64,000 bases of DNA. It comes from Leptonemataceae bacterium. GTDB taxonomy: Bacteria; Spirochaetota; Leptospiria; Leptospirales; Leptonemataceae. Location: contig OZ253574.1 of assembly GCA_965262995.1 (NCBI GenBank), positions 994,513 to 1,058,512 on the forward strand. Reading direction: 5' to 3'. This document shows positions 1 to 64,000 of the stretch, piece after piece; within the stretch, counting starts at the first letter, position 1, and each line of letters opens with the position of its first letter. The position numbers were made by a program, and so were the translations under genes. The notes below the pieces were generated by a model, which saw only the letters and a list, made by a program, of their open reading frames with translations, had not been told where the DNA came from and ran no database searches.

Positions 1-611
1 GGAGTGGCAGGTGTCGCTGCCCCTGGTGTCGCCGCTTCTACAGGAGCAACCCTTGCATATGCCACTTTTAAGATAATAGGATTTCCTTGAATAACCACAT
101 CCCATTCTGAAGGAAGATTTAAATCTCCCAAACGAATAGCTTGGCCCAATTCAAGATTTGTAACATCAACATCTACAACTTCTTTTAAAGCTTCGGGAAC
201 TGTTTTTACTCTAAGTTTATGTATAAACTGCTCAAGTATTCCGCCTGATTTTACCCCCTTAGCCAAACCATTAGGAACAACGCCCACTGTTACCAAAAGA
301 CGTTTACCTTTTGTTAGCTGATAAAAATCTATATGCTGTATACGATTAGTTACAGGATGGCGTTGTATCTCTTTAACCACTACTTGCTTACCCGCTGCAG
401 AGCTTTCCCCTTCCATGCTAAGCACGCTACTGTTTCTCAAACCTGATTTAATCAACATTTCAATGTCTTTTTCTGCAAACTGAACTAAAGCAGATTTTCC
501 ACCTGCAATTATATTTCCAGGAAGCATTCCTGAACGACGTAACCGCCCCGCATGATTCTTTCCTTTTAGTTCTTCCGAACGGTTTTTAACATTTAAGTTA
601 TAATTTTTCAT
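1..611 (-). CDS. rplY: 50S ribosomal protein L25 / general stress protein Ctc (N-terminal part; C-terminus runs off the left window edge)
   Basis: Absent from the ORF track because it is open at the window edge. Minus-strand ATG at 611..609 follows GAGGAG. Translation MKNYNLNVKNRSEELKGKNHAGRLRRSGMLPGNI... fits the L25/Ctc N-terminus. The frame stays open to position 1 with an Ala/Pro-rich tail. It lies downstream of prs, as in the conserved prs-ctc cluster. Confidence 0.75.
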   Translation of the reverse strand, partial: MKNYNLNVKNRSEELKGKNHAGRLRRSGMLPGNIIAGGKSALVQFAEKDIEMLIKSGLRNSSVLSMEGESSAAGKQVVVKEIQRHPVTNRIQHIDFYQLTKGKRLLVTVGVVPNGLAKGVKSGGILEQFIHKLRVKTVPEALKEVVDVDVTNLELGQAIRLGDLNLPSEWDVVIQGNPIILKVAYARVAPVEAATPGAATPAT

Positions 612-641
612 ATTTTCTCCTCAATTTTTTTCTCTTTAACT

Positions 642-1595
642 TTATAGAAATAAAGAACTCACTGATTTTTCATTATGGATACGTGAAATTGCCTCACCTA
701 TCATATTTCCTACAGATAAAACTTTTAGTTTTGATATTTTTTTATTATCTGATAACATAATTGTATTTGAAACTATAATCTCATCCAAACAAGACTTTTC
801 GAGGCGTTCAACAGCTAATCCTGAAAGTACAGCATGTGTTGCACATACAAGAATCTTTTTGGCCTTTGATTTTTTTAAGGCAACAGCAGCATTCGTAATC
901 GTCCCGCCAGTATCAATAATATCATCATAAAGTATACAAGTCTTATCCTCGACATCACCTATCACATTCATTACCTCTGAAACATTAGCTTGAGGCCTTC
1001 TCTTATCTATAATGGCAAGATTTAAATTAAGATGTCTCGCCAAAAATCTCGCTCGTTCAGCACCACCCGAATCTGGAGCAACTACAACCACATTCGTTGT
1101 ATATTTAGCTTTTATATAATCCACAAAAACAGGGGCAGCATAAAGATGGTCTACTGGAATATGAAAAAAACCTTGAATTTGATCTGCATGTAAATCCATA
1201 CAAAGAAGGCGATTAGGACGAACTGCTTCTATAAGGTCAGCGACTACCCTAGCTGAAATAGGTACACGAGGCTCACTTTTTCTATCTTGTCTAGCATACC
1301 CATAATAAGGAATAACAACTGTAATTCTCGCTGCAGAAGCACGTCGAGCTGCATCTATCATTAAAAGTAATTGTACGAGATTATCGTTGGAGGGAGAGGC
1401 CATTGATTGAATAAGAAAGACATCACAACCTCTCGTCGTTTCTTCAAATTTAATAAGCATCTCTCCGTCTGAAAAACGTTTGGTTGTCATTTTACCCAAA
1501 GGCATATTTAGATAAGAACAAATCTCTTCAGATAAAGGAAGATTCGAATCTCCGGAAAAAACTAAAGGTTGGTACGACATATTTTTTATCTGCAA
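642..1595 (-). CDS. prs: ribose-phosphate pyrophosphokinase (PRPP synthetase)
   Basis: 317 aa with 'VVIPYYGYARQDRK' and the PRPP-binding loop 'ILYDDIIDTGGT'. Confidence 0.95.
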   Translation of the reverse strand: MQIKNMSYQPLVFSGDSNLPLSEEICSYLNMPLGKMTTKRFSDGEMLIKFEETTRGCDVFLIQSMASPSNDNLVQLLLMIDAARRASAARITVVIPYYGYARQDRKSEPRVPISARVVADLIEAVRPNRLLCMDLHADQIQGFFHIPVDHLYAAPVFVDYIKAKYTTNVVVVAPDSGGAERARFLARHLNLNLAIIDKRRPQANVSEVMNVIGDVEDKTCILYDDIIDTGGTITNAAVALKKSKAKKILVCATHAVLSGLAVERLEKSCLDEIIVSNTIMLSDNKKISKLKVLSVGNMIGEAISRIHNEKSVSSLFL

Positions 1596-1611
1596 TGTAA
1601 ACTTTACAGAG

Positions 1612-2442
1612 CTACTTCATACTTCCTATCTTTTGTTTTTTTAGGGATACATTAGAACGTGAAAACAAAGCTTCTATTTCGCTAAGCTCCAAAGGCGTAT
1701 TTACGCCACGTGCTTCTAAATTATCTTTTAAGGCAAAGCTAGAAACCTTATAATTATATTTAAGAGCGATGGCAATCATGTCGGGGAGATAATACTCTCC
1801 TTGCATGTTTTCTGCACCAATTTGCTTTAACAGAGGAAAGGCCCTTTGATTATGAAAAACATAAGTACCTGTATTAATTTCTTTTAGGGCTTTTTCATCT
1901 AGACTTGCATCTCTTTCTTCAACAATCTTATAAATAGCCCCCTCGTCATTTTTTACAATACGACCATAACCCGTTGGATTTTCTACGTAAGCGGTTAAAA
2001 CGGTAATTGTATTTTTGTTTAATAAATGATACTTAAGGAGCTTTTTAAATGTTTGAGCACGAAGCATAGGCATATCTCCCGCCACAACAACGAAGTGCTC
2101 TGAAACCTTGGTTTTTACGATGGAGACAGGTTTAAGTCTTTCCTCTGCACACAAAACCGCATGTCCCGTACCTAATTGTTCTTCTTGAAATATAAATTCA
2201 CATTTTTTATATAATGTCTTCTCGTACACCTTTTCTATTTGAGACTGTATTAGCTCTTTCTTATAGCCAACTATAATAATAAAGCGATTACAACCTGCTT
2301 TATCTAAATTTTCTATAACATGAAAAAGTAAGGGTTTGCCCTTTAGAGGGACAAGGACCTTAGGCATTTCCAAGCCCATTCGAGTACCTTTACCAGCTGC
2401 CAAGATAACAGCTGTAAAATTATCTGATTTTTTTTTATTCAT
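1612..2442 (-). CDS. GlmU-like sugar-1-phosphate nucleotidyltransferase (uridyltransferase domain only)
   Basis: 276 aa with 'ILAAGKGTRM', 'QEEQLGTGHAV' and 'GEYYLPDMI', matching the GlmU N-terminal domain. The ORF ends where the left-handed beta-helix acetyltransferase domain of full-length GlmU would start. Confidence 0.8.
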   Translation of the reverse strand: MNKKKSDNFTAVILAAGKGTRMGLEMPKVLVPLKGKPLLFHVIENLDKAGCNRFIIIVGYKKELIQSQIEKVYEKTLYKKCEFIFQEEQLGTGHAVLCAEERLKPVSIVKTKVSEHFVVVAGDMPMLRAQTFKKLLKYHLLNKNTITVLTAYVENPTGYGRIVKNDEGAIYKIVEERDASLDEKALKEINTGTYVFHNQRAFPLLKQIGAENMQGEYYLPDMIAIALKYNYKVSSFALKDNLEARGVNTPLELSEIEALFSRSNVSLKKQKIGSMK

Positions 2443-2481
2443 AATCTGAAGGTTTATTTACTATATGCAAAGAAAAGATAT

Positions 2482-2556
2482 TGGCTGGGCCGGGAGGATT
2501 CGAACCTACGGATGGTGGGACCAAAACCCACTGCCTTACCACTTGGCGACGGCCCA
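2482..2556 (-). tRNA. tRNA-Gln (anticodon UUG), CCA encoded
   Basis: Minus-strand cloverleaf: acceptor TGGGCCG/CGGCCCA, D-arm GCCAAGTGGTAAGGC, anticodon stem GTGGG/CCCAC with loop TTTTGGT (UUG), T-arm GGTTCGAATCC. Close to the E. coli tRNA-Gln pattern. Confidence 0.9.
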
Positions 2557-2598
2557 GTATATCCAAAAAAACATAAGCCAAATACCCATGAAATATTA

Positions 2599-3534
2599 TT
2601 AAAAACTACCCTCAAAAGTAAAGGGCACAATTTGAAATTTAGGATAAGCTGTTTGAAATATTTCACAAATTTTCCTTTGGCTATTCTCAGAGGCAACAAG
2701 AGCAAATAGAGCTGAGCCTGAACCCGACATCTGAACATACAGTACATCCTCCTTGCTTAACTCATTGCTTAAACTCTCTAATTCGCTATAAAGAGGAAAA
2801 ATAACTTTCTCAAAATCGTTCTGCAAATGTAATCCAAGCCTCCCCCAATTTCCTTGCTTAAGGGTATTTTGCAAGACTCGATTCGCTGAATACAAAAAAT
2901 TTTTAAATGGACTAAGGTGTAAACCTCTTTTTAATAATTCAAAGGCTTGTCGGGTATTTATATGTAAGCCAGTAAGGATAAGCACACCTAGACCCTGGGC
3001 TATTTTTAACTTTTTTCTTTTCTCTCCTATGCTATAAATTACACTAGGGGCAGGTTCTAAAAAAAATGGCACATCTGCCCCAAGCTCTATGGCAATTTTT
3101 AATAGTTGCTTTTTACTAAAGTCTGAACCCAATAATTTCTGCTTATAGAAATAAGACAAAAGCACGCCTGCATTTGAGCTACCGCCTCCTAGCCCTGAAC
3201 CAAGGGGTATATGCTTGATAAGCTTAATAAAAAAAGATTTTTCACGAAAGGGTTTTGTTTTTTTCAAAACATGCCAAATAAGATTATTTTCTTGCTTATT
3301 TTCTTTTATCAATTCATCAAATGCACTACGGCCATCCTCAAGGGCAATACGGTTTTCACAAACAAGCTGATCTCTCAAACCTTCCTTTACTTCAATAAAA
3401 TCACCAAAACTAATAGGAACAAAAATGCTAAAAATATTATGATAACCGTCACTAAAACGTTTACCTAAAACTTTAAGACCTATATTTATCTTTGCTGGGG
3501 AGTGTAACAACATGCTCAAAGAATAAGAAAACAA
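2599..3534 (-). CDS. ispE: 4-diphosphocytidyl-2-C-methyl-D-erythritol kinase
   Basis: 'PAKINIGLKV' N-terminus and GHMP-kinase loop 'PLGSGLGGGSSNA'. The true start may be an internal Met. Confidence 0.9.
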   Translation of the reverse strand: MFSYSLSMLLHSPAKINIGLKVLGKRFSDGYHNIFSIFVPISFGDFIEVKEGLRDQLVCENRIALEDGRSAFDELIKENKQENNLIWHVLKKTKPFREKSFFIKLIKHIPLGSGLGGGSSNAGVLLSYFYKQKLLGSDFSKKQLLKIAIELGADVPFFLEPAPSVIYSIGEKRKKLKIAQGLGVLILTGLHINTRQAFELLKRGLHLSPFKNFLYSANRVLQNTLKQGNWGRLGLHLQNDFEKVIFPLYSELESLSNELSKEDVLYVQMSGSGSALFALVASENSQRKICEIFQTAYPKFQIVPFTFEGSF

Positions 3535-3638
3535 AATTAAAATAACTCTAATTTCCCTCTAATCCGTTTCATTTCACGACTACCCTTCCTCTAAATCGAA
3601 TAGGTACAACATTTTTTGATTTATGCCCAATACAGGCC

Positions 3639-3941
3639 TTAGGGAAGCTCTATTTCGTTAAACCCTTCTTCAGGCATATCTTGGTAATTAAAGTTTTCAC
3701 AGTCCTCATCGCTAAAGAGGCCTGATACGCAAATTCCACAATAAGATTGTATTTCATCATATTTTTGCTTCCTAAGATGTTCCCACAATTCTTGTTCGTT
3801 TTCAAACTTCCCAAGATTTTTTGTTTCTTCAAACTCTATACCGCAAACTGTTTCAGCGTGAAATTCTTCTGTTTCAACATGAATATTTTTTGAGAAATTA
3901 GAATCGAGTATTTGAATTAAATTTAAAGCGTATTTTTCCAT
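3639..3941 (-). CDS. hypothetical small acidic protein
   Basis: 100-aa ORF with no recognisable motif. Coding status inferred only from ORF length in an otherwise empty gap. Confidence 0.4.
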   Translation of the reverse strand: MEKYALNLIQILDSNFSKNIHVETEEFHAETVCGIEFEETKNLGKFENEQELWEHLRKQKYDEIQSYCGICVSGLFSDEDCENFNYQDMPEEGFNEIELP

Positions 3942-4218
3942 AAAAGATATACTACTAAGATTTAGAGCTTAATATGAGCTATAAAAAAACTTCTATAATT
4001 TACAGAGCAAGATTTTCACAAAATAGGCAAATTTACTGCTTGTTAAATTTATGCGTCAATCAAACACTGCATTTGAACTATTTTTCTTCAACTTGAGAGA
4101 CAGTGAAAACTTTGAATGAATGTCTTTAGTAGTACAAAGAAATGTTTTTTGATAAGCTGAGCCTAAGAGTTAGAAAAAGATTTTAGTTCAAAATTTAAAA
4201 TTGATAGGTGAATATTAG

Positions 4219-4641
4219 ATGAATAAAAAATTGTATGTTGGTGGGCTTGCTTGGGCTACTAAAGATGATGCTCTTTTGGCACACTTCCAAAAAGCAGGAG
4301 AGGTTGTTTCAGCTCACGTTGTAACCGAAAGAGAATCAAATCGCTCTAGAGGATTTGCCTTTGTAGAAATGGCGGATGAACAAGGTGCTGAAAAAGCAAT
4401 TCAAGAACTGAATAATTCTACCCTAGACGGGCGTGAACTAACTGTAAATGAAGCTCGCCCTGAAGGTGAACGCTCCTCAGGTGGTGGACGCGGTGGATTC
4501 GGCGGAGGAGGGGGCAATAGGAGCGGTGGTGGTGGACGCGGTGGATTCGGCGGCGGTGGCGGAGGCCATAGAGGCGGTGGCGGAGGCCATAGAGGCGGTG
4601 GTGGTGGACGCGGTGGTTTCGGCGGTGGTGGACGCGGATAA
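4219..4641 (+). CDS. RRM-type RNA-binding protein with Gly/Arg-rich (RGG) tail
   Basis: RNP-2 'LYVGGL' and RNP-1 'RGFAFVEM' motifs, followed by a ~55-aa GGGRGGFGGGG repeat tail. SD-like 'taggtgaa' lies upstream. Confidence 0.9.
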   Translation: MNKKLYVGGLAWATKDDALLAHFQKAGEVVSAHVVTERESNRSRGFAFVEMADEQGAEKAIQELNNSTLDGRELTVNEARPEGERSSGGGRGGFGGGGGNRSGGGGRGGFGGGGGGHRGGGGGHRGGGGGRGGFGGGGRG

Positions 4642-4677
4642 TCCTTAATATACCGTAATCAATAACTCAAGTTTTAA

Positions 4678-4712
4678 CCCTACCTTTTTTCTTCTAATAG
4701 AATAAGGTAGGG
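4678..4712. terminator. hairpin between the convergent RRM gene and pnp (possible bidirectional terminator)
   Basis: CCCTACCTT (4678-4686) pairs with AAGGTAGGG (4704-4712) around a 17-nt loop. T-rich sequence flanks it. Confidence 0.45.
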
Positions 4713-4787
4713 CTTATATTTATCTCTTTAATCTTTCAAGATTTAGACACACAACTTACATGGCTTATGCAACAAGCCTATATTCTT

Positions 4788-7316
4788 TTAATCTATATCT
4801 GGCTTTCCTCTATCTCTACCAATAAATAAACGGCGACGTAAGCGTTTTTCAAATGACTCTTTTTTATTCCCATCTTGGTCAGAAGGTGGTATTTTTTCTC
4901 TATTGTAATTTATATCTCGCGAAGGGCCACGGCTAGAAAAGTCACGATCTTGTCTTTGATTTTGATCTCTGCCTCCGCCTCCCCTGTAATTAGAACGAGG
5001 TCTATCGCCCGAACTTCTATATCCGCCACCGCCACCTTCTCTCGGGCCTCTATTGTAATTTCCATCTCTTGGGCTACTTCTGTTAGCCCCATCAGAAAAG
5101 CCACCGCCCCTGTTTCCTCTATTACCGCCACTAGGCCTGTCTCCTCTGCCAGAAGGTCTTCCAGAACTTACATTATCTGGATTAACGTCTCTATGGCATA
5201 AGTCTATTCTACCCATCTTATCTATACCTAAAACCTTAACGGGAATATGATCTCCTTCCTTGTAAACCTCACTCACATTTTCTATACGCTCATTGGCCAT
5301 TTTTGAAACATGCAATAATCCTTCCTTACCTGGTAACAACTCTACAAAGGCACCAAAATCTACTATACGTACAACCTTTGCGTCAAAGCTTTCTCCTACT
5401 TTTATTTCACGGAAAAGATCGTCTATAATTTGCTTTGCTTTGAGATTTGCTTCTGACGAGGTTGACGATATTGTCACAGTTCCATCATCTTCAACATTAA
5501 CTTCAGCACCACTTTTTTCTATAATATCGCGTATAACTTTACCGCCAGGGCCTATCAATTCACCTATGCGAGATTGTTCTATTTTAAGACTTGTGATACG
5601 AGGTGCTCCTTCAGGTATAGATTCACGAGCTATTGAACATACCTTATCCATTTCAGATAAAATATGCAGACGACCCTGCTTCGCTTGCTCAAGTGCCACT
5701 TTCAATGTTTGAATAGCAATACCCTTAAGTTTTAAGTCTAATTGAAAAGCTGTAATTCCATTTTTAGTACCTGCAATCTTCAAATCCATGTCTCCGAAAT
5801 GGTCTTCAAGACCTGCAATATCAGAAAGTATTGCAAAATCAGATTTATCATTGCTCATCATTCCCATAGCAATTCCCGCCACTGCTTCTTTTACGGGAAC
5901 CCCCGAGGCCATCATAGCTAGAGAACCAGAACATACAGAAGCCATAGAGGAGGAGCCATTAGATTCCAATATTTCCGACACCACACGTATCACGTAAGGA
6001 AACTTTTCTTGATCAGGCAAGACCGCTTTTAATGCTCTCCATGCTAAATTCCCATGCCCTATCTCTCGCCTACCTGGTCCCATTTGTCTTTTCACCTCGC
6101 CTGTAGAAAAGGGAGGAAAATTATAATGCAACATGAAGTTTTTATGTTTCTGACCGTCTAGACTGTCATAACGTTGATTATCTAATTTAGTACCAAGGGT
6201 AACCACACCCAAAGACTGGGTTTGGCCACGAGTAAAAATAGCTGAACCATGAGCTCCAGGAAGAACATCTAATTCACCACTAATCTCACGTATTTCATCT
6301 GTTTTGCGACCATCGTAACGTAACCCTTTTTCAAAAATTTGTGCTCGAACAACCATGTACTCAATAGTATGAACTTCTTCTTTTACAAATCGTAGCTTTA
6401 ATTTAATCTCTTCACTTTCAACGCCCGAACTTTTAAGCTTTTCTTCAAAGTGCAAGAGCACCTCTTTATTAATCGCCTTTATTTTATTTTCACGCTCTAA
6501 TTTGTTTTTAGTTTGATTTGCTTCCTCTATTTTCTTGTACGAATACGTATGTATTTCTTTAATAAAGTTTGGGTCAGGCAAACGAAGAGAGACTTCTCTT
6601 TTTGCAATATTAAGGGCCTTAGCTAAGTTATTTTGAATTTCTAGCTTATGCTTTATCGCCTTATGCGCAAATTCAAGGGCAGCTATCATTTCTTCATCTT
6701 TATACTCGTTTGCACTACCCTCAATCATTGTTATGGCATCTTGGGAACCTGCCACCAAAAGGTCTAAGTCGCTTTTTTCTCGAGTTAGCACATCAGGATC
6801 AGCAATAAATTTTCCATCAACCCTTGCGACCAAAACACCTGCAATAGGACCACTCCAAGGAATATCAGAAGCCATTAAGGCAGCGGAGGCCGCGGTAATG
6901 GCATGGCCATCAATAGATTGCTTAGGATCATATGAAAGCACGGTAACAAGCAATTGAACCTCACAGAAATATCCTTCAGGGAAAAGGGGCCTACATGGTC
7001 TATCAATCAATCGAGACATAAGAGTTTCATGTTCTGCGGGTCTATTTTCTCTTTTGAAATAACCGCCTGGTATACGTCCTGCAGCATAAAACTTTTCCCT
7101 GTAATCAACTGTTAGCGGGAAAAAACCTTGATCAGGCTTTGCTTCTTTTTCTGCACAAACTGTAGCTAAAATTACAAGGCTACCAGATCTATATACTATA
7201 GCCCCATCTGCTTGCTTTGCCCATGCACCTGATTCAATAATAATTTCTTGTTCAATCTCTTGGTTCTGAGATTTTATTTTTTCTATAACTTTTGACATAT
7301 CTATTTTACTCCGCAC
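4788..7316 (-). CDS. pnp: polyribonucleotide nucleotidyltransferase (PNPase) with long RGG-rich C-terminal extension
   Basis: 842 aa with two RNase PH domains, a KH domain ('IGPGGKVIRDI') and an S1 domain ('GAFVELLPGKEGLLHVS'). It lies directly downstream of rpsO. About 130 extra low-complexity residues follow S1. Confidence 0.95.
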   Translation of the reverse strand: MRSKIDMSKVIEKIKSQNQEIEQEIIIESGAWAKQADGAIVYRSGSLVILATVCAEKEAKPDQGFFPLTVDYREKFYAAGRIPGGYFKRENRPAEHETLMSRLIDRPCRPLFPEGYFCEVQLLVTVLSYDPKQSIDGHAITAASAALMASDIPWSGPIAGVLVARVDGKFIADPDVLTREKSDLDLLVAGSQDAITMIEGSANEYKDEEMIAALEFAHKAIKHKLEIQNNLAKALNIAKREVSLRLPDPNFIKEIHTYSYKKIEEANQTKNKLERENKIKAINKEVLLHFEEKLKSSGVESEEIKLKLRFVKEEVHTIEYMVVRAQIFEKGLRYDGRKTDEIREISGELDVLPGAHGSAIFTRGQTQSLGVVTLGTKLDNQRYDSLDGQKHKNFMLHYNFPPFSTGEVKRQMGPGRREIGHGNLAWRALKAVLPDQEKFPYVIRVVSEILESNGSSSMASVCSGSLAMMASGVPVKEAVAGIAMGMMSNDKSDFAILSDIAGLEDHFGDMDLKIAGTKNGITAFQLDLKLKGIAIQTLKVALEQAKQGRLHILSEMDKVCSIARESIPEGAPRITSLKIEQSRIGELIGPGGKVIRDIIEKSGAEVNVEDDGTVTISSTSSEANLKAKQIIDDLFREIKVGESFDAKVVRIVDFGAFVELLPGKEGLLHVSKMANERIENVSEVYKEGDHIPVKVLGIDKMGRIDLCHRDVNPDNVSSGRPSGRGDRPSGGNRGNRGGGFSDGANRSSPRDGNYNRGPREGGGGGYRSSGDRPRSNYRGGGGRDQNQRQDRDFSSRGPSRDINYNREKIPPSDQDGNKKESFEKRLRRRLFIGRDRGKPDID

Positions 7317-7483
7317 TATATTTGTTGTCTAAAAAACATCTATAAGTTTATTTTTAGAATTAAAAAAAGAAGTTTCTGAAATAATATCTTCGCAATCCCA
7401 AACGAGACGAGACAAGATAAAAGCATTTTATTAGGCCTATAAAGGAAAAAATTCCTAAAACGCCTTAAACTTAAAATGAGAAA

Positions 7484-7750
7484 CTACTTTCGTATATTCA
7501 AACTTTCTATTAAACTTTTATATTTTCCCAAGTCTGTTTTTTTCAAATACTCAAGTAGCCTACGCCTTTGACCTACTAGTTTTAACAAACCGCGACGTGA
7601 GTGGTGATCTCGTGTGTTTGTTTTGAAATGATTTGTCAGTAAATCTATTCTACTCGTTAAAAGAGCGACCTGGACGCTAGTAGAACCCGTATCCTTGCTC
7701 CCTGACCCAAAGGTTTCTATCAGTTTTACTTTTCCTTGTTTTGTAAGCAT
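7484..7750 (-). CDS. rpsO: 30S ribosomal protein S15
   Basis: 88 aa with 'DHHSRRGLLKLVGQRRRLLEYL'. Classic rpsO-pnp pairing. Confidence 0.95.
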   Translation of the reverse strand: MLTKQGKVKLIETFGSGSKDTGSTSVQVALLTSRIDLLTNHFKTNTRDHHSRRGLLKLVGQRRRLLEYLKKTDLGKYKSLIESLNIRK

Positions 7751-8137
7751 TTTTTTATTCTATAAATCAAATTAGTGTGACTATAATTCTAACCGCTTTT
7801 GTTATGTATAGCAATTTATAAGAATAAAACAACCTAAAGTGGGCTACTTTTCTTTATTAAAAAAAGTACCCTAATGAGTTGGTTATGTCTACGGTTTGTA
7901 TATTTATAAGAATAAAAGTAAACCAATTTATAGAAAATAGCTAGTGCTTGCTTAGATGAATGTTATTCATTTATAGAATATGAATAAATAATATTCACAA
8001 GATTAAATTTTTTATAATCAGTGCAACTATCTTCTTCATAGAAACCATCATAAAGTAATGGATAAAGTAATTAAAGCAAATACATTTTTTGTTGGATATA
8101 AAATGTAAAATTACTTTATCCAATAAAGGAGATACAA

Positions 8138-8485
8138 ATGACAAATCTAGCGCATATAGTTTTAGACGGCAATTTAACAGCTGATCCTGAAACTAAAAAA
8201 ACACCCACAAATAAAGTTGTTACAATATTTAAGGTAGCAGCTAATCATGAGTGGGGTGGAAAAGATGGAAACAAATCTGTAAGTTATGTTCCAGTAGAAT
8301 GCTGGGATAAACTTGCAGAAAATTGTGGCCAATATTTACACAAAGGTAGCAAGGTCACTGTGCAAGGGGACTTGCGTGAAGACCGTTGGACAGACGACGA
8401 AGGCAAGAAACGTAGTCGATTGAAAGTTGTGGCACGTAATGTACGTTTTGACAGCTTCGCGAAAACAGATAAAGAAAAAAAATAG
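8138..8485 (+). CDS. ssb: single-stranded DNA-binding protein, OB-fold only (no acidic C-terminal tip)
   Basis: 115 aa; 'NLAHIVLDGNLTADPE...VPVECWDKLAENCGQYLHKGSKVTVQGDLRED(R)W' is the SSB OB-fold pattern. It ends ...FAKTDKEKK rather than D-D-D-I-P-F. Strong SD AAAGGAG. Confidence 0.8.
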   Translation: MTNLAHIVLDGNLTADPETKKTPTNKVVTIFKVAANHEWGGKDGNKSVSYVPVECWDKLAENCGQYLHKGSKVTVQGDLREDRWTDDEGKKRSRLKVVARNVRFDSFAKTDKEKK

Positions 8486-8548
8486 ATTAAGATGTAAAAA
8501 ATAATATATTCTCTTTATTCATCCAGTAAGGGAATGTCAAAATTAAGT

Positions 8549-8583
8549 GGGCAAATGCTTTATGTGTTTGCCCTATTTTTTTC
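8549..8583 (+). terminator. rho-independent terminator of ssb
   Basis: GGGCAAA (8549-8555) pairs with TTTGCCC (8567-8573), followed by TATTTTTTT. Confidence 0.7.
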
Positions 8584-8788
8584 TTCAAGTTCTTGCTTTA
8601 TATAAAGCATCTTACTAAAAGACAAATATATGTGTTCGTAAAAATAAATATAAAAACACCTTTCTATTATTCTGACAATATTCTGAAGTAATCCCTTATG
8701 ACAAAGTTTTTTAAAAAGATAATTCTCAAACACAGAATGTTCTTTGATTTTAAATTCAAAGTTTATAGTTAAATTTTAGCCTTGAAAT

Positions 8789-9487
8789 ATGTATGAAAAA
8801 CTTAAAAGTAAATACCCTAGTCGGTCAGCCTTAAAACTACTTCACGCCTTAGATTTTTTTCGTAAAAAACATCATTTATCCATTAAAGAAAGAATTTGTA
8901 TAGATTTTGGATCTTCTCATGGGGGGTTTGTAAAAGTTTTATTAGATGAGGGGGCAAAAAAAGTTTATAGTGTTGATGTTGCTTATGGAATTTTAGATTA
9001 TAATTTACGCAAAAATGAAAAAGTGATTATCAAAGAACGGACAAATCTAAGAAACATTGATTTGACTTGGTTCTCACTTGAAGATCAAAAACTTATTGTA
9101 AATACTAACCTCTCAACCCCAGAATTTGAGTATGAGAAAGCTGATTTTAAGGAGTCTCAATGCAAAAACTTGGATTTTGATTTAAAGAGGGTTTTTCTGA
9201 CTTGCGATGTTTCTTTTATTTCAGCCAGTACTGTTCTAAATGTGTGGCAAAAATTTGTAACAAACTATTCAATTTCTTACGAGGCTCTAATCCTTATCAA
9301 GCCTCAATTTGAAGCCTCTACGCTAACACAAAAAGGTGTTATAACTGACATGCAAGTAAGAGAAGACATTATAGAAAACATCATTGCAAAGGCAAAAAAG
9401 CTAGATCTAAAGACAATAGAGGTTACCCCTGTAGAGCCGAAAGGAACTCACGGGAATCAAGAATACATGTTGTACTTAAAAAATTAA
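8789..9487 (+). CDS. TlyA/FtsJ-family rRNA 2'-O-methyltransferase-like protein (no S4 domain)
   Basis: 'RSALKLLHALDFF' and SAM motif 'IDFGSSHGGFVKVLLDEGAKKVYSVDV', as in TlyA. The N-terminal S4 RNA-binding domain is absent, and there is an internal insertion. Confidence 0.65.
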   Translation: MYEKLKSKYPSRSALKLLHALDFFRKKHHLSIKERICIDFGSSHGGFVKVLLDEGAKKVYSVDVAYGILDYNLRKNEKVIIKERTNLRNIDLTWFSLEDQKLIVNTNLSTPEFEYEKADFKESQCKNLDFDLKRVFLTCDVSFISASTVLNVWQKFVTNYSISYEALILIKPQFEASTLTQKGVITDMQVREDIIENIIAKAKKLDLKTIEVTPVEPKGTHGNQEYMLYLKN

Positions 9488-9518
9488 ATATTATAAAACG
9501 ACTGCTTTTTTCTGAATA

Positions 9519-10328
9519 TTATGCAAAAAGTTCAGACCAAGTTTTTTCTATATTCTGACTCTCCATAAATGAAGTTCCTATCAAAACAGCGTCTACAAGA
9601 TTCTCTACTTTAAGGTAATTTGATTTTTCTTCTATCCCCGATTCTGCCACTAGTATTGTATTCGGTAGATTTTTTTTTATGCTTGGAGATAATTCTAATG
9701 TAAGTTCCATATTCATTTTTAAAGTATCTAAATCTCTATGATTAATACCAATAATTTTTGGCTTCAAATTAAGTGCTATGTCCGCCTCCTTTGTATTATG
9801 AATTTCTACAAGTACAGCGAGACCTAATGTTGTAGCTAAAAGATATAACTCTGTAAGCTGGGCAGTAGACAGCATACTTACGATTAATAAGATAGCATGA
9901 GCACCTGCATGCTTTGCCTCATAAATTTGGAGGGGGTCAATGATAAAATCTTTACGCAAGATAGGTAAACCCGCCCTACTAGCTAGATGTATATCATTCA
10001 AATCGCCTTGGAAATATTTTTTATCCGTTAATACTGAAAGGGCTGAAGCCCCGCAATTTTTGTAAATAAGGGATAACTCTTCTGGATTATAATCAAAACG
10101 TAAAAGACCACGAGAAGGACTAGCCTTCTTACATTCTGCAATAACACGAGGCCATGGTTTTGCTTGAGAAACAGCAGATTGAGACTTAGATGAAATAGCT
10201 AGTTCAAAAACAGAACTTCTATCTTCAGAGGGACAATTATCTTTTAGGAAACGACTTTTAGCTTGGAGGCGACTAACTTCTTCTTTTTTGGTTGTATATA
10301 TTTCTTTAAGCAAAGACACACAAATCAA
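9519..10328 (-). CDS. trpC: indole-3-glycerol phosphate synthase
   Basis: 'VIAECKKASPSRG', 'SVLTDKKYFQG' and 'LRKDFIIDPLQI' signatures. Confidence 0.9.
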   Translation of the reverse strand: MICVSLLKEIYTTKKEEVSRLQAKSRFLKDNCPSEDRSSVFELAISSKSQSAVSQAKPWPRVIAECKKASPSRGLLRFDYNPEELSLIYKNCGASALSVLTDKKYFQGDLNDIHLASRAGLPILRKDFIIDPLQIYEAKHAGAHAILLIVSMLSTAQLTELYLLATTLGLAVLVEIHNTKEADIALNLKPKIIGINHRDLDTLKMNMELTLELSPSIKKNLPNTILVAESGIEEKSNYLKVENLVDAVLIGTSFMESQNIEKTWSELFA

Positions 10329-10663
10329 TGTATCGCTTCTTTTTCGGAATCATAAACATCAAATAAAGAGTTTAATTCAATAATTTCAAAAATTCTATTT
10401 ACTTCAGGTTGAATTTCGCAAATTCTAAAGCTACCACCCATTGAATTTAATTTACGAAGGGTAGCAATACAAGCTCTAAATCCAGAAGAACTCATGTACT
10501 CAACATGTTTTAAGTTAAGAACAATATCAACATTTCCAGAATCAATAAGCTTAGAAAGCTCATCTTCCACTTGAACAGAGGCGGTCAAATCTAAGCGCCC
10601 CATAGGATACACTATAAGATGCTTACCTTCTTTTTTTGTTTCTAAAACCATAAACGCCTCCAA
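10325..10663 (-). CDS. STAS-domain anti-sigma-factor antagonist (SpoIIAA/RsbV-like)
   Basis: 112 aa with STAS pattern '...LNLKHVEYMSSSGFRACI...' containing the phosphorylatable Ser region. Overlaps the trpC start by 4 nt. Confidence 0.75.
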   Translation of the reverse strand: MEAFMVLETKKEGKHLIVYPMGRLDLTASVQVEDELSKLIDSGNVDIVLNLKHVEYMSSSGFRACIATLRKLNSMGGSFRICEIQPEVNRIFEIIELNSLFDVYDSEKEAIH

Positions 10664-10881
10664 AACACCTAATAAAACAATACTGTAAGTATTCCATTTA
10701 CATGGACTTAAATATATAGATAAGTGTCAACTAAAAATGAAAGATAGTAACCAAAGGCCAACTTAAAGCTAACATTAATGATTAATAATAGACGATTTTT
10801 TAATCATTACTAATTAAAAGATTTCACAAAACAGAAAAAATAGGTACAAATTATATTTGCTAAAAAATATAATCGTAGACA

Positions 10882-12243
10882 TCAGATAATTTCAAAATAC
10901 CTTTCTAGTTCCCATTGCGTTATAGCTTCTTGATTTTTTTGCCATTCCCACAAGCGACTATTACCAAAATGTTCTATAAATTCTTTGCCAAACAAGGATA
11001 TGGCAACATCTGAATTCATCATAGCAATTGTTGCATCGTAAAGATTGCGATGTAATTTTACATGCCCGTCTTTTTCATAAGCATTTCCAACTATGGGTGC
11101 GTCTTTTAATTTCATTTTATTTTCTATCCCATAAAGGCCTGCGGCTAAGGTAGCAGCGACACCTAGGTAAGAATTAAAATCTGCACCACTAATACGTAAC
11201 TCAAGACGAGTTGATTTTTCTGAACCTGGAATAAAACGAAGGGCTGTAGTTCTATTTTCAACACCCCAAGTTAGTATTACTGGAGTCCAAAAACCCTCTA
11301 CTAAACGCTTATAGCTATTGATATTGGGGGTGAAAAAAGGCTGTAGAAAAGGCAAACAGTGGAGTAGGCCTGCAAGATATTGCTCAAAAAGAGGACTCAT
11401 CTTATAAGGATTTTTAGCATCATAAAATAAATTTGTTTTCCCATCCAAGTCAAGAAGGGACTGATGTATATGCCCACCGCAACCGGGTAAACTTCTAGAC
11501 CACTTTGCCATAAAACTAGGTAAAATTCCAAAACGATAGGCTATTTCTTTCACCGCGCCTTTAAGTAAAACCCCCCGGTCTGCCGCCTCTAATGGATCAC
11601 TAGCCGCTATCGCGGCTTCGTATACTCCCGGGCCTGTTTCTGTATGTAAGCCTTCAAGCGGAATTCTAAATTCAAGGAGCTCGTCAAATAGGGCATTAAA
11701 GAAATCTTTTTTATAGCTAGAACGAGAAATAGAATAACCAAACATGCCCGGAGTAATGGGTGTAGGATTAATAAAATTTTTTGCAATTAGGCTTTGCGGA
11801 GTTTCTTGGAAATTAAACCATTCATACTCAAGGCCTATTTTTGCTGTATAGCCCAGGGACTTTGTCTTTGCTATTTGCTTTTTTAAAACTTGGCGAGGGC
11901 ATATAGACAAGGGTTGATTTTTTGAATCAACAAATTCCCCTAAGAAAAAAGGAATGTTATTATCCCATGGAACTTTTCGATATGTATTTAAATCAATAAG
12001 GACTTGAGCATCGGGATAACCTGTGTGCCAACCCGTGTATTTCACATTATCATAACAAACGTCCGAAGAATCCCATCCAAAAACCACATTACAAAAACCA
12101 AAGGTGCCTTCTGCTATCGAGGCAAATTTTTCTTTAGATACAACTTTACCTCGTAATATCCCATCAATATCTGTAATAGCTAATCTTATCTTTTGAGAGT
12201 CTCCACCTATAACTTTGTTTAATATATCTTTATTAGTAGCCAC
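10882..12243 (-). CDS. glutamine synthetase family protein (GlnA/PuuA-like)
   Basis: 453 aa with 'GLHTETGPGVYEAAI' and 'PGCGGHIHQSL', equivalent to GS catalytic-domain motifs. Confidence 0.8.
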   Translation of the reverse strand: MATNKDILNKVIGGDSQKIRLAITDIDGILRGKVVSKEKFASIAEGTFGFCNVVFGWDSSDVCYDNVKYTGWHTGYPDAQVLIDLNTYRKVPWDNNIPFFLGEFVDSKNQPLSICPRQVLKKQIAKTKSLGYTAKIGLEYEWFNFQETPQSLIAKNFINPTPITPGMFGYSISRSSYKKDFFNALFDELLEFRIPLEGLHTETGPGVYEAAIAASDPLEAADRGVLLKGAVKEIAYRFGILPSFMAKWSRSLPGCGGHIHQSLLDLDGKTNLFYDAKNPYKMSPLFEQYLAGLLHCLPFLQPFFTPNINSYKRLVEGFWTPVILTWGVENRTTALRFIPGSEKSTRLELRISGADFNSYLGVAATLAAGLYGIENKMKLKDAPIVGNAYEKDGHVKLHRNLYDATIAMMNSDVAISLFGKEFIEHFGNSRLWEWQKNQEAITQWELERYFEII

Positions 12244-12533
12244 GATGCAAATTATTGTACCTATGACAAAAGATTATAGTACTTCGTAAAGCTAAATATA
12301 ACGTACATCCTAAAAACTTACTCACATCAATCAAATACAAAGTATAAGGAATGGAAAGCTCTTTTTACTTTAAGTAAACAAAGTCAAAAAAGCCCAATTC
12401 ACGCCATAATACTTATTTAGCAACACCTGATTCTTAAAAACATGTGAAAACATATAAAAATAATCTTTAAGGCTTAACTATATAAATAACCTTGATAACT
12501 AAGACAAGGTGCATCTACAGTTTTTCTAAAAAC

Positions 12534-14324
12534 TCAAATAGTGCTCAATAACAATTCCCGTGCATGTTCTATGACAATGGAACCATGCGTTTCGCCACCG
12601 AGCATTCGGGCTAGCTCTTTGAGCCTTTCATTTTCCTGAAGTTGATTAATTTGAGTATAGGCGCGGCCATCTAAATATTTTTTTACAACACAAAAATGAT
12701 GATGTGCTAATCTTGCTATTTGAGGTAAATGAGTAACCACGATAATTTGACTGTATTCTGATAACTCCTTCAAACGACTACCTATGGCATGGGCTATCTC
12801 TCCACCAACACCTGTATCTACTTCATCAAAAACTAGACTAGCTAAGGGGCGTTGTTTGAAAAAAATACTTTCAATAGCGAGGGAAATTCTAGATAATTCG
12901 CCACCACTAACAATTTTACGTAAGGGTCTTGGGGTCTCTCCAGGATTAGAAATTAAAAGAAACTCAACCCTATCATAACCTTTTTCATTTAAAGAATATT
13001 TATTATTCTTAGATTCTGTTATGGTCTCTCTATTGAATTTTTCTGAAGACGTATCATCACATATATCACTTTCTTGATTATATTTAATTTCTGTATTTAA
13101 TTCTACTTCTCTTTTTATATTTATTTTTATTTTAGCACCTGACATACCTAAGTGCTCTAGCTCTTGGATTAATTTTGCTTCGAGTTTAGGTATAGAGGCC
13201 CTACGCAAACGAGAAAGCTCCTCTGCTTTTTGATGTAGTACTTTATGAATTTCTTCTAATTCTTTTTCTAAGCGAAGAAGTTCATCTGTACTCATTTCAA
13301 TAGAACCTAGCTCATTCAAATACTTGTTTTTTGTATTTATAACTGTTTGCGTACTACCACCATATTTTTTATGTAAACGATGGTAGGAAGAAATTCGTTC
13401 ATTCAAGTCTTCCAAACGTTCAGGGGAAAATTTAAGTAAGTCTTTTTGATTTCTCAAATAATCTGCACTTGCTTCTAAAAGATAAGAGGCTTCTTGCATA
13501 TTCGCAATAAACTCTTGTGCTGAAGGAAGTAATTTTGCATAGGGTTCTAGCATTTGTACGACAGTATTTAATCTATCTAAAATAGCCTCCTCATCCTCGC
13601 GCAATAATTCATAACTATTACAGATATCTTGAAATAAACGCCCGCTATTTTGAATGAGAGCTTTCTCATTATTTAATTCTTCAAATTCTCCCATAATAGG
13701 ATTTAAATCTTCTATTTCATTAATACAAAAATGTAAAAACTCTCGCCTATTTTCACGCTCTTCACTTTCTAAATTTACATTTCTCAATCTTGTTTTAATA
13801 CTGGAGTAACGATGGTATACTTCTGAAAATTTATTAGATAATTCCTCTGTTTTTGAAAAATGATCTAGAAATTCAATATGACTTTCGGGTTCTAGAATAC
13901 GCTGATGTTCATGTTGCCCATGTATTTCTATAAGATGATTTGCAAGATTACGAATTTGCTGAAGGTTGCTAAGCTCCCCATTACAATAAATACGACTACG
14001 TCCTTCTGTAGTGATTTCGCGACGCAATTCTAAATAGGGGCTATTTAAATCCGCCTGATTGGGAATTAGCTTTTTGATTTCTGGATTATTAACTTCAAAG
14101 ACAGCCTCTATGGTAGCCTTATGGGCACCATTTCGCACAAGGCCATGAGCCGTCCTTGCACCAAGGACCACATCCAAAGCATTCATAACCAATGATTTGC
14201 CTGAACCTGTCTCACCTGTAATTATATTTAAACCTCGTCCAAGCCTAATTCTCTGTGTTTCTATGATTCCAAAGTTTTCTATTTTTAATTCTATCAACAT
14301 ACTAACCATAAAATTAGTATACAT
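12534..14324 (-). CDS. recN: DNA repair protein RecN
   Basis: Walker A 'GETGSGKS', long coiled-coil middle, signature 'SGGELSRISLA', Walker B 'LVFDEVDTGV'. Confidence 0.92.
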   Translation of the reverse strand: MYTNFMVSMLIELKIENFGIIETQRIRLGRGLNIITGETGSGKSLVMNALDVVLGARTAHGLVRNGAHKATIEAVFEVNNPEIKKLIPNQADLNSPYLELRREITTEGRSRIYCNGELSNLQQIRNLANHLIEIHGQHEHQRILEPESHIEFLDHFSKTEELSNKFSEVYHRYSSIKTRLRNVNLESEERENRREFLHFCINEIEDLNPIMGEFEELNNEKALIQNSGRLFQDICNSYELLREDEEAILDRLNTVVQMLEPYAKLLPSAQEFIANMQEASYLLEASADYLRNQKDLLKFSPERLEDLNERISSYHRLHKKYGGSTQTVINTKNKYLNELGSIEMSTDELLRLEKELEEIHKVLHQKAEELSRLRRASIPKLEAKLIQELEHLGMSGAKIKINIKREVELNTEIKYNQESDICDDTSSEKFNRETITESKNNKYSLNEKGYDRVEFLLISNPGETPRPLRKIVSGGELSRISLAIESIFFKQRPLASLVFDEVDTGVGGEIAHAIGSRLKELSEYSQIIVVTHLPQIARLAHHHFCVVKKYLDGRAYTQINQLQENERLKELARMLGGETHGSIVIEHARELLLSTI

Positions 14325-14374
14325 AAATTACGCAATCAAAAATTATGTTTTTAAGCAGAATATAGTGAATTTTT

Positions 14375-17300
14375 TTACGTTTTTGGGGCGGATGGCTCGG
14401 CGGGCGATTTAGATTTTTTCTCTTTATATTTTACAAACTCATCTAATCTGTTTTCCCACTTCTTTTTGTCCGTTAGCCAAAGACTCCATTCTTCATCACT
14501 AATAAATAAATTTACGTCGTCCTCTTTATTTTCGATAGCCTTTTCGATATGTTTATATTCGATATGTTTATACATAATAATTCCCTTGCGAGCAATATTA
14601 TAAGCCCCGTTGGCATCTGCATCACAAGGTAGGCCTTTCTCACTTTTTCGAGAATCAAAATGGTTTCCTTTTTCGTCTCTTACACAAGAAAGTAAGAAAT
14701 TATCATCTTGGTTTTGTTTAGGGTCGCCGGAATTTCTAATTTGCTGTATAAGCTCAATAGCAAAGCGAAGTGATTCCCAAGCTGTGTGTTCTGAAATTTT
14801 TGATAATTGGACACCCTTTTTATCCTCTTCAATTTGCATTTTTAGAGATTTTTCTTTATCAAAGTCCTCAAATAAACCTTTGAGCATTTGTTTTACATTA
14901 AAAAATTCTGGTTCATAAATACCTTGATCATTTTTTTTATTTCTATATCTCTCAAGAGCTTCACCGTTTTTACCAGACCATAGCCTCCAAGTCTTTTCTT
15001 GTTTGTCCTTATATTGAAAATAATAATCTCCGTTTTTATCAATAGCTATTTCTTCAAACGAGTCAAGAATCTGTTTTTTGATATTTTCTTCAGTTCCTGT
15101 TTTTAGATAAATCGTTTTGTACCAACCTGTAGCTGGGTCAGTAATAGAAGTATAATTTGCCCTTGTATAGAGCATGATTCCAAATTGCTTCTGATTTTCA
15201 ATGTCTTCAAATTTTTTTACAAGGGGAGTGAGTTGAAGGGCTTTGGAAACCGAGCCTATCCCCACTTTGGCATTTTTATCTACTAAAAAATTCAGCTTCT
15301 TGGCTAGGGCTAATTCAAATTTTTGATAAACATTTTTTTCAAATTTTTGACGACCTCTCTTAAAACCTTGGGTTAGACCCTCTAACACAATAAAGGTTGG
15401 CTTAAAATTGCCATTCTCATCTTTACATTTTTTAAGAATCTCATGTATTGCAAGTGAAATATAACCTTCTTTTAAAGGAGCAATTTTATCCTGTGACAGC
15501 CATTCTAATTTTTGCTGTTTTCTTTTATCTGCTCTGTCTTGAATACTTTCTCCATAATTTTTTCCATTGATGCTATCAAAATGCCCCTGTTCTTTTATAT
15601 TGCATTCTTTATCTACAAGAGAGTAATAGATAAGATGTTTTTCACCTCTATCTATTCCTAAAAATTGCACATCTTCTTTTAGAAAGGTTTCGTTTACGAG
15701 TTTATTGACTGGTTTAATATAATCCTTTGGGGTTTTTCCCGACACTTGGACATTGTCATAATTCAAGGATATAGGAAAATGAAATTGTATTTTTTCTTCT
15801 GTAAAACGTTTATTTTTTATTATATCATGTTTAAAAACACTAGCGATTTCCCCATCAGTACGGCGTTTAATAGGTTCGTTTTTGGGGTGTAGTGTAGTCT
15901 GAGGAAAAGCTACTTTATTTCTAAAAAATATTTTAGCATTAGCTTGAAGTTGTATATTACTATTTTCATGAAAAAGATTTTCAAAATATAAAGTTTGCAA
16001 ATTAGGAAAACTATTTTTACTTTTTACTCCACGATTTTTAGAAAAATCTTTGCTATAAATTTGAAATAAATAAAGATTCTTTTTCTCTATATTATTTAAT
16101 AATTCTTTCCAATTGATAGGTGTAAATTCACATTCATAACTTTCTTTTAAGATTTGATCTAAATCATTGTGAAATTCACTTTTGTCTGAATATTTTTTTT
16201 TAACAATACTATTCAGTTTTGGATACTTTTCAAGATAAGTTTTATTACCCGTTGTCATCTTATAATCACGGATAAAGTTTTGGGCTTTTTCTATAGCTTC
16301 TATATTATTTCTTTTAGACATATCTTGATATTTTTCACCGTAATAAGATATGAATCCCTTTCCTAAAACTGTTTTAGATGTTATATTTTTTAAAATGAGA
16401 CGACCTGCATTTTCGGTCGGAGATTGATAAATAGGATTACCTTCTTTTCCTGTATCAAAAATTTTTCGTTCTATTAAAATTCCGACAAAGTATTCATCAG
16501 ATTTTTTGATAATAACACTTCCTTTGATTTTTTCTTGTCCGTCAGGCCAGCCACCAAGTAAATTTGAATTTTCAAAATTAAGCTGTATCTTATTTTCTTT
16601 TGCATCATCTTGGGGCTTTTTTGTCAGATAATTTCTTATGGTATCATAAGCATTAGTCCAATGAATATCTTTGGGGCGTAAAATAGCATCTAGCATATTC
16701 GAAAACTCAGCATCTAAAGCACCGCCACTACTCTTTTTTATTTTTGACTCTGAAACATAAAATAACTTTACGGTTCTTACAATCTCAATACAGGCATCTA
16801 AAAATTCTTTGATTTTTAAGATATTTTCCTCTTTCTTAAAATCTTGCATTACAATAGCTTTTTTATTTTTTTGAAATTCGTTGAACTGTGCTTCTAAATC
16901 ACAACAGATAAGAGAAATGAGAGTTTTACTGGGCTTGTCTTCTGATTTTATTACGTCTTTGTACCTCTCATTTTCTAAAACACTATTTTTAAAAAAAGTC
17001 TGCGTCCAATCATTTTCTAGTTTTGAGGCCTCATCTATAATTTCAAATAAAATTGAAAGCTGAACCGTATCTTTGAATTCGAAGCCTTTCTTTTTTTTAT
17101 CGTAGCGGGCTATTTTTTTATATTTTTCTTTAGTGGCGTTTTCTAATTTATCTTTGCTTAAAAGAACATTTTTTACTTTTTCTGCGAGAGCTTGAAAGTT
17201 TGCTAAATACTTGTTCGATATTTTCGATAATGCCGATTTAGACCAATGCACGCTATCCCAATCTTGATTTGATGTGAGCCAGTTTATGAGAGTATGTGAG

Positions 17301-18472
17301 TTTGTTTTATCTTCGACAAATTCTGTATTAAAATAGTTATCACCCGCCTTAAAAATGTTTTCTAAAACACCTTCTACACTCAATACAGATGCAGTATTTT
17401 TGGGCTCTTTCTCTTCTTGTTGCTCTTTTGTGTCGTATTGAATGGCATCAAAAAGTGCTTTTTTATCCCCGCAACCAATCTGTTTGTATAAGGTTTTAAA
17501 ATAGAGTAGTTTACCTTTCTTTGCTTCTTTTGTAACCAGTTGTTGGTTGTATAAATTGATTACTAGATTATACCCTCCTATGATGCAATTGTATTTTTCT
17601 ATCTCTTTTTGAGAAAGACACTTCGAGAAATTATCTATATTAAATATCGCCTCTGAAATATCTTCTGATTCAATCATATCCCCCGAACGAGTATCTTTAA
17701 TTTGGGTTGTTTTACCTTTATCTTTGAGAGAAGTGCGGGCGAGTTTGTAAGAATCTTTATTTTTTTCAAACTGTACAGAGTTTGAGCAAAATTTGCGTAA
17801 ATTTTCATGCACGATACGAGTGGCTATAGCAGTTGCTTTTTCTTTTTCTGTTTCATAATAATTGTTTCTGTTTTGATTATAAGTTGCGAAATATCCCCAA
17901 AAACCTTTAAAAACACTTAAATGCCCGTTTTCGCCTGTATATTCAGCAGAGTTTTTTTCGCATAGCTTTGCTAATTCTTGTATGTTTTGTTTTAAATACT
18001 CGAGCAACCCAGCTTCAAATAATTTCTCTATCCCTATTTTTTTGAAGATAGCTTTTCCTTTCCCTTTGAGTTGTGGGTTTTTGGTAACTTCATCTGCTGC
18101 TATGGAATAGGTTTTGCCTATTTCTGTTCTTAATTTTTTTTCTATTGTTTCTAATTCTTTTTTAGCTTGGTCATTAGAGGCTTTGTATGTTTCATAATAC
18201 TCGTTGAAATTAATTTCCTTAGCCGCTTTTGATTCTAAACTCGCATCGATCACCTGTTCATGCACCTTATCTAAAATAGGCTTTAAATCATTGTAGGCCT
18301 TAGCTATTTTTTTATCTTGGGCGATTATTTCTTTGAGAGATTCTACCATTTCTTTAGAGCTTACAACATCTCCATTTTTGCCCACCAGCTTCAACTCAAA
18401 CCGTAAAGTCTTGCTCAAAGAATATACGTTTGTAAACTTATCCCATATACTTTTTTTGTTTGCTATACTCAT
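14375..18472 (-). CDS. cas12a: type V-A CRISPR effector Cas12a (Cpf1)
   Basis: 1365 aa. RuvC-I 'FLGIDRGEKHLIYYSL', RuvC-II 'FIVLEGLTQGFKRGRQKFEKNVYQKFE', RuvC-III 'LPCDADANGAYNIARKG'. WED/pre-crRNA RNase region 'LHPKNEP...HDIIKNKRFTEEKIQFHFPISLNY'. No HNH domain. Adjacent to an array whose repeat carries the Cas12a handle. SD AAAGGAG precedes the ATG. Confidence 0.95.
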   Translation of the reverse strand: MSIANKKSIWDKFTNVYSLSKTLRFELKLVGKNGDVVSSKEMVESLKEIIAQDKKIAKAYNDLKPILDKVHEQVIDASLESKAAKEINFNEYYETYKASNDQAKKELETIEKKLRTEIGKTYSIAADEVTKNPQLKGKGKAIFKKIGIEKLFEAGLLEYLKQNIQELAKLCEKNSAEYTGENGHLSVFKGFWGYFATYNQNRNNYYETEKEKATAIATRIVHENLRKFCSNSVQFEKNKDSYKLARTSLKDKGKTTQIKDTRSGDMIESEDISEAIFNIDNFSKCLSQKEIEKYNCIIGGYNLVINLYNQQLVTKEAKKGKLLYFKTLYKQIGCGDKKALFDAIQYDTKEQQEEKEPKNTASVLSVEGVLENIFKAGDNYFNTEFVEDKTNSHTLINWLTSNQDWDSVHWSKSALSKISNKYLANFQALAEKVKNVLLSKDKLENATKEKYKKIARYDKKKKGFEFKDTVQLSILFEIIDEASKLENDWTQTFFKNSVLENERYKDVIKSEDKPSKTLISLICCDLEAQFNEFQKNKKAIVMQDFKKEENILKIKEFLDACIEIVRTVKLFYVSESKIKKSSGGALDAEFSNMLDAILRPKDIHWTNAYDTIRNYLTKKPQDDAKENKIQLNFENSNLLGGWPDGQEKIKGSVIIKKSDEYFVGILIERKIFDTGKEGNPIYQSPTENAGRLILKNITSKTVLGKGFISYYGEKYQDMSKRNNIEAIEKAQNFIRDYKMTTGNKTYLEKYPKLNSIVKKKYSDKSEFHNDLDQILKESYECEFTPINWKELLNNIEKKNLYLFQIYSKDFSKNRGVKSKNSFPNLQTLYFENLFHENSNIQLQANAKIFFRNKVAFPQTTLHPKNEPIKRRTDGEIASVFKHDIIKNKRFTEEKIQFHFPISLNYDNVQVSGKTPKDYIKPVNKLVNETFLKEDVQFLGIDRGEKHLIYYSLVDKECNIKEQGHFDSINGKNYGESIQDRADKRKQQKLEWLSQDKIAPLKEGYISLAIHEILKKCKDENGNFKPTFIVLEGLTQGFKRGRQKFEKNVYQKFELALAKKLNFLVDKNAKVGIGSVSKALQLTPLVKKFEDIENQKQFGIMLYTRANYTSITDPATGWYKTIYLKTGTEENIKKQILDSFEEIAIDKNGDYYFQYKDKQEKTWRLWSGKNGEALERYRNKKNDQGIYEPEFFNVKQMLKGLFEDFDKEKSLKMQIEEDKKGVQLSKISEHTAWESLRFAIELIQQIRNSGDPKQNQDDNFLLSCVRDEKGNHFDSRKSEKGLPCDADANGAYNIARKGIIMYKHIEYKHIEKAIENKEDDVNLFISDEEWSLWLTDKKKWENRLDEFVKYKEKKSKSPAEPSAPKT

Positions 18473-18574
18473 TTTTTTCTCCTTTTTACTTCCCCCTAAC
18501 TTAATTTGGAATACTTACATTTATATTTTCTCGCACCATCATCATACCATACAAGAGAGGTGTGATATTTTAGA

Positions 18575-18603
18575 AATTTAGAAAACCTTTCTCACCTTGG
18601 CAA
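18575..18603 (-). promoter_or_regulatory. candidate sigma70-type promoter for cas12a, between the last repeat and the cas12a start
   Basis: Minus strand reads TTGCCA, a 17-nt spacer, then TAAATT, about 100 nt upstream of the ATG. Sequence inspection only. Confidence 0.3.
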
Positions 18604-18625
18604 GCGAATGAGACAACACTCTCCC

Positions 18626-20888
18626 ATCTACAACAGTAGAAATTTATTTAGAGTTCCTCACACAGACGGAAGAGTTAAACAAGCAAAATCTACAACAGTA
18701 GAAATTTATTTAGAGTTCCTCACACAAGTGGAAACGATAAACGCGGGCAGATCTACAACAGTAGAAATTTATTTAGAGTTCCTCACCTCACATGCCATGA
18801 CTTGTCCAAATTAATCTACAACAGTAGAAATTTATTTAGAGTTCCTCACAAATAGGTATACTGGAGAGTGAATCCACATCTACAACAGTAGAAATTTATT
18901 TAGAGTTCCTCACTAGTGTAGTGCCTAAAAGGGTCGATACGCTATCTACAACAGTAGAAATTTATTTAGAGTTCCTCACAGTGGTAGCAATGGTACAAGT
19001 CACAGATCTACAACAGTAGAAATTTATTTAGAGTTCCTCACTCTTATGAGTACGGAAGTGAGTCATCTATCTACAACAGTAGAAATTTATTTAGAGTTCC
19101 TCACACTTTCTTTTTTTGGGATCGCTGTCGAATCTACAACAGTAGAAATTTATCTAGAGTTCCTCACTGACTTGGAAGGAGAAGCGAACAGAAATATCTA
19201 CAACAGTAGAAATTTATTTAGAGTTCCTCACAAATGGCAAAAGAAATAACATTATTAAGATCTACAACAGTAGAAATTTATTTAGAGTTCCTCACCTTGA
19301 CTCTCATCTATGCTATCACTATAATCTACAACAGTAGAAATTTATTTAGAGTTCCTCACTAGAGGGGACTACAGTATAATACATGTATCTACAACAGTAG
19401 AAATTTATTTAGAGTTCCTCACTTTCGCAGAACTACTGGCAGAACTAACATATCTACAACAGTAGAAATTTATTTAGAGTTCCTCACCCAATATAAGGAA
19501 CTGAAACTCATTCATATCTACAACAGTAGAAATTTATTTAGAGTTCCTCACTGATAGAGTAAACAACATGGCTGGCAATAATCTACAACAGTAGAAATTT
19601 ATTTAGAGTTCCTCACAGCCAAATAATTCTCACCCAACCTCCGATCTACAACAGTAGAAATTTATTTAGAGTTCCTCACTCTTAGTATGCCTAGAGCTAA
19701 CGAAGCATCTACAACAGTAGAAATTTATTTAGAGTTCCTCACGGGGCATTGGACAACACAAAGAGACGCAATCTACAACAGTAGAAATTTATTTAGAGTT
19801 CCTCACGTGTTTTTTCGAATTCTAAAAATAAGTATCTACAACAGTAGAAATTTATTTAGAGTTCCTCACTATGACTGACTCAGAAGTTATTGCTTTTTAT
19901 CTACAACAGTAGAAATTTATTTAGAGTTCCTCACTGTGTTTAAGGATTCTTATAACTATGCCATCTACAACAGTAGAAATTTATTTAGAGTTCCTCACCC
20001 TGAGATGAAATATAACGTAAGAAAATATCTACAACAGTAGAAATTTATTTAGAGTTCCTCACCACCACATTAAAAGTAGAGAGTATCTATCTACAACAGT
20101 AGAAATTTATTTAGAGTTCCTCACTACAAAAAAACTTATAGAGCTAAAAAATATCTACAACAGTAGAAATTTATTTAGAGTTCCTCACTAGTAAGTGGGG
20201 TCGTTCGCAGGTGTAAAAATCTACAACAGTAGAAATTTATTTAGAGTTCCTCACTGCAACATCTACACTCAATTCAGCAATATCTACAACAGTAGAAATT
20301 TATTTAGAGTTCCTCACTTGTAAACTGTCCCACAGTTCATTTAGATCTACAACAGTAGAAATTTATTTAGAGTTCCTCACAATTACATGACGTGGAAATT
20401 TTTTAGTATCTACAACAGTAGAAATTTATTTAGAGTTCCTCACAATTACGGACCTATTGCGAATTTTAATGATCTACAACAGTAGAAATTTATTTAGAGT
20501 TCCTCACACAAAAGCAGATATTTGGAAAAGTTTGATCTACAACAGTAGAAATTTATTTAGAGTTCCTCACACACTGCCCTTAAATATAGAATTTATTGAT
20601 CTACAACAGTAGAAATTTATTTAGAGTTCCTCACATATAACATTATAGGGAAATACAATTATATCTACAACAGTAGAAATTTATTTAGAGTTCCTCACGT
20701 ATTGCTACTATTGCATTTAGTGAGATCTACAACAGTAGAAATTTATTTAGAGTTCCTCACTAGCAAAATTCTTTAGTAAAGGTGTTGGCGTTAAGATCTA
20801 CAACAGTAGAAATTTATTTAGAGTTCCTCACCCCAATTTATCTATTATAAAAATCTACAACAGTAGAAATTTATTTAGAGTTCCTCAC
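18626..20888 (-). CRISPR. type V-A CRISPR array, 36 repeats of 36 nt and 35 spacers
   Basis: Plus-strand repeat is ATCTACAACAGTAGAAATTTATTTAGAGTTCCTCAC. The transcribed minus strand reads GTGAGGAACTCTAAATAAATTTCTACTGTTGTAGAT. Spacers are mostly 26-30 nt. Exceptions are a 35-nt spacer (20761-20795) and a 21-nt spacer (20832-20852). One repeat variant (19132-19167) has TATCTAGAG instead of TATTTAGAG. Confidence 0.98.
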
Positions 20889-21067
20889 CCTATTGACAAA
20901 ATTCAAATAGGAAATTTATGACAAAAAGAAAGGTTTTACTTTCTGAACTCTTTAGAAGGTAAAATTCTTTACTTTTTAAAGACATAAACCATAAAAAACT
21001 CTATACAGTGACATAATAAAGACATCTATTTTATCGTAAAGCATATTAAGACCAAGGTTTGCAAATT
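20889..21067 (-). promoter_or_regulatory. putative CRISPR leader
   Basis: AT-rich 179-bp non-coding segment between the cas2 stop and the first repeat in transcription order. The position matches the leader of Cas12a arrays. Confidence 0.55.
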
Positions 21068-21340
21068 TTACAACATCAGTATCTCTTTATCCTCATTGGC
21101 AGCATATCCAAATCGTTGCACTTTATCAACTGCTCCAAGATGAAAAATTATTACACTATCAGCTCCTGTAAATTTTGATTTATACCTTAAGTTAATTTCT
21201 GTAATAATATTTTCTAAAACTCTTTTACTAAATTTGATTTGAAAAACTGAATACTGAATACGATGACCATACTTTAATAAAAATTTGGAAAAATGTAAAC
21301 GCACCTTATTATTTGAAATATCATAGGCCACAATCAACAT
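21068..21340 (-). CDS. cas2: CRISPR-associated endoribonuclease Cas2
   Basis: 90 aa starting 'MLIVAYDISNNKVR...IQYSVFQ', a ferredoxin-like Cas2 pattern. Directly downstream of cas1. Confidence 0.9.
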   Translation of the reverse strand: MLIVAYDISNNKVRLHFSKFLLKYGHRIQYSVFQIKFSKRVLENIITEINLRYKSKFTGADSVIIFHLGAVDKVQRFGYAANEDKEILML

Positions 21341-21349
21341 AACTATTTT

Positions 21350-22315
21350 TTATATTAGAAATCGAGGATATTCCTCCAAAGACTTATTTTTCATAAAGGC
21401 CCTATAAAAATTTTGAATATAAATAAAAATTTCTTCTTTGTATTCCATTAAAGCTTCTGCAAAAAGAAAAGTATACTTTTCACTCTTTTTATATTTCATT
21501 TCGTATTGCTTCCTTAAAAAAATAAAATCGCTTGGGTCAATTTGCTTTAAAGAAAAGGCCTTTCGTAATTTTGCATCAATGATACAACGAAATGGTTCTA
21601 TAAGATCGCAAACCAAAGATTTTCTTTCATAAAAAGGTCTATGGAAAACTCCTTTATACAAATCAAAACCATAAAGACGTAAATGACTTTCTATAAAACT
21701 AAAAAGATACGTATAACCCACATCTAAAAGTAAATTAATAATATCATGACGGGTACGAGGGAGACGACGTTGCCAATCAAATCGTTCAAAGTAGGCTTGA
21801 AAAAATTCTTTACTACAATACCCCTCCACCCCCATTAAAGTTTGATTGTCGTTTGTTTCTAAAACAAAATCTAAATTATGTTTTAATTTATTTATAGCGT
21901 TTTTTAATTTTAAACTTTTGCCACGAATGTCTTTTAAATTTTTTAATTGATTCAAAATTTTATTATGCACAATAATCTTAGAAAGTAAAAAACTTTGGGA
22001 ATGTGTATACTGCTTTTCTCTAAGTAAATAATTTCCTTCTGTTTGAGCACCCATAACACTATACACACGAAAATTACGACCCATCAACACTGTTATAAAA
22101 CCATAGCTAACAGCTTTACGCAAAAGAACACTTGTAAGGGTTGTATCCCCAATTAAAAATAAAGCAAATATCTTATAGCAGGGTACTTTATTTTCTATAA
22201 GATTTGTATCTGTCTCTCGAATAATCAAATTATCATTTGAAAATTGTAACTTTTGATTTTTCTTTCCATGTATAAAAACAATTTGCTTTTCTTTAAAATC
22301 AGGCAAGGTTAACAT
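21350..22315 (-). CDS. cas1: CRISPR-associated integrase Cas1
   Basis: 321 aa with the conserved Glu in 'LMGVEGYCSKEFF', His in 'GVFHRPFY' and acidic 'DLIEPFR'. Confidence 0.92.
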   Translation of the reverse strand: MLTLPDFKEKQIVFIHGKKNQKLQFSNDNLIIRETDTNLIENKVPCYKIFALFLIGDTTLTSVLLRKAVSYGFITVLMGRNFRVYSVMGAQTEGNYLLREKQYTHSQSFLLSKIIVHNKILNQLKNLKDIRGKSLKLKNAINKLKHNLDFVLETNDNQTLMGVEGYCSKEFFQAYFERFDWQRRLPRTRHDIINLLLDVGYTYLFSFIESHLRLYGFDLYKGVFHRPFYERKSLVCDLIEPFRCIIDAKLRKAFSLKQIDPSDFIFLRKQYEMKYKKSEKYTFLFAEALMEYKEEIFIYIQNFYRAFMKNKSLEEYPRFLI

Positions 22316-22322
22316 ATTTCTT

Positions 22323-22868
22323 TTAACAAATATCGCACAAAGGATTGTAAATACATTCTCGACACTTCCCTTCTATTTGCTGAAAAGAATCTAATAAATT
22401 AAATTTTTTAACTTGAAGCAAATGCCCTTCAAATTTTTTAATAGTGGCATCGTCGGGAATCGGAAGGTTATAGCGTTTATTATCATCTAAGGAGTGAAGA
22501 CATAAGGAATCTACACCAAAACCCATCTCTGTTAGACAAAAGTAATGCGCGTATATTTGATAAAGATAGCCTTCATATATAGTTTTAATTTTACCCTTTC
22601 TCTCAATAATTTTTTTATCTTCTTGATCATAAACATCTATCTTACCGCAAATACCATATTTTTCGGAATAAACGTCTATATTTAGCAAATAGCGATTTAA
22701 AGTGGAGTAACTCCCCTTTTCTATGCTCTCATGCTTGATTTTTCCTTGAATTTGCGAATTTCTGTGATAAAGGCGTGAGTCGTATTGCCCATAAAGTTGA
22801 TGATAATAAATAGAACGCGGACAAAAAACAAAGTCATTTAAATAAGTGATGGGTAAATACGTTTCCAC
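22323..22868 (-). CDS. cas4: CRISPR-associated exonuclease Cas4
   Basis: 181 aa with N-terminal Cys 'FVFCPRSIYY', RecB-nuclease core 'GKIDVY...IIERKG' and C-terminal Cys cluster 'CRECIYNPLCDIC' (4Fe-4S ligands). Confidence 0.9.
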   Translation of the reverse strand: METYLPITYLNDFVFCPRSIYYHQLYGQYDSRLYHRNSQIQGKIKHESIEKGSYSTLNRYLLNIDVYSEKYGICGKIDVYDQEDKKIIERKGKIKTIYEGYLYQIYAHYFCLTEMGFGVDSLCLHSLDDNKRYNLPIPDDATIKKFEGHLLQVKKFNLLDSFQQIEGKCRECIYNPLCDIC

Positions 22869-22930
22869 TTTTAAACATTTCGGTTTTCATTTACCTAAAC
22901 ATTAATATTAAGATGTAGGTGGTGGCAAGG

Positions 22931-23218
22931 TTAAGTGCTTTTATGATTTGAGGGTGGGATTAGCTTTTTGGAAGCTGAAAAAAATATTTTTTCTTTCAAA
23001 TTTGCTATCGTGACAAATTCCATCAAAGTTAAAAAATCTACGCATTCAAAATCTCCAAAGTTTTGAATGGGGCTCCTTTTGTTTTCTATTTTTTGAACAA
23101 AATTCTTGTCATATTTTTTTGCCCATGAACATACACATTGATAAGGAGTTTGTAAAAGTGCTGCAATTTCATTATAAGTATAAGCACCCTCTCCGAACTT
23201 TAATTCATAGCCTTTCAT
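22931..23218 (-). CDS. small HTH-like protein at the head of the cas4-cas1-cas2 cluster (hypothetical)
   Basis: 95 aa. 'YTYNEIAALLQTPYQCVCSWAKKY ... VDFLTLMEFVTIANLKEK' resembles MerR/VapB45-type N-terminal HTH modules. This is pattern recognition only. No Shine-Dalgarno is present, and the ATG lies 3 nt after a degenerate CRISPR repeat. Confidence 0.45.
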   Translation of the reverse strand: MKGYELKFGEGAYTYNEIAALLQTPYQCVCSWAKKYDKNFVQKIENKRSPIQNFGDFECVDFLTLMEFVTIANLKEKIFFSASKKLIPPSNHKST

Positions 23219-23220
23219 AT

Positions 23221-23256
23221 TTCTACAACAGTAGTAATTTATATAAGTCCCGTAAT
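23221..23256 (-). repeat. solitary degenerate CRISPR repeat (psi-repeat 1) abutting the HTH-like gene start
   Basis: TCTACAACAGTAG (23222-23234) matches the array repeat exactly. The handle half reads AAAUUACUACUGUUGUAGAA versus canonical AAUUUCUACUGUUGUAGAU. The distal half of the repeat is diverged. Confidence 0.8.
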
Positions 23257-23337
23257 CTTCTTAGTTAGAACTTAAAACCAAGACTATTTAAGCCGAATAT
23301 TATGTACACAATAAATTAGGCAACATTAAGTCATGCC

Positions 23338-23600
23338 CCTCCTTTGCAATATTGGCGTGATAACAAAAACCGTCTCTATAATAGCGTCGGCGATGGCGGC
23401 GACCTCAAATCTATAAGTGGCTGTTGCAATAGAGGGTCTGGTGGAGATTTTTCGGCGGGATTAAGTAGTAAGCCGTCTTTGCAATAGAAGCGACAGTGAT
23501 AGGCTGTTTTTTGGCTACAACCCGCCTTTGCAATAGAGGTGGTGTAGTCTTTTTTATTTAGCAACAACACGTATTTTTAATAGTGGCGATGTAAACGGTT
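23338..23600. repeat. GC-enriched degenerate tandem repeat (~47-54 bp unit, 5-6 copies) with TTGCAATAG core
   Basis: Cores lie at about 23344 (TTGCAATATTGGCG), 23377 (TATAATAGCGTCGG), 23424 (TTGCAATAGAGGG), 23478 (TTGCAATAGAAGCG), 23527 (TTGCAATAGAGGTGG) and 23574 (TTTTAATAGTGGCG). Inter-core segments are also homologous (TTTTTCGG/TTTTTTGG/TTTTTTAT). Confidence 0.75.
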
Positions 23601-23666
23601 TTATTTAGGCCTCTAACTTACAATTTTTTTAAACGTCTAAGTAAATCCTGTGCGTCTATTAGAAAA

Positions 23667-24011
23667 TTAGGAACCAATTGGAACACTTTTTTCTGCCTGC
23701 TCTCTATTGTAAGTGTGAGAAGTTGTGTTTCGTGCATTTAAATATGAAATCCAATCTTCAGAATCCTTTATCAATTCAAGTTTTGCTGCCTCCCTAAAAG
23801 TATCTTTGCGCGCTGTAATCTCTGGCATGTTAAAAATTTCCTTTAAAACTCTATTTAGAAGTTGTCGTGAAATATCCATTGTGATCTCGAAACATTGAAT
23901 GACCCCCATACGCCCCACTTCCATTTCTGGAATTTTTGCCTGTTCTTTTAAAACTCGACTTAAAGTATCTATTGCTTTTTCCAAAGCTTCAAAACTTAAC
24001 TTCTCTATCAT
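23667..24011 (-). CDS. HEPN-domain toxin (HI0074-family nucleotidyltransferase substrate-binding protein, HepT-like)
   Basis: 114 aa with C-terminal R-x4-H motif 'RNTTSHTY'. Directly downstream of a minimal nucleotidyltransferase gene. Confidence 0.8.
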   Translation of the reverse strand: MIEKLSFEALEKAIDTLSRVLKEQAKIPEMEVGRMGVIQCFEITMDISRQLLNRVLKEIFNMPEITARKDTFREAAKLELIKDSEDWISYLNARNTTSHTYNREQAEKSVPIGS

Positions 24012-24025
24012 AAATTATTTTATTT

Positions 24026-24352
24026 TTAACTTTTTACTTTCAACACAACTTTATCTTTTTTTATAATATTTTTAAAAGTTTCACTTATGCAAGCCCAATC
24101 CACAATATCAACCTTATATGGAAGATCAGATTCTTGAAAGGCTTCGTTTAATTCAGCGTTCGCATTTATACACAAAGGTTCTGTAGTTAAGATAGCAATG
24201 TCAAGGTCTGAATGCTTTTTGGCAATACCTTTGGCTCGTGAACCAAAGACCCAAACTTCATATTGAGGTACATGTTTTTGTAAAATTTCGTGAACTAATA
24301 GCAAATGTCTCGGTTCAATATCTATTAGGTCTGTTTTTTTTATTTCACTCAT
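24026..24352 (-). CDS. minimal nucleotidyltransferase antitoxin (MNT/MntA-like)
   Basis: 108 aa with 'VWVFGSRAKGIAKKHSDLDIAIL', the GS-x9-DxD pol-beta nucleotidyltransferase motif. Confidence 0.85.
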   Translation of the reverse strand: MSEIKKTDLIDIEPRHLLLVHEILQKHVPQYEVWVFGSRAKGIAKKHSDLDIAILTTEPLCINANAELNEAFQESDLPYKVDIVDWACISETFKNIIKKDKVVLKVKS

Positions 24353-24569
24353 ACATTAAATCTGCAATTTTAAAGGGGCTAAAATTTATATTATCTATCA
24401 GACTTATACCATCCATATATTAATCACAAAAACACACAAAAATATAAAGATACAAAGTATAAAGAAACAATAAATAAAAATAAAAATATAAAAAGTTTAT
24501 ATTTTATTCATACACCTTTACCACCTTATCTTTTAGTGGAGTAGGCTCCTATTTGTTAAAAAGAGAAAT

Positions 24570-25559
24570 TTACTTCGTTTCTAAAAACTCAAAAATTTTA
24601 TCATTACTTGGTACATCTGTGAAAGGTGAAAGATGATCTCCTTCTACAATTTTTAAAACAGTGGCTTTGTTTTTTGTTAAAAAAGTAACTTCATCTGTTG
24701 TTAAACGTCCTATAGGTCCATCATATTCTCCATAGACATACATTAGATTTTTTAAATCCTTGCTTTCTAATAATTTTGAATATCTATTTTGACCAAAGGC
24801 AGCTTGCAGTTTATTCATGTTTTTAGAACTAAAAGTCACATTTGGACCTGGGTCATGTCTTTTAAAATTTTCGCCAGTAGCATCAAAATAGCCTCCGACA
24901 CCATCCCTAAAAGCCATCCACATTTCATCTGGTGTGTCTATTCTTCCAGCCCATATAGATAACTTATCTGCAATTCTACTTATATCTGTTTTTGCTATAA
25001 GGTAAGGCATGAGGAAGGAACCAAAAGAATGCGAAATTAAATAAACCCTTTTGTTTTGTTGTTTAAACGACTCTGCCACTTTACAAGCCATGTAAGTTGA
25101 TATTTCATCGTCTTTAAATGCCCTTTCCATAGTATAATTTTTACTATATTCTGTAGTATTCCACTTCATAATGTCAGGATTAATCATTTGAGATTGATAC
25201 ACACTAGCAACAGTAAAAATGCTAGCCCATTTTGGAAGTCCTGAGTCAAAAGAACCTTGAGCAGGTGGAACAGGGATTCCTGTTATAGGACCTCCTATCA
25301 TAAACACGACAACCGTATTAGAATTAGCGTTACCACTTTTTAAGTACATATCTGATACTAAACTTGGTATTACCGTAGTCGTTGGCTCAGTACTTGTTAT
25401 TATACTATCACATGTATTCGTATTATTATTAGTGGTTGAGTCGGCATTTTTACATGTAACAAATCCAAGAACTAATAAACCTAAAGTAATAAATTGAAAA
25501 TAACTTTTCAATTTATTAACACATTCATTTTTTTTTATTGAAATATTTATTTTAATCAT
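24570..25559 (-). CDS. lipoprotein, alpha/beta-hydrolase (lipase/esterase)-like
   Basis: Signal peptide with lipobox 'LGFVTC' and nucleophile-elbow-like 'LISHSFGSF'. No closer family recognised. Confidence 0.55.
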   Translation of the reverse strand: MIKINISIKKNECVNKLKSYFQFITLGLLVLGFVTCKNADSTTNNNTNTCDSIITSTEPTTTVIPSLVSDMYLKSGNANSNTVVVFMIGGPITGIPVPPAQGSFDSGLPKWASIFTVASVYQSQMINPDIMKWNTTEYSKNYTMERAFKDDEISTYMACKVAESFKQQNKRVYLISHSFGSFLMPYLIAKTDISRIADKLSIWAGRIDTPDEMWMAFRDGVGGYFDATGENFKRHDPGPNVTFSSKNMNKLQAAFGQNRYSKLLESKDLKNLMYVYGEYDGPIGRLTTDEVTFLTKNKATVLKIVEGDHLSPFTDVPSNDKIFEFLETK

Positions 25560-25806
25560 TTTATTTTGCTCCCTACTATTTTCTAAAATAGTTTTTATCT
25601 ATTAGAAAATTTTGACTATATTTTGTAAAGATAAAATCGATAAATTATTAATAAAAAAATAATCTATAAATAGTTGAAGTAGCGTGGTGGTGGTTGTGGT
25701 GGTGGTGGTGTTTCGCTAAACCCGATTTTAGCTCGTCCTGCCTGCCCTGAGCAAAGCGAAGGGATCGACAAAAAAAGGCGGGGAGGGGCGATTTTCTTGG
25801 CTAAAT

Positions 25807-26322
25807 TTATTTTGTATAAATTGTGGCTTTACCATCATCTTCTCTATATATACTTGTAATTTTTCCTTTAAATGGCAATAATTCGCCTTTTTTATACTTA
25901 CCCGCCTCAGCCTCACTTTTAACTATTTTTATGATTTTAATATCATGAACTTTTGTTTTATTTTTTGTTTCTGATAAAATACAACTATGAGTATCGTATT
26001 TTAGATGCTGGGTAGTCGTAGACTTATCTTTTGAATCTTCGATTTTTGCAGAGGTGGTTTTACTTGAATCTTTTGTGACATCGCCGTTTTCTTTTGCAGT
26101 ATATTTATCAACTTCATCAACACTATCTACACCTTGAGAACTTTCATAGTCAATACTATCGTTTTCATATATATTCTGTTCGCAGCTGTCAGGAACATGT
26201 ATTTTAAATTCTAATTCGTAATTACCAGTGTAAGTAAAACAATTTTCACAAGCCACCAATATGAGTGCTGAAACAAATCTCACAAAAATACTATCATAGT
26301 CTATTTCACCTTTTTTAAACAT
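25807..26322 (-). CDS. hypothetical lipoprotein
   Basis: 171 aa with lipobox 'LILVAC', an acidic Ser/Asp-rich middle and a Lys-rich C-terminal domain. Confidence 0.5.
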   Translation of the reverse strand: MFKKGEIDYDSIFVRFVSALILVACENCFTYTGNYELEFKIHVPDSCEQNIYENDSIDYESSQGVDSVDEVDKYTAKENGDVTKDSSKTTSAKIEDSKDKSTTTQHLKYDTHSCILSETKNKTKVHDIKIIKIVKSEAEAGKYKKGELLPFKGKITSIYREDDGKATIYTK

Positions 26323-26562
26323 TAGCTCTTTTATGAAAACTGCAGCAAAGGGATTGGTTGATTGTTCATTTTTTGCTTCTTTTTTAAAGTAAAGTAATTA
26401 AAAAAGTGAATAGACACTATTTGCCTCAATGCATTTATATCTAAATTGATTTATTATAAACTATGCAAAGTTCTCAATATTACAAAAAATATTTGAGTAC
26501 TCCATCGCTCCCACTGGTACTTAGCTTTCTTTATTGTAATTATACATTAGAAATCCGGGAAT

Positions 26563-26683
26563 ACTCACCGACTGCCATATTACTGTCAAAGCCATCTTGA
26601 GAATACTCAAGATGGCTTTGAACCATACCAACTTTAATGCGTTAAAGTTGACTTTATACTAGGGCACGTCGGTGGCAGTGAGT
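26563..26683. other. GC-enriched structured intergenic element (closing stem plus two perfect hairpins); candidate ncRNA, strand undetermined
   Basis: Hairpin A: CAAAGCCATCTTGAG / CTCAAGATGGCTTTG (26587-26620, 15 bp, 4-nt loop). Hairpin B: CAACTTTAA / TTAAAGTTG (26629-26650). Outer arms ACTCACCGACTGCC (26563-26576) and GTCGGTGGCAGTGAGT (26668-26683) can pair in two alternative registers. Confidence 0.4.
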
Positions 26684-26721
26684 GGATAGTAAGGAGAAAC
26701 TTCTGCAAGTCTCCCTTTACA

Positions 26722-26757
26722 AAACACAACAATACACATTTATTTAGAGTTTCTTAC
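26722..26757 (-). repeat. decayed solitary CRISPR repeat (psi-repeat 2)
   Basis: AAACACAACAATACACATTTATTTAGAGTTTCTTAC matches the array repeat at 28 of 36 positions. The match is colinear and in the same orientation. The handle hairpin is destroyed. Confidence 0.65.
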
Positions 26758-26864
26758 AAATATCTTTAATCAAATCAAAAGGAGATTAAACAAAAATTGC
26801 TTCTTTACTTGAAAATTCTTTCCTTTTAATTCGGTTTTCTTACAAAAATAGGAACACTACTTTT

Positions 26865-28148
26865 ATGGAAAATTATTTTAAATTAGACTTTAAATACGCA
26901 AAAGATATAATCATAGAAGAACATGCTCTCAAGGCACAAAACATTCAAAAAGAACTCGAAAATAAAAATAAAGAAAATGATTCTAAGGCCATGCTAGGTT
27001 GGTTGGACTTACCCCTAGATTACGAAGAAAATCCCAAACACAAAGCCATCTTAGAAAAAATAAAAGAAGATACATTCAAAATCAATAAATTTGATGTTTT
27101 AGTGGTGGTGGGGGTGGGTGGTTCACTTCTTGGAACTAGGGCCCTGCAAGAGGTTTTTATTCACAATCCTAACATGAAAAAAAAAATAGAGGTCATATAC
27201 ATGGGGGATAATCTGGATGCCACCTATCAAAAAAAATGCCTAGATTACTTAAAAGATAAAAAATATGCCGTGAATATTATTTCCAAAAGTGGAAAAACCC
27301 TAGAGCCCGCTCTAGCCTTTAGAGCCCTATGGAAGGATTTAGAAAGTAAATTTGGAAAAAATCTCAAAGAGCATATCTTTGTCACAACAGATCCTCACGA
27401 TGGCTTCCTCGCTCCACTAGCAAAAGATTACAATCTTCCGTCATACACCATTCCTGAAAACATTGGCGGACGATATAGTGTCTTTACTCCTGTAGGCCTT
27501 CTGCCATTAAGTGCAATGGGTTTAGATATTGACAGGCTACTAGAGGGGGCAAGAAAAACTCGCTTGATTTTAGAAAAAAAAGAATTTATAAACAATCCCG
27601 CCCTGCAATATTCTTGCTATAGGCATTACGCGTATCAAAACTTAAAAAAAATAGAAATTTTTGGGGTCTATCAGTCTAATTTATATTTTTTAGGGCGGTG
27701 GTGGCAACAACTCTTTGGAGAATCTGAAGGCAAGGGTGGGAAGGGGGTATTCCCTACAGTCTTACAGTTCACAAACGATCTACATTCAATGGGGCAATGG
27801 ATACAAGAAGCAGAAAGAAGTATTTTTGAAACAATTATCGATATTAAGCAAATGAACGGTCCAAGCATTGAAAAGATAGAAAATGACTTTGATGATCTAA
27901 ATAAATTTGCAGGAAAAACAATACATGAAATTAACAGAATAGCCATCCAAGCCTCTCTCCAAGCCCATGCAAGTGGGGGCGTGCCTTGCCTACGCATAGA
28001 GGTTCCAAAAATAGAAGAAGGCTCCTTTGGAAGCCTTCTTTATTTTTTTATGTATTCTTGTGCCCTATCTGCCAAAATGTTAGGAGTAAATCCCTTTGAT
28101 CAACCGGGTGTTGAGACATACAAAAAAAACATGCAAAAACTACTTTAA
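26865..28148 (+). CDS. pgi: glucose-6-phosphate isomerase
   Basis: 427 aa with 'VVGVGGSLLG', 'IISKSGKTLEP', 'GGRYSVF' and 'GESEGKGGKG' PGI signatures. Confidence 0.92.
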   Translation: MENYFKLDFKYAKDIIIEEHALKAQNIQKELENKNKENDSKAMLGWLDLPLDYEENPKHKAILEKIKEDTFKINKFDVLVVVGVGGSLLGTRALQEVFIHNPNMKKKIEVIYMGDNLDATYQKKCLDYLKDKKYAVNIISKSGKTLEPALAFRALWKDLESKFGKNLKEHIFVTTDPHDGFLAPLAKDYNLPSYTIPENIGGRYSVFTPVGLLPLSAMGLDIDRLLEGARKTRLILEKKEFINNPALQYSCYRHYAYQNLKKIEIFGVYQSNLYFLGRWWQQLFGESEGKGGKGVFPTVLQFTNDLHSMGQWIQEAERSIFETIIDIKQMNGPSIEKIENDFDDLNKFAGKTIHEINRIAIQASLQAHASGGVPCLRIEVPKIEEGSFGSLLYFFMYSCALSAKMLGVNPFDQPGVETYKKNMQKLL

Positions 28149-28235
28149 GAAAGCTGAAAACTTACTTTAGAGACCATAAAATACGAAACTCTATATAGAA
28201 GATAAGTTTATCTTCTATTCATTATATTCGATTTT

Positions 28236-29567
28236 ATGGCCATCGCCCTTACAATAAAAAATAAAGCAATTATTAGACGGATGCTAGAGCGTACCCGTTA
28301 TCTAAATCTTGAGATAGAAAAAGAATTTCCTAAAGTTTATTCTGACAAAAATCAAATTTGGCACCTCTTCCTTTTATTTCAGGCAAACGAAAGAAATCTT
28401 ATATGTCGCTTTCAGGATCAAGTTTATGAAGGTCTTATACTTCAAATCAGCTATCAAAATGCGATTTTAAATTTAAAACACTTTCAAGGTACAAATGCAA
28501 GAAGCTTTGAAATAGAATTTATCTACAATAACACAATTTATCAATTAGAAGTAATCATCACAGAATTTTATAGGGAGTTTGTGTGTATAAAAATGCCCGA
28601 ATTTTTAAGTTCAAAAAAACACAGAAAAAATCCTAGGGTTAAAGTAGATGATATTTATATTCATCTTACTCTAGCACCGCCACCTTATCCCAAAAGTGGC
28701 ATCCCTAATATCAATCAAAACGATTTTCGCTTGTATGGCTCTTTAAAAAATTTATTAAAGATTTTAGAGTCAGATGAACCTAACCTAAGCTTTGTACAAA
28801 TAGAAATTATGGAAAATTTTAAAAAATGGGGGTTTGAAAATGAAATCCATATTTATGATGACTCAAATCAAAATGATATAATTTATAAAACATTGCTTGA
28901 AGAAAAAAAAACCTTATATATTAAAAACTGCAATCAAATAGAAAGTTACACAGAGAATAAACTAAAAGAAGAATATACAAATTTCCATAATTCAGGAGAT
29001 TCTCAAATAAGCAACGAGAAAGAAACAACACCAAAAACAAATACTCTTATAGAAAATTTACAAAAAAATGATGTGGTGGGGGGTGTGTCTAGCTATGCAA
29101 TAGCACCTATCTTCTTTTTCAAGAAATTAATAGGTTACATGCGAATAGCTTCTAAAATGGAAAACACAAGCTCAATAAACGAAGAAATCGTTAATGAATT
29201 AACTATTTTTGCTAATTCATTAAGCTTTGGTATAAATAAATCTTATCTTGCTAAAAAGTATGCCCAACAATCTTATCTTAAAATGATAGATTTAAGTATA
29301 GAAGGATGCAGTATATTGATTGCGAACCAAGACTTATATGAATTTATAAAAGAATTTTCTTATGTAAAAATAAAAACAGATATAGATCATGTGTCCCTTT
29401 TTTTAGAAGCTAAGGTTATACATGGAAAAAAAGATGAGGAAAAAAATTATTTTATCTTAGGAATGCAATTTACAAAAAAAGATTTGAACGCCAATAAAGT
29501 TATTGAAAAATACATACACAATTGTATTAAAATTGAGATCAATACAGGAAAATTTCTCTTAAACTAA
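28236..29567 (+). CDS. hypothetical protein with degenerate PilZ-like elements
   Basis: 443 aa with an RxxxR-like 'RKNPR' and, far downstream, a DxSxxG-like 'DLSIEG'. The motifs are split, so the assignment is weak. Confidence 0.35.
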   Translation: MAIALTIKNKAIIRRMLERTRYLNLEIEKEFPKVYSDKNQIWHLFLLFQANERNLICRFQDQVYEGLILQISYQNAILNLKHFQGTNARSFEIEFIYNNTIYQLEVIITEFYREFVCIKMPEFLSSKKHRKNPRVKVDDIYIHLTLAPPPYPKSGIPNINQNDFRLYGSLKNLLKILESDEPNLSFVQIEIMENFKKWGFENEIHIYDDSNQNDIIYKTLLEEKKTLYIKNCNQIESYTENKLKEEYTNFHNSGDSQISNEKETTPKTNTLIENLQKNDVVGGVSSYAIAPIFFFKKLIGYMRIASKMENTSSINEEIVNELTIFANSLSFGINKSYLAKKYAQQSYLKMIDLSIEGCSILIANQDLYEFIKEFSYVKIKTDIDHVSLFLEAKVIHGKKDEEKNYFILGMQFTKKDLNANKVIEKYIHNCIKIEINTGKFLLN

Positions 29568-29570
29568 AAA

Positions 29571-32144
29571 ATGGATTCAGATAAATTAACTATTAAGGCA
29601 ACTGAAGCACTCAACCAAGCACATTCAAACGCAGTGGCGAATGGCCATCCTGAACTTCAACCAGAACATTTACTTTATGAAGTATTCAAACAAAAAGATG
29701 GGATAGGTCCTGTTCTCTTGGAAAGTTTAAATATAAAATCTCAATCTATTTTAGAAATAATTGAAAAGGCTATAGAAAGAAATCCACATATAGTAGATTC
29801 GAAAAGCGAAGTACGGCCCTCTAAAGAATTTATAAGTTTGCTACAAAAAACAGAAAATCTCATGGCTAAACGAAGCGATGAATACATTTCCACAGAGCAT
29901 TTTATTTTAGCTTATTTGCAAAATACAACAGAAAGCACAATCAAAGAATTAAATCAATTAGGTTTAACTTTAGAAAAAGTTGAAAACGCTATCAAAAATT
30001 TAAGGGCAGATCAAAAAATTACAAGTGAAAATCCAGAAGCGACAATGCAATCATTGAAAAAATATGCACGAAATCTCAATGATCTAGCGCGTAAAAGTAA
30101 GCTCGACCCTGTCATAGGGAGAGATGAAGAAATTCGGCGTATCATGCAAGTTCTAAGTCGAAGATCAAAAAATAATCCCATTTTAATCGGAGAGCCCGGA
30201 GTTGGTAAAACAGCTATTGTAGAAGGTTTAGCGGGAAAGGTAGTTGCGGGGGAAGTTCCCGACACTTTAAAAAATAAAGAAATTTATACTTTAGACTTAG
30301 GTGCCATGATTGCAGGAGCAAAATTTAGAGGCGAGTTTGAAGATAGGTTTAAAGCTGTGCTAAATGAAGTACAAAAGTCTGATGGGGGAATTATATTATT
30401 TATAGATGAATTGCATACTCTAGTGGGTGCGGGGGCAAGTGAGGGTTCCCTAGATGCTTCTAATATGATTAAGCCTGCTCTAGCAAGGGGGGAATTGCGA
30501 TGTATAGGGGCAACTACTCTCAAAGAATATCAGAAATACATAGAAAAAGACGCTGCCTTGGAAAGACGTTTTCAACCTGTTTTTGTAAGCGAACCTAGTG
30601 TAGATGAAAGTATCTTGATACTACGTGGATTGAAAGACCGCTATGAATTGCATCATGGAATACGAATCACGGACAGTGCCCTTGTTGCCGCCGCAAAACT
30701 TTCTCAACGTTATATTACAGATAGATTTTTACCAGACAAGGCAGTGGATTTAATAGATGAAGCATGTTCCAAAGTTCGAATAGAATTAGATTCTCTTCCA
30801 GAAGAATTAGACCGTGTAAGCAAGAAAATACAATCTTTGAAAATAGAACGTGAGGCTCTAAAAATGGAAAAGGATCCTGCCTCTAAGGATCATCTCAATC
30901 AATTAGAAAGAAGCTTGGCAGAGCTAGAAGAAGAGTTTACTCGTAAAAAGGCAATATGGGAAATAGAGCGTAAAGACGTAGAGCAAGTAAAAAAAATACG
31001 AGAGCAGATAGATCAACTAAGATCTGAAGAAAAAAAGTTTGAACGAGCAGGGGACTTGAATCGAGTAGCTGAAATTCGTTATGGTAAACTTGTAGATTTA
31101 GAAAAACAAATGAAAATTTTAGAGGAGCATATCTCTAAAAAAGAAAAACAATATTTAAAAGAAGAAATCACAGCTGAAGATATAGGTAACATTGTTTCTC
31201 GTTGGACTGGAATACCTGTTTCTCGCATGTTAAAAGGTGAAAAAGAACGCCTTATGAACATGTACGAAGAATTAGGCAAGAGAGTAATGGGACAAGATAA
31301 GGCCCTAGAAGTTATAACAGGTGCCATACAAAGGGCAAGGTCGGGACTTTCCGATCCCAAGAGACCTATGGGGGTGTTTTTATTTATGGGACCTACTGGG
31401 GTAGGGAAAACAGAAACGAGTAAGGCCTTGTCTTCTTTTTTATTTGATGATGAACAAGCTATGGTGCGTATTGATATGTCAGAATACATGGAAAAGCATT
31501 CAGTGGCTCGACTCCTTGGTGCACCACCCGGCTATGTAGGCTATGAGGAAGGGGGACAGCTGACAGAAGCAGTTCGTCGAAGGCCTTATCAAGTTATACT
31601 TTTTGATGAAGTTGAAAAAGCACATCCTGAAGTTTTCAATATTTTTTTACAAATTTTTGATGAAGGTACACTCACGGATGGTAAGGGTCGTAAAGTTGAT
31701 TTTAAAAATAGCATTATCATACTCACCTCCAATATTGGAAGTGAACATTTACTTAATCCTAGTTTAACAACAGAAGAAAAAGAACGATTAGTTGAAAAAG
31801 AGTTACACGAATTTTTCAGACCTGAATTTTTAAATAGACTAGATGATATTATTTTCTTTCAAGCCATCTCGGAAGAAACGTTACTTCTTATTGTAGAAAA
31901 TCATCTCAAAGAAATACTTCTCCGTGCTAAAGAACAAGGACTCAATCTTAAAGTAGACGCTAGTGTTATGAAATGGCTAGCTAAAAAAGGTTATGATCCT
32001 GAATATGGTGCTCGTCCACTCAAAAGACTTTTACAACAATCTGTGGGAAATTTACTTAGTCAAATTATTCTAAAAGGTGAATATAAAAACACAAAGACTT
32101 ATAACTTAACCATAGAAGAAGATAAATTAAAAGTAAAGGGATAA
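29571..32144 (+). CDS. clpB: ATP-dependent chaperone/disaggregase ClpB
   Basis: 857 aa with two AAA+ modules (Walker A 'GEPGVGKT' and 'GPTGVGKT') separated by a long coiled-coil M-domain. Confidence 0.97.
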
Positions 32145-32434
32145 AAATCTGAAACCTTTTTCTTTGTTTTTGAAAAAAATCAAAGAAGAAGTATGAAAAT
32201 CAATGCTATTAGTCTTTTTAGATTTTTTAGGAGTAGAAAAAAATTATTTAATTTCAAAAGGACTTACATATAAAATTTGCGTGATAGTTGTAATAAAAAA
32301 TGAGAGCTCATTTTTAGTTCAAAAATACTCATAAAAACAATAGTATTCTATTTTAGTATTAGCTATTTTAATTCATTATCTATTTTCTTATATAAAGCCT
32401 TGACACGATTAAGCTTAATAGCTGTATAGAAGAA

Positions 32435-32635
32435 ATGAAGGCAGGAATACATCCCGAGTATAAAGAAATCAAGGTGCGTTGTGGTTGTGGTGCAGAACAT
32501 GTATTATTTTCTACAACCTCTGAAATGCAAATTGAAGTTTGTTCAAAGTGTCATCCTTTCTATACAGGTCAACAGAAGGTTATTGACGCAGGTGGACGGG
32601 TTGATAAATTCAAGAAAAAGTATAAGTTAAAATAG
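32435..32635 (+). CDS. rpmE: 50S ribosomal protein L31
   Basis: 66 aa starting 'MKAGIHPEY' with Cys motifs 'CGCG' and 'CSKCHPFYTG'. Confidence 0.95.
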   Translation: MKAGIHPEYKEIKVRCGCGAEHVLFSTTSEMQIEVCSKCHPFYTGQQKVIDAGGRVDKFKKKYKLK

Positions 32636-32749
32636 ATTTTTTCTGTTTTAATTTTTTCTTCATTGCAAAATAGAATTTATACGTAATCTTCTCGAAAATC
32701 ACATATACAAAATTATTTAACTGAAAGTATTTCTTAATATAAAAATTAA

Positions 32750-33322
32750 ATGGATCTCGAATTTTTACAATCCCTTAGTCCACTAGGATTTGAAATAGAA
32801 AAAAAGTTCATAGAAGAACGAAAAATTTTCCTATGGGGAGCCGTGAACGATGACTCTGCCCAACGTATCGTTGAAAAATTACTCTATTTAGATTCAAAAT
32901 CAAAAGAAGATATACACTTTTACATCAATAGCCCTGGCGGGGTTATTACATCTGGAATGGCGATTCTCGATACAATGAAAATGATTAAATCTGATGTTTC
33001 AACAGTATGTTTGGGTATTGCCGCTAGTATGGGGGCTCTTTTACTATGTGCGGGTGTTAAAGAAAAACGTTTTGCCTTTCCTCATAGTCGAATTATGATT
33101 CACCAACCATTAATTTCTGGGCAAATTATTGCCCCTGCTATTGATATAAAAATACATGCAGAAGAAATAAGAAAAATACGTGAAGAAATTAATCATATAA
33201 TCGCAAAGGCTACAGGAAAATCTGTACAGCAAGTTGAAATAGATACAGACCGAGATTACTACCTGAACGCAAAAGAAGCTGTAGAATACGGCATCGTAGA
33301 TAAGGTTATAAATCAATTATAG
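32750..33322 (+). CDS. clpP: ATP-dependent Clp protease proteolytic subunit
   Basis: 190 aa with catalytic Ser 'GIAASMGA', His 'IMIHQP' and Asp 'DTDRDYY'. Confidence 0.93.
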   Translation: MDLEFLQSLSPLGFEIEKKFIEERKIFLWGAVNDDSAQRIVEKLLYLDSKSKEDIHFYINSPGGVITSGMAILDTMKMIKSDVSTVCLGIAASMGALLLCAGVKEKRFAFPHSRIMIHQPLISGQIIAPAIDIKIHAEEIRKIREEINHIIAKATGKSVQQVEIDTDRDYYLNAKEAVEYGIVDKVINQL

Positions 33323-33399
33323 TTTCAAAAAAATAAAAAGTACTCAATACAAAAGAGAACTTCTTTAAATTAAACTCAACCAAAACAAAGCTAAAAATT

Positions 33400-33430
33400 A
33401 AAATAGGTGTTAAAAATCTAAACCTATTTT
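33400..33430. terminator. hairpin between convergent clpP and the 97-aa ORF
   Basis: AAAATAGGT (33400-33408) pairs with ACCTATTTT (33422-33430). Confidence 0.4.
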
Positions 33431-33724
33431 TTAGGACGGATAAAATGGCTTAGTTGTATAAATCTCATCTTTTATTGGTAATTCTTTTTTGAGATTTTTA
33501 ACATACGGGAATATTTCCCCCATTTCATGATACTCTTCACAATTCAACTGCATTCTGCGAGCAACAGTGAAATACTTATATAATTTTTCCTCGCCTGATC
33601 TTTTAGACCATTTACTTTTATTACAACGCACCCTAAGTATATAACGGTCTGCTTCTCCTTCTTGTTGTTTTACTACCACACAGTTTACGCAATTCGCACA
33701 ATATACTTTTTCACCAGATGACAT
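33431..33724 (-). CDS. hypothetical Cys-rich small protein
   Basis: 97 aa with 'YCANCVNCVVV ... RVRCNKSKW ... NCEEYHEMG', suggesting a possible Zn-binding fold. Confidence 0.45.
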   Translation of the reverse strand: MSSGEKVYCANCVNCVVVKQQEGEADRYILRVRCNKSKWSKRSGEEKLYKYFTVARRMQLNCEEYHEMGEIFPYVKNLKKELPIKDEIYTTKPFYPS

Positions 33725-33811
33725 TTAATAATACTCCTCACCTAAAAATAAAGACCATTAGGGATGGTAATACATGAGATTTTTTGTTAAGCTTTATCGT
33801 CAATTTTATTT

Positions 33812-34159
33812 TTACACCTTAAAGAAATTCTCATAAACAAATTTTTGGATACAAAGAGCTTCTTTGGGTTCTATTTGATTAAAAGATAGGCCTACAAATT
33901 TACCTAATACATATATAACCTTGCAAAAAAACTTCATTTCTACACCTTGCAAAGTAAACTTTATTTCAGCAGCATCATCCACCATAACAGAGGTCTTTAA
34001 ATCTACCCCGACTCCCTTTACCCCTATATCTATAATTTTACAATCTACAAAATCCTTATCCCCTACCTTACGAAAAAATGCAGGCAACTCCATTCTTAAA
34101 CGAGGCTGTTCGCGATTGAAATAACGAGATGTTGTAAACTTTCGCCCTATATGTGCCAT
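33812..34159 (-). CDS. PilZ-domain protein (putative c-di-GMP receptor)
   Basis: 115 aa with RxxxR 'REQPR' and D-x-S/G-x-x-G 'DIGVKG' at canonical spacing. Confidence 0.7.
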   Translation of the reverse strand: MAHIGRKFTTSRYFNREQPRLRMELPAFFRKVGDKDFVDCKIIDIGVKGVGVDLKTSVMVDDAAEIKFTLQGVEMKFFCKVIYVLGKFVGLSFNQIEPKEALCIQKFVYENFFKV

Positions 34160-34509
34160 AAAAAAACCAAGAAAATAAAAACCTTACTGAAATTAACAAT
34201 CCTAGAGAAATCAAGTATTAAAAAATAGACAAAGTATAATATACTCTCAAGTCAAGATAATTAGTAAAAAGGTATTTTTTTAGTGATCTTAAAACAAAGG
34301 CCTTAAATATAAAAATGAATAAAAAATGTAATAAAAAATAAATTATGAATGTCCCAAAAAGAAATTTCAAAATCGACCTACACTAAAATTTAAATCAAAA
34401 ATTTATAATAATTTATTTGTTACACTCTTAACATATAACATAGTACAAGAAAAACAAAAGAGAATGAGTCAATTTAACCCTCTAAGCTTATAACCCAAAA
34501 TAAAGGTAA

Positions 34510-34704
34510 TGTGAAAAACATATTAATTTTTGTTAATAACTCACATTTATTTGTAAAAAAAAATACACAGTTTTCGTAATCTAAAGAAAAAATAATAAAA
34601 ATGCGTTTTTTTATTCACAAATAATTTAACTTTATTCAAATTATATTGACATAATATTCTTGTACCTAATCACTGTTTAAATACATTTTGTTAAAGTATT
34701 CGAG
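34510..34704. promoter_or_regulatory. cluster of DnaA-box-like 9-mers upstream of dnaN (candidate oriC or DnaA-regulated region)
   Basis: TGTGAAAAA (34510-34518), TAACTCACA (34537-34545), TTATTCACA (34611-34619, 1 mismatch to TTATCCACA) and TTTTTCACA (34696-34704). They sit in a 617-bp very AT-rich gap that contains a (TA)n tract at about 34754. Confidence 0.4.
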
Positions 34705-34776
34705 CTTTTTCACATTTAAATCGTGCTCTAATAATAACAGTTATTTAAATTAATATATATATAGGTTAGTCATATT

Positions 34777-35892
34777 ATGAAATTTACAATAGACCGTACT
34801 ATTTTTCAAAAAGCTATCTCAAAAGTCGATAGTGTTATACCTTCAAGAGAAATAAGGTCTCACTTAGCTAACATATTGATAGAAGCTAAAAATAATACTC
34901 TTACATTAACAGCCTCTGATTTTGAATTAGTAATTTCAACACAATTAGAAACTAATGTTTCTGCTGAAGGAAAGACTACCCTACCTGCTAGAAAATTAAG
35001 TCAGGTGATTTCTGAATTACAAAGTAATGAAATTACTGTAGTTTTAGAAAAGGATATGAATGTAAAAATAAAAAGTAATTCTGAAAAATCTAATGCTGTA
35101 ATTTCTTTAATGAGTCTTTCTGCTGATGAATATCCGGTTACCCCAACCATAGAAAAAGAAAAGTTTAATTCTATTTCAATAGAGCTTTTCTTAAAAATGA
35201 TGAATTATACGAGTTATGCAATGGCAAAAGAAGATGCTCGATACGTCTTCAACGGTATGTATTTTTATAGTGATGATAAGCAATCAACAATTGTAACTAC
35301 TGATGGTCGTAGATTATCATTATACAATTCTGATGTTAAGAAACTATTTACTACGAATGAAGGAATTATTGTACCTTACAAAACAATAAGAGAGATACAA
35401 AAGTTAGCTACAGATGAAAATGAAGTTTCTATAGCTTATGATTCTGTTGAAAAAAGAGTTTTTTTTAAGTTCAATAACACTTATCTTAGTTCAAAACTTA
35501 TTGATGGAACTTTCCCTGATTACCAACAGGTAGTTCCTAAAAAAGTAGCCCATGAATTAAAAATAAATAAATTAGATTTTGAAAACGCTATAAGAGAAGT
35601 GGCTGTGATGGCGGCAGAACCTTCAAAACAAGTTAAATTTAGTTTTACTGAAAATAATATAGGAATATATGCAAATACTCCAGATCTAGGAGAAGCTCAA
35701 AATAATATTGAAGTAAAATATTCAGGTGAAGAATTAGAAATAGCCTTTAACTCAAGATATCTTCTTGAAGTATTAAAAATTATAGAAACAGAAGAAATAA
35801 TTTTTGGAGTTACATCAAGCACCGCCCCTACTGTAATACGAAGGCCAGAAGATGTTGAATTTATAGCTATTATAATGCCGATGAAAGTTTAA
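34777..35892 (+). CDS. dnaN: DNA polymerase III beta sliding clamp
   Basis: 371 aa starting 'MKFTIDRTIFQKAISKV', with 'TTDGRRLS' and 'GTFPDYQQVVP'. Confidence 0.95.
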   Translation: MKFTIDRTIFQKAISKVDSVIPSREIRSHLANILIEAKNNTLTLTASDFELVISTQLETNVSAEGKTTLPARKLSQVISELQSNEITVVLEKDMNVKIKSNSEKSNAVISLMSLSADEYPVTPTIEKEKFNSISIELFLKMMNYTSYAMAKEDARYVFNGMYFYSDDKQSTIVTTDGRRLSLYNSDVKKLFTTNEGIIVPYKTIREIQKLATDENEVSIAYDSVEKRVFFKFNNTYLSSKLIDGTFPDYQQVVPKKVAHELKINKLDFENAIREVAVMAAEPSKQVKFSFTENNIGIYANTPDLGEAQNNIEVKYSGEELEIAFNSRYLLEVLKIIETEEIIFGVTSSTAPTVIRRPEDVEFIAIIMPMKV

Positions 35893-35914
35893 AATAAAAA
35901 TATAAAAGTAATGT

Positions 35915-37045
35915 GTGTATATAGAATCTTTAATCTTAAATAATTTTCGCTCCTATCCCGACACACAAATAAAATTTCATGAAAAACTAACATTTTTCTA
36001 CGGTAAAAATGCTGTAGGTAAAACAAATATCTTAGAAGCAATTTCTATTTTATCGCTTGGGAAATCGTTCAGAAATATTTTAGAAAAAGATATAGTCCAT
36101 CATAATAGTAAGAATTTTTATATTTTAGGAAACTATAAAAAAGGGAATGAAGAACATCAATTAGGATATGGCTTTGAATTTTCAGAAAATAAAATTCAAA
36201 GAAAAATTAAATTAAATGGAAAAGTCTTACAGGGAAGAAAATCGTTAATAGGTGAAATCATAACAGTTATCTTTAGCCCCAATGATATAACAATTTGTGA
36301 TGGAAGTAGCCTCAATAGAAGAAGATTTATAGATACAATCCTTTGTTTTCAAGATGCCGAATATCTGAAATCTTTAATTCATTTTAATCATGCCCTCAAG
36401 CAACGTAATGCTTTACTGAAAAAAAATAAAATGAGTAATATAAAAAATGATTTAAATATAGAAATTTGGAATTTAACATTAGTTAGATATGGAAGCTTTA
36501 TTACAAAATCAAGACTGTCTTTTTTTAATACATTTAAGGAAATTTTTAAAATGACTTTAGGACAAATATCAGAAGAGAAAGATAAATTAGAACTTAAGTA
36601 CTTGCTTAGTTGTAATAATGAAGAAGAAAACTATAATAAACTTTTAGAAGAAAGTTATAAAAAAGATTTGAACGTAGGTTATACTTCCATTGGTCCGCAT
36701 AGGCATGATTTTTATTTTCAAAATAAAGAGAAAAATATAATGAATGAATTGAGTCAGGGACAAAAAAGAAGTTTAGTATTAGCTTTGCGTATCGCCCAAT
36801 ATAATTATTTGAAAAATAGCCTAGGATTGAATCCTATACTTTTAATAGATGATGTGATAGGTGAGCTTGATGATGGCAGGCGAGATGCCTTTGTGAAATT
36901 ATTGACGGATTGTGGGCAGGTTATTGTAACCTCTCCTAATCTTACTGAAATAGAAAAAAAAATATTTTTTCAAAATAATCAGAGTTACGTATACAATATC
37001 ATTGAAGTAGGTAGCCAGCCTATCAGAGTAAAAAATATATTTTAA
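35915..37045 (+). CDS. recF: DNA replication/repair protein RecF
   Basis: GTG start. Walker A 'GKNAVGKTN', signature 'LSQGQKRSL', Walker B 'LLIDDV'. Directly downstream of dnaN. Confidence 0.92.
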   Translation: MYIESLILNNFRSYPDTQIKFHEKLTFFYGKNAVGKTNILEAISILSLGKSFRNILEKDIVHHNSKNFYILGNYKKGNEEHQLGYGFEFSENKIQRKIKLNGKVLQGRKSLIGEIITVIFSPNDITICDGSSLNRRRFIDTILCFQDAEYLKSLIHFNHALKQRNALLKKNKMSNIKNDLNIEIWNLTLVRYGSFITKSRLSFFNTFKEIFKMTLGQISEEKDKLELKYLLSCNNEEENYNKLLEESYKKDLNVGYTSIGPHRHDFYFQNKEKNIMNELSQGQKRSLVLALRIAQYNYLKNSLGLNPILLIDDVIGELDDGRRDAFVKLLTDCGQVIVTSPNLTEIEKKIFFQNNQSYVYNIIEVGSQPIRVKNIF

Positions 37046-37155
37046 ATTTGAATTTTCTATTTTCTTTGAATTGAATTTTTTAAAAAATCTCCCTCGCCAT
37101 ATAAATTATTTTTACGTTTGCTATACAAATAAAAGATTAAATTAAAAGTTGCACT

Positions 37156-37809
37156 ATGTTTAGTTTTATTAAAAAAATAGAAAGTTACATAAAACATTTA
37201 TATGCTATGGTGCTTGCCCTTAGCATGCACCCCCAAGCCCTTCTTTGGTTATGGGTTACTTCTATTGTGGATTCTTTTATTTTTCCCATTCCCCCCCTTG
37301 TTATGTTAATTCCTATGATGCTTGCAAAGCCCAAGAAATCGTTTGTTTACTCTTTTGCCACCACTGCAGGATCAATCATTGGTGGGGTAATAGGTTATTA
37401 TATTGGTTATACTTTTTTTGAATCTCTTGTTGCCCCTGTTTTAAAATTTATTGGTGGAGAAGGAAAATTTCTGTGTCTTAAAAATTATTATGAAATTTAT
37501 GGTTGGTGGGCTGTGCTTATCTGGGGTTTTTTACCTGTACCCTATAAAATCATAACACTAGCAAGTGGATTTTTTAAGATGCCTCTTTCAGAGTTCATTT
37601 TTGCTTCTATCTTGGGTCGAAGTGTACGTTATTTTGGAATAGGAGCTTTATTTTATTTTTTTGGTGAAAAGGCAAAGCATTATATCAATAAACATTTTAC
37701 ATATGTCACTATCGTTCTTGCCCTTCTTTTACTGATTCTTGCATACCTTATGCATAAATTTAATCCTATGAATACTATTTGTTTGGAATTATTGCGTTAT
37801 TTTGTTTAG
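37156..37809 (+). CDS. DedA/YqaA-family (VTT domain) membrane protein
   Basis: 217 aa, multi-TM. 'DSFIFPIPP' and 'LGRSVRYFGIG' resemble the YqaA/DedA family. Confidence 0.6.
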   Translation: MFSFIKKIESYIKHLYAMVLALSMHPQALLWLWVTSIVDSFIFPIPPLVMLIPMMLAKPKKSFVYSFATTAGSIIGGVIGYYIGYTFFESLVAPVLKFIGGEGKFLCLKNYYEIYGWWAVLIWGFLPVPYKIITLASGFFKMPLSEFIFASILGRSVRYFGIGALFYFFGEKAKHYINKHFTYVTIVLALLLLILAYLMHKFNPMNTICLELLRYFV

Positions 37810-37861
37810 CATGTTTTATTGATGTCGGACTTAAAAAATCCAACATCAATAAACTAAAAAT

Positions 37862-37902
37862 ATTCTAAATCAAATATAAATGTATTATATTTGATTTAGA
37901 AT
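37862..37902. repeat. perfect 17-bp-arm palindrome upstream of cysK
   Basis: ATTCTAAATCAAATATA (37862-37878), 7-nt loop, TATATTTGATTTAGAAT (37886-37902). Confidence 0.9.
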
Positions 37903-37953
37903 AAATAAGTTATATAGAATAAAATAAAAAAACTCAAATACTTTTAAGTAAAA

Positions 37954-38943
37954 ATGAAATACTATAATGATAACTCTCTAAGTATAGGCAATACCCCCCT
38001 TGTACGTATAAATCATTTGAATAAAAGTTCTAATTTGATTCTAGCGAAAATAGAAGGTCAAAACCCCGCTTATTCTGTAAAATGTAGAATAGGAGCATCT
38101 ATGATTTGGGATGCAGAAAAAAAAAACTTATTAGGGCCAGGCAAGGAAATTATAGAAGCTACTTCAGGAAACACTGGGATTGCCTTGGCCTTTGTTGCGG
38201 CTGCTAGAGGTTACAAAGTACATCTTACGATGCCTGAAAACATGAGTAAAGAAAGAAAACAATTACTTCAAGGACTTGGAGCTAATATTATTTTAACTCA
38301 TGAAAAAGATTATATGAGTGGGGCGATAAACAAGGCGAAACAAATAGTAAACGAAAACCCAAAAAAATACTTTATGCCTATGCAATTTGAAAACCCCGCA
38401 AATCCTAAAGTTCATGAAACAACGACAGGTCCAGAAGTATGGAAAGACACAGAAGGAAAAATAGATATATTGGTGGCTGGAGTGGGGACTGGAGGCACTA
38501 TCACGGGCATATCAAGATATATTAAAAATAAAAAAAACAAAAAAATTTTTAGTGTTGCCGTAGAGCCTAAACTGTCTCCTGTAATAAAATGGTCCTTAAC
38601 CCATGATTTGAAAAGTAAGGAAAGTAAAACAAATAAAGACCACCCTTTACAAATCAAAAATCATGTGATACAAGGAATAGGGGCAGGTTTTGTTTCCCCT
38701 AATTTAGATTTAACAATAATAGATGACGTTGTAGGGGTAGATGATGAAGAAGCTATTTTTTATACAAGAAAGCTTGCCTCGAAAGAAGGTATTTTAGCCG
38801 GTATTTCTTCTGGTGCGGCAATATGTGCAGCCTTAAAAATTTCTCAACAGAAAACAATAAGAAATAAAGTCATCGTTGTTATTTTTCCTGACATAGGAGA
38901 ACGTTATCTTTCAAGTGGAATTTTTTCTCATTCTATAAAGTAA
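37954..38943 (+). CDS. cysK: cysteine synthase A (O-acetylserine sulfhydrylase)
   Basis: PLP-Lys motif 'NPAYSVKCRIG', plus 'TSGNTGIALA' and 'GVGTGGTITG'. A ~25-aa Lys-rich insertion precedes 'IQGIGAGF'. Confidence 0.9.
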   Translation: MKYYNDNSLSIGNTPLVRINHLNKSSNLILAKIEGQNPAYSVKCRIGASMIWDAEKKNLLGPGKEIIEATSGNTGIALAFVAAARGYKVHLTMPENMSKERKQLLQGLGANIILTHEKDYMSGAINKAKQIVNENPKKYFMPMQFENPANPKVHETTTGPEVWKDTEGKIDILVAGVGTGGTITGISRYIKNKKNKKIFSVAVEPKLSPVIKWSLTHDLKSKESKTNKDHPLQIKNHVIQGIGAGFVSPNLDLTIIDDVVGVDDEEAIFYTRKLASKEGILAGISSGAAICAALKISQQKTIRNKVIVVIFPDIGERYLSSGIFSHSIK

Positions 38944-39005
38944 GAAATAAAGATAAAATTTTTATTTTAAGAAATCAATGATTCTGTTAAAAATTTAAGT
39001 AAGCT

Positions 39006-39902
39006 ATGTATTTTATAAATAAAAAGTTTACTAGTGAATATTTTAATGCGTTCAAAGAAAAAAATAAAGATAAGTTTGGATTATTGCCAGAAGAGTTAAA
39101 GCAAGAATTTATTCAGGCAGTAGATAAAAATAAACAAAATTATACCCACTTGTCTGATTTTTTTATTTGGTACTTGAAAGAATTTATTCAAATGGTGTAT
39201 ATGCTTGAGTTTAGAATTGAAGAAAACCAAGAAGAAATCTTTCATTTTGGAATTAATGTCTTATCAGAAACTAAAATAAAATTAGAGCTTGATCCCATTC
39301 AAAAATTTTATCTTAAAAACTTAGATTATATATCTCAAGAATTTCAAAATACAAATGAAAACTCTGTAAAACTTGTGAAAGTAGAAGCACTGGTTCCACT
39401 AGATATGGGAGAAGAAATACGTGATTTTTGGATTTATGAATTAATACCTTTTATTCAAAAATTTTTACAATTTAATAATACAGCACCTAGTCCATTGAAT
39501 GAAAAAGTTTTTTTTTGGGCAAAAACAATAGATGAAGAAATAAAATTTGTTGTGAATCAAATAATAAAAAAAGGGAAGACTGCTAAAATCATAAATATAC
39601 AATTTAAAAAACTAAATAATCTTTTGAACGCATATGGATTTCATAAGAGTCAGAATTTTTTTATAGATTTTTTTAGAAAGATAGAAGAACAACTTTTACC
39701 TGTTGAGCTTTTGTTGCCAATCAATCATTTTAATTATTTGATTGTGGTGGCAGAGGAAAATTTTAGAGATAAACTTTATGAAGTAGAGAAAACTTTAAAG
39801 AAATTAAATATAAGTCACGGCATAGATTTTGAAATAAATCAAATTAATATTTATACGTTGTTAAATGATATAAGCGATATACAAGAAAAATTAAAGCTAT
39901 GA
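39006..39902 (+). CDS. hypothetical protein
   Basis: 298-aa ORF with no recognisable motif. Confidence 0.4.
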   Translation: MYFINKKFTSEYFNAFKEKNKDKFGLLPEELKQEFIQAVDKNKQNYTHLSDFFIWYLKEFIQMVYMLEFRIEENQEEIFHFGINVLSETKIKLELDPIQKFYLKNLDYISQEFQNTNENSVKLVKVEALVPLDMGEEIRDFWIYELIPFIQKFLQFNNTAPSPLNEKVFFWAKTIDEEIKFVVNQIIKKGKTAKIINIQFKKLNNLLNAYGFHKSQNFFIDFFRKIEEQLLPVELLLPINHFNYLIVVAEENFRDKLYEVEKTLKKLNISHGIDFEINQINIYTLLNDISDIQEKLKL

Positions 39903-39922
39903 AAGTGTTGGAGTATTAGAGT

Positions 39923-41350
39923 ATGAAAAATGAGTTTAGACTTTGGGTTGGCCGAAGCCAAGGAGAACTTTCTGATGTAGCTGTGAGAATGGGGGAATCA
40001 ATTTCTTTGGATAAAAAATTATACAAAGAGGACATACGAGCTTCTTTAGCCCATGCAAGAATGCTTTCAAAAATTAATATTTTAAGTAAAGAAGAGCTAG
40101 AACTTTTAGAGCTCAATTTTAAGAAAATCGTTTTAGAAATAGAATCAGGTTCCTTCCTTTTTGATCTAAAATTAGAAGACATACATACTCATGTTGAAAA
40201 AAGACTGATTGAACTTTGTGGCGAAGTAGGAAAAAAATTACATACAGCTCGTTCAAGAAATGATCAAATAGCTGTTGATACTCATATTTTTGTTTTAAAT
40301 CATTCTCGCATTTTAGCCCTTCAAGTTCTTGATTTATGTAAAATCTTGCTAAATCGAGCTATTGAAGAGATAGAAACCCTTCTCCCCGGTTATACGCATT
40401 TACAAATTGCTCAACCTATTCGCTTAAGCCATCATCTTCTTTCCTATTTTTGGCCTCTTTTGCGAGATGTTGAACGTTTGGCTAAAGTTTGTGATCAAGC
40501 ATCTACTCTGCCACTAGGAAGTGGAGCTATGGCGGGGGTAAACTATGAAACAGATAGAGAGTTTATAAAAAATGATCTTGGTTTTAAAAAAATATATGCA
40601 AACTCAATGGATGCTGTTGCGAGTCGTGATCATATTTTAGACTTCTTGTATGCAACTTCTATTTGCATGACTCATTGTTCAAGAATGGCTGAAGAAATAA
40701 TTCTATGGAATACTCAAGAATTTTCTTTTATTACTTTGCCTGATGAACTTACAACAGGTTCAAGTATAATGCCTCAAAAGAAAAATCCTGATCTTGCAGA
40801 ACTGATAAGGGGTAAAACAGGGCGAGTCCAAGCAAACTTACATAATTTACTTACAAATCTGAAAGCCCTTCCCATGACTTACAATAGAGATTTACAAGAA
40901 GATCGTTTTCCTATGTTGGATAGCTTTGAACAACTTTCTCTTTCCCTTTCCGCATTGCAGTTAATGATGACAAGTGTGAAATACAACAAAGAAAGAATGA
41001 GAGCTTCGTTAGAAAGAGGCTTTGCTACGGCCACGGACCTAGCAGATGCCTTGGTTTCTCAAAAAAACATACCTTTTAGGGAATCGCATCATCTCGTTGG
41101 AAAATTAGTGGCAATGGCGGTAGCTAAAAATAAATCATTAGCGGAAATGGATAAAACTGAAAGAAAAAAGATAGATTCTCAATTTGAAGATGATACTTTT
41201 TATTTTGAAGCTATAGATTTAGAAAAAAGTGTAGAAAAAAAGAAGAGTTACGGTTCTACTTCAAAACACTTTCAAATGTTACAAATTAGCGAAGCAAAAG
41301 AATCTCTAGCGGCGTGGTCTAAGTATGTTTGGCCAAAAATAGAAATATAA
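39923..41350 (+). CDS. argH: argininosuccinate lyase
   Basis: 475 aa with the fumarate-lyase signature 'GSSIMPQKKNPD' and 'TARSRNDQ'. Confidence 0.93.
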   Translation: MKNEFRLWVGRSQGELSDVAVRMGESISLDKKLYKEDIRASLAHARMLSKINILSKEELELLELNFKKIVLEIESGSFLFDLKLEDIHTHVEKRLIELCGEVGKKLHTARSRNDQIAVDTHIFVLNHSRILALQVLDLCKILLNRAIEEIETLLPGYTHLQIAQPIRLSHHLLSYFWPLLRDVERLAKVCDQASTLPLGSGAMAGVNYETDREFIKNDLGFKKIYANSMDAVASRDHILDFLYATSICMTHCSRMAEEIILWNTQEFSFITLPDELTTGSSIMPQKKNPDLAELIRGKTGRVQANLHNLLTNLKALPMTYNRDLQEDRFPMLDSFEQLSLSLSALQLMMTSVKYNKERMRASLERGFATATDLADALVSQKNIPFRESHHLVGKLVAMAVAKNKSLAEMDKTERKKIDSQFEDDTFYFEAIDLEKSVEKKKSYGSTSKHFQMLQISEAKESLAAWSKYVWPKIEI

Positions 41351-41484
41351 TATTAAATTTATTACAATTTTATTCGCTTATTATTAGACTTATAAATTTA
41401 TAATAAACGCCTACTTGGTATTTCTTATTTTTTGGTACCCGTATTTATTCTTGTACAAAATGTTGTGCATTAAAGATAGCACTT

Positions 41485-42837
41485 ATGAAAAAAAACGAAA
41501 ATAGAATAAGAGCTAAAAAAAAAATAGTTACTCCCTTATCTGTCCCCACCACTCACGCTATTGTAAACGCTGATAGTCGAGAAATGAAAGCTGTAGCCGA
41601 TAAGAGTGTGCATTTAGTTATTACCTCTCCCCCTTATTGGCAGCTTAAAGATTATGGTACAGAAAATCAAATAGGCTTTCACGATGATTATGAGTCCTAT
41701 ATCAATCACCTGAATCTTACATGGTCAGAGTGTTACAGAGTCTTGCATGATGGATGTCGTTTGTGTGTAAATATAGGAGATCAATTCGCAAGGGCAACAT
41801 ATTATGGACGATATAAAGTGATACCCATCCATTCTGAAATTATAAAATTTTGTGAAACCATAGGCTTTGATTTTATGGGGAAAATAATTTGGCAGAAAGT
41901 AACCACAATGAATTCTTCAGGTGGGGCGAGTATAATGGGTAGTTTTCCTTATCCAAGAAATGGAATAGTAAAATTAGATTTTGAGTATATTTTACTTTTT
42001 AAGAAACAAGGAAAGTCTCCAAAACCTACAAATGATCAAAAAAGTTATTCTAAAATGACAACAGAAGAATGGAATACGTACTTTAATGGACATTGGAATT
42101 TTTCAGGTGCACGGCAGGATAAGCATCTTGCTATGTTTCCTGAGGAGTTGCCCTTGCGTTTGATTAAAATGTTTTCTTTTGTGGGAGAGGTGGTATTGGA
42201 TCCTTTTATGGGTAGTGGCACAACAGCTAGCGTCTCTAAAAAACTAAATAGAAACTCTATTGGCTATGAAATCAATCCCGAATTTATCCCCATTATTAAA
42301 GATAAGATAGAAAAGATAGAGGGGGTGGGTGAGGTTACAATACTAGAGCAAAAATCTGCAGAAAAGAAACGTATTACAGAAGAGACTTTTGAGAACTCCT
42401 TATCCAAACTACCATACAAATTTATAGATTTTCACAAGCTAGATAAGAAAATAGATGTAAAGAAAAAACAATACGGCTCAAGATTAGACGCAAATAGTAA
42501 CCGAAAGAGAGAAGAGTTTTTTACAGTAAAAGAAATACTAAGTCCATACCTAATCAAACTTAATAATGATGTGACAATTCGTTTGCTCGGTATAAAAGAA
42601 AATCCTCTAGTAAACGGAAAAGCTAATGAATATTTAGAAAAAAAAATAAAAGGGAAAAAGGTATTTCTAAAATATGAAAACGCCTTGGCTTCATTGCAAG
42701 CTAACCCAATGGTGTACTTGTATTTAGAAAATAAAACATTTATCAATGCACATTTATTAAAAAATAAATTAGCTTTGGTTGATAATTCTATAGAGTATAA
42801 ACATAAGAATAAATTTAACAAATTGGTAAATATTTGA
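41485..42837 (+). CDS. DNA methyltransferase (beta-class N6-adenine/N4-cytosine) fused to a C-terminal SNase/OB-like domain
   Basis: Motif IV 'ITSPPYW' precedes motif I 'LDPFMGSGTT'. C-terminal 'VTIRLLGIKENP...KKVFLKYE...YLYLENKTFINAHLLKNKLA' resembles a thermonuclease fold but lacks its catalytic residues. Confidence 0.75.
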   Translation: MKKNENRIRAKKKIVTPLSVPTTHAIVNADSREMKAVADKSVHLVITSPPYWQLKDYGTENQIGFHDDYESYINHLNLTWSECYRVLHDGCRLCVNIGDQFARATYYGRYKVIPIHSEIIKFCETIGFDFMGKIIWQKVTTMNSSGGASIMGSFPYPRNGIVKLDFEYILLFKKQGKSPKPTNDQKSYSKMTTEEWNTYFNGHWNFSGARQDKHLAMFPEELPLRLIKMFSFVGEVVLDPFMGSGTTASVSKKLNRNSIGYEINPEFIPIIKDKIEKIEGVGEVTILEQKSAEKKRITEETFENSLSKLPYKFIDFHKLDKKIDVKKKQYGSRLDANSNRKREEFFTVKEILSPYLIKLNNDVTIRLLGIKENPLVNGKANEYLEKKIKGKKVFLKYENALASLQANPMVYLYLENKTFINAHLLKNKLALVDNSIEYKHKNKFNKLVNI

Positions 42838-42929
42838 AACATAAACTTAATTCTCATAAACTTCCTATAGCGTTTTTTATTTTTTAGCCTCTCAAAAAAT
42901 TCAGCGACAAAAGCAGGCTTATTAAATCA

Positions 42930-43787
42930 TTGAGAATGATGCCATCAGTAATGAATTCAAAATCTAATCGCAGCAATGTAATAAAAATTATTTTACCAAG
43001 TTTAGTACTATCCATACTTTTTTTAATTCTACTTTATTCTTTAAAACTAAAACTAGAAAAAATTATAAATATAAACTTACAGAATATAAATCTTTTAGAA
43101 AAAGAATATATTACTAAGCTCCCTATCTATTCAGATTATATCACCCCACAAATAGAACAAGAATTAAGAAAATATCTTTTACCATACCATCTTCAAGTTG
43201 CTAAAAATGAATCTAATTTTTTTATTTCAAACCCTCAAGAATTGCAAATCAAAATCAAAGAAAAAGAATTAGAAGATATCAATACAGAAGAGGTGTCTTC
43301 TTATTTATTTTTTTACAATGTTCCCCAACACCATCGCTATCTTACCCCAAAATCAAAACAAGGTCTTATACAACTTGGTAATCATTTTCAAAATCTCTTA
43401 AAAGAAAAAGGGGTATACCCTAAAGTGAAATTTGCCCTTTCTTCGGCAGTTCGTCCTTCAGATTATCAAAATAATTTAATAAAAAAGAATAACAATGCTT
43501 CCATTGTTTCCACCCATAGCTATGGAAGAAGTTTTGATATTTTTTATGATGAATATTTTGTGTCTCTCAATGAAGAGGTAGATATTTCAAAAAAGAGTTT
43601 GCTATATAATTTTTTTACCTTACTTGATACAAAGCTAAAAAGAAAAATAGGTTTTTTACTAGGACAATCTTTAAGGCGACAATTTCAAAGTATATTAACT
43701 GAAACTGTTTTGCAACTTCAAGAAGAGGGGTTGATATATGTAATTTTAGAAAAAACCCAGAGATGCTATCACGTTACAATAAGGTAG
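42930..43787 (+). CDS. membrane-anchored LAS/M15 (VanY-like) peptidase-family protein
   Basis: N-terminal TM segment and 'VSTHSYGRSFDIF', matching the SxHxxGxAxD Zn-ligand motif of the D-Ala-D-Ala carboxypeptidase family. Non-ATG start in the track. Confidence 0.5.
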   Translation: MRMMPSVMNSKSNRSNVIKIILPSLVLSILFLILLYSLKLKLEKIININLQNINLLEKEYITKLPIYSDYITPQIEQELRKYLLPYHLQVAKNESNFFISNPQELQIKIKEKELEDINTEEVSSYLFFYNVPQHHRYLTPKSKQGLIQLGNHFQNLLKEKGVYPKVKFALSSAVRPSDYQNNLIKKNNNASIVSTHSYGRSFDIFYDEYFVSLNEEVDISKKSLLYNFFTLLDTKLKRKIGFLLGQSLRRQFQSILTETVLQLQEEGLIYVILEKTQRCYHVTIR

Positions 43788-43894
43788 CTGAATGAAACTT
43801 TAATTTTAATAAACAAACTAAGCCAATATTTTTATATAAATAATGCTAAATTAGTTTTAATAAAGACATCATAGTCTTTATTAAAAAGAGGCAG

Positions 43895-43945
43895 ATAAAA
43901 AACAAATCTGTCTTAATTTAATAATATTACTATTAAATTAAGACA
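43895..43945 (-). terminator. rho-independent terminator of the histone-fold gene
   Basis: Perfect 15-bp stem: TGTCTTAATTTAATA (43909-43923) pairs with TATTAAATTAAGACA (43931-43945). On the minus strand it is followed by GATTTGTTTTTT. Confidence 0.6.
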
Positions 43946-43976
43946 GGAAATAAACGTAAAAAATAGATTAATAACT

Positions 43977-44162
43977 CTAAAAATCGTGTGGGCGAACAGT
44001 GCTTCTTTTGTTTTCTTTTGTTCTTTCTATGGCACGATCAATTAGTTCATAAATTTTTTCATTTAATGCGTCCATTGCGTCGCCCGAAGATTGAAATCCT
44101 TTTTCTCTGATGTAACCCTTTGTTTTACTAGTTACTATCAATGTTTCTTTTTCATTGGCCAT
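43977..44162 (-). CDS. bacterial histone-fold protein (DUF1931 / HBb-like)
   Basis: 61 aa; 'LIVTSKTKGYIREKG...SGDAMDALNEKIYELIDRAIERTKENKRSTVRPHDF' has the single histone-fold layout of Bdellovibrio/Leptospira-type bacterial histones. It has its own terminator. Confidence 0.7.
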   Translation of the reverse strand: MANEKETLIVTSKTKGYIREKGFQSSGDAMDALNEKIYELIDRAIERTKENKRSTVRPHDF

Positions 44163-44266
44163 TGTTTTACCTCTAATTTTATTAGTCTCAATAGTTTCTC
44201 AAAAAAATTAATGAGACAAGACTTGTGCCAAAATGAATTTAAGAAGATGACCTGCAAGTTATTTTT

Positions 44267-45079
44267 ATGTATTTAAACTTTAATTATCCTGAAATATTGG
44301 GAATACTAAATATTACCGAAGACTCTTTTTCAGATGGGGGTAACTATTTACAGTTTGAAAAGGCACTTGCTCATTCTTTGAACCTAATAAAGGGCGGGGC
44401 AGATATAATAGATATAGGCGCTGCCGCTAGTCATCCTCATGCTAAAAAAATTTCGTTTGAAAAAGAAATAGAAAGACTTGATATGCTTTATGATGAATTA
44501 AAAAAAAGAAAAATAAAAATTTCTATAGATTCTTTTCAACCTAATGTTCAAAAATATTTTATATCTAAAAAAGTTGAATATTTGAATGATACAAGTGGTT
44601 TTTCAGAGGAAATGTATAGTATACTTGAGGATGCAGAATGTAAATTAATTGTGATGTATTCTTTGCAAAAAGATGGTTTATCGTATCAAGAATATTCTGA
44701 GCCTAAAAAAGTTTATAATGAGCTATTAAAGTTTTTTGAAAAAAAAATAAATAGCTTATACAAGAGTAATATTTCTAAAGATAGAATTATATTAGATACA
44801 GGAATGGGTTTTTTTTTAGGGAAAAACGTATCGAGCTCTATTTATATTTTACAAAAATTAAATGAAATCAAATATCATTTTAAAGAATTTCCTATGCTTA
44901 TATCTGTTTCAAGAAAGTCGTTTTTAGGAGAACTTACAGCTACCTCTGTTCATGAAAGAGAAGCAAGTTCATTGAGTGCTGAATTATTTGCATGTTTACA
45001 AGGGATAAATTTTATTAGAACACACAGTCCTAAAAATTTAAAAAATGCACTAGAGGTATGGAAGTCTTTATTTTTATAA
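44267..45079 (+). CDS. folP: dihydropteroate synthase
   Basis: 'GILNITEDSFSDGG', 'IIDIGAAAS' and 'LDTGMGFF' pterin-binding domain motifs. Confidence 0.88.
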   Translation: MYLNFNYPEILGILNITEDSFSDGGNYLQFEKALAHSLNLIKGGADIIDIGAAASHPHAKKISFEKEIERLDMLYDELKKRKIKISIDSFQPNVQKYFISKKVEYLNDTSGFSEEMYSILEDAECKLIVMYSLQKDGLSYQEYSEPKKVYNELLKFFEKKINSLYKSNISKDRIILDTGMGFFLGKNVSSSIYILQKLNEIKYHFKEFPMLISVSRKSFLGELTATSVHEREASSLSAELFACLQGINFIRTHSPKNLKNALEVWKSLFL

Positions 45080-45084
45080 AAAAC

Positions 45085-45960
45085 TTATTTTTTTGCTTTT
45101 ACTTTTTTATTTTTTTTATTTAGTTTGTTTTTTAAAAAATGAAAAATAGATAGTTCTATATTTTTAAGAATACTGGTTATATAGAAATAAAAAATATAAA
45201 AAACATCCCAAAATCGCCAAGGTTGTTTTAATATTTTCCATAGCCAATTTAGACCGCGTAAAGTAATCCAATCAGGTGATTTCTTTTTGAGTCCTGATAG
45301 TATTTCAAAAGCATCATCAATGCTAAAAACAACTGAATTATTGAGAAAACTTTTATTTTCATGAATCCAGTACTCTTGGTATGGAAACTCCATTGATAGA
45401 AAAATAATATTTGGAGAAGATTTGCGTATAGATTCTTTTATCAAACCTTCATAGTTTGCATCATTGATTTGAGGTTGTCGACCTATGATTCTGATATTAG
45501 GAAAGCTTCTCTGAAAATTAAAAAATACTTTTTGCAAATATTCTGGTTTTGAACCTAAAAGATATACTGTGAAATCATTATTCATAGCTAATCGCATTGT
45601 ATCCATAATGATTGCCGACATTGAAATTCTTTCCTTGATTTTAAGTTTTAATAACTTTGCACTCCAGGCAAGTCCACTTCCTTCTGGTAAAACTAAAAAA
45701 GAATTAGCTATAATGTTGCGTAATTTTTTATTAAATTTAATTTTGATGAGTTTCAATGGATCTACAAAAAGAATGTGTTGCATTCCCTTTTTATTTTCTA
45801 TTGCATTGAGTATACAGGCCAAAGCCTCATCTCTTGTTACATTGTTTAGAGTTGTGCCTAGTAGGTTTACTTTTTCTAAATTTTTTATGTTTATGCTTTT
45901 ATAGATTAAAAGGTCGTCTCTATCTTCTTTAGCTGAAAGCGTGGAATAGTGTCTAATCAT
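45085..45960 (-). CDS. WecB/TagA/CpsF-family glycosyltransferase
   Basis: 'HILFVDPLKLIKI...VLPEGSGLAWSAKLL...VYLLGSKPEY' is typical of TagA/WecG. Lys-rich C-terminal tail. Confidence 0.7.
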   Translation of the reverse strand: MIRHYSTLSAKEDRDDLLIYKSINIKNLEKVNLLGTTLNNVTRDEALACILNAIENKKGMQHILFVDPLKLIKIKFNKKLRNIIANSFLVLPEGSGLAWSAKLLKLKIKERISMSAIIMDTMRLAMNNDFTVYLLGSKPEYLQKVFFNFQRSFPNIRIIGRQPQINDANYEGLIKESIRKSSPNIIFLSMEFPYQEYWIHENKSFLNNSVVFSIDDAFEILSGLKKKSPDWITLRGLNWLWKILKQPWRFWDVFYIFYFYITSILKNIELSIFHFLKNKLNKKNKKVKAKK

Positions 45961-46127
45961 GTTAATTTAGAATATACCTAATTCTAAGGTTTTATTTTAC
46001 ATTACTATAGTCAATGAAATAAGAGATTTTAAAATTATATTTCTGTTTGTTCAGGTAGTAAATGAAAAACTTGTAACCTGCAAGGTTTGAAATATACGTT
46101 ATTGAAAAAAATAGTTTAGTATAGAAA

Positions 46128-47030
46128 ATGACAAAAATAATAGAACTTAAAAACAAGATTCAAGAAGTTGTTATACAAGCTTCTATTCTTGCTCATTATT
46201 ATTTTTTAAATAAGAATTATAATGTATGGTATAAAAAAGAAAATGAAAATTATCAAAGCCCTTGCACAAGTGTAGATATACTGATTCATAATTTTTTATG
46301 TAAAAAATTACATGAAATATTTCCCTTAGCCTTTATTCTTTCAGAAGAAAATACAGATTCTTTAGAACGTTTAAAAAAAGAATGGGTTTGGATTATTGAT
46401 CCCATTGATGGTACCCAAGATTTTATTTCAGGACGGTCGGAGTATTCCATTTCTATAGCTCTGATTCAAAATAAAAAAAATGTTCTAGGTGTAGTGGCCT
46501 TACCTTCCGAAAAAACAATTATTATAGGTGCGCCAAATTTCTTTTTTGATAAAATTTCTTATGATGATACAGTTTTTACTAATGCTTTAGTTAATGAAAA
46601 TCAAGAAATAGAAGAGCTTTTGTCTCAAATAAAAATTCCCTATCAAGAATTTAAAGTAAATACGCTACAGAAATTTATAGAGTTAAAGAATGCTAAAATA
46701 CTTGTAAGTCGAGGTGAGCTTAGGCAAGGTAAATTAGATTTTATTAAAGATAAATATAACTGTGTAGAAAGTTCAAGCATAGCTCGTAAGCTAGCTTTGC
46801 TTACTTTGGGCCAAGGCGACTTAGTGATTAGCGTAAATTTTAAGAATGAATGGGATATAGCAGGAGGAATAGCCCTTATAAATGGTTTAAATGAATACAA
46901 AGTTATAGAATTAAAAAATTTAAATGAACATAATTTCAATCAAGAAAATACAAAAAGTTTCGGAATCGTTGCTGGTGCTAAAAATCTTGTAGAAGAATTT
47001 GTAGAAGTTTGGACTAAAAAATTATTATGA
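46128..47030 (+). CDS. inositol monophosphatase / CysQ-family phosphatase
   Basis: 'ILSEEN', 'WIIDPIDGTQDFI' and 'WDIAGG' metal-binding motifs. Confidence 0.8.
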   Translation: MTKIIELKNKIQEVVIQASILAHYYFLNKNYNVWYKKENENYQSPCTSVDILIHNFLCKKLHEIFPLAFILSEENTDSLERLKKEWVWIIDPIDGTQDFISGRSEYSISIALIQNKKNVLGVVALPSEKTIIIGAPNFFFDKISYDDTVFTNALVNENQEIEELLSQIKIPYQEFKVNTLQKFIELKNAKILVSRGELRQGKLDFIKDKYNCVESSSIARKLALLTLGQGDLVISVNFKNEWDIAGGIALINGLNEYKVIELKNLNEHNFNQENTKSFGIVAGAKNLVEEFVEVWTKKLL

Positions 47031-47101
47031 ATTGAGTAATAAAGATTATAAGCTATGGCCTTTATAAATATGAATATATTATTTCGTTTTGATAAAAATG
47101 A

Positions 47102-47503
47102 TTACCATTCACATTCATGTAGAGGGTAGCAAATTTCTTGTATGATGTTTTTTCTTTGCCCTATTGAAGAATCCGAAAAACTTGCAAATGTACCATTGGG
47201 CAACGCCATACAATAGATATTTTTTCTTTGATTTTGATAGTATAAAACACCATATAAACTATCAGAATTATCATCATTGAATCGCACTAAAAAAGTAATA
47301 CCATAATGCTCTTGCATTTCCTTTTCAGAAAAAACTGGAATAACTTTCTTTTGTTTTAACCCCATAGTTGTACTACAAAATTTAGGAATCTCTTTATGGA
47401 AATGCACCACACTTGGCCCTGTAGGATTTTTTTTTCTTTTTGAACAGGTTCCTTCAAATTGAATAAGTACTATAAGGAGTATTAAAAATTTAGTTTTGTT
47501 CAT
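47102..47503 (-). CDS. hypothetical lipoprotein
   Basis: 133 aa with a signal peptide and 'FEGTCS' lipobox-like Cys. Confidence 0.45.
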   Translation of the reverse strand: MNKTKFLILLIVLIQFEGTCSKRKKNPTGPSVVHFHKEIPKFCSTTMGLKQKKVIPVFSEKEMQEHYGITFLVRFNDDNSDSLYGVLYYQNQRKNIYCMALPNGTFASFSDSSIGQRKNIIQEICYPLHECEW

Positions 47504-47543
47504 ATTGAAATTAAAGATGTTTATTTATAGGGAAAAATTTACT

Positions 47544-50123
47544 TTATTGAAAAAAATCGAAAAGTCCTCGACTTTTAGTAAATTCTAATAACGCCATTGT
47601 TGTGTCATCGTTTATTTTACTATTAGCTCTATGGGTTAGTAGTTTATTTTCTATTAGAGAAATAATATCATTTAAATTTTTATTTTTACTTTGCGAAAGA
47701 GTATCGTACAATTCTTTTTCTCCAAACGCTTCATAATTTTTATTAAAAGTTTCTGTAACGCCATCTGAAAAAATAAACAACCTATCACCATTTTCTAATT
47801 GAATCTTTTTTGTGTAAATTTCTACAGGCAAGACTCCTAAAATAGGAGAAAAACTATTTAAATAAATGTGTTCATTAGATTTTTTTTTAATGATTAAAGG
47901 CGCAGGATGAGCGGCATTGATATACTCGACTTCACCACTTTTAGTGTTAATTAAAAATGCGACTAAGGTAACGAACTCATCACCTTTATACCTATTCATA
48001 AAAAATTTATTTACCATGTTTACGCTTTCAAATAAATTTCCGTTGCTTATTAAATTTGTTCGCAAAATCGCCCTTAAACTACTTGCTAGGTAACCTGTGC
48101 CTAGCCCGTGCCCACTTACATCAGCTAAAATACATGCTATCCAATTTTTCTTTATTTTAAATAAATCAAAATAATCCCCACTTACATTTAATGCAGGTTT
48201 TGAACTAATTGCATATTGAATATTCGAAATCTGGGTTTTTTCCATTTCAGGTAAACGTTTTTGAAGTTGTCCTGCGACTTGAAGCTCTCGTATACGTTGC
48301 CTTTTTTCAATTTCAAAAATGAGATTTGTATAGTTTTCAAATAAAATACTTAGTAGTTTTGAAGCCTTAGTTAAATATCGTATTTCATCTAATTTCAAAG
48401 AGGTGTTATTTTTTTTTGAACCCACAGCAATCGCAACATTGAATTTAAGAATTTGTTTTCTTTTTTCTTCAAATGGGACTAATAAACTTTCTTTTTTTTG
48501 AAAAAGGATAGTTTTTATAAAGAATAAACGTAATTTATTTATTATAAAAATGAAAAAGAAAAAAAGTTTTTGCAAAAATCTAGCAAGATTTGTATTTGAA
48601 AACAAATTTAGTTTCTTAATAGATATTTTTGCTAAACTTAATAAATCATCTTTTTCTTGATGATTGATAGTTCCTATAGCTAAAATATAATTATTTTTAA
48701 ATAAGAAATTGTATAGTTCTTTTGGGGTCCCACTAGCATATGTGAAATAATCTGTGGCGATAATGTTATTTTTTTTCAAGTACTTCCAATGAGTACTTTG
48801 TAAAGATATGCGATTTATATTTGATTTACGTAACTTCAAATTAGCTAAGATATTTTCAGAAAGCAAGAGATCAATTTTTTGAACTTTTAAAATATTTTGC
48901 ACTTCTTCGAAAAGAATCTCTACTATAACTTGGATGTTGTAATGCGAAGTAACTTGACTTATCATTTTTTCAATAGAGGCCTCATATTTAGGATCCTCCC
49001 AGTATTGCCTAAATTTTAAACGGGTATTAATAAAATATCTTATGGGTTCAAAAAGAAAAACAATTAGAAATATAAGTAAGATATGTGATATCCATACCCT
49101 AGAGGTTTTATCAATTTCAGGTAGTAAGGCATCTTCTATGAAAATCGCTAATCCATAAATACTTGCAAAAATTGCACTTTGGATAAATCCTAAAACTGAA
49201 TTTGAAATAAAAATCTGAAAAGGGACTAGCTGTAAGCGATATGTTGCATAAATTAAGGAAATAGGAAAAACAAGAACTAACCAAAAAATATATTTTAATT
49301 TAGGAGAATAGAGTGAAGGGAAATGTATCGCAACTAGGGCGAGTAGGGGTATTAGTAATCCAATTCCAGTACCTAAAAATAAAATAAATCTTTTTCTTTT
49401 TTCGATTCTATCATTTGTTTTTTTTAGCGCATGTTTTATTTGTAGATAAAGAACAATTATAGAGGTAGTAGTGGCGGTTGCCAATAAAAAATTATTGAAT
49501 TTTTCTATTGCCTTACTTTCTTCTTTACCTACATAGCAAATCAGTGCAAAGAACAAAACAAAAATAACTTCACAAATGGCTAAGTGTGAATATAAAATAT
49601 AACCTGTTGTTCTAAGCCCTAAGTTTAGAAGCGCTACAGAAAGAATTAAGGTTATAACTTGCCAAATCAAAAGAATATCATTTGCGGAAAGTAAAATAAC
49701 ATACGTTAAAAAAAATAAACTGAATAAAATATTTACAGTTACTAAATAAAAATCTCTAGAATTCTTAAATATCCATATACTTGTGAAACAAAAGATAAAG
49801 CTAGCTATAATAAAAAACTTTAACTCATTTACAATTTTCCAAAAATTATTTTTAATTACAAGTGTTTGATGAAGGCCTGTATCTGTTTTTAGCATTACTG
49901 TATTGTCAAAAATACTAATAATAGGATAACGATTAGGTGGTTCATTTTGAATTTCTTTTATTTTTCTGCCCCATTGTGAAAAGTTTTGATTACTATAAAT
50001 GGAGATGTGGCCTTCAGGAGTGTAATAAACAGGCAGGCGATAACCCGAGTTTGCTAAAAAAAACCAAAGTAAAAAACTAATGGCCGATGCAGAAATGAGG
50101 TAAATTAAAGGGTATAACTTCAA
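47544..50123 (-). CDS. multi-pass membrane sensor with C-terminal PP2C/SpoIIE-type phosphatase domain
   Basis: 859 aa with about 10 predicted TM segments in the N-terminal half. C-terminal 'VSGDYFDLF', 'ADVSGHGLGTGYLAS' and 'FIFSDGVTE' are RsbU/SpoIIE motifs. Confidence 0.8.
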   Translation of the reverse strand: MKLYPLIYLISASAISFLLWFFLANSGYRLPVYYTPEGHISIYSNQNFSQWGRKIKEIQNEPPNRYPIISIFDNTVMLKTDTGLHQTLVIKNNFWKIVNELKFFIIASFIFCFTSIWIFKNSRDFYLVTVNILFSLFFLTYVILLSANDILLIWQVITLILSVALLNLGLRTTGYILYSHLAICEVIFVLFFALICYVGKEESKAIEKFNNFLLATATTTSIIVLYLQIKHALKKTNDRIEKRKRFILFLGTGIGLLIPLLALVAIHFPSLYSPKLKYIFWLVLVFPISLIYATYRLQLVPFQIFISNSVLGFIQSAIFASIYGLAIFIEDALLPEIDKTSRVWISHILLIFLIVFLFEPIRYFINTRLKFRQYWEDPKYEASIEKMISQVTSHYNIQVIVEILFEEVQNILKVQKIDLLLSENILANLKLRKSNINRISLQSTHWKYLKKNNIIATDYFTYASGTPKELYNFLFKNNYILAIGTINHQEKDDLLSLAKISIKKLNLFSNTNLARFLQKLFFFFIFIINKLRLFFIKTILFQKKESLLVPFEEKRKQILKFNVAIAVGSKKNNTSLKLDEIRYLTKASKLLSILFENYTNLIFEIEKRQRIRELQVAGQLQKRLPEMEKTQISNIQYAISSKPALNVSGDYFDLFKIKKNWIACILADVSGHGLGTGYLASSLRAILRTNLISNGNLFESVNMVNKFFMNRYKGDEFVTLVAFLINTKSGEVEYINAAHPAPLIIKKKSNEHIYLNSFSPILGVLPVEIYTKKIQLENGDRLFIFSDGVTETFNKNYEAFGEKELYDTLSQSKNKNLNDIISLIENKLLTHRANSKINDDTTMALLEFTKSRGLFDFFQ

Positions 50124-50238
50124 GTTAGAATTAAATGAATTTTATATTTTCAATGAAAAATGCAAAAATCAAACACCAGGGAAAAACTTTATTTGATTGA
50201 AGAAATAATTCCAATGGGTATAGAAGTCGAGTTCTTTA

Positions 50239-51567
50239 TTATAAAACTTGTAAATCATTTTTTGTAATACTAAAAATCAAATTTTTTTGATAATAAAAAC
50301 AAAGAGAATTTACTCCATTTTCTGATGTAGAATTTAAATCTATTTCTAACATTTTGTATGCATCAATATCAGTTTGTTTTTCAACCTCTGAATTTTTTTT
50401 CTTCAATTTGTTTAACAGAATATAGTTTGATTGATTACTAAAAATATTTACGGAATTTTTTTGAGTATTTAGCTCTAAAAACAAAATTTCTACCAGAGGA
50501 TCTGCTAGTTGCCAATCTTTACTTAAACTTAGGTATGAGGTTATTTTATCTAAATTTGTTTTTTGGTTTAAATGAATATAAGCGTACAATTGCCCTATTA
50601 AACCATAAATGATTAAACCCACGGAAGCACTCAACCTAGAACAGATTATAATTTGAAATAAGTAGACTTGATGAGATAATTCAAAGTATTCTAGTAGATA
50701 AGGTTGAGTTAAAGGTTTCTTTTCTATAGAATAATTAGAGATATTCGGAATTTGTAAATTTTCCATTCCTTTTAAGACACGTTGCGCTGCCTTGAATTCA
50801 TTTTCGTATACTCTAAAGTCAATGATTCGTTGAGATAAGATATAGTTTTGTATGGTAAGGGTGGCTTTATGTCTAAAGACTTCAATAAGAGATTTTCCTA
50901 GGATATTTTTTGAACTTTGATTAAAAATAAGTAAGCCAACAATATTTTTACGAAAGAGTAAGGGATAGATCATTTGTGCATTAATCTCTTTCATTTGTGT
51001 GGTAACATCTTCAGATAAACTTGGTTCAGATATATGTAGGCCTTCTTGGCTGTGTTTTGTTAATTGCAAACAAAGCTTATCTATATTTTTTTTATCTATA
51101 ATATTTTTTCCCACTACCTTATTTTTTTTATATTGATAAAAAAAGAAGGTTTTACGAGAACTTTCCAAAATAGCTAGGCTATATTCGGAGATAGACAACC
51201 ATTCTGCTAAATCAGGAAAGTCTTTGTAAACTAGAGAGGTTATACTGAAAGGTTTTTCTATAAAATCAAAGACTTGATGCTTATGTGGTAGATAGTAATT
51301 CAAATGTCCTCTTTTGCTTAATCTTAGTAAAATCATATCGCGTAGAGGAAATAAAACTAACACAGAAACGAGTATAAATAAAACTGTTGCTATTTCATTA
51401 CGTAGCTTTTCTTTTTGAGGCATGAGCATGTGTATCCCTAAAAAAGTTAAGGATACAATAGCGCTAAATATTATTGCATTTAAAAAACGATAAACTTTAC
51501 TTCTATTTATTGTAAAAGGATTTCTAAAACTTTTAGTTTTCTGAATATTTAATTCTTTTTCATACAC
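50239..51567 (-). CDS. hypothetical membrane protein with GAF-like segment
   Basis: 442 aa with two N-terminal TM helices. 'MIYPLLFRKNIVGLLIFNQSS' resembles a GAF domain end. No catalytic PP2C motifs seen. Confidence 0.4.
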   Translation of the reverse strand: MYEKELNIQKTKSFRNPFTINRSKVYRFLNAIIFSAIVSLTFLGIHMLMPQKEKLRNEIATVLFILVSVLVLFPLRDMILLRLSKRGHLNYYLPHKHQVFDFIEKPFSITSLVYKDFPDLAEWLSISEYSLAILESSRKTFFFYQYKKNKVVGKNIIDKKNIDKLCLQLTKHSQEGLHISEPSLSEDVTTQMKEINAQMIYPLLFRKNIVGLLIFNQSSKNILGKSLIEVFRHKATLTIQNYILSQRIIDFRVYENEFKAAQRVLKGMENLQIPNISNYSIEKKPLTQPYLLEYFELSHQVYLFQIIICSRLSASVGLIIYGLIGQLYAYIHLNQKTNLDKITSYLSLSKDWQLADPLVEILFLELNTQKNSVNIFSNQSNYILLNKLKKKNSEVEKQTDIDAYKMLEIDLNSTSENGVNSLCFYYQKNLIFSITKNDLQVL

Positions 51568-51782
51568 CTTCCCACCACTTTATCTATACTTCTTCTAGGC
51601 AACCTCTATTTTTTTGTTTTTAATTCTTTTTACCCCCACAACCTCTAAAAAGTAAAAAACTTTGAAACCATTGATTGCAAAATTAACGGTTTCAAAGTTT
51701 TAACCCATTTTATTCATAAAAACAAAAGAAAAGTAATTTTAGATAAATCTTGACATGGGGTATTAGAATAAATCATTGAAGT

Positions 51783-52703
51783 GTGAAAATTTCTACAGAT
51801 AAAATAGCTTATCATGAAGGGAGTTTTAAAACTTTAGAAAATTGTACTATAAATATAGCAACGCATGCTTTGCAGTATGGTACAATGGTGATAGGTGGAA
51901 TACGAGGTTATTATAATTCAGAGACTCAAAAATTGCATATTTTTCGACTTCAAGATCATGTGAAAAGATTGGCTCGTAGTGCTCATATTATGCAAATGAG
52001 TTTACCTAAAACAGGTAAGGAAATAGAAGATTTGATTATAGAGCTAGTTAGATTAAATAATGCAAAAACGAATGTGTACTTGCGTCCCTTTATTTATAAA
52101 TCTTCCATACAGCTTTCTCCTCGCTTACATGATGTAGAAGATAGCTTTTCTATTTATTTGATACATTTAGATGATTATCTTGATACCTCAAGGGGCATGA
52201 GATTAGGAGTTTCTAGCTGGAGACGTATAGATGAAAATTCTGTCCCGGCTCGTGTAAAGTCATCAGGTTCATACATTAATTCTGCCCTTGCAAAATCAGA
52301 GGCAATACAAAATAATTTTGATGAGGCTATTTTCTTAGATACGAGAGGTTTTGTTAGCGAGGGAAGTGCAGAAAATATTTTTATAGTACGAGACGAAGTT
52401 TTAATAACCCCTCCTCAAACTGCTAGCGTACTAGAGGGGATAACGCGCCTTAGCCTTATTGAAATAGCAAAAGATTTAGGGATAAAAACTGTTGAAAGAG
52501 ACATTGCACGTGGAGAACTTTATATTGCAGATGAGGTGTTTTTGTGTGGAACAGGTGCTCAAGTAGCTTGGGTTTCAGAAATAGATCATCGTAAAATTTC
52601 AAACGGTTCGGTAGGAAAGATTACAAGTCAACTTAAACAAGCTTATTTGGATATTGTAATGGGGCGTAATAGTAAGTATTTAAAGTGGTTGACTTTAGTA
52701 TAG
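51783..52703 (+). CDS. ilvE: branched-chain amino acid aminotransferase
   Basis: 306 aa with GTG start. Class IV aminotransferase pattern 'ARVKSSGSYINSALAKSEA' and 'EGSAENIFIV'. Confidence 0.88.
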   Translation: MKISTDKIAYHEGSFKTLENCTINIATHALQYGTMVIGGIRGYYNSETQKLHIFRLQDHVKRLARSAHIMQMSLPKTGKEIEDLIIELVRLNNAKTNVYLRPFIYKSSIQLSPRLHDVEDSFSIYLIHLDDYLDTSRGMRLGVSSWRRIDENSVPARVKSSGSYINSALAKSEAIQNNFDEAIFLDTRGFVSEGSAENIFIVRDEVLITPPQTASVLEGITRLSLIEIAKDLGIKTVERDIARGELYIADEVFLCGTGAQVAWVSEIDHRKISNGSVGKITSQLKQAYLDIVMGRNSKYLKWLTLV

Positions 52704-52731
52704 AAATTTATTGTAAAAAATATTATTAGAG

Positions 52732-53907
52732 ATGGAAATTTTTTTGAAATACTTTTTTGTAATTTTCTTTTTTATTATTAACTGTGCGACTACTGTGGAA
52801 ATATCAGTACCTCGTTTCCCTGAAAAGTATGCAAGGCAAGTTAGGGCGGTGTCGGCGGGGAAGAGGAATTTAGCAGTTGTTGTAAATAAAAACATTGATG
52901 AACTAGGTAAGGCTGATGGCTTAACGAATACTGAGGATTGGTCACATATCTTAGAAATAGCAGTAAATAAGGGTATATCAGAGCTAGGATACTTTAATCA
53001 GATAGATACTGGCAACTATAGGTCATATCTTCGTGGAATAGAATACAATAAATTAAACCTTACCAAGGAAGCGATAGACATAGGATTAAAACTAAAAGCA
53101 GAATCTTTTCTTATTCTTCAGATAAGCAAAAATCCTAAAATAGAGTGTAAAGTAGAAGAACTTTTAGATTCTCCTGAAGTGAGTATTCTTGTTGTTGGTG
53201 GTGGGCCAGTTTTTCATCGTCCGTATTATTATGGCTATCATCCTTATAGAGGTTACCGCTATTATGGACGTTCTTATCGCTATTACCCATATGTACCTTA
53301 TTATTATCCTGAATATATAGTTACGACATCTCATCAACGTACTCAAAAAACAGGTGTAATATATGTTTCTATTTATGTTGAAGGTAGATTATTTAACTTA
53401 AAAACGAATAAAACAGCATCACATTTATATTCTGAAACCATGCGTATAAGATCAGAGATAGGAGATCAAAGTTGTCCTTCTTCTGTTAAAGCTTTTGAAA
53501 AGCTATTTAAAAAAGCAGGTTATGACATTGTTTCAAATTTATCTCCAGAAATGATAGATGTTTCTATTCCTTTATTGTCATCTGTAGATGATATTGAAGA
53601 TTCGTATGATAGAAATCTTATAGAGCGTATTGAATATCTTTTAGAGCAAGGGCTAACATGGGCTAAGAGTGGAAGCTTGAAAAGTGCCCGTAAAAGTTGG
53701 ATAGAAGCCTTTGAACTTTCCAAGGGAAATTCTTTATCTGCACGATGGAACCTAGCAATTTATTATTGGCATATGGGTGAACTAGATAAGGCTAAAGAAT
53801 ATTTTGATTTCTTGCAAAAAGAAAAATATAGTTATTTAAATTCAAACTTTCGAGATATAATAACACGATTTGAAGATGAAAGTGATGGGAGATATTCTGA
53901 AGAATAA
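52732..53907 (+). CDS. hypothetical secreted/lipoprotein with Tyr/Arg/Pro-rich segment and TPR-like C-terminus
   Basis: 391 aa with signal/lipobox 'FIINCA'. Central 'HRPYYYGYHPYRGYRYYGRSYRYYPYVPYYYPEY'. C-terminal 'ARWNLAIYYWHMGELDKAKEYF' is TPR-like. Confidence 0.5.
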   Translation: MEIFLKYFFVIFFFIINCATTVEISVPRFPEKYARQVRAVSAGKRNLAVVVNKNIDELGKADGLTNTEDWSHILEIAVNKGISELGYFNQIDTGNYRSYLRGIEYNKLNLTKEAIDIGLKLKAESFLILQISKNPKIECKVEELLDSPEVSILVVGGGPVFHRPYYYGYHPYRGYRYYGRSYRYYPYVPYYYPEYIVTTSHQRTQKTGVIYVSIYVEGRLFNLKTNKTASHLYSETMRIRSEIGDQSCPSSVKAFEKLFKKAGYDIVSNLSPEMIDVSIPLLSSVDDIEDSYDRNLIERIEYLLEQGLTWAKSGSLKSARKSWIEAFELSKGNSLSARWNLAIYYWHMGELDKAKEYFDFLQKEKYSYLNSNFRDIITRFEDESDGRYSEE

Positions 53908-53939
53908 AATTTTGACTATTAAATTATTTACAATATTGT

Positions 53940-55049
53940 TTATTGAACTCGAAGTGTAGAAAAAACAATCAAACTAAGTATAACCCCTATTAGCCAAAAA
54001 CGAATTACAATTCTTGTTTCAGGCCAACCAAGTAGTTCAAAGTGGTGGTGTAGAGGTGCCATTTTAAAAATACGTTTTCCTCTTAGTTTAAAAGAAGCTA
54101 CTTGCAAAATAACAGATAAAGCTTCAAGCACAAAAATACCACCTGCGATTAAAAGGAAAAATTCTTTTTTTATTATAATAGAAACCATTCCTAAGGCACT
54201 TCCTAAGGCTAAAGAACCTGTATCCCCCATAAAGACTTTTGCAGGATTTGCATTGTACCATAAAAAACCTATCCCCCCCCCTGAAATGGCTCCTAAAAAT
54301 ACAGATATTTCATGCCCCCCCTCTACTATTGGTAAATTTAGATATTTTGCGGCCATTGGAGTTCCTGTGATATAGGCAATGACCCCCATAGTTACAGTAA
54401 CTATGCTTACATTTCCTATGGCAAGACCATCTAGCCCATCAGTTAAGTTTACAGCATGACTTGAACCAACTATAACAATTATCCAAAAAACAAAAGCTAC
54501 AAGTATGGGTAGGGCAAAAATCTCTCCTTTTGTGAAAGGGATAAAAATACCCGTTAGTCCATAGTGTATGGTGTTGGGTAACTTTTTAGGTTCGGGAGTA
54601 AAAAAATAATAAATTAAGACAAAGGAAAGGGCTATACTTAGAGTGAGTAGCATTTTTACTTTTGCTAATAAGCCTTTTTTATTTTTTAAGACAATTTTTA
54701 TATAATCATCACTAAAACCTACTATTCCAAAAAGCAATGTGCAAACTAATACTAATACAAAATGCAAATTAGAAAGATTTCCAAAGAGAAGACAAGAGAC
54801 GAGTAAACTAAAAAGAATAATGAGGCCTCCCATAGTAGGAGTTCCTTTTTTATGATAATGTGATTCTGGCCCATCTTCACGAATGTTTTCTTTAAAGGAA
54901 AGGGCTTGAAGTTTTCTAATAAAGATGTTCCCAAATATAAAACATATAGACATTGAACAAATACTAGCCATTAGAGCTCTAAAAGTAACATATCCAAAGA
55001 GTCTAAAAAATCCTGGAGTTTGGAAATGGGAGTGTAGATATTCAAACAT
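53940..55049 (-). CDS. mraY: phospho-N-acetylmuramoyl-pentapeptide transferase
   Basis: 369 aa with 'NLTDGLDGLA' and 'NANPAKVFMGDTGSLALG'. Downstream of murF. Confidence 0.95.
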   Translation of the reverse strand: MFEYLHSHFQTPGFFRLFGYVTFRALMASICSMSICFIFGNIFIRKLQALSFKENIREDGPESHYHKKGTPTMGGLIILFSLLVSCLLFGNLSNLHFVLVLVCTLLFGIVGFSDDYIKIVLKNKKGLLAKVKMLLTLSIALSFVLIYYFFTPEPKKLPNTIHYGLTGIFIPFTKGEIFALPILVAFVFWIIVIVGSSHAVNLTDGLDGLAIGNVSIVTVTMGVIAYITGTPMAAKYLNLPIVEGGHEISVFLGAISGGGIGFLWYNANPAKVFMGDTGSLALGSALGMVSIIIKKEFFLLIAGGIFVLEALSVILQVASFKLRGKRIFKMAPLHHHFELLGWPETRIVIRFWLIGVILSLIVFSTLRVQ

Positions 55050-55066
55050 ATAAAATATTATTAAAA

Positions 55067-56620
55067 TTAGCGATAATCAAAACTTTTAATATAATCGGCA
55101 ACAAGATCCATTCTTGTAGAACGAGAACCTTTTATTAAAATACCGTCAAACAATTTTATTTTCTTTAATTCGTTTTTATTATTATTCCAATGTTCTAATA
55201 TCGAACTAGCTGAAGTAAAGGAATGAGCTTCAAATGTTTTATTTTTTTTAAAAATAGTTTTATAATATTGAATCAAATTGTTTTTATAAGATATTTTTTT
55301 TTGGTTTTCTATAAAAAACATTTCAAGTTCTTTGTTCCATTCTTTTGTGCAAAAAAAAATAGTTTTATAATTTAGATTTAAGGCCCCTTCTAAAACTTTG
55401 AGATGGCTTTGTAAGCTAGTGTTTCCTAATTCCTTCATCTCACCTAAAAAAAAAGCCAAATCCCCTTTAGGTAAAAGCTTCCTCAATCCTTTAAGTCCTT
55501 CAAGAGAGGATGCCACATTTGCATTGTATGTGTCGTCTATTAAAAGTTGAGCTTTCTTACCCCTTCTTTTTTTTGGGATAATTTCAAATCGTCTTTTACT
55601 CTCCACCACCGCTTTTTTGCATGCTTTAACTATTGCCTTGGTTTTAAAATGCAAACTTTCTAAAAGATACAAACAGGCGACAAGATTATTAGCTAGCCCT
55701 TCATTAAAAACTCTAGGAGCATAGATGGTATTCGTTTTTTTATTTCTTTCCCATTTGAAATTCAAGCCTACTCGAGAAATTTTTATTTTTTTGGGAGTTT
55801 CAAATAAGTGAAGGTGTAGTTGTTTTTTTTGAGCTATTTTCATCGCCATTTCTACACCCACGCATTTTTTATTATAAATCAATAAACTATCTTTTTCTAA
55901 ATAGGATGTAATTTCTAATTTTGCTTGGGCAATTTCTTCTATAGAGTTAAAATTCTCTATATGGGCCTCGGAAATATTTGTTATGATTGCATGGTGGGGT
56001 CGAGCAATTTCACAAAGCTTTTTTATTTCTCCCGAATGATTCATCCCCATTTCAAGCACGATATAAGATTCATTTCCTTTGACTTGTAAAATACTTAAAG
56101 GCAAGCCAAGATGATTGTTGTAATTTCCAATAGTAGAATAAATATTTTCTTTTCCTATAATTTGAGTAAGTAACGATGCAAGTAATTCTTTAGTGGAAGT
56201 TTTTCCATTACTTCCAGTGATAGCAATAATACAAGCTTGAATACGTTTTCTGTGAAATCGAGCTAAATCTCCTAAGGCCCTTTCTGTATCTGGCACCCTG
56301 TAAAAAAAACTTTTTTTTTCAATATCTTTTAGGGTACTAGGAAAGGAAAAATTTTCATCAATAATGAAGTGAGTAGCACCTTTTTGATAGGCTTCTCCAA
56401 TGTAATCATGGGCATTATTCTTTTCTCCTTTTAAGCAAATAAAAAGATTATCTTTTTTTAAAGTGCGGGTGTCGATGGAAAAACCTAAAATTTCCTTTGA
56501 AGCTTGATTTTGAAAATGGTCATTCAAAATTGTTATACCTAAAGCCTTTGATACTATGTGAGAGTCCCATTCAAGAGTTGTATTTGATGATGCTGATAAC
56601 GAATTTTTTTCTATAATCAT
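55067..56620 (-). CDS. murF: UDP-N-acetylmuramoyl-tripeptide--D-alanyl-D-alanine ligase
   Basis: 517 aa with Mur ligase P-loop 'ITGSNGKTSTK' and 'DDTYNAN'. Longer than typical because of a C-terminal-region insertion. Confidence 0.88.
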   Translation of the reverse strand: MIIEKNSLSASSNTTLEWDSHIVSKALGITILNDHFQNQASKEILGFSIDTRTLKKDNLFICLKGEKNNAHDYIGEAYQKGATHFIIDENFSFPSTLKDIEKKSFFYRVPDTERALGDLARFHRKRIQACIIAITGSNGKTSTKELLASLLTQIIGKENIYSTIGNYNNHLGLPLSILQVKGNESYIVLEMGMNHSGEIKKLCEIARPHHAIITNISEAHIENFNSIEEIAQAKLEITSYLEKDSLLIYNKKCVGVEMAMKIAQKKQLHLHLFETPKKIKISRVGLNFKWERNKKTNTIYAPRVFNEGLANNLVACLYLLESLHFKTKAIVKACKKAVVESKRRFEIIPKKRRGKKAQLLIDDTYNANVASSLEGLKGLRKLLPKGDLAFFLGEMKELGNTSLQSHLKVLEGALNLNYKTIFFCTKEWNKELEMFFIENQKKISYKNNLIQYYKTIFKKNKTFEAHSFTSASSILEHWNNNKNELKKIKLFDGILIKGSRSTRMDLVADYIKSFDYR

Positions 56621-56708
56621 CTTTGAGCTTTATTTTTACTCTTATCTGTCTTTACAATATTATTTTTATTAAAAGAATTATTCTAAAATAAAATCATGTA
56701 AATTTTTT

Positions 56709-57482
56709 TTATTCGATATTTAAAATAAGCCCGTCAAAAGCAGGTTGAACATTTTCTGGACAAATACTAAATACTTTATCATAATCCATTTGAGCACCAA
56801 GATGAGTTAGAAAGGCTCGCTTTGGTTTAAGTTCCTTTATCCAAGTTAAAGTTTTTTCAAAATGAGAATGTGTTAAATGGGGGGTAAATTGAAGGGCATC
56901 CACAATCCATAAGTCTAGTCCTTTTAGAGTATCTTTAGCCTTTGAGTCTAGTTCAAGCACATCTGTTGAATAAGCAAAATTTCCAATGCGAAAACCAGTG
57001 GATGAACTATATCCATGATTTTGTTTGAATGATGTAACTTCTACCCCCCCCACCCTAAAAGTATTATATTCTATAATATTTTTTTTTAAGAGGGTCGGAT
57101 AAATTTGGTTAATAAGCGTTGATGGTGGTGAAAAAATGTATGAAAACTTCTTTTCTAATTCTAAATAAGTTTCATGGGAAAAAAAGGCGGGAATGGGATT
57201 CCCATTCTTTTGAACTATGGGACGTATATCATCTATACCATGACAATGATCTGCGTGTGCATGCGTGAATAAGATAGCTGTGATATTAGGATTTTTAAGG
57301 CTAAGTAATTGTTCTCTTAGGTCGGGAGTTGTATCTATAAGTATTCTTTCTTTCTCAACTTCTATAAAGATAGAAGAACGAAGCCTCCGATTCTTTATTT
57401 GTTTTGGATTACAATCCCCCCATCCGAAGGCTACATTAGGGATTCCTGCTGAGGTTCCGCAACCTAGTATAGTAATTTGCAT
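56709..57482 (-). CDS. MBL-fold metallo-hydrolase (PhnP/GPMBL-like)
   Basis: 257 aa with 'LFTHAHADHCHG' (HxHxDH). Confidence 0.8.
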   Translation of the reverse strand: MQITILGCGTSAGIPNVAFGWGDCNPKQIKNRRLRSSIFIEVEKERILIDTTPDLREQLLSLKNPNITAILFTHAHADHCHGIDDIRPIVQKNGNPIPAFFSHETYLELEKKFSYIFSPPSTLINQIYPTLLKKNIIEYNTFRVGGVEVTSFKQNHGYSSSTGFRIGNFAYSTDVLELDSKAKDTLKGLDLWIVDALQFTPHLTHSHFEKTLTWIKELKPKRAFLTHLGAQMDYDKVFSICPENVQPAFDGLILNIE

Positions 57483-57557
57483 TTTTGAAAGATGAAGCTT
57501 GCTGTAAAAATAGGAATCTATTCTTAATAGATATTAAATTATTTATAAACTTAAATA

Positions 57558-58280
57558 TTATAGAAATAGTTTTACACGTTTTGGGTCAGCTTCTGATAAT
57601 TTTAAGAAAATTATAAAATCAAAAGTATTAAATTCAAAATCGATTGCAGGCCCGCTACAAACCTTACACCCATTTCTGATGTATGTTTTAAAGAGTCCGG
57701 GTATTTCATTAGGAATACTATTAGGTTTATAGCACAGACCTTTTACAGCATGCTTCTCTTTTGTTTTTACAAAATATTTATTATGAAAATAATTTTTATC
57801 TTTAATATACGAATATGTTTGGATTATATCATTTAAATTATTTCCAAAAAAAGAACCTGAACCAAAAAGAACTTCTTTTTTATATTCTATCAAAATATGT
57901 AATACTTTTTGCCAAAGAAGGAATAAAACCCTCCCTCTGCGATAGTTTTTATGTATACATGCCCTTCCTATTTCCATTGAGTTTTTTAAAATATCTTCAG
58001 GAAAATCTGAAATTTCAAAAAGTTGATTTGTTACAAAACCTCTTCCTGCCATTGCCATTTCATATGTTTGTATGCGATAGGTTCCTACGATTTTATTTAT
58101 TTCTTTATCTATGACTATTATATGTTCACATTGATCATCCCATTCATCTATATCCATTTGCAAAGTTTGAGAACTTTGTAATCCCTCATTGAGTTCTTTA
58201 TTGAAAACTTCAAATCGTAACGTATAAACTTCTTCCCTTTCAGATTTATTATTTGCAAAACGTACTTCAAATTGTGACAT
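57558..58280 (-). CDS. GNAT-family N-acyltransferase (OlsB / putative hemolysin-like)
   Basis: 240 aa with the 'YTLRFEVFNKELNEG...D.DEWD..CEHIIV' pattern of the COG3176 lyso-ornithine-lipid synthase family. Confidence 0.6.
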   Translation of the reverse strand: MSQFEVRFANNKSEREEVYTLRFEVFNKELNEGLQSSQTLQMDIDEWDDQCEHIIVIDKEINKIVGTYRIQTYEMAMAGRGFVTNQLFEISDFPEDILKNSMEIGRACIHKNYRRGRVLFLLWQKVLHILIEYKKEVLFGSGSFFGNNLNDIIQTYSYIKDKNYFHNKYFVKTKEKHAVKGLCYKPNSIPNEIPGLFKTYIRNGCKVCSGPAIDFEFNTFDFIIFLKLSEADPKRVKLFL

Positions 58281-58430
58281 GTGGATAATCCTTGAATAAT
58301 CAATATTTGTATATTTTCAAATCTTATAGATGCTATTAATAGATTTATTTTCAAGTAAATAAATCTATTTTGTTTTGCAATCTTTACTAAAAAGTGTCTT
58401 AAAATATTTTCTAAAATTTATTAAAATAAT

Positions 58431-60587
58431 TTATTCAAACCTATAAAGTAAATGTTCAGCCTCTTCAATAGAATGTACAGGCTCTATACAAATCTGATTT
58501 TTACAAATATATATTGTAGTTTGTTTGTCTTTCATAAATTTTTCTTTTAGTGCGGGAATCAATTTTGAAATTGCTTCCTTTTCACTTTCTTTTGCAAATA
58601 ATATCATACTTTCGTTTGAAAAATTCATGTAAACCCAGTCTTTAATTTTTTGATCTTTTATATTATCTTCATTTGTTTCTTCATCAGGGGATAAAACTAT
58701 AATTTCAAAATTACCCTTAAACATTAAAATATTCAAATAATGAAAATAGGAATGTAAATGGCCTGTGCTTAAAAGAGAATGCTTTAATTTACTCAATATA
58801 CTATTTATAGAGTTTGTATTTTCTTCTCTTTGTATGCCGTAACTTCTTAGGGTATAAAAAAGTTTTAGGCATAGGGCATTGCTTGAGGGCTCTACACCAT
58901 CATATGTGTCTACGCTACGTTTGAATAAATCTTGATTTGAAAATTCAGTTTCGTAAAAAATAGGAAAATCATCGCTAGTCTTTTTTTCTTCCATAAAGTT
59001 TTCAATAATTTGATTACGCAATTCTATAGCCCGTTCAAGATTTTTAAGTTCAAAATTTGTTTTATATAAATCTAAAAAGGCACAAGCGAGAGCCGCATAA
59101 TCTTTTAGGCAGGCAGGAAAACATGCTTCACCATCTTTGTACCGACGTTTAAGCTTTTTATCTTTAACATACATATTCTCCCAAATAAAATCAGATGCTT
59201 TTTGAGCACGAAGGATTAGAGCCCTTTGCTTTTCTTTTTCTTGTGGAATACGTGCAATCATTGCATAGGCACTAATAGCATACGAATTCCATGCTGTTAG
59301 AATTTTCTCATCTCGAAAGGGGCGTATACGTTTTTCCCTTTCTTTGTTTAATGCAATTCGTGCCTTCTCTATTAGAGAGTACCATTGATTTTTTTCTGTA
59401 TTGGGTTTAATTGCTTCTATAAAGGAATCTCTATCCAAAACTTCATGTAAGATATTTTTTCCTTCAAAATCTCCGCGTGCCTTTACCCCCCAAAAACGTG
59501 CTATATTGTTTATATCATCTTGATTGAAATTGTTTTCATTTAAGATTTTTTGAAACTCTTCTAGTGACCAAGTATAAAATTTACCTTCGTGGCCTTCTGA
59601 GTCTGCATCTTCAGCAGAATAAAAGGAACCATTAGGATGGCTCATATCTCTATCAAGATATATCGTTATGTCATCTATCCATTTTTTATATTCTTCTTTC
59701 TTGGTTAGATGATATGCTTCGTATAAAATCCAAATCAAAAGAGAATTATCATAAAGCATTTTTTCAAAATGTGGCACGAGCCAATCATGATCTGTGCTGT
59801 AACGAGAAATTCCTCCCCCAAGTTGGTCATAAATCCCTCCTTGTTTCATTTTTTTTAGGGTGTGTTCTAAGATCTTTAGGTAGTTTTGATTTTTGTCTAT
59901 ACGATACGCACTAGCTAAAAACAATAATTGTAAAGAAGGAGGAAATTTATTTGATCCATTATTTAGAAAGCCCCCATTGTAAGAATCATAAAAAGAAGTT
60001 AAATATTTTATTGTTTGTTCCTTTCCCTTTTCTAAAAAACTAAAATCTTCTATACTATCAACATTGTTTTCAGCATTGCTATCCGAAGAGTTTTTTAAGA
60101 GAAACTCATAAATACTCTGGGCAGAAACAAGTAATTTTTCCCTTTCTTCTTTCCAAGCACGGGCTAAGGCTTCTAAAACTTGTTTAAAAGCAGGCCGCCC
60201 ATACATTGCTTTAGGTGGGAAATAAGTGCCCCCAGTAATAGGTAAACGGTCAGGTGTTAAAAATATATTTAATGGCCAGCCTCCTTGGATTCCCATTGCA
60301 TGCAAGGCATCCATATAGATTTGGTCAATATCAGGTCTTTCTTCTCTATCTAATTTTATTGCTAAAAAGTTAGCATTAATGATGTTTGCTGTTTCCTCAT
60401 CTTCAAAGGATTCCCTTTCCATGACATGGCACCAATGACAGGTGGAATAACCTATAGAGAGTAAAACTAGCTTATCTTGTTTTTGAGCTTCTTTAAATAT
60501 TTCAAGTCCCCACGCATGCCAATTCACAGGATTGTGAGCATGTTGTTGCAGATAGGGACTTTTTTCTTTTATGAGTTTGTTAGGCAA
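58431..60587 (-). CDS. thioredoxin-domain protein (DUF255 / YyaL family)
   Basis: 718 aa with '[16 protein letters not shown]', followed by a six-hairpin glycosidase-like domain pattern. Confidence 0.85.
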
Positions 60588-60610
60588 AATTTAATAAAGT
60601 AAATGAATTA

Positions 60611-61021
60611 TTATTTTTTAATTCCTTTGTGAATCGTGAAAAGAGATTTAAAGTTTTCCCAATAAGCCCAACCTAATACTAGCTCTCCTACTAATAAAAT
60701 TACTGCTATAGGTAAACCCGTATGCTCTATATTTAGGTGAAATAAAAATATATTTACAATAATTGGGGCAAGGAGTAGGATTCCGAGAGGTAAGAATACG
60801 CCACTAAGTAGCATTAGGGCGGCTACAACTTCTACTATTTTTACAGTTTCGAGTATATGAGCTCGCATTAAAGAAGAAAAAAATAAACCAGCAACACCTT
60901 GCATAGGTGGAACTTTTATGAAGCCTGCATTAAAAATAAACTCGAGTAAACCATTTACACCAAATACCAAAAAAATGGCACCAAGAAGGTATCTGAACAA
61001 AGTGATGATTATTGTTTTCAT
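60611..61021 (-). CDS. small integral membrane protein (DoxX-like)
   Basis: 136 aa with four predicted TM helices. Family assignment is tentative. Confidence 0.4.
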   Translation of the reverse strand: MKTIIITLFRYLLGAIFLVFGVNGLLEFIFNAGFIKVPPMQGVAGLFFSSLMRAHILETVKIVEVVAALMLLSGVFLPLGILLLAPIIVNIFLFHLNIEHTGLPIAVILLVGELVLGWAYWENFKSLFTIHKGIKK

Positions 61022-61031
61022 ATACCACGCT

Positions 61032-61081
61032 ATTACCTTAAGAGTAAAAATGTAAATATAAATTTTTACTCTTAAGGTAAT
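61032..61081. repeat. perfect 20-bp-arm palindrome between two minus-strand genes
   Basis: ATTACCTTAAGAGTAAAAAT (61032-61051), 10-nt spacer, ATTTTTACTCTTAAGGTAAT (61062-61081). Confidence 0.9.
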
Positions 61082-61124
61082 TTATATTTAACAATAATAA
61101 CATCCTTCGTTTCACGTGAAACCA

Positions 61125-62294
61125 TTATACTTTTTTTAGATTTTTACCCCTAAAAAAACTTAGAAAAATAAATCCTTGAAAAACTAAAAAAATTAAAGCA
61201 ACCCCTGTTTTTAAAGGAGTATTGAATAAGGGATTAGAGTCACTACTTAAGGGGTTATCAATGATATAATCCCCTTCTGAAAAATCATAAGAAAACTCTA
61301 TTAAACTTTCTTTTGCACCATTTGCTTTTTTATCTATTTGGTAACCTATGCCTATATTGGGTATTTCTATCTCTTTAGTGTTTGCTCCAATAATCTTAGG
61401 CTTAAAATTATTAGGTTTCCAAAGGAGGATTCTATAATGTTCGTTTAAGGCAATATCTTGAAATTTTAAAAATCTATCTTTCATTTTTCTTGTAGGGATA
61501 CTAAAACTTAAATTTATTTCAGCTTGGCCAGGTCTTATACCCCTCTCAATCATAAAGTACTCTTCTTTTTCTTTTAATGACAATGTAATAGGCATGCTAT
61601 TTTTCCCATAGCGTAAAGAAGCTTTTTTAGCTTTAGCCTTGGGATCTACAAAGAATAAAATAGAGCTTAAATCAAAACTTCTTGGTGGGTTTGATTGATT
61701 TTGAATTACATAAACTTGTTCTACTTCTATGTCTTCCTTATGCTTTGTTACCCACATAGCGGAATTTATTTTTATTTCACTAGCTTTTGCCCCCGCCTCG
61801 TAAATCATTAACTCATGTTGTTTTTCCCAAAACTTTGGAACGGGTGGTATTAAAACAGTGTAGCTTGTTCCTTGGTAATTTGCTCGTAACAAATAAGGGG
61901 TATTTGATGGCACTAAGGGGCTAAAGCGAAATTGATTGCTCTTTGGTTGTTTTTTTTCTATAATTTCCATTCCTTGTTTGAGCGAGATTAATTCCACTTC
62001 AGGTAGGGGTTTTACAAAGTGCCCTGTACCATTTCTTAATGTTACACTAAAGCTATATTTTTTTTCCTTTTTAATCTTGGTTTCAGAGAGAATGGGGGAT
62101 ACACACAATAGGCTAAAAAGGAAGCAGGTAATGTATACATTGAATATAGAGACAAGAGATGCTTTGAAATTAGAAAAAATAAGTCTTAAAAATATTCTAA
62201 ATGTTTCATACAACCTTAGAATGTTAAAAATAGTATTTAAATCTGTATGAATGTTTTTTGTTTGTGTATTCATTGTAAGGAGTTCCCGTATCAT
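61125..62294 (-). CDS. hypothetical membrane-anchored protein
   Basis: 389 aa with an N-terminal TM/signal anchor and a C-terminal TM helix. Lies downstream of the ccmH-like gene. Confidence 0.45.
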   Translation of the reverse strand: MIRELLTMNTQTKNIHTDLNTIFNILRLYETFRIFLRLIFSNFKASLVSIFNVYITCFLFSLLCVSPILSETKIKKEKKYSFSVTLRNGTGHFVKPLPEVELISLKQGMEIIEKKQPKSNQFRFSPLVPSNTPYLLRANYQGTSYTVLIPPVPKFWEKQHELMIYEAGAKASEIKINSAMWVTKHKEDIEVEQVYVIQNQSNPPRSFDLSSILFFVDPKAKAKKASLRYGKNSMPITLSLKEKEEYFMIERGIRPGQAEINLSFSIPTRKMKDRFLKFQDIALNEHYRILLWKPNNFKPKIIGANTKEIEIPNIGIGYQIDKKANGAKESLIEFSYDFSEGDYIIDNPLSSDSNPLFNTPLKTGVALIFLVFQGFIFLSFFRGKNLKKV

Positions 62295-62321
62295 AAAAAT
62301 AGAAGTTATTTGAAATAAGGA

Positions 62322-62801
62322 TTACTTGCGATTAGATTTATACCAAAGAGATATTATAAGGCTAGCTAAAAGAAGAGCAAAGATTAGAATGAAAATAGGC
62401 ATTAGTAAGGAATGCTGTGCTAAAACTTTAGGCCCATAGCCTTTTTCTAAATTATCGATAAAGTCTTTGTAGCCTTTTTCAATTAGGCTTTGGGCATAGG
62501 GATCTTTGTATATTTCTGAAGAGTAACCTTTTTCAAAAGAGTGAATTATATTTTTACAAAGGTCTCCTTTTTTTATACGATTTTCAATAAAACGACGAGC
62601 GGGAATTGCAAAAGGGCAATCAACATGAGAGCATAAACTTAAAACTTGATTACAGCCACATTGGCAAACTAAGGCATTTGAAACCTCTGTGAAGCATTGA
62701 ACTTCCTTGGGGTCCCTTAGTTGTGTATAAACTTCTTGTGCTTTGATATGAAAATTAACCCCTATAAAAAAGAGTATCACAAAAGCTATTAGTCTATTCA
62801 T
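62322..62801 (-). CDS. cytochrome c-type biogenesis protein CcmH/NrfF-like
   Basis: 159 aa with a signal peptide, Cys cluster 'LVCQCGCNQVLSLCSHVDCP' and a C-terminal TM anchor. Directly downstream of the CcmF-like gene. Confidence 0.5.
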   Translation of the reverse strand: MNRLIAFVILFFIGVNFHIKAQEVYTQLRDPKEVQCFTEVSNALVCQCGCNQVLSLCSHVDCPFAIPARRFIENRIKKGDLCKNIIHSFEKGYSSEIYKDPYAQSLIEKGYKDFIDNLEKGYGPKVLAQHSLLMPIFILIFALLLASLIISLWYKSNRK

Positions 62802-62936
62802 ATTAATATTTCAAACCTATCAAAAAATTTTTAAAATTTCTGTGTCTCTTCTAAATTGTTATACGAATGTAATGAACAGTATTTCTATAAAGACAATTCT
62901 AGTTTTTTTAAAGTTCATTTATCGTTTTACTATGTT

Positions 62937-64000
62937 TTAGAAATCTTCTTTTCCCCTTTTTTCTCCCACGGGAATGAGTAAAAGTAAGCCCGAGAAAAAG
63001 AAAGTTAAGGAACCTAGCCATATAAACTTTACTAGTGGATTAATCCATATTTCAAGAGAGGCTACAAGATTAGGTGGGAACAATTCGAGATAGGCACGTT
63101 GATCTTTTTTAAATAAAACATAGTAAGCTTCATAAAAATGATTGAGAGGAATTTCTCTATTTTTACTAGCTTCTTTTTCTTTAAGTAAAGAATTTTCAAT
63201 AACAGGAATGTGAATAGCCCCAAGTTGTATGTACAAATCTTCAAACCAAGTAGAACGCATGTCGGGCTTGCTTGTAGGAATATGAATTGCGTGACTTTGA
63301 TTATTTCGGGCGACTTCACCTGAAACAGGATCCACTTGAGGGTAAAAATGCCTTTCTGTACGTAAGTGTCCATCAAGGACAATCCCAGTAAAAAGCTTTA
63401 GTATTTGATAAAAAAAAGAAGGTCTTTTGTTTATCTCTTCATATTTTTGAGCACCATCTGTGTTGTTTTGTAATGCTAAATTTTTTAATCCATGTGCTAC
63501 TTGGTAGTGTGCTTGTTGGGCAAAGGTAAAGCGAGGAGATTTTTTAGAATTTAGATCTAGTTTGTAAACAGGTCTGAAAAAAAAGTCTTTAGCTTGTATG
63601 TAATAATTTTCTATAAAAGAAATATCTCCGCTGTAATAATGTATCACATCACTTTGATTAGGTTCGTATACTTTAGTATAATGGAACTCTATTTTTTTTG
63701 TTTTTTTGAAAGCCGATCCCGAGTAACCTATAAATAAAAATACTATCGATAGATGAGCTAAATATCCTACATACTTTGTTTTATTATTTAAAATCAGTTT
63801 AAGAATAGAGCGTAGTTTTGACTCACTAAAACGAGCTTGGCGAGACCTTAACCCTTGCCAATATTCTTGTATGATTCCCGCTACAACAAATACAGAAATA
63901 CCTACTGTAAGTATGGCTAAGCTTTCTCCCAAAATCTCATAACCCCAAGTACTTACGTTGGGTCCGGGATAAGCTGTAAAAAAAACACCATAACTTAAAG
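62937..64000 (-). CDS. cytochrome c biogenesis protein CcmF-like, C-terminal part (N-terminus beyond the right edge)
   Basis: The frame stays open upstream of the track's TTG at 63932, reading ...YPGPNVSTWGYEILGESLAIL..., out to position 64000. TM helices with 'YLAHLSIVFLFIGYSG' resemble the CcmF C-terminal region. ccmH-like neighbour. Confidence 0.5.
   Translation of the reverse strand, partial: LSYGVFFTAYPGPNVSTWGYEILGESLAILTVGISVFVVAGIIQEYWQGLRSRQARFSESKLRSILKLILNNKTKYVGYLAHLSIVFLFIGYSGSAFKKTKKIEFHYTKVYEPNQSDVIHYYSGDISFIENYYIQAKDFFFRPVYKLDLNSKKSPRFTFAQQAHYQVAHGLKNLALQNNTDGAQKYEEINKRPSFFYQILKLFTGIVLDGHLRTERHFYPQVDPVSGEVARNNQSHAIHIPTSKPDMRSTWFEDLYIQLGAIHIPVIENSLLKEKEASKNREIPLNHFYEAYYVLFKKDQRAYLELFPPNLVASLEIWINPLVKFIWLGSLTFFFSGLLLLIPVGEKRGKEDF

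Follow-up and report, generated by a model that had tools for sequence, protein, structure and literature searches.

When an effector gene, a set of adaptation genes, and a CRISPR array are found together in an order that is not the usual one for their subtype, the question arises as to whether they still form a working immune system. Such a case is offered by the type V-A locus at positions 14375–22868 of the window analysed here, by which we mean the whole 64-kb stretch of DNA, itself part of a 2.42-Mb contig. On the minus strand, this locus encodes Cas4, Cas1, Cas2, a CRISPR array, and a Cas12a (Cpf1) of 1365 aa. The host is an uncultured Leptospira-like bacterium (Leptospirales) and the locus is chromosomal; the GC content is ~0.31, and the host ClpB is at most 76% identical to any other protein, with its best named matches in Leptospirales. 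Judging from the sequence, we consider it highly likely that the locus is a complete and probably functional V-A adaptive immune system.

The effector gene, cas12a (14375–18472, minus strand), is recognized by several profiles. Its product matches the TIGR04330 model along its full length (residues 11–1334 against model positions 2–1285 of 1288) with 535 bits for a cutoff of 300, and both the PADLOC profiles, among which Cas12a_M57_V-A is the best (1228 bits), and Pfam, which finds REC1 and RuvC_1 only and no HNH, agree with this match. A PDB search (E ≤ 1e-3) gave 26 sequences, each of them Cas12a/Cpf1 or the Cas12a-derived ReChb, and no chain among them is named Cas12a2. The initial annotation had called this ORF Cas12a, to be checked with profiles, from the motifs LHPKNEP, IIKNKRF, IDRGE, VLEGL..GFKRGR, and DADANGAYNIA, all of which are present, and its reading of a split RuvC without HNH and of a WED region for pre-crRNA processing is borne out by the alignment to FnCas12a chain 5mga_A, in which the catalytic residues were counted. 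The RuvC residues D917, E1006, and D1255 of FnCas12a correspond to D941, E1031, and D1286, the Nuc arginine R1218 corresponds to R1246, and the WED RNase residues H843/K852/K869, whose catalytic role is known from published work on FnCas12a, align column for column with H862/K869/K886. Given that both the RNase and the nuclease residues align, the prediction that one protein both matures crRNAs and cuts DNA appears sound. Moreover, D941, E1031, R1246, and D1286 are invariant among 26 members of the clade. The description of the protein as a divergent ortholog from an AT-rich, poorly sampled lineage also fits: the exact sequence is already in public databases, the best full-length relative in a search among 5.8 billion proteins is 52% identical, an alignment scan for relatives gave 80 loci that are all at or below 50% identity, and a protein scan of GTDB genomes gave no close relatives.

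The adaptation genes are equally recognizable, and the profile searches proposed for them all gave scores above the cutoff. On the minus strand, cas4 (22323–22868; 181 aa) and cas1 (21350–22315; 321 aa) encode proteins of the type V variety, the former matching TIGR04328 (cas4_PREFRAN, 204.3 bits, cutoff 70) and PF01930 and the latter TIGR04329 (cas1_PREFRAN, 371.9 bits, cutoff 300) over model positions 1–316 of 317, while cas2 (21068–21340; 90 aa) matches PF09827 (E 1e-13) and TIGR01573 (39.7 bits, cutoff 24.5). None of the four cas ORFs is shortened relative to its model. Cas1, Cas2, and Cas4 of the window resemble those of other clades (Gracilibacteria, Patescibacteria, and Leptospirales) more than those of the Cas12a clade, and their apparent affinities suggest module shuffling.

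The hallmark of V-A arrays is a 36-nt repeat with a UCUAC-N4-GUAGA(U) handle at its 3′ end, combined with spacers of about 26–31 nt, and the array at 18626–20888 (minus strand) has this make-up: its repeat, 36 nt long, occurs 36 times, and the 35 spacers in between are all unique, with a mean length of 27.6 nt. The initial annotation had reported 36 near-identical repeats, and we counted the same number, 35 of them identical and one, at 19132–19167, with a single mismatch. Its repeat sequence, GTGAGGAACTCTAAATAAATTTCTACTGTTGTAGAT when read on the minus strand, was also right, and the predicted fold of the repeat RNA agrees with the UCUAC/GUAGA stem and UGUU loop that it had placed at the 3′ end. 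The 19-nt handle, AAUUUCUACUGUUGUAGAU, is identical to that of FnCas12a; taken as 20 nt, the handle occurs 36 times, against 0.01 matches expected in shuffles. Spacer lengths had been given as 26–30 nt, which holds for 33 of the 35 spacers but not overall, the range being 21–35 nt: the two leader-proximal spacers, of which the newest lies at 20832–20852, measure 21 and 35 nt. The longest exact run common to any pair of spacers is 10 nt, and the 64-kb window has no other array. Scanning JGI metagenomes for the repeat gave no match.

Missed in the first count of 36 copies was a degenerate terminal repeat, the 37th (18560–18595, minus strand; GTGAGAAAGGTTTTCTAAATTTCTAAAATATCACAC), which lies exactly one spacer length past the last perfect repeat, at the cas12a end of the array. 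It agrees with the repeat at 21 of 36 positions and, with no stem-loop predicted, no longer has the stem; since such a match alone is at background level, the call depends on register and position. The 30 nt between the two (18596–18625, minus strand; GGGAGAGTGTTGTCTCATTCGCTTGCCAAG) would be the oldest spacer-like unit, and no partial target for it was found in the locus above shuffle background. At the other end, a leader of 179 nt (20889–21067, minus strand), rich in AT, extends from the cas2 stop codon to the first repeat, and we infer its polarity because the degenerate repeat is at the opposite end of the array. It holds one sigma-70-like site (21040–21013), a consensus match only, of a kind no commoner than in shuffles. 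On the cas12a side, a unique trailer (18473–18625) connects the last repeat to the start of the effector gene. Terminator prediction gave no site between the array and cas12a, so this gene could be read through from the array.

A defining trait of V-A systems is that they have no tracrRNA or anti-repeat. The initial annotation had found no anti-repeat that could encode a tracrRNA, and neither did we in the 64-kb window, where the only antisense repeat matches are of 12–13 nt, at chance level and inside distant genes; Rfam gave no matches and, at relaxed thresholds over 18300–27000, only noise. By analogy with the family, spacer acquisition by Cas4-Cas1-Cas2 would take place at the repeat next to the leader, on the side of cas2, and transcription of the array, on the minus strand, would start in the leader. 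Cas12a would then cut the pre-crRNA upstream of each repeat stem-loop via H862/K869/K886 of the WED domain, yielding crRNAs made of AAUUUCUACUGUUGUAGAU and about 20–24 nt of spacer, with no need for a tracrRNA. The Cas12a-crRNA complex would find a PAM-flanked double-stranded DNA target and form an R-loop, and both strands would presumably be cut by the single RuvC site (D941/E1031/D1286), aided by R1246 of the Nuc domain.

As regards the targets themselves, blastn of the whole array found protospacers neither in 50,697 phage records nor in 72,556 plasmids, and neither eight spacer 20–22-mers searched in IMG/VR nor one searched in JGI metagenomes gave a credible match, an outcome expected for a lineage that is poorly sampled. 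Two partial matches were judged to be due to chance, one of the second spacer in locus L085 (20 of 35 nt, with the flank GATGGT, which is not T-rich) and one of the first spacer within the window itself (48532–48549, AT-rich). V-A effectors are expected to use a 5′ T-rich PAM that is read by conserved lysines of the WED and PI domains (K548 and K607 in AsCas12a). Here, S542/K548/N552 of AsCas12a correspond to G640/Q646/K650, and the PAM-contacting WED lysine, which is Gln646 in this protein, is replaced throughout the clade. The PI-domain core is not alignable to that of As, Fn, or Lb Cas12a; a conserved basic residue, K695 (in GRLILK), adjoins the column matched to the PI lysine in the HMMER alignment. 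Variation at the K548 position is documented among orthologs that differ in PAM profile (PMC7261169). PAM recognition by this protein may therefore depart from what is usual in the family, and, with the lysine replaced across the clade, PAM and activity profiling could reveal a different specificity.

The point at which the locus departs from its subtype is gene order. The usual operon order, typical of V-A though not defining, is cas12a-cas4-cas1-cas2-array, with cas12a upstream of cas4, whereas here the order is cas4-cas1-cas2-leader-array-cas12a, with all parts co-oriented and the effector gene downstream of the array. The initial annotation had listed the parts correctly, as profiles and coordinates confirm, but had not mentioned that the array lies between cas2 and cas12a or that this order is non-canonical. 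Among 84 related loci, cas12a is followed by cas4-cas1-cas2 in 68; in 67, the sequence reaches 2 kb or more upstream, and in none of these does a co-oriented array precede cas12a.

The sequences upstream of cas4 offer a possible explanation. The nearest relative that we found, on ENA contig ERZ25068833 ctg38919 (L087/L088), has cas12a directly followed by orf333-MNT-HEPN-...-HTH/DUF433, with the HTH/DUF433 gene intact and no cas4-cas1-cas2 within the next 15 kb; this contig begins inside cas12a, and the comparison covers the downstream side only. The window carries this block upstream of cas4 instead, with orf333 lacking its first ~480 nt and the HTH gene cut short. The block includes a toxin-antitoxin-type pair on the minus strand, HEPN (23667–24011; PF08780) and MNT nucleotidyltransferase (24026–24352; PF18765/PF01909), with 90% nucleotide identity to the pair beside cas12a in the relative. 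Next to cas4, orf95 (22931–23218, minus strand) is a truncated HTH+DUF433 gene of which the N-terminal (HTH) part is left; its sole homologue is P0242 (226 aa, HTH_28 + DUF433; 54% identity over residues 4–82), a word-indexed search gave no others, and we rejected the idea that it might be a conserved Cas12a-associated gene. DNA homology to the nearest relative stops near 22990, and orf95 marks a junction. Taken together, the comparison points to a rearrangement of the locus in which cas12a may have been moved behind the array. No remnants of cas12a were found between psiR-A, a stray repeat copy described below, and orf171 or in orf95, the island borders have no direct repeats, no transposition genes lie near the locus, and the predicted folding of 23330–23600, where a motif is repeated, is unremarkable (z = -0.08).

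This upstream region holds two standalone repeat-like sequences, both on the minus strand and in array orientation; the initial annotation did not notice them. SRU-B (23221–23256; ATTACGGGACTTATATAAATTACTACTGTTGTAGAA) ends 2 nt before the ATG of orf95 and matches 25 of the 36 repeat positions. Its handle is nearly intact (18 of 20 positions, with U-15>A and U-1>A), with a predicted stem of 4 bp instead of 5 bp; blastn-short aligns it at 20 of 21 nt (E 8e-5), and it is the sole handle match outside the array, for 0.01 expected. Just beyond the truncated orf333, psiR-A (26722–26757; GTAAGAAACTCTAAATAAATGTGTATTGTTGTGTTT) matches at 28 of 36 positions, making it the best non-array repeat match in the window (the maximum over 200 shuffles is 26), and blastn finds it with every array repeat (E 1e-6 to 6e-4). 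It keeps the 5′ 20 nt (18 of 20), and its stem is degraded. The sequences beside psiR-A, SRU-B, the leader, and the trailer show no mutual similarity above shuffles, such as would have favoured an origin from a second array or a hybrid repeat, and this lends no support to a relocation of cas12a. Together with the truncated neighbouring gene, these copies are nevertheless most simply seen as traces of a rearrangement that would have moved cas12a.

It could also be proposed that the standalone repeats are working regulatory RNAs rather than scars, be it as CreR-type guides that repress promoters, as decoys that titrate Cas12a, or, in the case of SRU-B, as a Cas12a-binding site that blocks translation of the gene at whose ATG it lies. 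There is precedent for this, given that about half of V-A loci contain standalone repeats (PMC10120712), that CreR guides the autorepression of MbCas12a (bioRxiv 10.1101/2023.03.10.532045), and that solitary intact handles are found upstream of cas12a in loci L052, L055, and L061; the near-intact handle of SRU-B, its 4-bp stem, its orientation, and its distance from the orf95 start codon are also in line with a function. Nevertheless, PAM-flanked targets of the pseudo-spacers in the intergenic regions of the locus match at no more than 11 of 16 positions, as does the shuffle background, and none of the kind that CreR has at a cas or toxin promoter was found there. In addition, SRU-B is not followed by a second degenerate repeat or a convincing terminator, psiR-A has lost Watson-Crick pairing in its stem, the gene that SRU-B abuts is truncated with one homologue, and no element of this kind precedes the intact HTH/DUF433 gene of the nearest relative. 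We therefore regard a regulatory role as unlikely.

A broader proposal would be that the rearranged order itself is functional and not accidental, with cas12a forming a 3′ extension of the pre-crRNA and the standalone repeat RNAs serving as extra Cas12a-binding regulators or decoys. If cas12a were transcribed in this way, Cas12a would have to free its own message from the array and would remain attached to that message through the last handle-plus-spacer unit, at the 5′ end, while one standalone repeat RNA would overlap the site where translation of the neighbouring truncated HTH gene begins. Such an arrangement, if true, would couple effector synthesis to the crRNA load, and we consider it quite improbable.

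Returning to the reading of an intact system in a rearranged locus, one may ask whether immunity has instead been lost and the locus is a decaying relic. The failure of the phage, plasmid, IMG/VR, and JGI searches to match any spacer, the gene fragments that flank the rearranged locus, and the aberrant lengths of the two newest spacers could be taken in this sense. However, missing spacer matches are expected in such a lineage, the four cas ORFs are full length with all catalytic residues intact, and 35 identical repeats out of 36 would not be expected of a decaying array, which makes a relic very unlikely. An assembly artefact, in which collapsed or mis-joined repeats placed the array between cas2 and cas12a, is highly improbable as well: CRISPR arrays are classic points of mis-assembly and the order is seen in none of the 67 related loci, but the contig is long, the parts are co-oriented around a single array, the unique trailer links the last repeat to cas12a, and the independent assembly of the nearest relative also has non-cas genes, and not cas4, after cas12a. 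Finally, that the effector is not a DNA-cutting Cas12a but a related type V protein (an RNA-triggered nuclease like Cas12a2, the abortive-infection paralogue, a tracrRNA-dependent Cas12, or a nuclease-dead Cas12 associated with transposition or regulation) is scarcely credible, since, despite the divergent PI region and the use by Cas12a2 of the same kind of repeat (PMC9849127), the protein matches the Cas12a equivalog above its trusted cutoff and only Cas12a in the PDB, keeps the RuvC triad and Nuc arginine, has neither an anti-repeat in the window nor transposition genes nearby, and does not show the marks of Cas12a2 membership, namely greater closeness to Cas12a2 and the lack of a Cas12a-type Nuc/PI organization.

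The locus does not change our understanding of Cas12a systems, and its sequence is already public. Nevertheless, Cas12a enzymes are widely used in genome editing and diagnostics, for which natural diversity in PAM reading is useful, and this Cas12a is at most 57% identical to any relative found and belongs to a clade without a solved structure among the PDB matches. The locus is also a clear natural example of module reshuffling in a class 2 system, with its effector apparently moved behind the array, repeat remnants at the edges, and cargo toxin-antitoxin genes inside, and it is relevant to the mobility and recombination of V-A loci and to the role of standalone repeats.

Among known systems, the V-A locus of Francisella novicida U112 has the same gene set, a single effector, and no tracrRNA, and the RNase, RuvC, and Nuc catalytic residues of FnCas12a are all conserved here. 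In contrast, the protein is 1365 aa long against 1300 aa, phmmer scores FnCas12a chains at only about 320 bits over the whole protein (~30% identity, estimated by eye from the alignments), the WED PAM lysine (K613 in Fn, K548 in As) is Gln here, the PI core cannot be aligned, cas12a comes last instead of first, and the 5′ half of the repeat, here GTGAGGAAC..., is unlike that of Francisella novicida. Closer are the members of the Cas12a_M57_V-A clade (P0002–P0029, mostly from Bacteroidota/Flavobacteriales, with other MAG proteins), which are 48–52% identical over 98–99% of the length, share the GGWSDG[QE]EK and GRLIL[RK] motifs in the WED/PI region, and have the same type of adaptation genes and repeat handle, although their loci have the canonical order and their host phylum differs from that of the Leptospirales host. 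The partial Cas12a of the nearest relative, L087/L088, is 57% identical in amino acids over 1316 residues and about 75% identical in its C-terminal half; its F aligns with K869 and its NAD with DAD, the catalytic D being retained, and it shares orf333, the MNT-HEPN pair, and HTH/DUF433 as neighbours. As for the stray repeats, the standalone repeat units described for V-A loci and the CreR of Moraxella bovoculi (Shmakov et al. 2023; Liu et al. 2023 preprint) are likewise extra-array repeats at the upstream edge of a V-A locus and in array orientation, whereas the elements described here lie upstream of cas4 and cargo genes rather than of cas12a, have pseudo-spacers without a partial match to a cas promoter, and, in the case of SRU-B, abut the start codon of a truncated gene. 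Thus, the type of system is well known, while its effector is divergent, its gene order is unusual, and it is accompanied by two stray copies of its repeat.

The locus, on the minus strand at window positions 14375-22868, is a genuine and apparently intact type V-A CRISPR-Cas12a system, and the interpretation in the initial annotation, of a complete tracrRNA-less Cas12a system, stands. The 1365-aa protein encoded at 18472-14375 is a full-length match to the NCBIfam Cas12a/Cpf1 equivalog at 535 bits (cutoff 300), and Pfam places REC1 and RuvC_1 in it and no HNH domain. Fifteen PADLOC Cas12a profiles match it as well, the best being Cas12a_M57_V-A with 1228 bits. All 26 PDB sequences that it matches are Cas12a/Cpf1 or the Cas12a-derived ReChb, and since their scores reach only about 240-360 bits, the effector is remote from every solved structure. 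The profile check suggested for the adaptation genes was also positive, with type-V-specific models passed by cas4 (22868-22323) and cas1 (22315-21350) and the general Cas2 model by cas2 (21340-21068). Read along the minus strand, which carries all four genes, the order is cas4, cas1, cas2, leader, array, trailer and cas12a.

To locate the catalytic residues, we counted positions along the alignment with FnCas12a (chain 5mga_A) and then placed the motifs in the protein. H843, K852 and K869 of FnCas12a, which published work on that enzyme identifies as the pre-crRNA RNase residues, correspond to H862, K869 and K886 here, and D917, E1006 and D1255, its RuvC triad, correspond to D941, E1031 and D1286; R1218 of the Nuc domain corresponds to R1246. 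Both the processing residues of the WED domain and the RuvC residues recognized earlier thus have aligned FnCas12a counterparts, from which their putative roles, and that of R1246, are carried over by analogy. Across 26 aligned members of the clade, D941, E1031, R1246 and D1286 do not vary. In the closest Cas12a relative (L088, 2-4054), Phe replaces the RNase lysine K869 (Fn K852), and RuvC III reads NAD where the effector here has DAD, with the catalytic Asp kept.

The array was located at 18626-20888 by TRF and a repeat finder, and a direct scan counted 36 copies of the 36-nt unit, 35 of them identical and one, at 19132, with a single mismatch, in agreement with the near-identical repeats first reported. 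On the minus strand the repeat reads GTGAGGAACTCTAAATAAATTTCTACTGTTGTAGAT; the array has 36 matches to its 3′-terminal 20 nt versus 0.01 in shuffles, and the repeat RNA is predicted to fold into the UCUAC/GUAGA stem with a UGUU loop that had been proposed as the handle. Mature crRNAs of about 40-45 nt would begin with AAUUUCUACUGUUGUAGAU. The 35 spacers are all unique, the longest run common to any two being 10 nt, with a mean length of 27.6 nt (range 21-35 nt). The 26-30 nt originally given for them holds for 33 spacers but not for the two newest, leader-proximal ones (20761-20852), which measure 21 and 35 nt. These lengths sum to 56, as two normal spacers would, and the pair could be the trace of an imprecise integration event. 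Beyond the last perfect repeat, a 30-nt spacer-like stretch is followed by a degenerate 37th repeat (18560-18595) that has lost the stem and matches 21/36 positions; that match alone is at background level, and the repeat is credible only because it lies in exact register. Given this degenerate repeat at the far end and an AT-rich stretch of 179 nt between cas2 and the first repeat, we place the leader on the cas2 side.

As the initial annotation had held, there is no sign of an anti-repeat or tracrRNA: antisense repeat matches in the array-masked window do not exceed 12-13 nt, which is the chance level, and an Rfam search in and around the locus gave no match. Regarding the PAM, no spacer matches were found in phage or plasmid sequence with the whole array, in IMG/VR with eight 20-22-mers, or in JGI metagenomes with one, and a T-rich PAM is the default expectation. 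Alignment to native-numbered AsCas12a (8sfh_A) pairs S542, K548 and N552 with G640, Q646 and K650. In AsCas12a, N547 and K548 are in direct contact with the PAM, and orthologs with differing PAM profiles show variation at this position (PMC7261169). For the PI core (residues ~670-723), no alignment to As, Fn or Lb Cas12a was obtained; the motifs GGWSDG[QE]EK and GRLIL[RK] are conserved in the clade, and a basic residue, K695, adjoins the alignment column in which HMMER places the PI lysine of ReChb and FnCas12a. A shifted PAM profile is plausible for this Cas12a.

We also compared 84 related loci for the positions of cas12a, cas4, cas1, cas2 and handle-bearing arrays. In 68 of them, a co-oriented cas1 is found downstream of cas12a, and the array follows in 51 of these 68. 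Among the 67 loci with at least 2 kb of sequence upstream of cas12a, an array lies upstream of the effector only in L039, where the adaptation genes are divergent from cas12a, and none has the order cas4-cas1-cas2-leader-array-cas12a. The gene order here is thus atypical of the subtype. Between array and cas12a, no site resembling a terminator was predicted, and the trailer holds one sigma-70-like match, of a kind no commoner than in shuffles; it is possible that transcription reads through from the array into cas12a.

Genes such as pnp, glnA, recN, pgi, clpB, argH and murF mark the window as ordinary chromosomal DNA, with a GC content of about 0.31. ClpB and Cas12a are each 100% identical to a protein encoded on a 2.42-Mb contig in NCBI/ENA, so the sequence is already public. 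The next ClpB matches are at most 76% identical, the best named ones (69%) coming from Leptospirales/Leptospiraceae MAGs, which supports the view that this lineage is poorly sampled. A possible restriction-modification pair lies at 41485-43787, where the gene for a type II DNA methyltransferase (PADLOC MTase_II, 575 bits) precedes a 285-aa ORF that matches no family. The best full-length Cas12a relatives, mostly from Bacteroidota MAGs, are 48-52% identical. A closer but N-terminally truncated one, on ENA contig ERZ25068833 ctg38919 (L087/L088), has an overall identity of 57%, rising to about 75% in its C-terminal half. Cas1, Cas2 and Cas4 are most similar to those of loci with a more distant Cas12a (Gracilibacteria, Patescibacteria, Leptospirales), and the similarity ranks of Cas1 and Cas12a are uncorrelated (rho = -0.04, n = 69 loci; 21068-22868 versus L001-L084). 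These differing nearest relatives hint at exchange or shuffling of modules, with identity gaps that are small (38-45% versus 46-49%).

Two standalone repeat-like sequences lie outside the array in its orientation. SRU-B (23256-23221) matches 25/36 repeat positions, including 18/20 in the handle, retains a stem of 4 bp and stops 2 nt short of the start codon (ATG) of orf95, a truncated HTH gene beside cas4. psiR-A (26757-26722) matches 28/36, more than in any of 200 shuffles, and keeps the 5′ 20 nt of the repeat, the canonical stem being lost. For orf95, the only homologue among 1.8 billion representative proteins is a 226-aa HTH+DUF433 protein, of which it spans only the N-terminal 87 residues, and whose gene shares a contig (ERZ25068833 ctg38919) with the nearest Cas12a relative. 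That contig has the order cas12a, orf333, MNT, HEPN, a Kelch gene on the opposite strand and HTH/DUF433, and this post-cas12a block lies upstream of cas4 in the window. Homology to orf333 starts about 480 nt into the gene, at 26390, the Kelch gene is absent, and homology to the HTH gene ends near 22990, just before cas4. Nucleotide identity (23667-26390 versus L087 3660-5146) is 90% for MNT-HEPN, compared with about 72% for cas12a and 67% for the HTH gene; conservation is thus mosaic, which suggests a recent exchange of toxin-antitoxin cargo. Of a 329-aa ORF at 24570-25559, the relative has no more than a 103-nt patch.

The simplest reading of this border, which we infer from sequence comparison, is a rearrangement. 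An ancestor would have had the order psiR-A, cas12a, cargo genes, cas4-cas1-cas2, array. Such a locus would be a V-A locus of canonical layout, carrying cargo genes and, like about half of V-A loci (PMC10120712), a standalone repeat on its upstream side. Through duplication-deletion, or excision and reinsertion, cas12a would later have moved behind the array, and fragments of genes would have stayed at the junctions. A search for remnants of cas12a found none at the border, the flanks of SRU-B and psiR-A show no similarity to leader or trailer, and the relative's contig ends inside cas12a. Instead of rearrangement scars, the two elements might, less probably, be CreR-type guides, but PAM-proximal partial pseudo-spacer matches in all intergenic regions of the locus do not exceed the shuffle background. 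Solitary intact-handle repeats lie 150-600 nt upstream of cas12a in L052 (~100-144), L055 (~9377-9412) and L061 (~4650-4673), in line with what surveys in the literature describe for standalone repeats and CreR.

Two intergenic stretches lie beside these elements. The ~360 nt from psiR-A to orf171, intergenic to pgi (26420-26780), fold far better than shuffles on the minus (-103.7 kcal/mol, z = -6.0) and plus strands (-86 kcal/mol, z = -5.7). They contain the perfect hairpin CAAAGCCATCTTGAG-TATT-CTCAAGATGGCTTTG, 16 bp in the predicted fold, and alternative long-range pairings are possible; there is no Rfam match and no second copy in the window or comparison loci. The second stretch, at 23338-23540, lies between SRU-B and the HEPN gene. 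In it, CTATTGCAAAG(N)CGG and variants of this motif occur in 3-5 copies at ~50-nt spacing (0.27 matches in shuffles), with no occurrence elsewhere in the window and no unusual fold.

A solitary Cas12a-type repeat is also present in Leptospira phage vB_LbrZ_5399-LE1 (L086 1500-1590; KF114879.1 ~64597-64690) and in the LE1-like phages KF114880.1 and KX656785.1. Its 20-nt handle is identical to that of the window, and about 17 nt further on there is a GC hairpin with a T-run. This is the layout described for the phage RNA anti-CRISPRs Racr and Cracr. The Cracr preprint lists no Spirochaetota hosts (10.1101/2024.10.29.618823), and the word Leptospira appears in neither it nor the Racr paper (PMC10651486).

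The system itself belongs to a very well-known kind, whose existing profiles already capture the effector. It stands apart by its divergent effector, in which PAM-contact residues are altered, by a rearranged order of its genes that none of 67 related loci shows, and by two standalone elements derived from the repeat, with toxin-antitoxin cargo next to them. These features make the locus moderately interesting for enzyme mining and for the study of how V-A loci evolve.

Follow-up and report, generated by a model that had tools for sequence, protein, structure and literature searches.

An array-first gene order in a type V-A CRISPR-Cas locus of a Leptonemataceae bacterium

Canonical type V-A loci, as in Francisella novicida U112, Acidaminococcus, Lachnospiraceae and Moraxella bovoculi, run in the order cas12a-cas4-cas1-cas2-leader-array. 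In a 64,000-nucleotide stretch from a Leptonemataceae bacterium (contig OZ253574.1; the whole stretch is called the window below), the effector gene lies downstream of its own array. This order raises the question of whether Cas12a, by cutting a shared transcript, controls its own mRNA, as the original prediction proposed, or whether the order has little consequence.

Gene order, assembly and relatives

ORF, family and repeat analyses bore out the proposed position of the array between cas2 and cas12a. Read along the minus strand, the locus runs orf95-cas4-cas1-cas2-leader-array-cas12a-recN, all genes being co-directional:

12534 to 14324, minus strand: recN, 50 nt downstream of cas12a (ORF list, family search)
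14375 to 18472, minus strand: cas12a, 1365 aa (TIGR04330)
18626 to 20888, minus strand: CRISPR array, 36 intact repeats (36 nt each) separated by 35 spacers, running towards cas12a
20889 to 21067, minus strand: AT-rich leader of 179 nt on the cas2 side (sequence)
21068 to 21340, minus strand: cas2 (Pfam CRISPR_Cas2, TIGR01573)
21350 to 22315, minus strand: cas1 of type V (TIGR04329, 372 bits; Pfam Cas_Cas1)
22323 to 22868, minus strand: cas4 of type V (TIGR04328, 204 bits; Pfam Cas_Cas4)
22931 to 23218, minus strand: orf95, which opens the adaptation operon (ORF list)

The two modules are circularly permuted on a single strand, with the adaptation operon, leader and array first and cas12a last. 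Both gap lengths given in the original prediction were exact, namely 153 nt between array and cas12a (18473-18625) and 50 nt between cas12a and recN (14325-14374). The inversion that it named beside a translocation is excluded because every gene is co-directional; the change was a translocation or a circular permutation. No Pfam or NCBIfam match was found for orf95, so its earlier label as an HTH gene is putative.

Short-read assemblies break or collapse in repeat-rich regions such as CRISPR arrays, so that the array or cas12a might have been misplaced in the 2.4-Mb contig. Independent short-read contigs argue strongly against this. Logan contigs from runs X1 and X25 extend from cas12a into the last repeat with zero differences, and the series recN, cas12a, gap, degenerate repeat and last repeat recurs in contigs from several runs and two samples with 0-1 differences. 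The same contig sets carry the first repeat, leader, cas2, cas1, cas4 and orf95, either joined to this series or separately, and recN, not cas4, follows the cas12a stop. A 14.3-kb contig of X2 and a 13.8-kb contig of X4 link recN-cas12a to leader-cas2-cas1-cas4 by way of one collapsed repeat; these joined contigs may reflect assembler simplification and show that the flanks touch a repeat, not how long the array is. Since both cas12a flanks are confirmed independently, as is the cas2-leader flank, the order is not an assembly artefact; we consider misplacement extremely unlikely.

We then compared the locus with 162 related Cas12a loci. None had a co-directional array or adaptation genes upstream of cas12a. 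The array was downstream in 114 of the 115 loci that bear one, and cas4 followed cas12a on the same strand in 143 of 145 cas4-bearing loci, which upholds the description of the present order as non-canonical. More than 1 kb separated cas12a from cas4 in 31 of those 143 loci, and the cas12a/cas4 boundary is a frequent insertion point. Homologues of the cargo upstream of cas4 (orf95, a HEPN/MNT pair, orf329 and orf171) were absent from all 162 loci. A literature search found no paper on an array upstream of cas12a, and a Leptospira CRISPR survey gave no gene order. The array-first order is rare. A synteny comparison had been proposed to see whether it is lineage-wide; the two nearest RecN relatives (77% identity) carry no CRISPR locus beside recN, and as far as can be seen the order is not lineage-wide. 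As the search brought up no relative that shares the order, its history is not traceable.

Effector, adaptation genes and array

The Cas12a scored 535 bits against TIGR04330 (cut-off 300), also matched Pfam RuvC_1 and REC1, and aligned with solved Cas12a structures at E values down to 2e-106. Its identity to any other Cas12a in the searched databases was at most about 52%, and an exact-sequence look-up returned no record. The split RuvC nuclease of V-A effectors is present with D941, E1031 and D1286 kept; these residues, together with R1246, are invariant across 28 homologues. The pre-crRNA RNase residues H862, K869 and K886, which we take to be the equivalents of H843, K852 and K869 in FnCas12a, align with the matching motif of a solved Cas12a, and H862 and K886 were each found in 23 of the 28 homologues. 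The adaptation genes exceeded the cut-offs of the type V families TIGR04328 (cas4) and TIGR04329 (cas1) and of TIGR01573 (cas2), and the reading frames of all four cas genes are intact, with scores above the curated family cut-offs.

On the sense strand the repeat is GTGAGGAACTCTAAATAAATTTCTACTGTTGTAGAT, which puts transcription of the array on the minus strand, in the direction of cas12a. This 36-nt repeat, present 36 times, ends in the UCUACU-loop-GUAGAU hairpin handle, which also occurs in the arrays of 58 other loci. The repeats are identical in 35 of 36 cases, with a single base change in the remaining one, and the spacers measure 26-30 nt except for the two adjoining the leader (21 and 35 nt). 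The promoter scan placed a candidate promoter, TTTACG-16-TATTAT, in the leader at 21040-21013. A boxA-like antitermination element in the leader (20984) was rejected, as its 9/12 match is no better than chance, 128 kb containing 105 such sites.

No spacer had self-targets beyond chance. One spacer (18914-18943) matched exactly in foreign contigs of 25 kb and 11 kb that are otherwise unlike the window and derive from runs X2, X4 and X25. The flank of this protospacer, ..GAGTTTA, reads as a TTTA PAM, in agreement with the TTTV motif in this single case; an exact match to the same protospacer was not found in IMG/VR. An Rfam search of the window returned one tRNA and nothing else, with no match in the locus and no tracrRNA family, and the absence of a tracrRNA is indirectly supported. 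The locus departs from the order cas12a-cas4-cas1-cas2-array, which is typical of V-A but not defining, in reading cas4-cas1-cas2-array-cas12a. Taken together, the locus is complete and apparently a working V-A system.

The same evidence bears on whether the locus is decaying, with a rearrangement having cut cas12a off from its promoter and the system silent or being lost. Fossil repeats at 23221-23256 and 26722-26757 within the island point to earlier rearrangements and would fit such a history. However, the four cas ORFs are intact with scores over curated cut-offs, the catalytic residues of Cas12a are kept, the repeats hardly differ from one another, cas12a is preceded by a strong Shine-Dalgarno sequence, and a protospacer with the correct PAM occurs in the same samples. 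We therefore regard decay as highly improbable.

The array-cas12a gap and its predicted transcription

The boundary between array and effector, and the first terminator-like element past the locus, comprise the following features:

18596 to 18625, minus strand: spacer 36, terminal and oldest, 30 nt, GGGAGAGTGTTGTCTCATTCGCTTGCCAAG
18560 to 18595, minus strand: degenerate 37th repeat, GTGAGAAAGGTTTTCTAAATTTCTAAAATATCACAC, 21/36 identical and in phase with the array
18473 to 18559, minus strand: unique 87-nt region ahead of cas12a, with an extended -10 candidate and a Shine-Dalgarno sequence
12350 to 12393, minus strand: first terminator-like hairpin past the locus, after recN, dG -10.9 kcal/mol with a U-rich tail (hairpin-plus-U scan)

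The repeat at 18626-18661, previously described as the last, is the last intact one, but the degenerate 37th repeat, which starts 30 nt past it, had been missed; the unique DNA ahead of cas12a is consequently only 87 nt. Outside the array, about 18 other places in 128 kb reach the score of the degenerate repeat, whose significance comes from being in phase with the array. It has lost the 3' half of the hairpin and is thus not a Cas12a substrate.

The claim that the array-cas12a gap is free of terminators withstood a consensus scan, folding (z = 0.28) and a lenient hairpin-plus-U scan, none of which revealed an intrinsic terminator. Nor was one found in the cas12a-recN gap. With no terminator between array and cas12a, read-through is physically possible, and we consider it plausible from the sequence. 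A search for RNA runs containing the locus found none. The array transcript is richer in G than in C (C/G = 0.81) and so lacks a C-rich stretch of the kind used by Rho.

Promoter candidates also occur in the gap. The proposed TTGCCA-17-TAAATT is present at 18603-18575 (9/12 match), with its -10 element inside the degenerate repeat, but the gap candidates as a group are at about chance level; the scan counted 35 sites, where shuffled sequences gave 39.5 +/- 5.7. An extended -10 candidate, TGgTATGAT, lies at 18549-18541. It is the sole such site on the minus strand of 18473-21075, the background frequency being 0.5 per kb per strand, and the chance of one in a 153-nt gap is about 7%. A strong Shine-Dalgarno sequence, AAGGAG, follows at 18484-18479. 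recN has a candidate promoter of its own at 14369-14342.

These features frame the proposal that cas12a is expressed mainly from a pre-crRNA::cas12a co-transcript and that the effector's own RNase cut at the terminal repeat sets mRNA stability, giving a built-in feedback. The terminator-free gap, an array RNA whose composition makes it a poor Rho substrate, the intact handle 153 nt ahead of the cas12a ATG and the conserved RNase residues of Cas12a are all consistent with it. In engineered systems, repeats placed in a UTR and cut by Cas12a alter mRNA fate (PMC9943656). Against it, promoter candidates lie within the gap, the arrangement is unique among the 162 loci with nothing indicating selection, and long arrays usually show falling transcript levels along their length, according to a preprint (10.64898/2026.07.09.737519).

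The position of the cut argues further against this proposal. A Cas12a cut had been predicted to define the 5' end of the cas12a mRNA. Cas12a cleaves on the 5' side of the repeat hairpin, so the downstream product would consist of the handle, the 30-nt spacer, the degenerate repeat, the 5' UTR and cas12a. The crRNA would stay attached to the mRNA, and the end of this crRNA-mRNA chimera would be set by host trimming nucleases rather than cleanly by the cut. Bacterial translation does not require a defined mRNA 5' end and can use unprocessed polycistronic RNA. With AAGGAG as an internal Shine-Dalgarno sequence, cas12a should be translatable from such RNA without processing, and any feedback could act only through RNA stability. 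The built-in loop is unsupported. We consider the proposal unlikely.

A related conjecture is that cas12a is coupled in cis to the array. Most of its mRNA would then arise by read-through, and Cas12a bound to the terminal handle at a 5'-OH end would protect or mark that mRNA, so that effector supply tracks pre-crRNA output by a route unlike CreR or tracr-L repression. In many canonical loci a lone handle lies upstream of cas12a, and such handles would represent the minimal form of the same arrangement. We rate this conjecture as quite improbable.

The terminal unit could also be read as a CreR-type mini-array that guides Cas12a to repress the cas12a promoter by partial complementarity. Its anatomy is that of V-A creR, in which a repeat with an intact handle, a stretch of spacer length and a second, heavily degenerated repeat precede the cas12a promoter and cas12a (bioRxiv 10.1101/2023.03.10.532045); here the corresponding elements occupy 18626-18661, 18596-18625 and 18560-18595, 87 nt ahead of the ATG. 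However, spacer 36 had no PAM-flanked seed match in the whole 64-kb window, including the locus and the vicinity of the cas12a promoter, when at least 7 contiguous PAM-proximal matches, or at least 11 of the first 14, were required beside a TTTV or xTTV PAM. The unit is moreover no standalone element with its own promoter but the terminal unit of a 36-spacer array, in phase and continuous with it, and decayed last repeats are usual in CRISPR arrays. These observations make a CreR role very unlikely. CreR-like seed matches in the stretches after the two fossil repeats likewise did not exceed chance.

Proposed origin of the order and comparison with known systems

The explanation that we favor, and hold to be probable, is an ordinary active type V-A system with a permuted module order, possibly made by recombination at a repeat-like site upstream of cas12a. 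In this explanation, the leader promoter would drive a 2.3-kb pre-crRNA. As no intrinsic terminator occurs until after recN, some polymerases would run past the array into cas12a and recN. cas12a most likely has its own promoter too, within the 153-nt gap. Read-through RNA would give a chimera of crRNA36, degenerate repeat and cas12a mRNA that host nucleases then trim, and translation through the strong Shine-Dalgarno sequence would be independent of the Cas12a cut. Regulation is probably affected little or not at all by the order.

As to its origin, we envisage that, while the island was being acquired horizontally or later, recombination fused an array repeat with a repeat-like element of the kind that lies ~60-250 nt ahead of cas12a in many canonical loci and is known as a standalone repeat unit (SRU) or CreR. 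In four canonical loci of our survey (L046, L080, L145 and L156), a lone intact handle ends 62-251 nt ahead of cas12a. Repeat-like sequences adjoin cas12a in ~34% of V-A loci, and recombination with terminal repeats has been suggested (PMC10120712). The last intact handle, ending 153 nt ahead of the cas12a ATG, was counted in favor of this origin, as was the absence of the island beside recN in the nearest relatives. On the other side, the recombination model leaves no predicted footprint. A repeat remnant downstream of cas12a, predicted if a circle reintegrated at a repeat, did not rise above background, and the second cas12a copy or fragment predicted by tandem duplication was absent from the window. 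Rho-dependent termination may occur within the 2.3-kb untranslated array, which also counts against the explanation, and the near-chance expectation of the gap promoter candidates was weighed in the same direction.

If read-through does feed cas12a, the locus would be a natural counterpart of engineered single-transcript Cas12a designs, and it would suggest a direct test of the role of the widespread lone repeats upstream of cas12a. If the order is inconsequential, it is a curiosity; it would demonstrate that the modules of a V-A system tolerate permutation with their function preserved, and that recombination may take place at the repeat-like site ahead of cas12a. Whatever the order does, the locus supplies a divergent Cas12a with a canonical handle and a TTTA PAM.

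Like canonical V-A loci, the present one has four cas genes on a single strand, a leader adjoining cas2, a 36-nt repeat with the 3' handle AAUUUCUACUGUUGUAGAU, a T-rich PAM and no tracrRNA family match. Unlike them, it places cas12a downstream of the array and not upstream of cas4, an arrangement shared by 0 of the 162 surveyed loci. An array upstream of the cas genes is known from other CRISPR types, and in the type III-A system of Staphylococcus epidermidis the array likewise comes first; such systems differ in CRISPR type, and their effectors, unlike Cas12a, are not known to process their own pre-crRNA.

With an intact handle ~150 nt ahead of cas12a, then a stretch as long as a spacer and a repeat that has degenerated strongly, the terminal unit recalls CreR mini-arrays (bioRxiv 10.1101/2023.03.10.532045) and the standalone repeat units of V-A loci (Shmakov et al. 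2023, PMC10120712), and its position resembles that in L046, L080, L145 and L156. In contrast to those elements, it closes a 36-spacer array instead of standing alone, and its spacer lacks a PAM-flanked partial match to the cas12a promoter. Engineered single-transcript Cas12a (PMC6576101) and repeat-in-UTR control (PMC9943656) likewise put effector mRNA and repeats on one Cas12a-cleaved RNA, which here is a predicted co-transcript. Those systems are synthetic and mostly eukaryotic, and loss of cap or tail decides mRNA fate, unlike the 5'-end-independent bacterial translation expected here. [quoted passage not shown] There the guide and the 3' end of the gene overlap, and processing has been shown experimentally, whereas the guides here lie 5' of the gene and processing is putative; what the two would share is a Cas12-family nuclease acting on the RNA that encodes it.

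Gene order and its support

On the minus strand the locus runs orf95-cas4-cas1-cas2-leader-array-cas12a-recN. The ORF list, family scans and a repeat finder reproduced the originally predicted gene and array map, including the gaps of 153 and 50 nt.

Features of the Cas12a locus in transcriptional order
22931-23218, minus, orf95 (ORF list)
22323-22868, minus, cas4 (TIGR04328)
21350-22315, minus, cas1 (TIGR04329)
21068-21340, minus, cas2 (family scan)
between cas2 and array, minus, leader, 179 nt
20888 down to 18626, minus, CRISPR array, 36 repeats of 36 nt (repeat finder)
array to cas12a, minus, gap of 153 nt from the last intact repeat
14375-18472, minus, cas12a (TIGR04330, 535 bits)
cas12a to recN, minus, gap of 50 nt
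12534-14324, minus, recN (ORF list and family scans)

The family scans returned no match for orf95, and its earlier HTH label is unverified. The minus-strand repeat, GTGAGGAACTCTAAATAAATTTCTACTGTTGTAGAT, is identical in 35 of the 36 copies and carries the classical Cas12a handle at its 3' end, which shows that array transcription proceeds towards cas12a. A degenerate repeat (18595-18560; 21/36 identical) follows the last intact repeat after 30 nt, keeping the array's phase, and has lost the 3' half of its hairpin. The predicted gap size stands, but this relic had been overlooked; it leaves only 87 nt of unique sequence ahead of the cas12a start codon. At the other end, the two leader-proximal spacers (20761-20852) measure 21 and 35 nt, all others being 26-30 nt, and contigs from three public sequencing runs (X25, X4 and X1) match the window up to 20857 and then diverge. 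These odd spacers might reflect either an array variant or a protospacer that extends into the repeat.

The locus is present in four public runs that derive from two samples. Contigs from X1 and X25 connect recN and cas12a, across the gap and the relic, to the last repeat without a single difference; separate contigs begin in the first repeat and extend over the leader, cas2, cas1 and cas4. Both flanks are linked by a single contig, via one collapsed repeat (18625/20853 junction), in each of X2 (depth 105) and X4, which shows that precisely these two unique flanks adjoin the repeat. The collapse is probably an assembler simplification, and a subpopulation with its array reduced to a single repeat is conceivable. 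X2 and X4 yielded almost no spacer contigs, though their depths were 105x and 13x. The original prediction had named an assembly artefact as something that would refute it. This is ruled out by contigs of independent runs from both samples, which carry the same flanks and continue after the cas12a stop into recN, not cas4. The array-before-cas12a order is real.

We compared this order with 162 Cas12a loci (80 in genomes of species representatives, 80 in metagenomes and 2 on viral contigs), annotated by tblastn and a repeat detector. The array lay downstream of cas12a in 114 of 115 array-bearing loci (same strand in 113 of these 114), and cas4 lay downstream on the same strand in 143 of 145 cas4-bearing loci, at a median distance of 94 nt; the order is thus non-canonical, as predicted. 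A co-directional array before cas12a was absent from all 162 loci, 130 of which had an upstream flank of at least 1 kb, enough to reveal one. The sole array exception, locus L034, has a divergent adaptation module transcribed away from cas12a. Among the 145 loci, cas4-cas1-cas2 lies upstream of cas12a in just L034, which also has an array there, and L033, in both cases on the opposite strand. Inserts of 1-6 kb occupy the cas12a-cas4 boundary in 31/143 loci (e.g. L016, L021, L057, L110 and L157), a boundary that seems to be a preferred cargo-insertion site in type V-A loci.

The nearest Cas12a relatives share only ~50% identity and have the canonical order. RecN similarity identifies the host as Leptospirales-like, and no CRISPR locus adjoins recN in its two closest relatives by RecN (77% identity). 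The proposed synteny comparison therefore speaks against a lineage-wide rearrangement; as far as can be seen, the island was acquired.

Predicted transcription into cas12a

As originally predicted, no terminator was found between array and cas12a by consensus scan, folding (z = 0.28) or a lenient hairpin-plus-U scan; terminator scans and folding found none between cas12a and recN either. The first good terminator-like hairpin downstream on the minus strand lies past recN (12350-12393, dG -10.9 kcal/mol; hairpin-plus-U scan). Directly ahead of the last repeat, at 18675-18696, the penultimate-repeat hairpin and a spacer starting TTTTGCTT together weakly resemble a terminator (5-bp stem, dG -4 kcal/mol), probably a chance feature. 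Rho-dependent termination occurs in untranslated arrays. Here G exceeds C in the array RNA (C/G = 0.81), which accordingly has no obvious Rho entry site. Because intrinsic terminators are missing in both gaps and the array is poor in Rho entry sites, it is plausible, as a prediction from sequence, that transcription continues into cas12a or even as far as recN; CRISPR read-through could extend to a DNA-repair gene. A promoter-like site for recN is present at 14369-14342. One preprint indicates that interference declines along long arrays (10.64898/2026.07.09.737519).

The candidate promoter proposed in the gap, TTGCCA-17-TAAATT, is present with a 9/12 score; its -10 element falls within the degenerate repeat, and two equal sites occur within the array where a spacer happens to provide the -35 element. 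An extended -10 candidate, TGgTATGAT (18549-18541), is the sole such site on the minus strand from cas2 to cas12a. Both gap candidates are near chance expectation, so neither is evidence by itself.

Cas12a cleaves on the 5' side of the repeat hairpin and remains bound to the product. Because of this cut position, and because the degenerate repeat is hairpin-less, processing of read-through RNA would yield the handle, terminal spacer 36, the relic, the 5' UTR and cas12a in one molecule. Cas12a would then not define a clean 5' end of its own mRNA, as had been proposed that it does, since the cut leaves the crRNA on the mRNA; host nucleases trimming crRNA 3' ends would set that end. Processing would not be required for translation from an internal Shine-Dalgarno sequence, and a strong one precedes cas12a. 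Feedback could operate through RNA stability only. A regulatory reading of the array-cas12a order is possible, the missing terminator being the one feature that points to it.

Signs of function

All 28 homologues compared share the RuvC residues D941, E1031 and D1286 as well as the Nuc arginine R1246, and the pre-crRNA RNase motif (H862, K869, K886) is kept. Spacer 18914-18943 has an exact match (31 nt) in long contigs of X2 (25.4 kb, depth 45), X4 (11.3 kb) and X25, which are otherwise unlike the window and carry TTTA on the PAM side. The target, which has no exact match in IMG/VR, is likely a live one within this community, either a plasmid or a phage. Overall, the locus looks active in its permuted arrangement.

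Repeat-like elements and comparison with CreR

About a third of V-A loci have repeat-like sequences beside cas12a (PMC10120712). CreR, encoded upstream of cas12a by a degenerate mini-array in Moraxella bovoculi and further V-A loci, is built of an intact-handle repeat, a pseudo-spacer and a second repeat that is strongly degenerated; through partial complementarity beside a TTTA PAM it directs Cas12a to the cas12a promoter, which is thereby repressed (bioRxiv 10.1101/2023.03.10.532045). The last repeat, spacer 36 and degenerate repeat of the window have the same anatomy and position. In contrast to CreR, whose defining feature it is, a PAM-flanked seed match for spacer 36 was found nowhere in the 64-kb window, and we consider it unlikely that the terminal unit is a CreR.

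In four canonical loci (L046, L080, L145 and L156) a single intact Cas12a handle stands alone upstream of cas12a, its end 62-251 nt from the gene; in the window the last intact handle ends 153 nt before the cas12a ATG. All four lone handles are candidate creR or standalone repeat unit genes transcribed towards cas12a, and those of L046 (~126-144) and L080 (~9816-9832) have a TATAAT box directly upstream. The window also has a lone repeat-like element at 23221-23256 (25/36 identical, 4/5 stem pairs retained) ending 2 nt upstream of the start codon of orf95, so that a Cas12a handle precedes both transcription units. Near pgi, at the far island edge, is a second fossil repeat (26722-26757) in the same orientation, 28/36 identical. 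Between it and orf95 are a HEPN/MNT pair and two ORFs that have no family matches and no homologues in other Cas12a loci.

The resemblance of the terminal unit to CreR-type elements upstream of cas12a suggests that a lone upstream repeat-like element recombined with an array repeat, which would give the observed junction either by unequal exchange or by re-entry of an excised circle opened between cas12a and cas4. Neither predicted footprint, a second cas12a or a repeat remnant downstream of cas12a, was found, so recombination is an origin that we infer rather than observe. We regard the locus as a real and rare rearranged form of a type V-A system that is otherwise ordinary and apparently active.

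Follow-up and report, generated by a model that had tools for sequence, protein, structure and literature searches.

A solitary CRISPR repeat in a type V-A locus of Leptonemataceae, probably a stranded unit at the start of a truncated gene

Why does a single CRISPR repeat stand directly before a start codon, outside the array with which it shares its orientation? In the 64,000-nucleotide stretch of Leptonemataceae DNA analysed here, referred to as the window, such a repeat precedes the adaptation genes of a type V-A locus. A first-pass annotation offered three explanations: that Cas12a binds the 5' end of the mRNA and hides the start codon, that the repeat belongs to a crRNA-like RNA guiding Cas12a to a promoter, or that it is an inert fossil, the last being listed but disfavoured. 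Here, we report that the fossil fits best, in view of a full-length copy with a damaged handle, the lack of a target in the sequence searched and the lack of conservation among the related loci. The element is probably a standalone repeat unit, a complete CRISPR repeat that is stranded outside an array and is slowly decaying.

The type V-A locus and its extra repeat

All relevant features of the locus are carried on the minus strand. In the direction of reading, an MNT/HEPN-like gene pair (23667-24352, with MNT at 24026-24352 and the HEPN-like gene at 23667-24011, both by Pfam) is separated by an intergenic region of 410 nt from the solitary full-length repeat GATTACGGGACTTATATAAATTACTACTGTTGTAGAA (23221-23257), of which the 5' half occupies 23240-23257 and the handle half 23221-23239. 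The 95-aa open reading frame (22931-23218) and a AAAACCGAAAT box (22877-22887) come next, followed by cas4 (22323-22868; Pfam Cas_Cas4, with homologues annotated as type V Cas4), cas1 (21350-22315; Pfam Cas_Cas1, E=7.9e-45) and cas2 (21068-21340; Pfam CRISPR_Cas2). The CRISPR leader (20890-21067) ends in TTTGTCAATAGG at the first repeat, as does the leader of the related locus L082, and the array (18626-20889) consists of 36 repeats of GTGAGGAACTCTAAATAAATTTCTACTGTTGTAGAT, beyond which a degenerate terminal repeat (18560-18595) can be read directly from the sequence. The gene for a Cas12a of 1365 aa lies downstream of the array (14375-18472).

That the effector is a genuine Cas12a is shown by a score of 535 bits against the equivalog model TIGR04330 (cas_Cpf1) and by an alignment over its full length to solved Cas12a structures, and on these two grounds a Cas12a2-like RNA-targeting variant was rejected. 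With this effector, cas4-cas1-cas2 and array repeats that end in a Cas12a-type handle, the locus belongs to type V-A. The order cas4-cas1-cas2-array-cas12a (14375-22868) is unusual in having the effector downstream of the array; cas12a is upstream of cas4 in about 70 other fetched V-A loci, but not in the window or in L082, which have the order cas4-cas1-cas2-array in common. The MNT-HEPN type pair, directly upstream of the CRISPR locus, recurs with 90% nucleotide identity in the related genome L085 (5264-6048), where it adjoins cas12a, and it was used as a synteny anchor.

The 19-nt handle of the array repeat, AATTTCTACTGTTGTAGAT, has 36 exact matches in the array. With up to three mismatches allowed, its sole match elsewhere in the 64 kb is at 23221-23239 on the minus strand (AATTACTACTGTTGTAGAA, two mismatches), the number of extra matches expected by chance for such a 19-mer being 0.05. 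The same site was returned with E=0.018, and no other outside the array, by a profile of 72 V-A repeats that was applied, with the speed filters off, to the masked window and the related loci. The observation of one extra copy of a V-A repeat is confirmed, and most of its first description is borne out: it has the orientation of the array, at 2.33 kb from the leader-proximal repeat at 20889, shares 13 consecutive nucleotides with the array repeat (TCTACAACAGTAG, 23222-23234) and differs from it in the handle at positions -1 and -15. The ATG of the 95-aa frame (23218-23216) begins at the third base past the handle, the repeat ending 2 nt before it, and the reported absence of a Shine-Dalgarno sequence also holds, as no purine-rich motif is present there.

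Both the handle scan and the profile search yield one repeat-like unit only, and not a mini-array. A second degenerate repeat inside the reading frame (23185-23150 and 23104-23084, with a spacing of about 65-70 nt by eye) was considered and discarded when the unfiltered 72-repeat profile proved empty there. The profile was likewise empty over 23258-23700, where a decayed array upstream of the solitary copy would be sought. The conserved leader end TTTGTCAATAGG is absent at the solitary copy, which is therefore not a leader-proximal repeat. Rfam gave nothing meaningful in 18300-24600 that would make the element a known RNA family, and no further copies of the region, such as a mobile element would have, were found in the window or in the fetched loci.

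Repeat lineage, handle changes and the gene that follows

The case for a function had rested on the view that the half of the repeat that Cas12a trims away has decayed beside a preserved handle half, and that such selective conservation of the protein-bound half argues against pure decay. Both claims give way when the repeat is compared with those of related loci. Relatives of the window Cas4 were fetched, and the closest locus is L082, with 75% Cas4 identity, whose array repeat is GATTAAGGACTTATAAAAATTTCTACTGTTGTAGAT. The solitary copy, the only extra match in the window, agrees with this repeat at 32/36 positions with one 1-nt indel, as BLAST also finds, and with the window's own array repeat at 28/36. 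In the 5' half the agreement is 15/17 with the L082 repeat and 11/17 with the resident one, and the median for 73 other V-A loci is 8/17. The element is a full-length copy of 37 nt, and its 5' half seemed decayed because it had been compared with the resident array repeat. Measured against the L082-type repeat, the handle has its share of the changes, with two in 19 nt there and three in the 5' 17-18 nt.

This result carries a caution for the reading of solitary repeats in general. The 5' half of V-A repeats varies by lineage, while the handle is common to essentially all of them. Comparison of a solitary repeat with the resident array alone can therefore fake selective conservation of the handle, an illusion that is removed by comparison with a sister-lineage repeat. 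The same comparison accounts for the TATAAA -10-like element, which had been read as placing the start of transcription at the handle; it is part of the repeat itself, and the L082 repeats contain TTATAAAAA. Just upstream of the solitary repeat, the search for a sigma-70-like promoter was negative.

One observation points the other way. Between the solitary copy and the L082 repeat the identity is still 89%, whereas the cas genes of the two loci have only about 69% DNA identity, which means that the copy either is young or is subject to some constraint. A neutral copy as old as the split between the window and L082 should have decayed further, which counts against reading it as a relic.

The changes in the handle were set against position counts from 1937 individual array repeats of about 73 arrays. 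Position -15, the base before CUAC, is T in 1937/1937 of them and A in the solitary copy. Position -1, also A in the solitary copy, is T in 1932/1937 and A in three, of which at least two are terminal, as they close the arrays of L028 and L032. The CUAC/GUAG stem and UGUU loop had been described as intact; this is true of the four stem pairs and the loop, but the canonical stem has 5 bp and that of the copy only 4, the pair with A-2 being lost through the change of U-15 to A. The predicted stability of the hairpin goes from about -5 to -3.2 kcal/mol. The AAUU 5' nucleotides are kept along with the four pairs and the loop. In LbCas12a, activity depends critically on the 5'-tetranucleotide U whose partner is the last base of the handle (PMC12279986), and this partner (-1) is altered in the solitary copy. 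Judged from these positions, the changes look like neutral decay and not like selection for Cas12a binding. Any transcript of the repeat may be a weak ligand of Cas12a, since both the loss of the A-2:U-15 pair and the change at -1 would be expected to impair binding.

The reading frame behind the repeat had been regarded as the first gene of the adaptation operon. In a word-indexed search of 5.8 billion proteins it matches itself only. One real homologue, P0122 (E=1.3e-14), came from an exhaustive HMMER search over 1.8 billion cluster representatives; it is a protein of 226 aa with an N-terminal HTH_28 (residues 10-35) and a C-terminal DUF433. The two are 51% identical over about the first 85 residues (residues 4-82, or 3-87 of P0122), where the similarity ends, and by tblastn the homology of the region to P0122 is limited to 23209-22973. 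Of the two parts of the HTH-DUF433 family, the frame has the N-terminal HTH; it stops at residue 95, the DUF433 domain is absent, and no DUF433-like sequence was found in the window by tblastn. The P0122 gene is intact in L085, downstream of the same MNT/HEPN pair, and the HTH gene is therefore native to this position. The 95-aa frame is the first 85 or so codons of a resident HTH-DUF433 gene that was cut off, and not a cas gene. In L085 the P0122 ATG is preceded by AT-rich sequence without a repeat and without a Shine-Dalgarno motif. Since the intact homologue also does without one, the missing Shine-Dalgarno sequence is not an adaptation but a trait that the HTH gene has from its ancestor.

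The placement of this remnant at the head of the operon is further undermined by the fact that cas4 has a box of its own, the AAAACCGAAAT at 22887-22877, with which the native proximal upstream region of cas4 has been retained. A box of the form A(A/G)CCGA(A/T)A is found 10-20 nt upstream of the cas4 start in the window as well as in its nearest relatives (L002-L008, L083, L084 and L187-L190), and a unit with this box is tandemly repeated four times in L082 (9790-9995). The box may serve to regulate the adaptation genes.

Guide targets and conservation

A CreR-like RNA, directing Cas12a to a partially matching promoter, would need a target. The sequence after the handle, ATATGAAAGGCTATGAATTAAAGT, was taken as a pseudo-guide and scored at each of the 4521 TTTV sites of the window. 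The best TTTV-flanked match covers 8 consecutive nucleotides at 62746, inside a 159-aa open reading frame 39 kb away, and 23% of random window 8-mers match as well, which places it at chance level. This coding match is the best that the proposed search for TTTV-flanked partial matches yields within the window. No seed match of at least 6 nt occurs in any cas-locus intergenic region with any PAM or none, and the search for a CreR target was likewise negative over the window, the additional L001 sequence and, with relaxed PAM, the cas-locus intergenic regions. The notion of a guide to a partially matching promoter is thus left without a target in the available sequence, though positive controls were recovered: in L069, L081 and L028 the same scan gives PAM-proximal matches of 7-9 nt located 80-100 nt away, at the cas12a start. 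L081 is Moraxella bovis, of the genus in which CreR was demonstrated, and the control solitary repeats, which adjoin cas12a, agree with the published CreR architecture (10.1101/2023.03.10.532045; 10.1101/2024.10.29.618823).

In described CreRs the 20-nt handle is unchanged, the spacer matches a TTTV-flanked site of the cas12a promoter at about 9-10 PAM-proximal positions, and the unit is situated just upstream of cas12a and ends in a terminator or a second degenerate repeat (10.1101/2023.03.10.532045). The window copy differs in all four respects. Its handle has substitutions at -15 and -1 where identity with the cognate repeat would be expected, no TTTV-flanked cas-promoter site in the window has about 9 or more PAM-proximal matches, the copy does not adjoin cas12a, and it is followed neither by a terminator-like site on that strand nor by a second degenerate repeat. 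Its likeness to CreR (Liu et al., 10.1101/2023.03.10.532045) and to crRNA-like RNAs (10.1101/2024.10.29.618823) consists in a single repeat-like unit, in the orientation of the cas genes, that is followed by unique sequence.

Solitary repeats adjoining cas12a were encountered in L069 (5976), L081 (5986), L028 (1621), L005 (5814) and L014 (5507), those in L005 and L014 having weaker or less well-placed matches of 6-7 nt. They look like CreR-type autoregulatory elements, including those in a Jingyaoa isolate and in candidate-phyla MAGs.

Conservation of the handle half in orthologous loci had been named as a further check, and upstream of cas4 the element is absent in L082, L083, L084 and L187-L190. 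The only other sequence with the element is L001, which is from the same strain and identical across 840 nt. No handle-like sequence lies within 600 nt upstream of cas4 in any of the nine closest loci, even at four mismatches; the loci scanned were L082-L084, L187-L190 and the Leptospirales-like L002-L008. A solitary handle upstream of cas4 is also absent from about 80 other V-A genome loci, L041 aside. The conservation that is used for calling standalone units functional and crRNA-like is accordingly missing in the related loci.

L041, a Sphingobacteriales MAG (JADFDM010000010.1, 9766-10004), is alone among 80 genome loci in having a perfect handle, AAATTTCTACTGCTGTAGAT, 4 nt before the cas4 ATG. 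The 235-nt spacer between its cas12a and cas4 duplicates, in decayed form, the first 235 nt of cas4, and the L041 handle therefore also lies at a rearrangement scar. In the relatives L040, L032 and L030 (76-78% Cas4 identity) a handle upstream of cas4 is absent. A recurrent fusion of handle and cas4 was sought throughout the metagenome collection with a pattern that places a cas4-like start no more than 12 nt after the handle; of the 101 matches none had a Cas4 reading frame after it, all being random palindromes or ordinary array spacers. The arrangement of a handle before cas4 is sporadic and not a recurrent design. The same L041 spacer also contains, 160 nt upstream, a 6-nt TTTA-flanked match to the pseudo-guide.

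Origin of the repeat and competing readings

The solitary repeat appears to sit at a rearrangement junction of the V-A locus, where the HTH-DUF433 gene 3' of the repeat would have been cut off by the cas4-cas1-cas2-array-cas12a block that now follows. Its source may have been an earlier array, or an earlier state of the present array, with an L082-like repeat. Most likely it was a trailer-end repeat, because A at -1 occurs in only three array repeats, at least two of them terminal. Alternatively, it could have arrived by recombination with a co-occurring L082-type locus. In a plausible history, an array with L082-type repeats once ended beside the HTH-DUF433 gene; this lost array may have belonged to an upstream cas12a unit. 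All but the terminal repeat would then have been lost, and the HTH-DUF433 gene is now interrupted by the present cas block. We infer this order of events from the present arrangement of the repeat and the gene fragment. The proximity of the repeat to the ATG would be a by-product of the position of the junction, and the repeat would have no dedicated function. Among the several arrangements in this lineage, L085 has a cas12a of the window type directly upstream of the MNT/HEPN neighbourhood. The repeat can in this sense be used as a rearrangement marker, indicating that adaptation genes, array and cas12a have been reshuffled in this lineage.

Two cas12a genes, 27-29% identical to each other, are present in L001, a metagenome contig. 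The upstream gene (1-3855) is typical, with Pfam matches to the PI, NUC and REC2 domains, and is located upstream of a 403aa-329aa-MNT-HEPN series, in the position that cas12a has in L085. The second is the window-type gene that follows the array (compare window 14375-18472). The window does not have the upstream copy, and its homology with L001 breaks at about 26390.

The reading that attaches most meaning to the ATG is that Cas12a cuts the mRNA of the reading frame and cas4 upstream of the handle and stays bound, with the start codon hidden at guide positions +3 to +5, so that expression tracks the level of free Cas12a. The orientation of the repeat with the downstream genes and its end 2 nt before the start codon are compatible with this, as are the AAUU nucleotides, four stem pairs and loop that are kept, and L041 has independently placed a perfect handle 4 nt before a cas4 ATG. 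Binding of Cas12a at the 5' end is nevertheless unsupported. Both substitutions fall at invariant or nearly invariant positions among the 1937 repeats, one of them breaking a stem pair, and what would be controlled is a gene fragment unrelated to CRISPR, while cas4 retains its conserved box. A sigma-70-like promoter was not found upstream, no relative conserves the arrangement, none of the 101 metagenome matches repeats it, and the L041 copy is likewise a lineage-specific scar. We regard this reading as unlikely. Should it hold, nature would here provide a Cas effector that controls translation by way of the site at which it processes RNA. That a Cas12a handle in a 5' UTR serves as an RNA-level operator, at which free Cas12a would cut and cap the mRNA and so link the HTH fragment and possibly cas4-cas1-cas2 to effector occupancy, and of which the perfect L041 handle would be the cleaner second example, is distinctly improbable. 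A DNA-level role is also quite unlikely, either as a recombination handle through which CRISPR-cas modules are exchanged or recaptured, or as a site at which Cas1-Cas2 would, rarely, integrate outside the array. The whole repeat has been kept, including the part that is removed from the mature crRNA, it is located at a rearrangement junction, its lineage shows the locus in several arrangements (window, L001 with two cas12a genes, and L085), and recombination at such units has been proposed (PMC10120712). Such a role would follow from being a repeat, however, and not from a selected function; the copy is single, shows no signs of added spacers and lacks the conserved leader end TTTGTCAATAGG found at the first array repeat.

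A guide in the manner of CreR, in which the repeat and about 24 nt steer Cas12a to a TTTV-flanked promoter site and repress it without cutting, is very improbable. Such elements are established in V-A loci (10.1101/2023.03.10.532045; 10.1101/2024.10.29.618823) and the scan recovers elements of this type in L069, L081 and L028, but the same scan is empty in the cas locus of the window. The 'spacer' is moreover coding sequence conserved with P0122, neither a terminator nor a second degenerate repeat follows the unit, the handle differs from that of the array, unlike in described CreRs, and the repeat is upstream of the adaptation genes and not next to cas12a. Chance resemblance, for which only the AT-rich background speaks, is hardly credible given 0.05 expected matches for the 19-mer at up to three mismatches, the agreement at 32/36 positions with a real sister-locus repeat and the profile E-value of 0.018.

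A stranded, slowly decaying repeat has ample precedent. Standalone repeat units (SRUs) occur in about half (49-56%) of V-A loci (Shmakov et al. 2023, PMC10120712); many of them were judged to be spurious, by-products or remnants, and a possible role in recombination was suggested (PMC10120712). The window copy resembles them as a single repeat-like sequence within a V-A locus, outside the array and without a second repeat (PMC10120712). Most of the described V-A units adjoin cas12a and are conserved within clades (PMC10120712), whereas the window copy is found ahead of the adaptation genes, directly beside an unrelated gene that is truncated, and in no relative examined is it conserved. The text of the same study describes, for its Figure S6, a remnant repeat of a lost V-A locus in Francisella hispaniensis (PMC10120712). 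The likeness is that a degenerate leftover repeat marks a CRISPR-cas unit that was lost or rearranged (PMC10120712). Compared with the case in that figure, the window still has a complete V-A locus beside its remnant, and the remnant is closer to the repeat of a sister locus than to the resident array repeat. RNA anti-CRISPRs (Racr) are made of solitary repeat units that are borne by phages and plasmids (Camara-Wilpert et al. 2023, PMC10651486). The window repeat could in principle occupy a Cas protein as these do; it differs in being chromosomal, in a neighbourhood syntenic with a related genome, and in a handle with two damaging changes. For the biology of V-A systems the finding matters little, since stranded repeats of this class are known from about half of the loci and this is one more.

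A further feature of this junction lies just upstream of the solitary repeat. At 23338-23600, in an otherwise AT-rich intergenic region, four to six degenerate GC-rich motifs that can form hairpins (CCACCTCTATTGCAAAGGCGG, minus strand) are arranged in tandem with a period of about 45-50 nt. As a structured RNA they were set aside, since fold z-scores are weak on both strands and Rfam is empty there. Within the window the motif is unique to this spot, and one motif similar to CCACCTCTATTGCAAAGGCGG is found upstream of the intact HTH-DUF433 gene in L085.

Follow-up and report, generated by a model that had tools for sequence, protein, structure and literature searches.

The window (the whole stretch of DNA analyzed here, 64,000 nucleotides) carries on its minus strand an ORF of 61 amino acids that starts with ATG and stops with TAG (Table 1). 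Its translation reproduced exactly the protein quoted in the sequence-only reading, an earlier interpretation made from the letters alone that had proposed a stand-alone bacterial histone fold at this position. The genome is assembled in 2 contigs (2.43 Mb, 34.6% GC, 92.6% complete) and contains the gene in one copy. The two neighbors, encoding a DUF5715 protein and dihydropteroate synthase (folP), are both on the plus strand. Because both flanking genes lie on the opposite strand, the histone gene is necessarily its own transcription unit, and its earlier description as monocistronic is borne out by this geometry. The start codon is preceded by a Shine–Dalgarno-like AGAGGT, and the two closest relatives, the metagenomic loci L033 and L034, have a GAGG in the corresponding place; the upstream region had thus been wrongly described as lacking such a site. 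Downstream, the clean terminator that had been anticipated was recovered as an 18-pair stem with a 3-nt loop (43946–43908), followed by ATTTGTTTTT. It was the 1 site detected in a scan of 900 bases, compared to 0.2 expected in shuffles. Different hairpins, read by eye, occupy the terminator position in L033 and L034.

Table 1 Features of the histone locus (window coordinates).
Feature	Position	Strand	Remarks
DUF5715 protein, 285 aa	42930-43787	+	Convergent with the histone gene
Intrinsic terminator	43898..43946	-	Between the convergent histone and DUF5715 genes
Predicted FtF (HLp-type) histone CDS, including TAG	43977..44162	-	ORF, 67% identity to HLp, AlphaFold2/Foldseek, dN/dS
AT-rich intergenic spacer, 104 bp	44163..44266	-	Common to the histone gene and divergent folP
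Shine–Dalgarno-like AGAGGT	44174-44169	-	GAGG at 44173-44170, 7 nt before ATG
Dihydropteroate synthase, folP	44267-45079	+	Divergent from the histone gene

The histone promoter must lie within the spacer shared with folP, although a σ70 consensus scan of these 104 bp returned no site. Three-way alignment of the spacer revealed the conserved blocks CTTGC, ATTTTGG and TAAT-AAA, assignable to neither gene in particular. Within 44200–44266, AAAAATAACTTGC adjoining the folP start and the ATTTTGG block were conserved in three relatives, with the remaining spacer diverged; these two may belong to a promoter or leader, either that of folP or that of the histone gene. The pairing of the histone gene with the DUF5715 gene is kept in the two closest relatives, absent in more distant ones and without an evident functional link. 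In L034, folP was called as two fragments of 140 and 126 aa (1972–2837), probably owing to a frameshift or misassembly, the contig depth being 2x. Two genes from the histone gene, positions 41485–42837 (plus strand) encode a 450-aa N6/N4 DNA methyltransferase with PF01555 at residues 42–272 and approximately 180 further C-terminal residues without a Pfam match; the two closest relatives have a response-regulator gene in its place.

The reading frame is a real gene. Identical DNA was assembled in 4 public runs from 3 samples, with 0 variants within the histone gene; the runs in which this sequence was found were all DNA metagenome assemblies from a single study, with no RNA run among them. The protein is 90% and 82% identical to those of L033 and L034, respectively, and comparison to these two relatives gave a dN/dS of 0.03–0.07, with synonymous sites near saturation (pS of 0.62–0.68). 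The gene is under strong purifying selection. Conservation and dN/dS of the minus-strand frame ruled out a chance or spurious ORF, and likewise the overlapping plus-strand ORFs at 43988–44110 and 44091–44276. The start methionine is common to 12/12 close homologs. Upstream of this ATG, the frame remains open for only 12 codons and contains no ATG, GTG or TTG; therefore, a longer form of the 61-aa protein, or an N-terminal tail on it, is impossible.

The family of the protein was settled by a sequence search of the PDB, as the curated Pfam and NCBIfam libraries gave sub-threshold matches only. The best phmmer hits were 9qt0, 9qt1 and 9qt2 (E = 1.1e-21; 78.7 bits to 9qt0), the structures of HLp, the face-to-face (FtF) histone of Leptospira perolatii (UniProt A0A2M9ZN55; PDB 9QT0, 9QT1 and 9QT2; Hu et al., Nat Commun 2025, PMC12701072). 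The alignment to HLp is gap-free over residues 4–61 (58 aligned residues), and BLASTP gave 67% identity and 83% positives. The single-chain AlphaFold2 model contains helices at residues 12–20 (α1), 27–50 (α2) and 58–60 (a one-turn α3), which reproduces the helix-loop-long helix-loop-helix layout that had been read from the sequence. Its pLDDT of 69.8 is moderate, as can be expected of a chain modeled in the absence of its dimer or tetramer partners. When the model was searched with Foldseek, 9qt1_A and 9qt0_A ranked first (probability 1.00, TM 0.67–0.73), so the sequence and fold searches both uphold the proposed stand-alone histone fold. The protein is a single histone fold with no extra domain, and none of the remaining Pfam and NCBIfam models scored above threshold. 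Its α2 is shorter than that of nucleosomal histones and its α3 is truncated, as the modeled α3 helix is followed directly by F61, the end of the chain, in agreement with the gap-free alignment to HLp, in which α3 is formed by the last four residues (PMC12701072). An archaeal or eukaryotic nucleosomal histone was rejected. PF00808 (CBFD_NFYB_HMF), against which the sequence-only reading had suggested a check, matched nothing in the entire genome at E ≤ 1; the NCBIfam archaea_histone model gave 13.9 bits (E = 0.057) versus a cut-off of 50; no archaeal chain in the PDB was matched by phmmer at better than E = 0.2 (9f2c); and α3 is a single turn. All the sequence-level criteria that could be applied identify the 61-aa protein as an FtF (HLp-type), α3-truncated histone.

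The residue roles established for HLp (PMC12701072) could be transferred directly, with the HLp residue number equal to that of the 61-aa protein plus two. In the tetramer network, HLp R49, N53 and R55 are conserved here as R47, N51 and R53, while S52 and T61 are changed to E50 and H59. R47, N51 and R53 are kept in all Leptospirales rows of the alignment, including the Leptospira-like sequences, and together with D60 are invariant in 12/12 homologs. The RD clamp of HLp, R55–D62, corresponds to R53–D60, for which a salt bridge is predicted, and the C-terminal F63 corresponds to F61. Among the DNA-contacting residues, S14, K15, K17, G29 and T57 of HLp are identical (S12, K13, K15, G27 and T55), whereas A13, K21, T27 and T56 are substituted, mostly conservatively, by T11, R19, S25 and S54. 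The TSK motif noted earlier is present as T11-S12-K13; the second proposed motif, with two residues between TV and D, is in fact R53-S-T-V-R-P-H-D60, which has three residues between V and D.

The distribution of the gene was surveyed. A word-indexed protein search returned 11 close homologs only and missed the Leptospira proteins, and an exhaustive search returned 424 representative clusters at E ≤ 1e-3. The named genomes of the closest homologs are MAGs labeled Leptonemataceae, Leptospiraceae or Leptospirales, more loosely Spirochaetales or Spirochaetaceae, and in a few cases Planctomycetota. These labels agree with the Leptospira-like affinity that had been suspected and lend no support to the alternative placement in Bdellovibrionota/Oligoflexia. 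The source organism is an uncultured member of Leptospirales, probably of Leptonemataceae. The histone is present in one copy in 38 of 41 relatives and in 31 of the 32 high-quality genomes, in agreement with the published occurrence of histone homologs throughout Leptospirales (Hocher et al., Nat Microbiol 2023, PMC10627809). Across a sample of the phylum, 33 of 151 genomes gave a match; all strong matches (E = 1e-27 to 1e-38) fell within the order of the window's genome, and distant ones (E = 1e-8 to 1e-14) were found in a few other families. Bacterial FtF histones are known mainly from Spirochaetota, Planctomycetota, Bdellovibrionota and Myxococcota (PMC11390915; PMC12701072), and the alignment published with HLp includes a Leptonema illini protein (PMC12701072). 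Many of the best-scoring relatives from the exhaustive search (P0012, P0014, P0016, P0018 and others) are 120–190 aa long and match the 61-aa query twice; these look like fusions of two FtF-like histone folds. Two essentially complete genomes of the order, G040 (genus g25, 99% complete) and G169 (genus g22, 100% complete), gave no histone match even at E ≤ 10, and the lack of a histone in G040 qualifies the published statement on all Leptospirales.

The window has the gene order WecG-folP-histone-DUF5715 in common only with the two nearest metagenomic relatives, and the WecG/folP/DUF5715 neighborhood was not shared by 30 other loci (22 named loci and 8 relatives), including those of same-genus genomes. 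At the Leptospira-like locus L029, the methionine aminopeptidase gene (map) and a DUF350 gene come directly after that of the histone, as published. In the window's genome, map lies 433 kb from the histone gene and tblastn detected no DUF350 homolog; the hlp-map-DUF350 order of Leptospira is absent.

The complement of other nucleoid proteins was compared. HU/IHF (PF00216), which matches 131 of 151 genomes of the phylum, gave no match in the window's genome, where at 92.6% completeness a gene could lie in the missing sequence, and none in two same-genus genomes. As no HU/IHF-family gene is detectable, it is probably the histone that serves as the principal general architectural protein of this nucleoid. 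Genes for a Dps-like protein (C1:2063416–2063898) and a YbaB/EbfC protein (C1:283596–283922) are present, and the histone, while plausibly the chief protein for general DNA packaging, is accompanied by other nucleoid-associated proteins. Elsewhere in the order, the Leptospira-like genus g22 is without HU, g24 has both HU and the histone, and G040 has two HU-family genes and no histone. G169 has neither, which may reflect an assembly gap. Most genera of the window's own family (f1) have only a divergent HU-like gene (PF00216 E = 1e-7 to 1e-12, frames of 130–230 aa). Together with the lack of such a gene in the window's genus, this may point to HU having been lost in steps in a lineage that carries the histone. 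A strict rule that the histone replaces HU was rejected as only partly true, given both proteins in g24, HU only in G040 and the HU-like gene in most genera of the family. HU/IHF loss accompanies the histone in the window's genus and in g22, not in all Leptospirales.

Taking these data together, we consider it very likely that the protein is an α3-truncated FtF histone and HLp ortholog that forms a DNA-wrapping tetramer and probably acts as the principal architectural protein of the nucleoid in general. The tetramer, the wrapping of DNA, the abundance and the role in bulk chromatin are all inferred by homology. By analogy to HLp, two chains would pair through their crossed α2 helices into a head-to-tail histone-fold dimer, and two dimers would meet face to face at the end of α2, loop L2 and the one-turn α3, with R47, N51, R53, H59 and F61 as the contacting residues. 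The tetramer would bind DNA without sequence specificity through backbone contacts, using T11-S12-K13, K15 and R19 of α1 and the paired L1/L2 loops (S25, G27, S54 and T55). DNA would thereby be wrapped around the tetramer, HLp being a stable tetramer that wraps ~60 bp (PMC12701072), and the histone would act alongside YbaB/EbfC and the Dps-like protein. A stronger version, in which a tail-less 61-residue FtF histone is the only general DNA-packaging protein in an HU-less 2.4-Mb Leptonemataceae-like lineage, is conceivable but doubtful. If true, it would represent a minimal histone-based bacterial chromatin, and a codon usage unlike that of ribosomal genes would suggest that the level of the protein is controlled differently from that of the Leptospira ortholog.

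The sequence-only reading had assigned the protein to the HBb and DUF1931 types, neither of which held. An HBb-type bacterial dimer histone would remain dimeric and would bend DNA or bind it end-on, with no wrapping by a tetramer. The HBb entries 8cmp and 8fvx do follow HLp in the phmmer search with significant E-values (8e-6 to 1e-5), HBb is the second fold match (TM ~0.65, ahead of eukaryotic histone-fold proteins at insignificant E-values) and a short α2 with a one-turn α3 is also found in HBb (PMC12701072). The identity to HBb, however, is 39% compared to 67% toward HLp, with an E-value 16 orders of magnitude worse, and HBb reads S..DGR, with S and D at the positions of R47 and N51, two tetramer residues that are invariant in the close homologs of the 61-aa protein. 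A published clustering of histone sequences also keeps bacterial FtF and bacterial dimer histones apart, with the Leptospira and Leptonema proteins on the FtF side (PMC12701072). We regard a purely dimeric, HBb-type protein as very unlikely. Membership in Pfam DUF1931, which would make the protein an Aq_328-type pseudodimeric histone-like protein, is suggested by a weak match to PF09123 (15.8 bits, E = 0.016) and by the PDB molecule name of 9qt0, ‘DUF1931 domain-containing protein’, but its probability is negligible. The match falls below the gathering score of 21.8 and covers only positions 21–52 of the 138 in the profile, and the 61-aa protein has one histone fold instead of a fused double fold. 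DUF1931 proteins are ~138-aa pseudodimers that form a compact cluster well separated from the FtF histones (PMC12701072). The failed gathering score and the single-fold length have already refuted this membership.

The remaining alternative accepts the FtF fold but assigns it to a low-abundance or specialized DNA-binding protein, perhaps acting under particular conditions or at particular loci. Codon usage is in line with such a role. Compared to 22 genes for ribosomal proteins and EF-Tu taken as the reference (median CAI of 0.68; background median of 0.61), the histone gene has a CAI of 0.58, the 26th percentile of 1767 genes, and its log-likelihood codon score is in the 2.5th percentile, or the 9th versus random 60-codon windows. 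The lack of a recognizable σ70 promoter upstream and of the Leptospira hlp-map-DUF350 context also fits, and the Dps-like and YbaB/EbfC proteins could bear part of the architectural load. Codon usage gives no support for the high expression that had been proposed, although a signal from 61 codons in a weakly biased genome is weak evidence. Against a specialized role, no HU/IHF match is found in this or the two same-genus genomes, the histone gene is single copy, is found in almost all of the order and evolves under very strong purifying selection, and the Shine–Dalgarno sequence and terminator are conserved in position. Moreover, the L. interrogans ortholog is among the most abundant proteins of its cell (PMC10627809). 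We consider a specialized or scarce FtF protein improbable, and favor the HLp-type, DNA-wrapping general architectural histone.

Bacterial histones have been recognized as real chromatin proteins only in 2023–2025, and very few have been studied. The 61-aa gene adds a well-supported ortholog from an uncultured, small-genome relative of Leptospira. The current picture is unchanged, as an HLp-type histone is expected in this order and its occurrence throughout Leptospirales is already published. The modest points that stand out are the lack of HU in the background, the exclusion of any N-terminal tail, the lost synteny and the atypical codon usage. Leptospirales FtF histones have been stated always to carry a tail (PMC11390915), a statement that the tail-less 61-aa form qualifies. 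An N-terminal extension is excluded for this gene and in several sister genera, which may argue against a conserved function for the basic ‘tail’ ascribed to Leptospirales histones. As the short tail-less form is the only one that can be encoded, it also provides independent support for the start codon chosen for HLp.

Among known systems, HTkC and other archaeal FtF histones are likewise α3-truncated and form tetramers through two separate interfaces (Schwab et al., Nat Commun 2024, PMC11390915), but are distant in sequence from the 61-aa protein. HBb (Bd0055) of Bdellovibrio bacteriovorus (8CMP, 8FVX and 9EZZ) shares the α3-truncated fold, a length of ~60 aa, the T/A-S-K motif at the start of α1 and the R...D clamp; it differs in being a dimer that bends DNA, in lacking the R and N tetramer residues and in belonging to another sequence cluster (PMC12701072). 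Much closer is the L. interrogans histone LA_2458 (UniProt Q8F3E8 / A0A2H1XGH2), which ranks second to fourth in protein abundance, is enriched in the nucleoid and could not be deleted (PMC10627809). This histone, probably essential there, is an ortholog of the 61-aa protein, and the Leptospira-like homolog from g22 (L029) is 69–72% identical to the latter. In Leptospira, an open frame of 74–84 codons allows a longer, basic N-terminal form, unlike the gene described here with no upstream start codon. Compared to HLp, the N terminus of the 61-aa protein is two residues shorter, its gene lies between folP and DUF5715 while that of Leptospira adjoins map/DUF350 or a large coiled-coil gene, and the genome has a Dps-like gene, whereas L. 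perolatii and L. interrogans are reported to have none (PMC12701072). The two proteins (61 versus 63 aa) nonetheless share the same α1-L1-α2-L2-one-turn α3 layout, most DNA-contact residues and a genomic setting with a single histone gene and no HU. The tetramer-interface and DNA-contact residues defined by the HLp crystal structures hold in a second family of the order.
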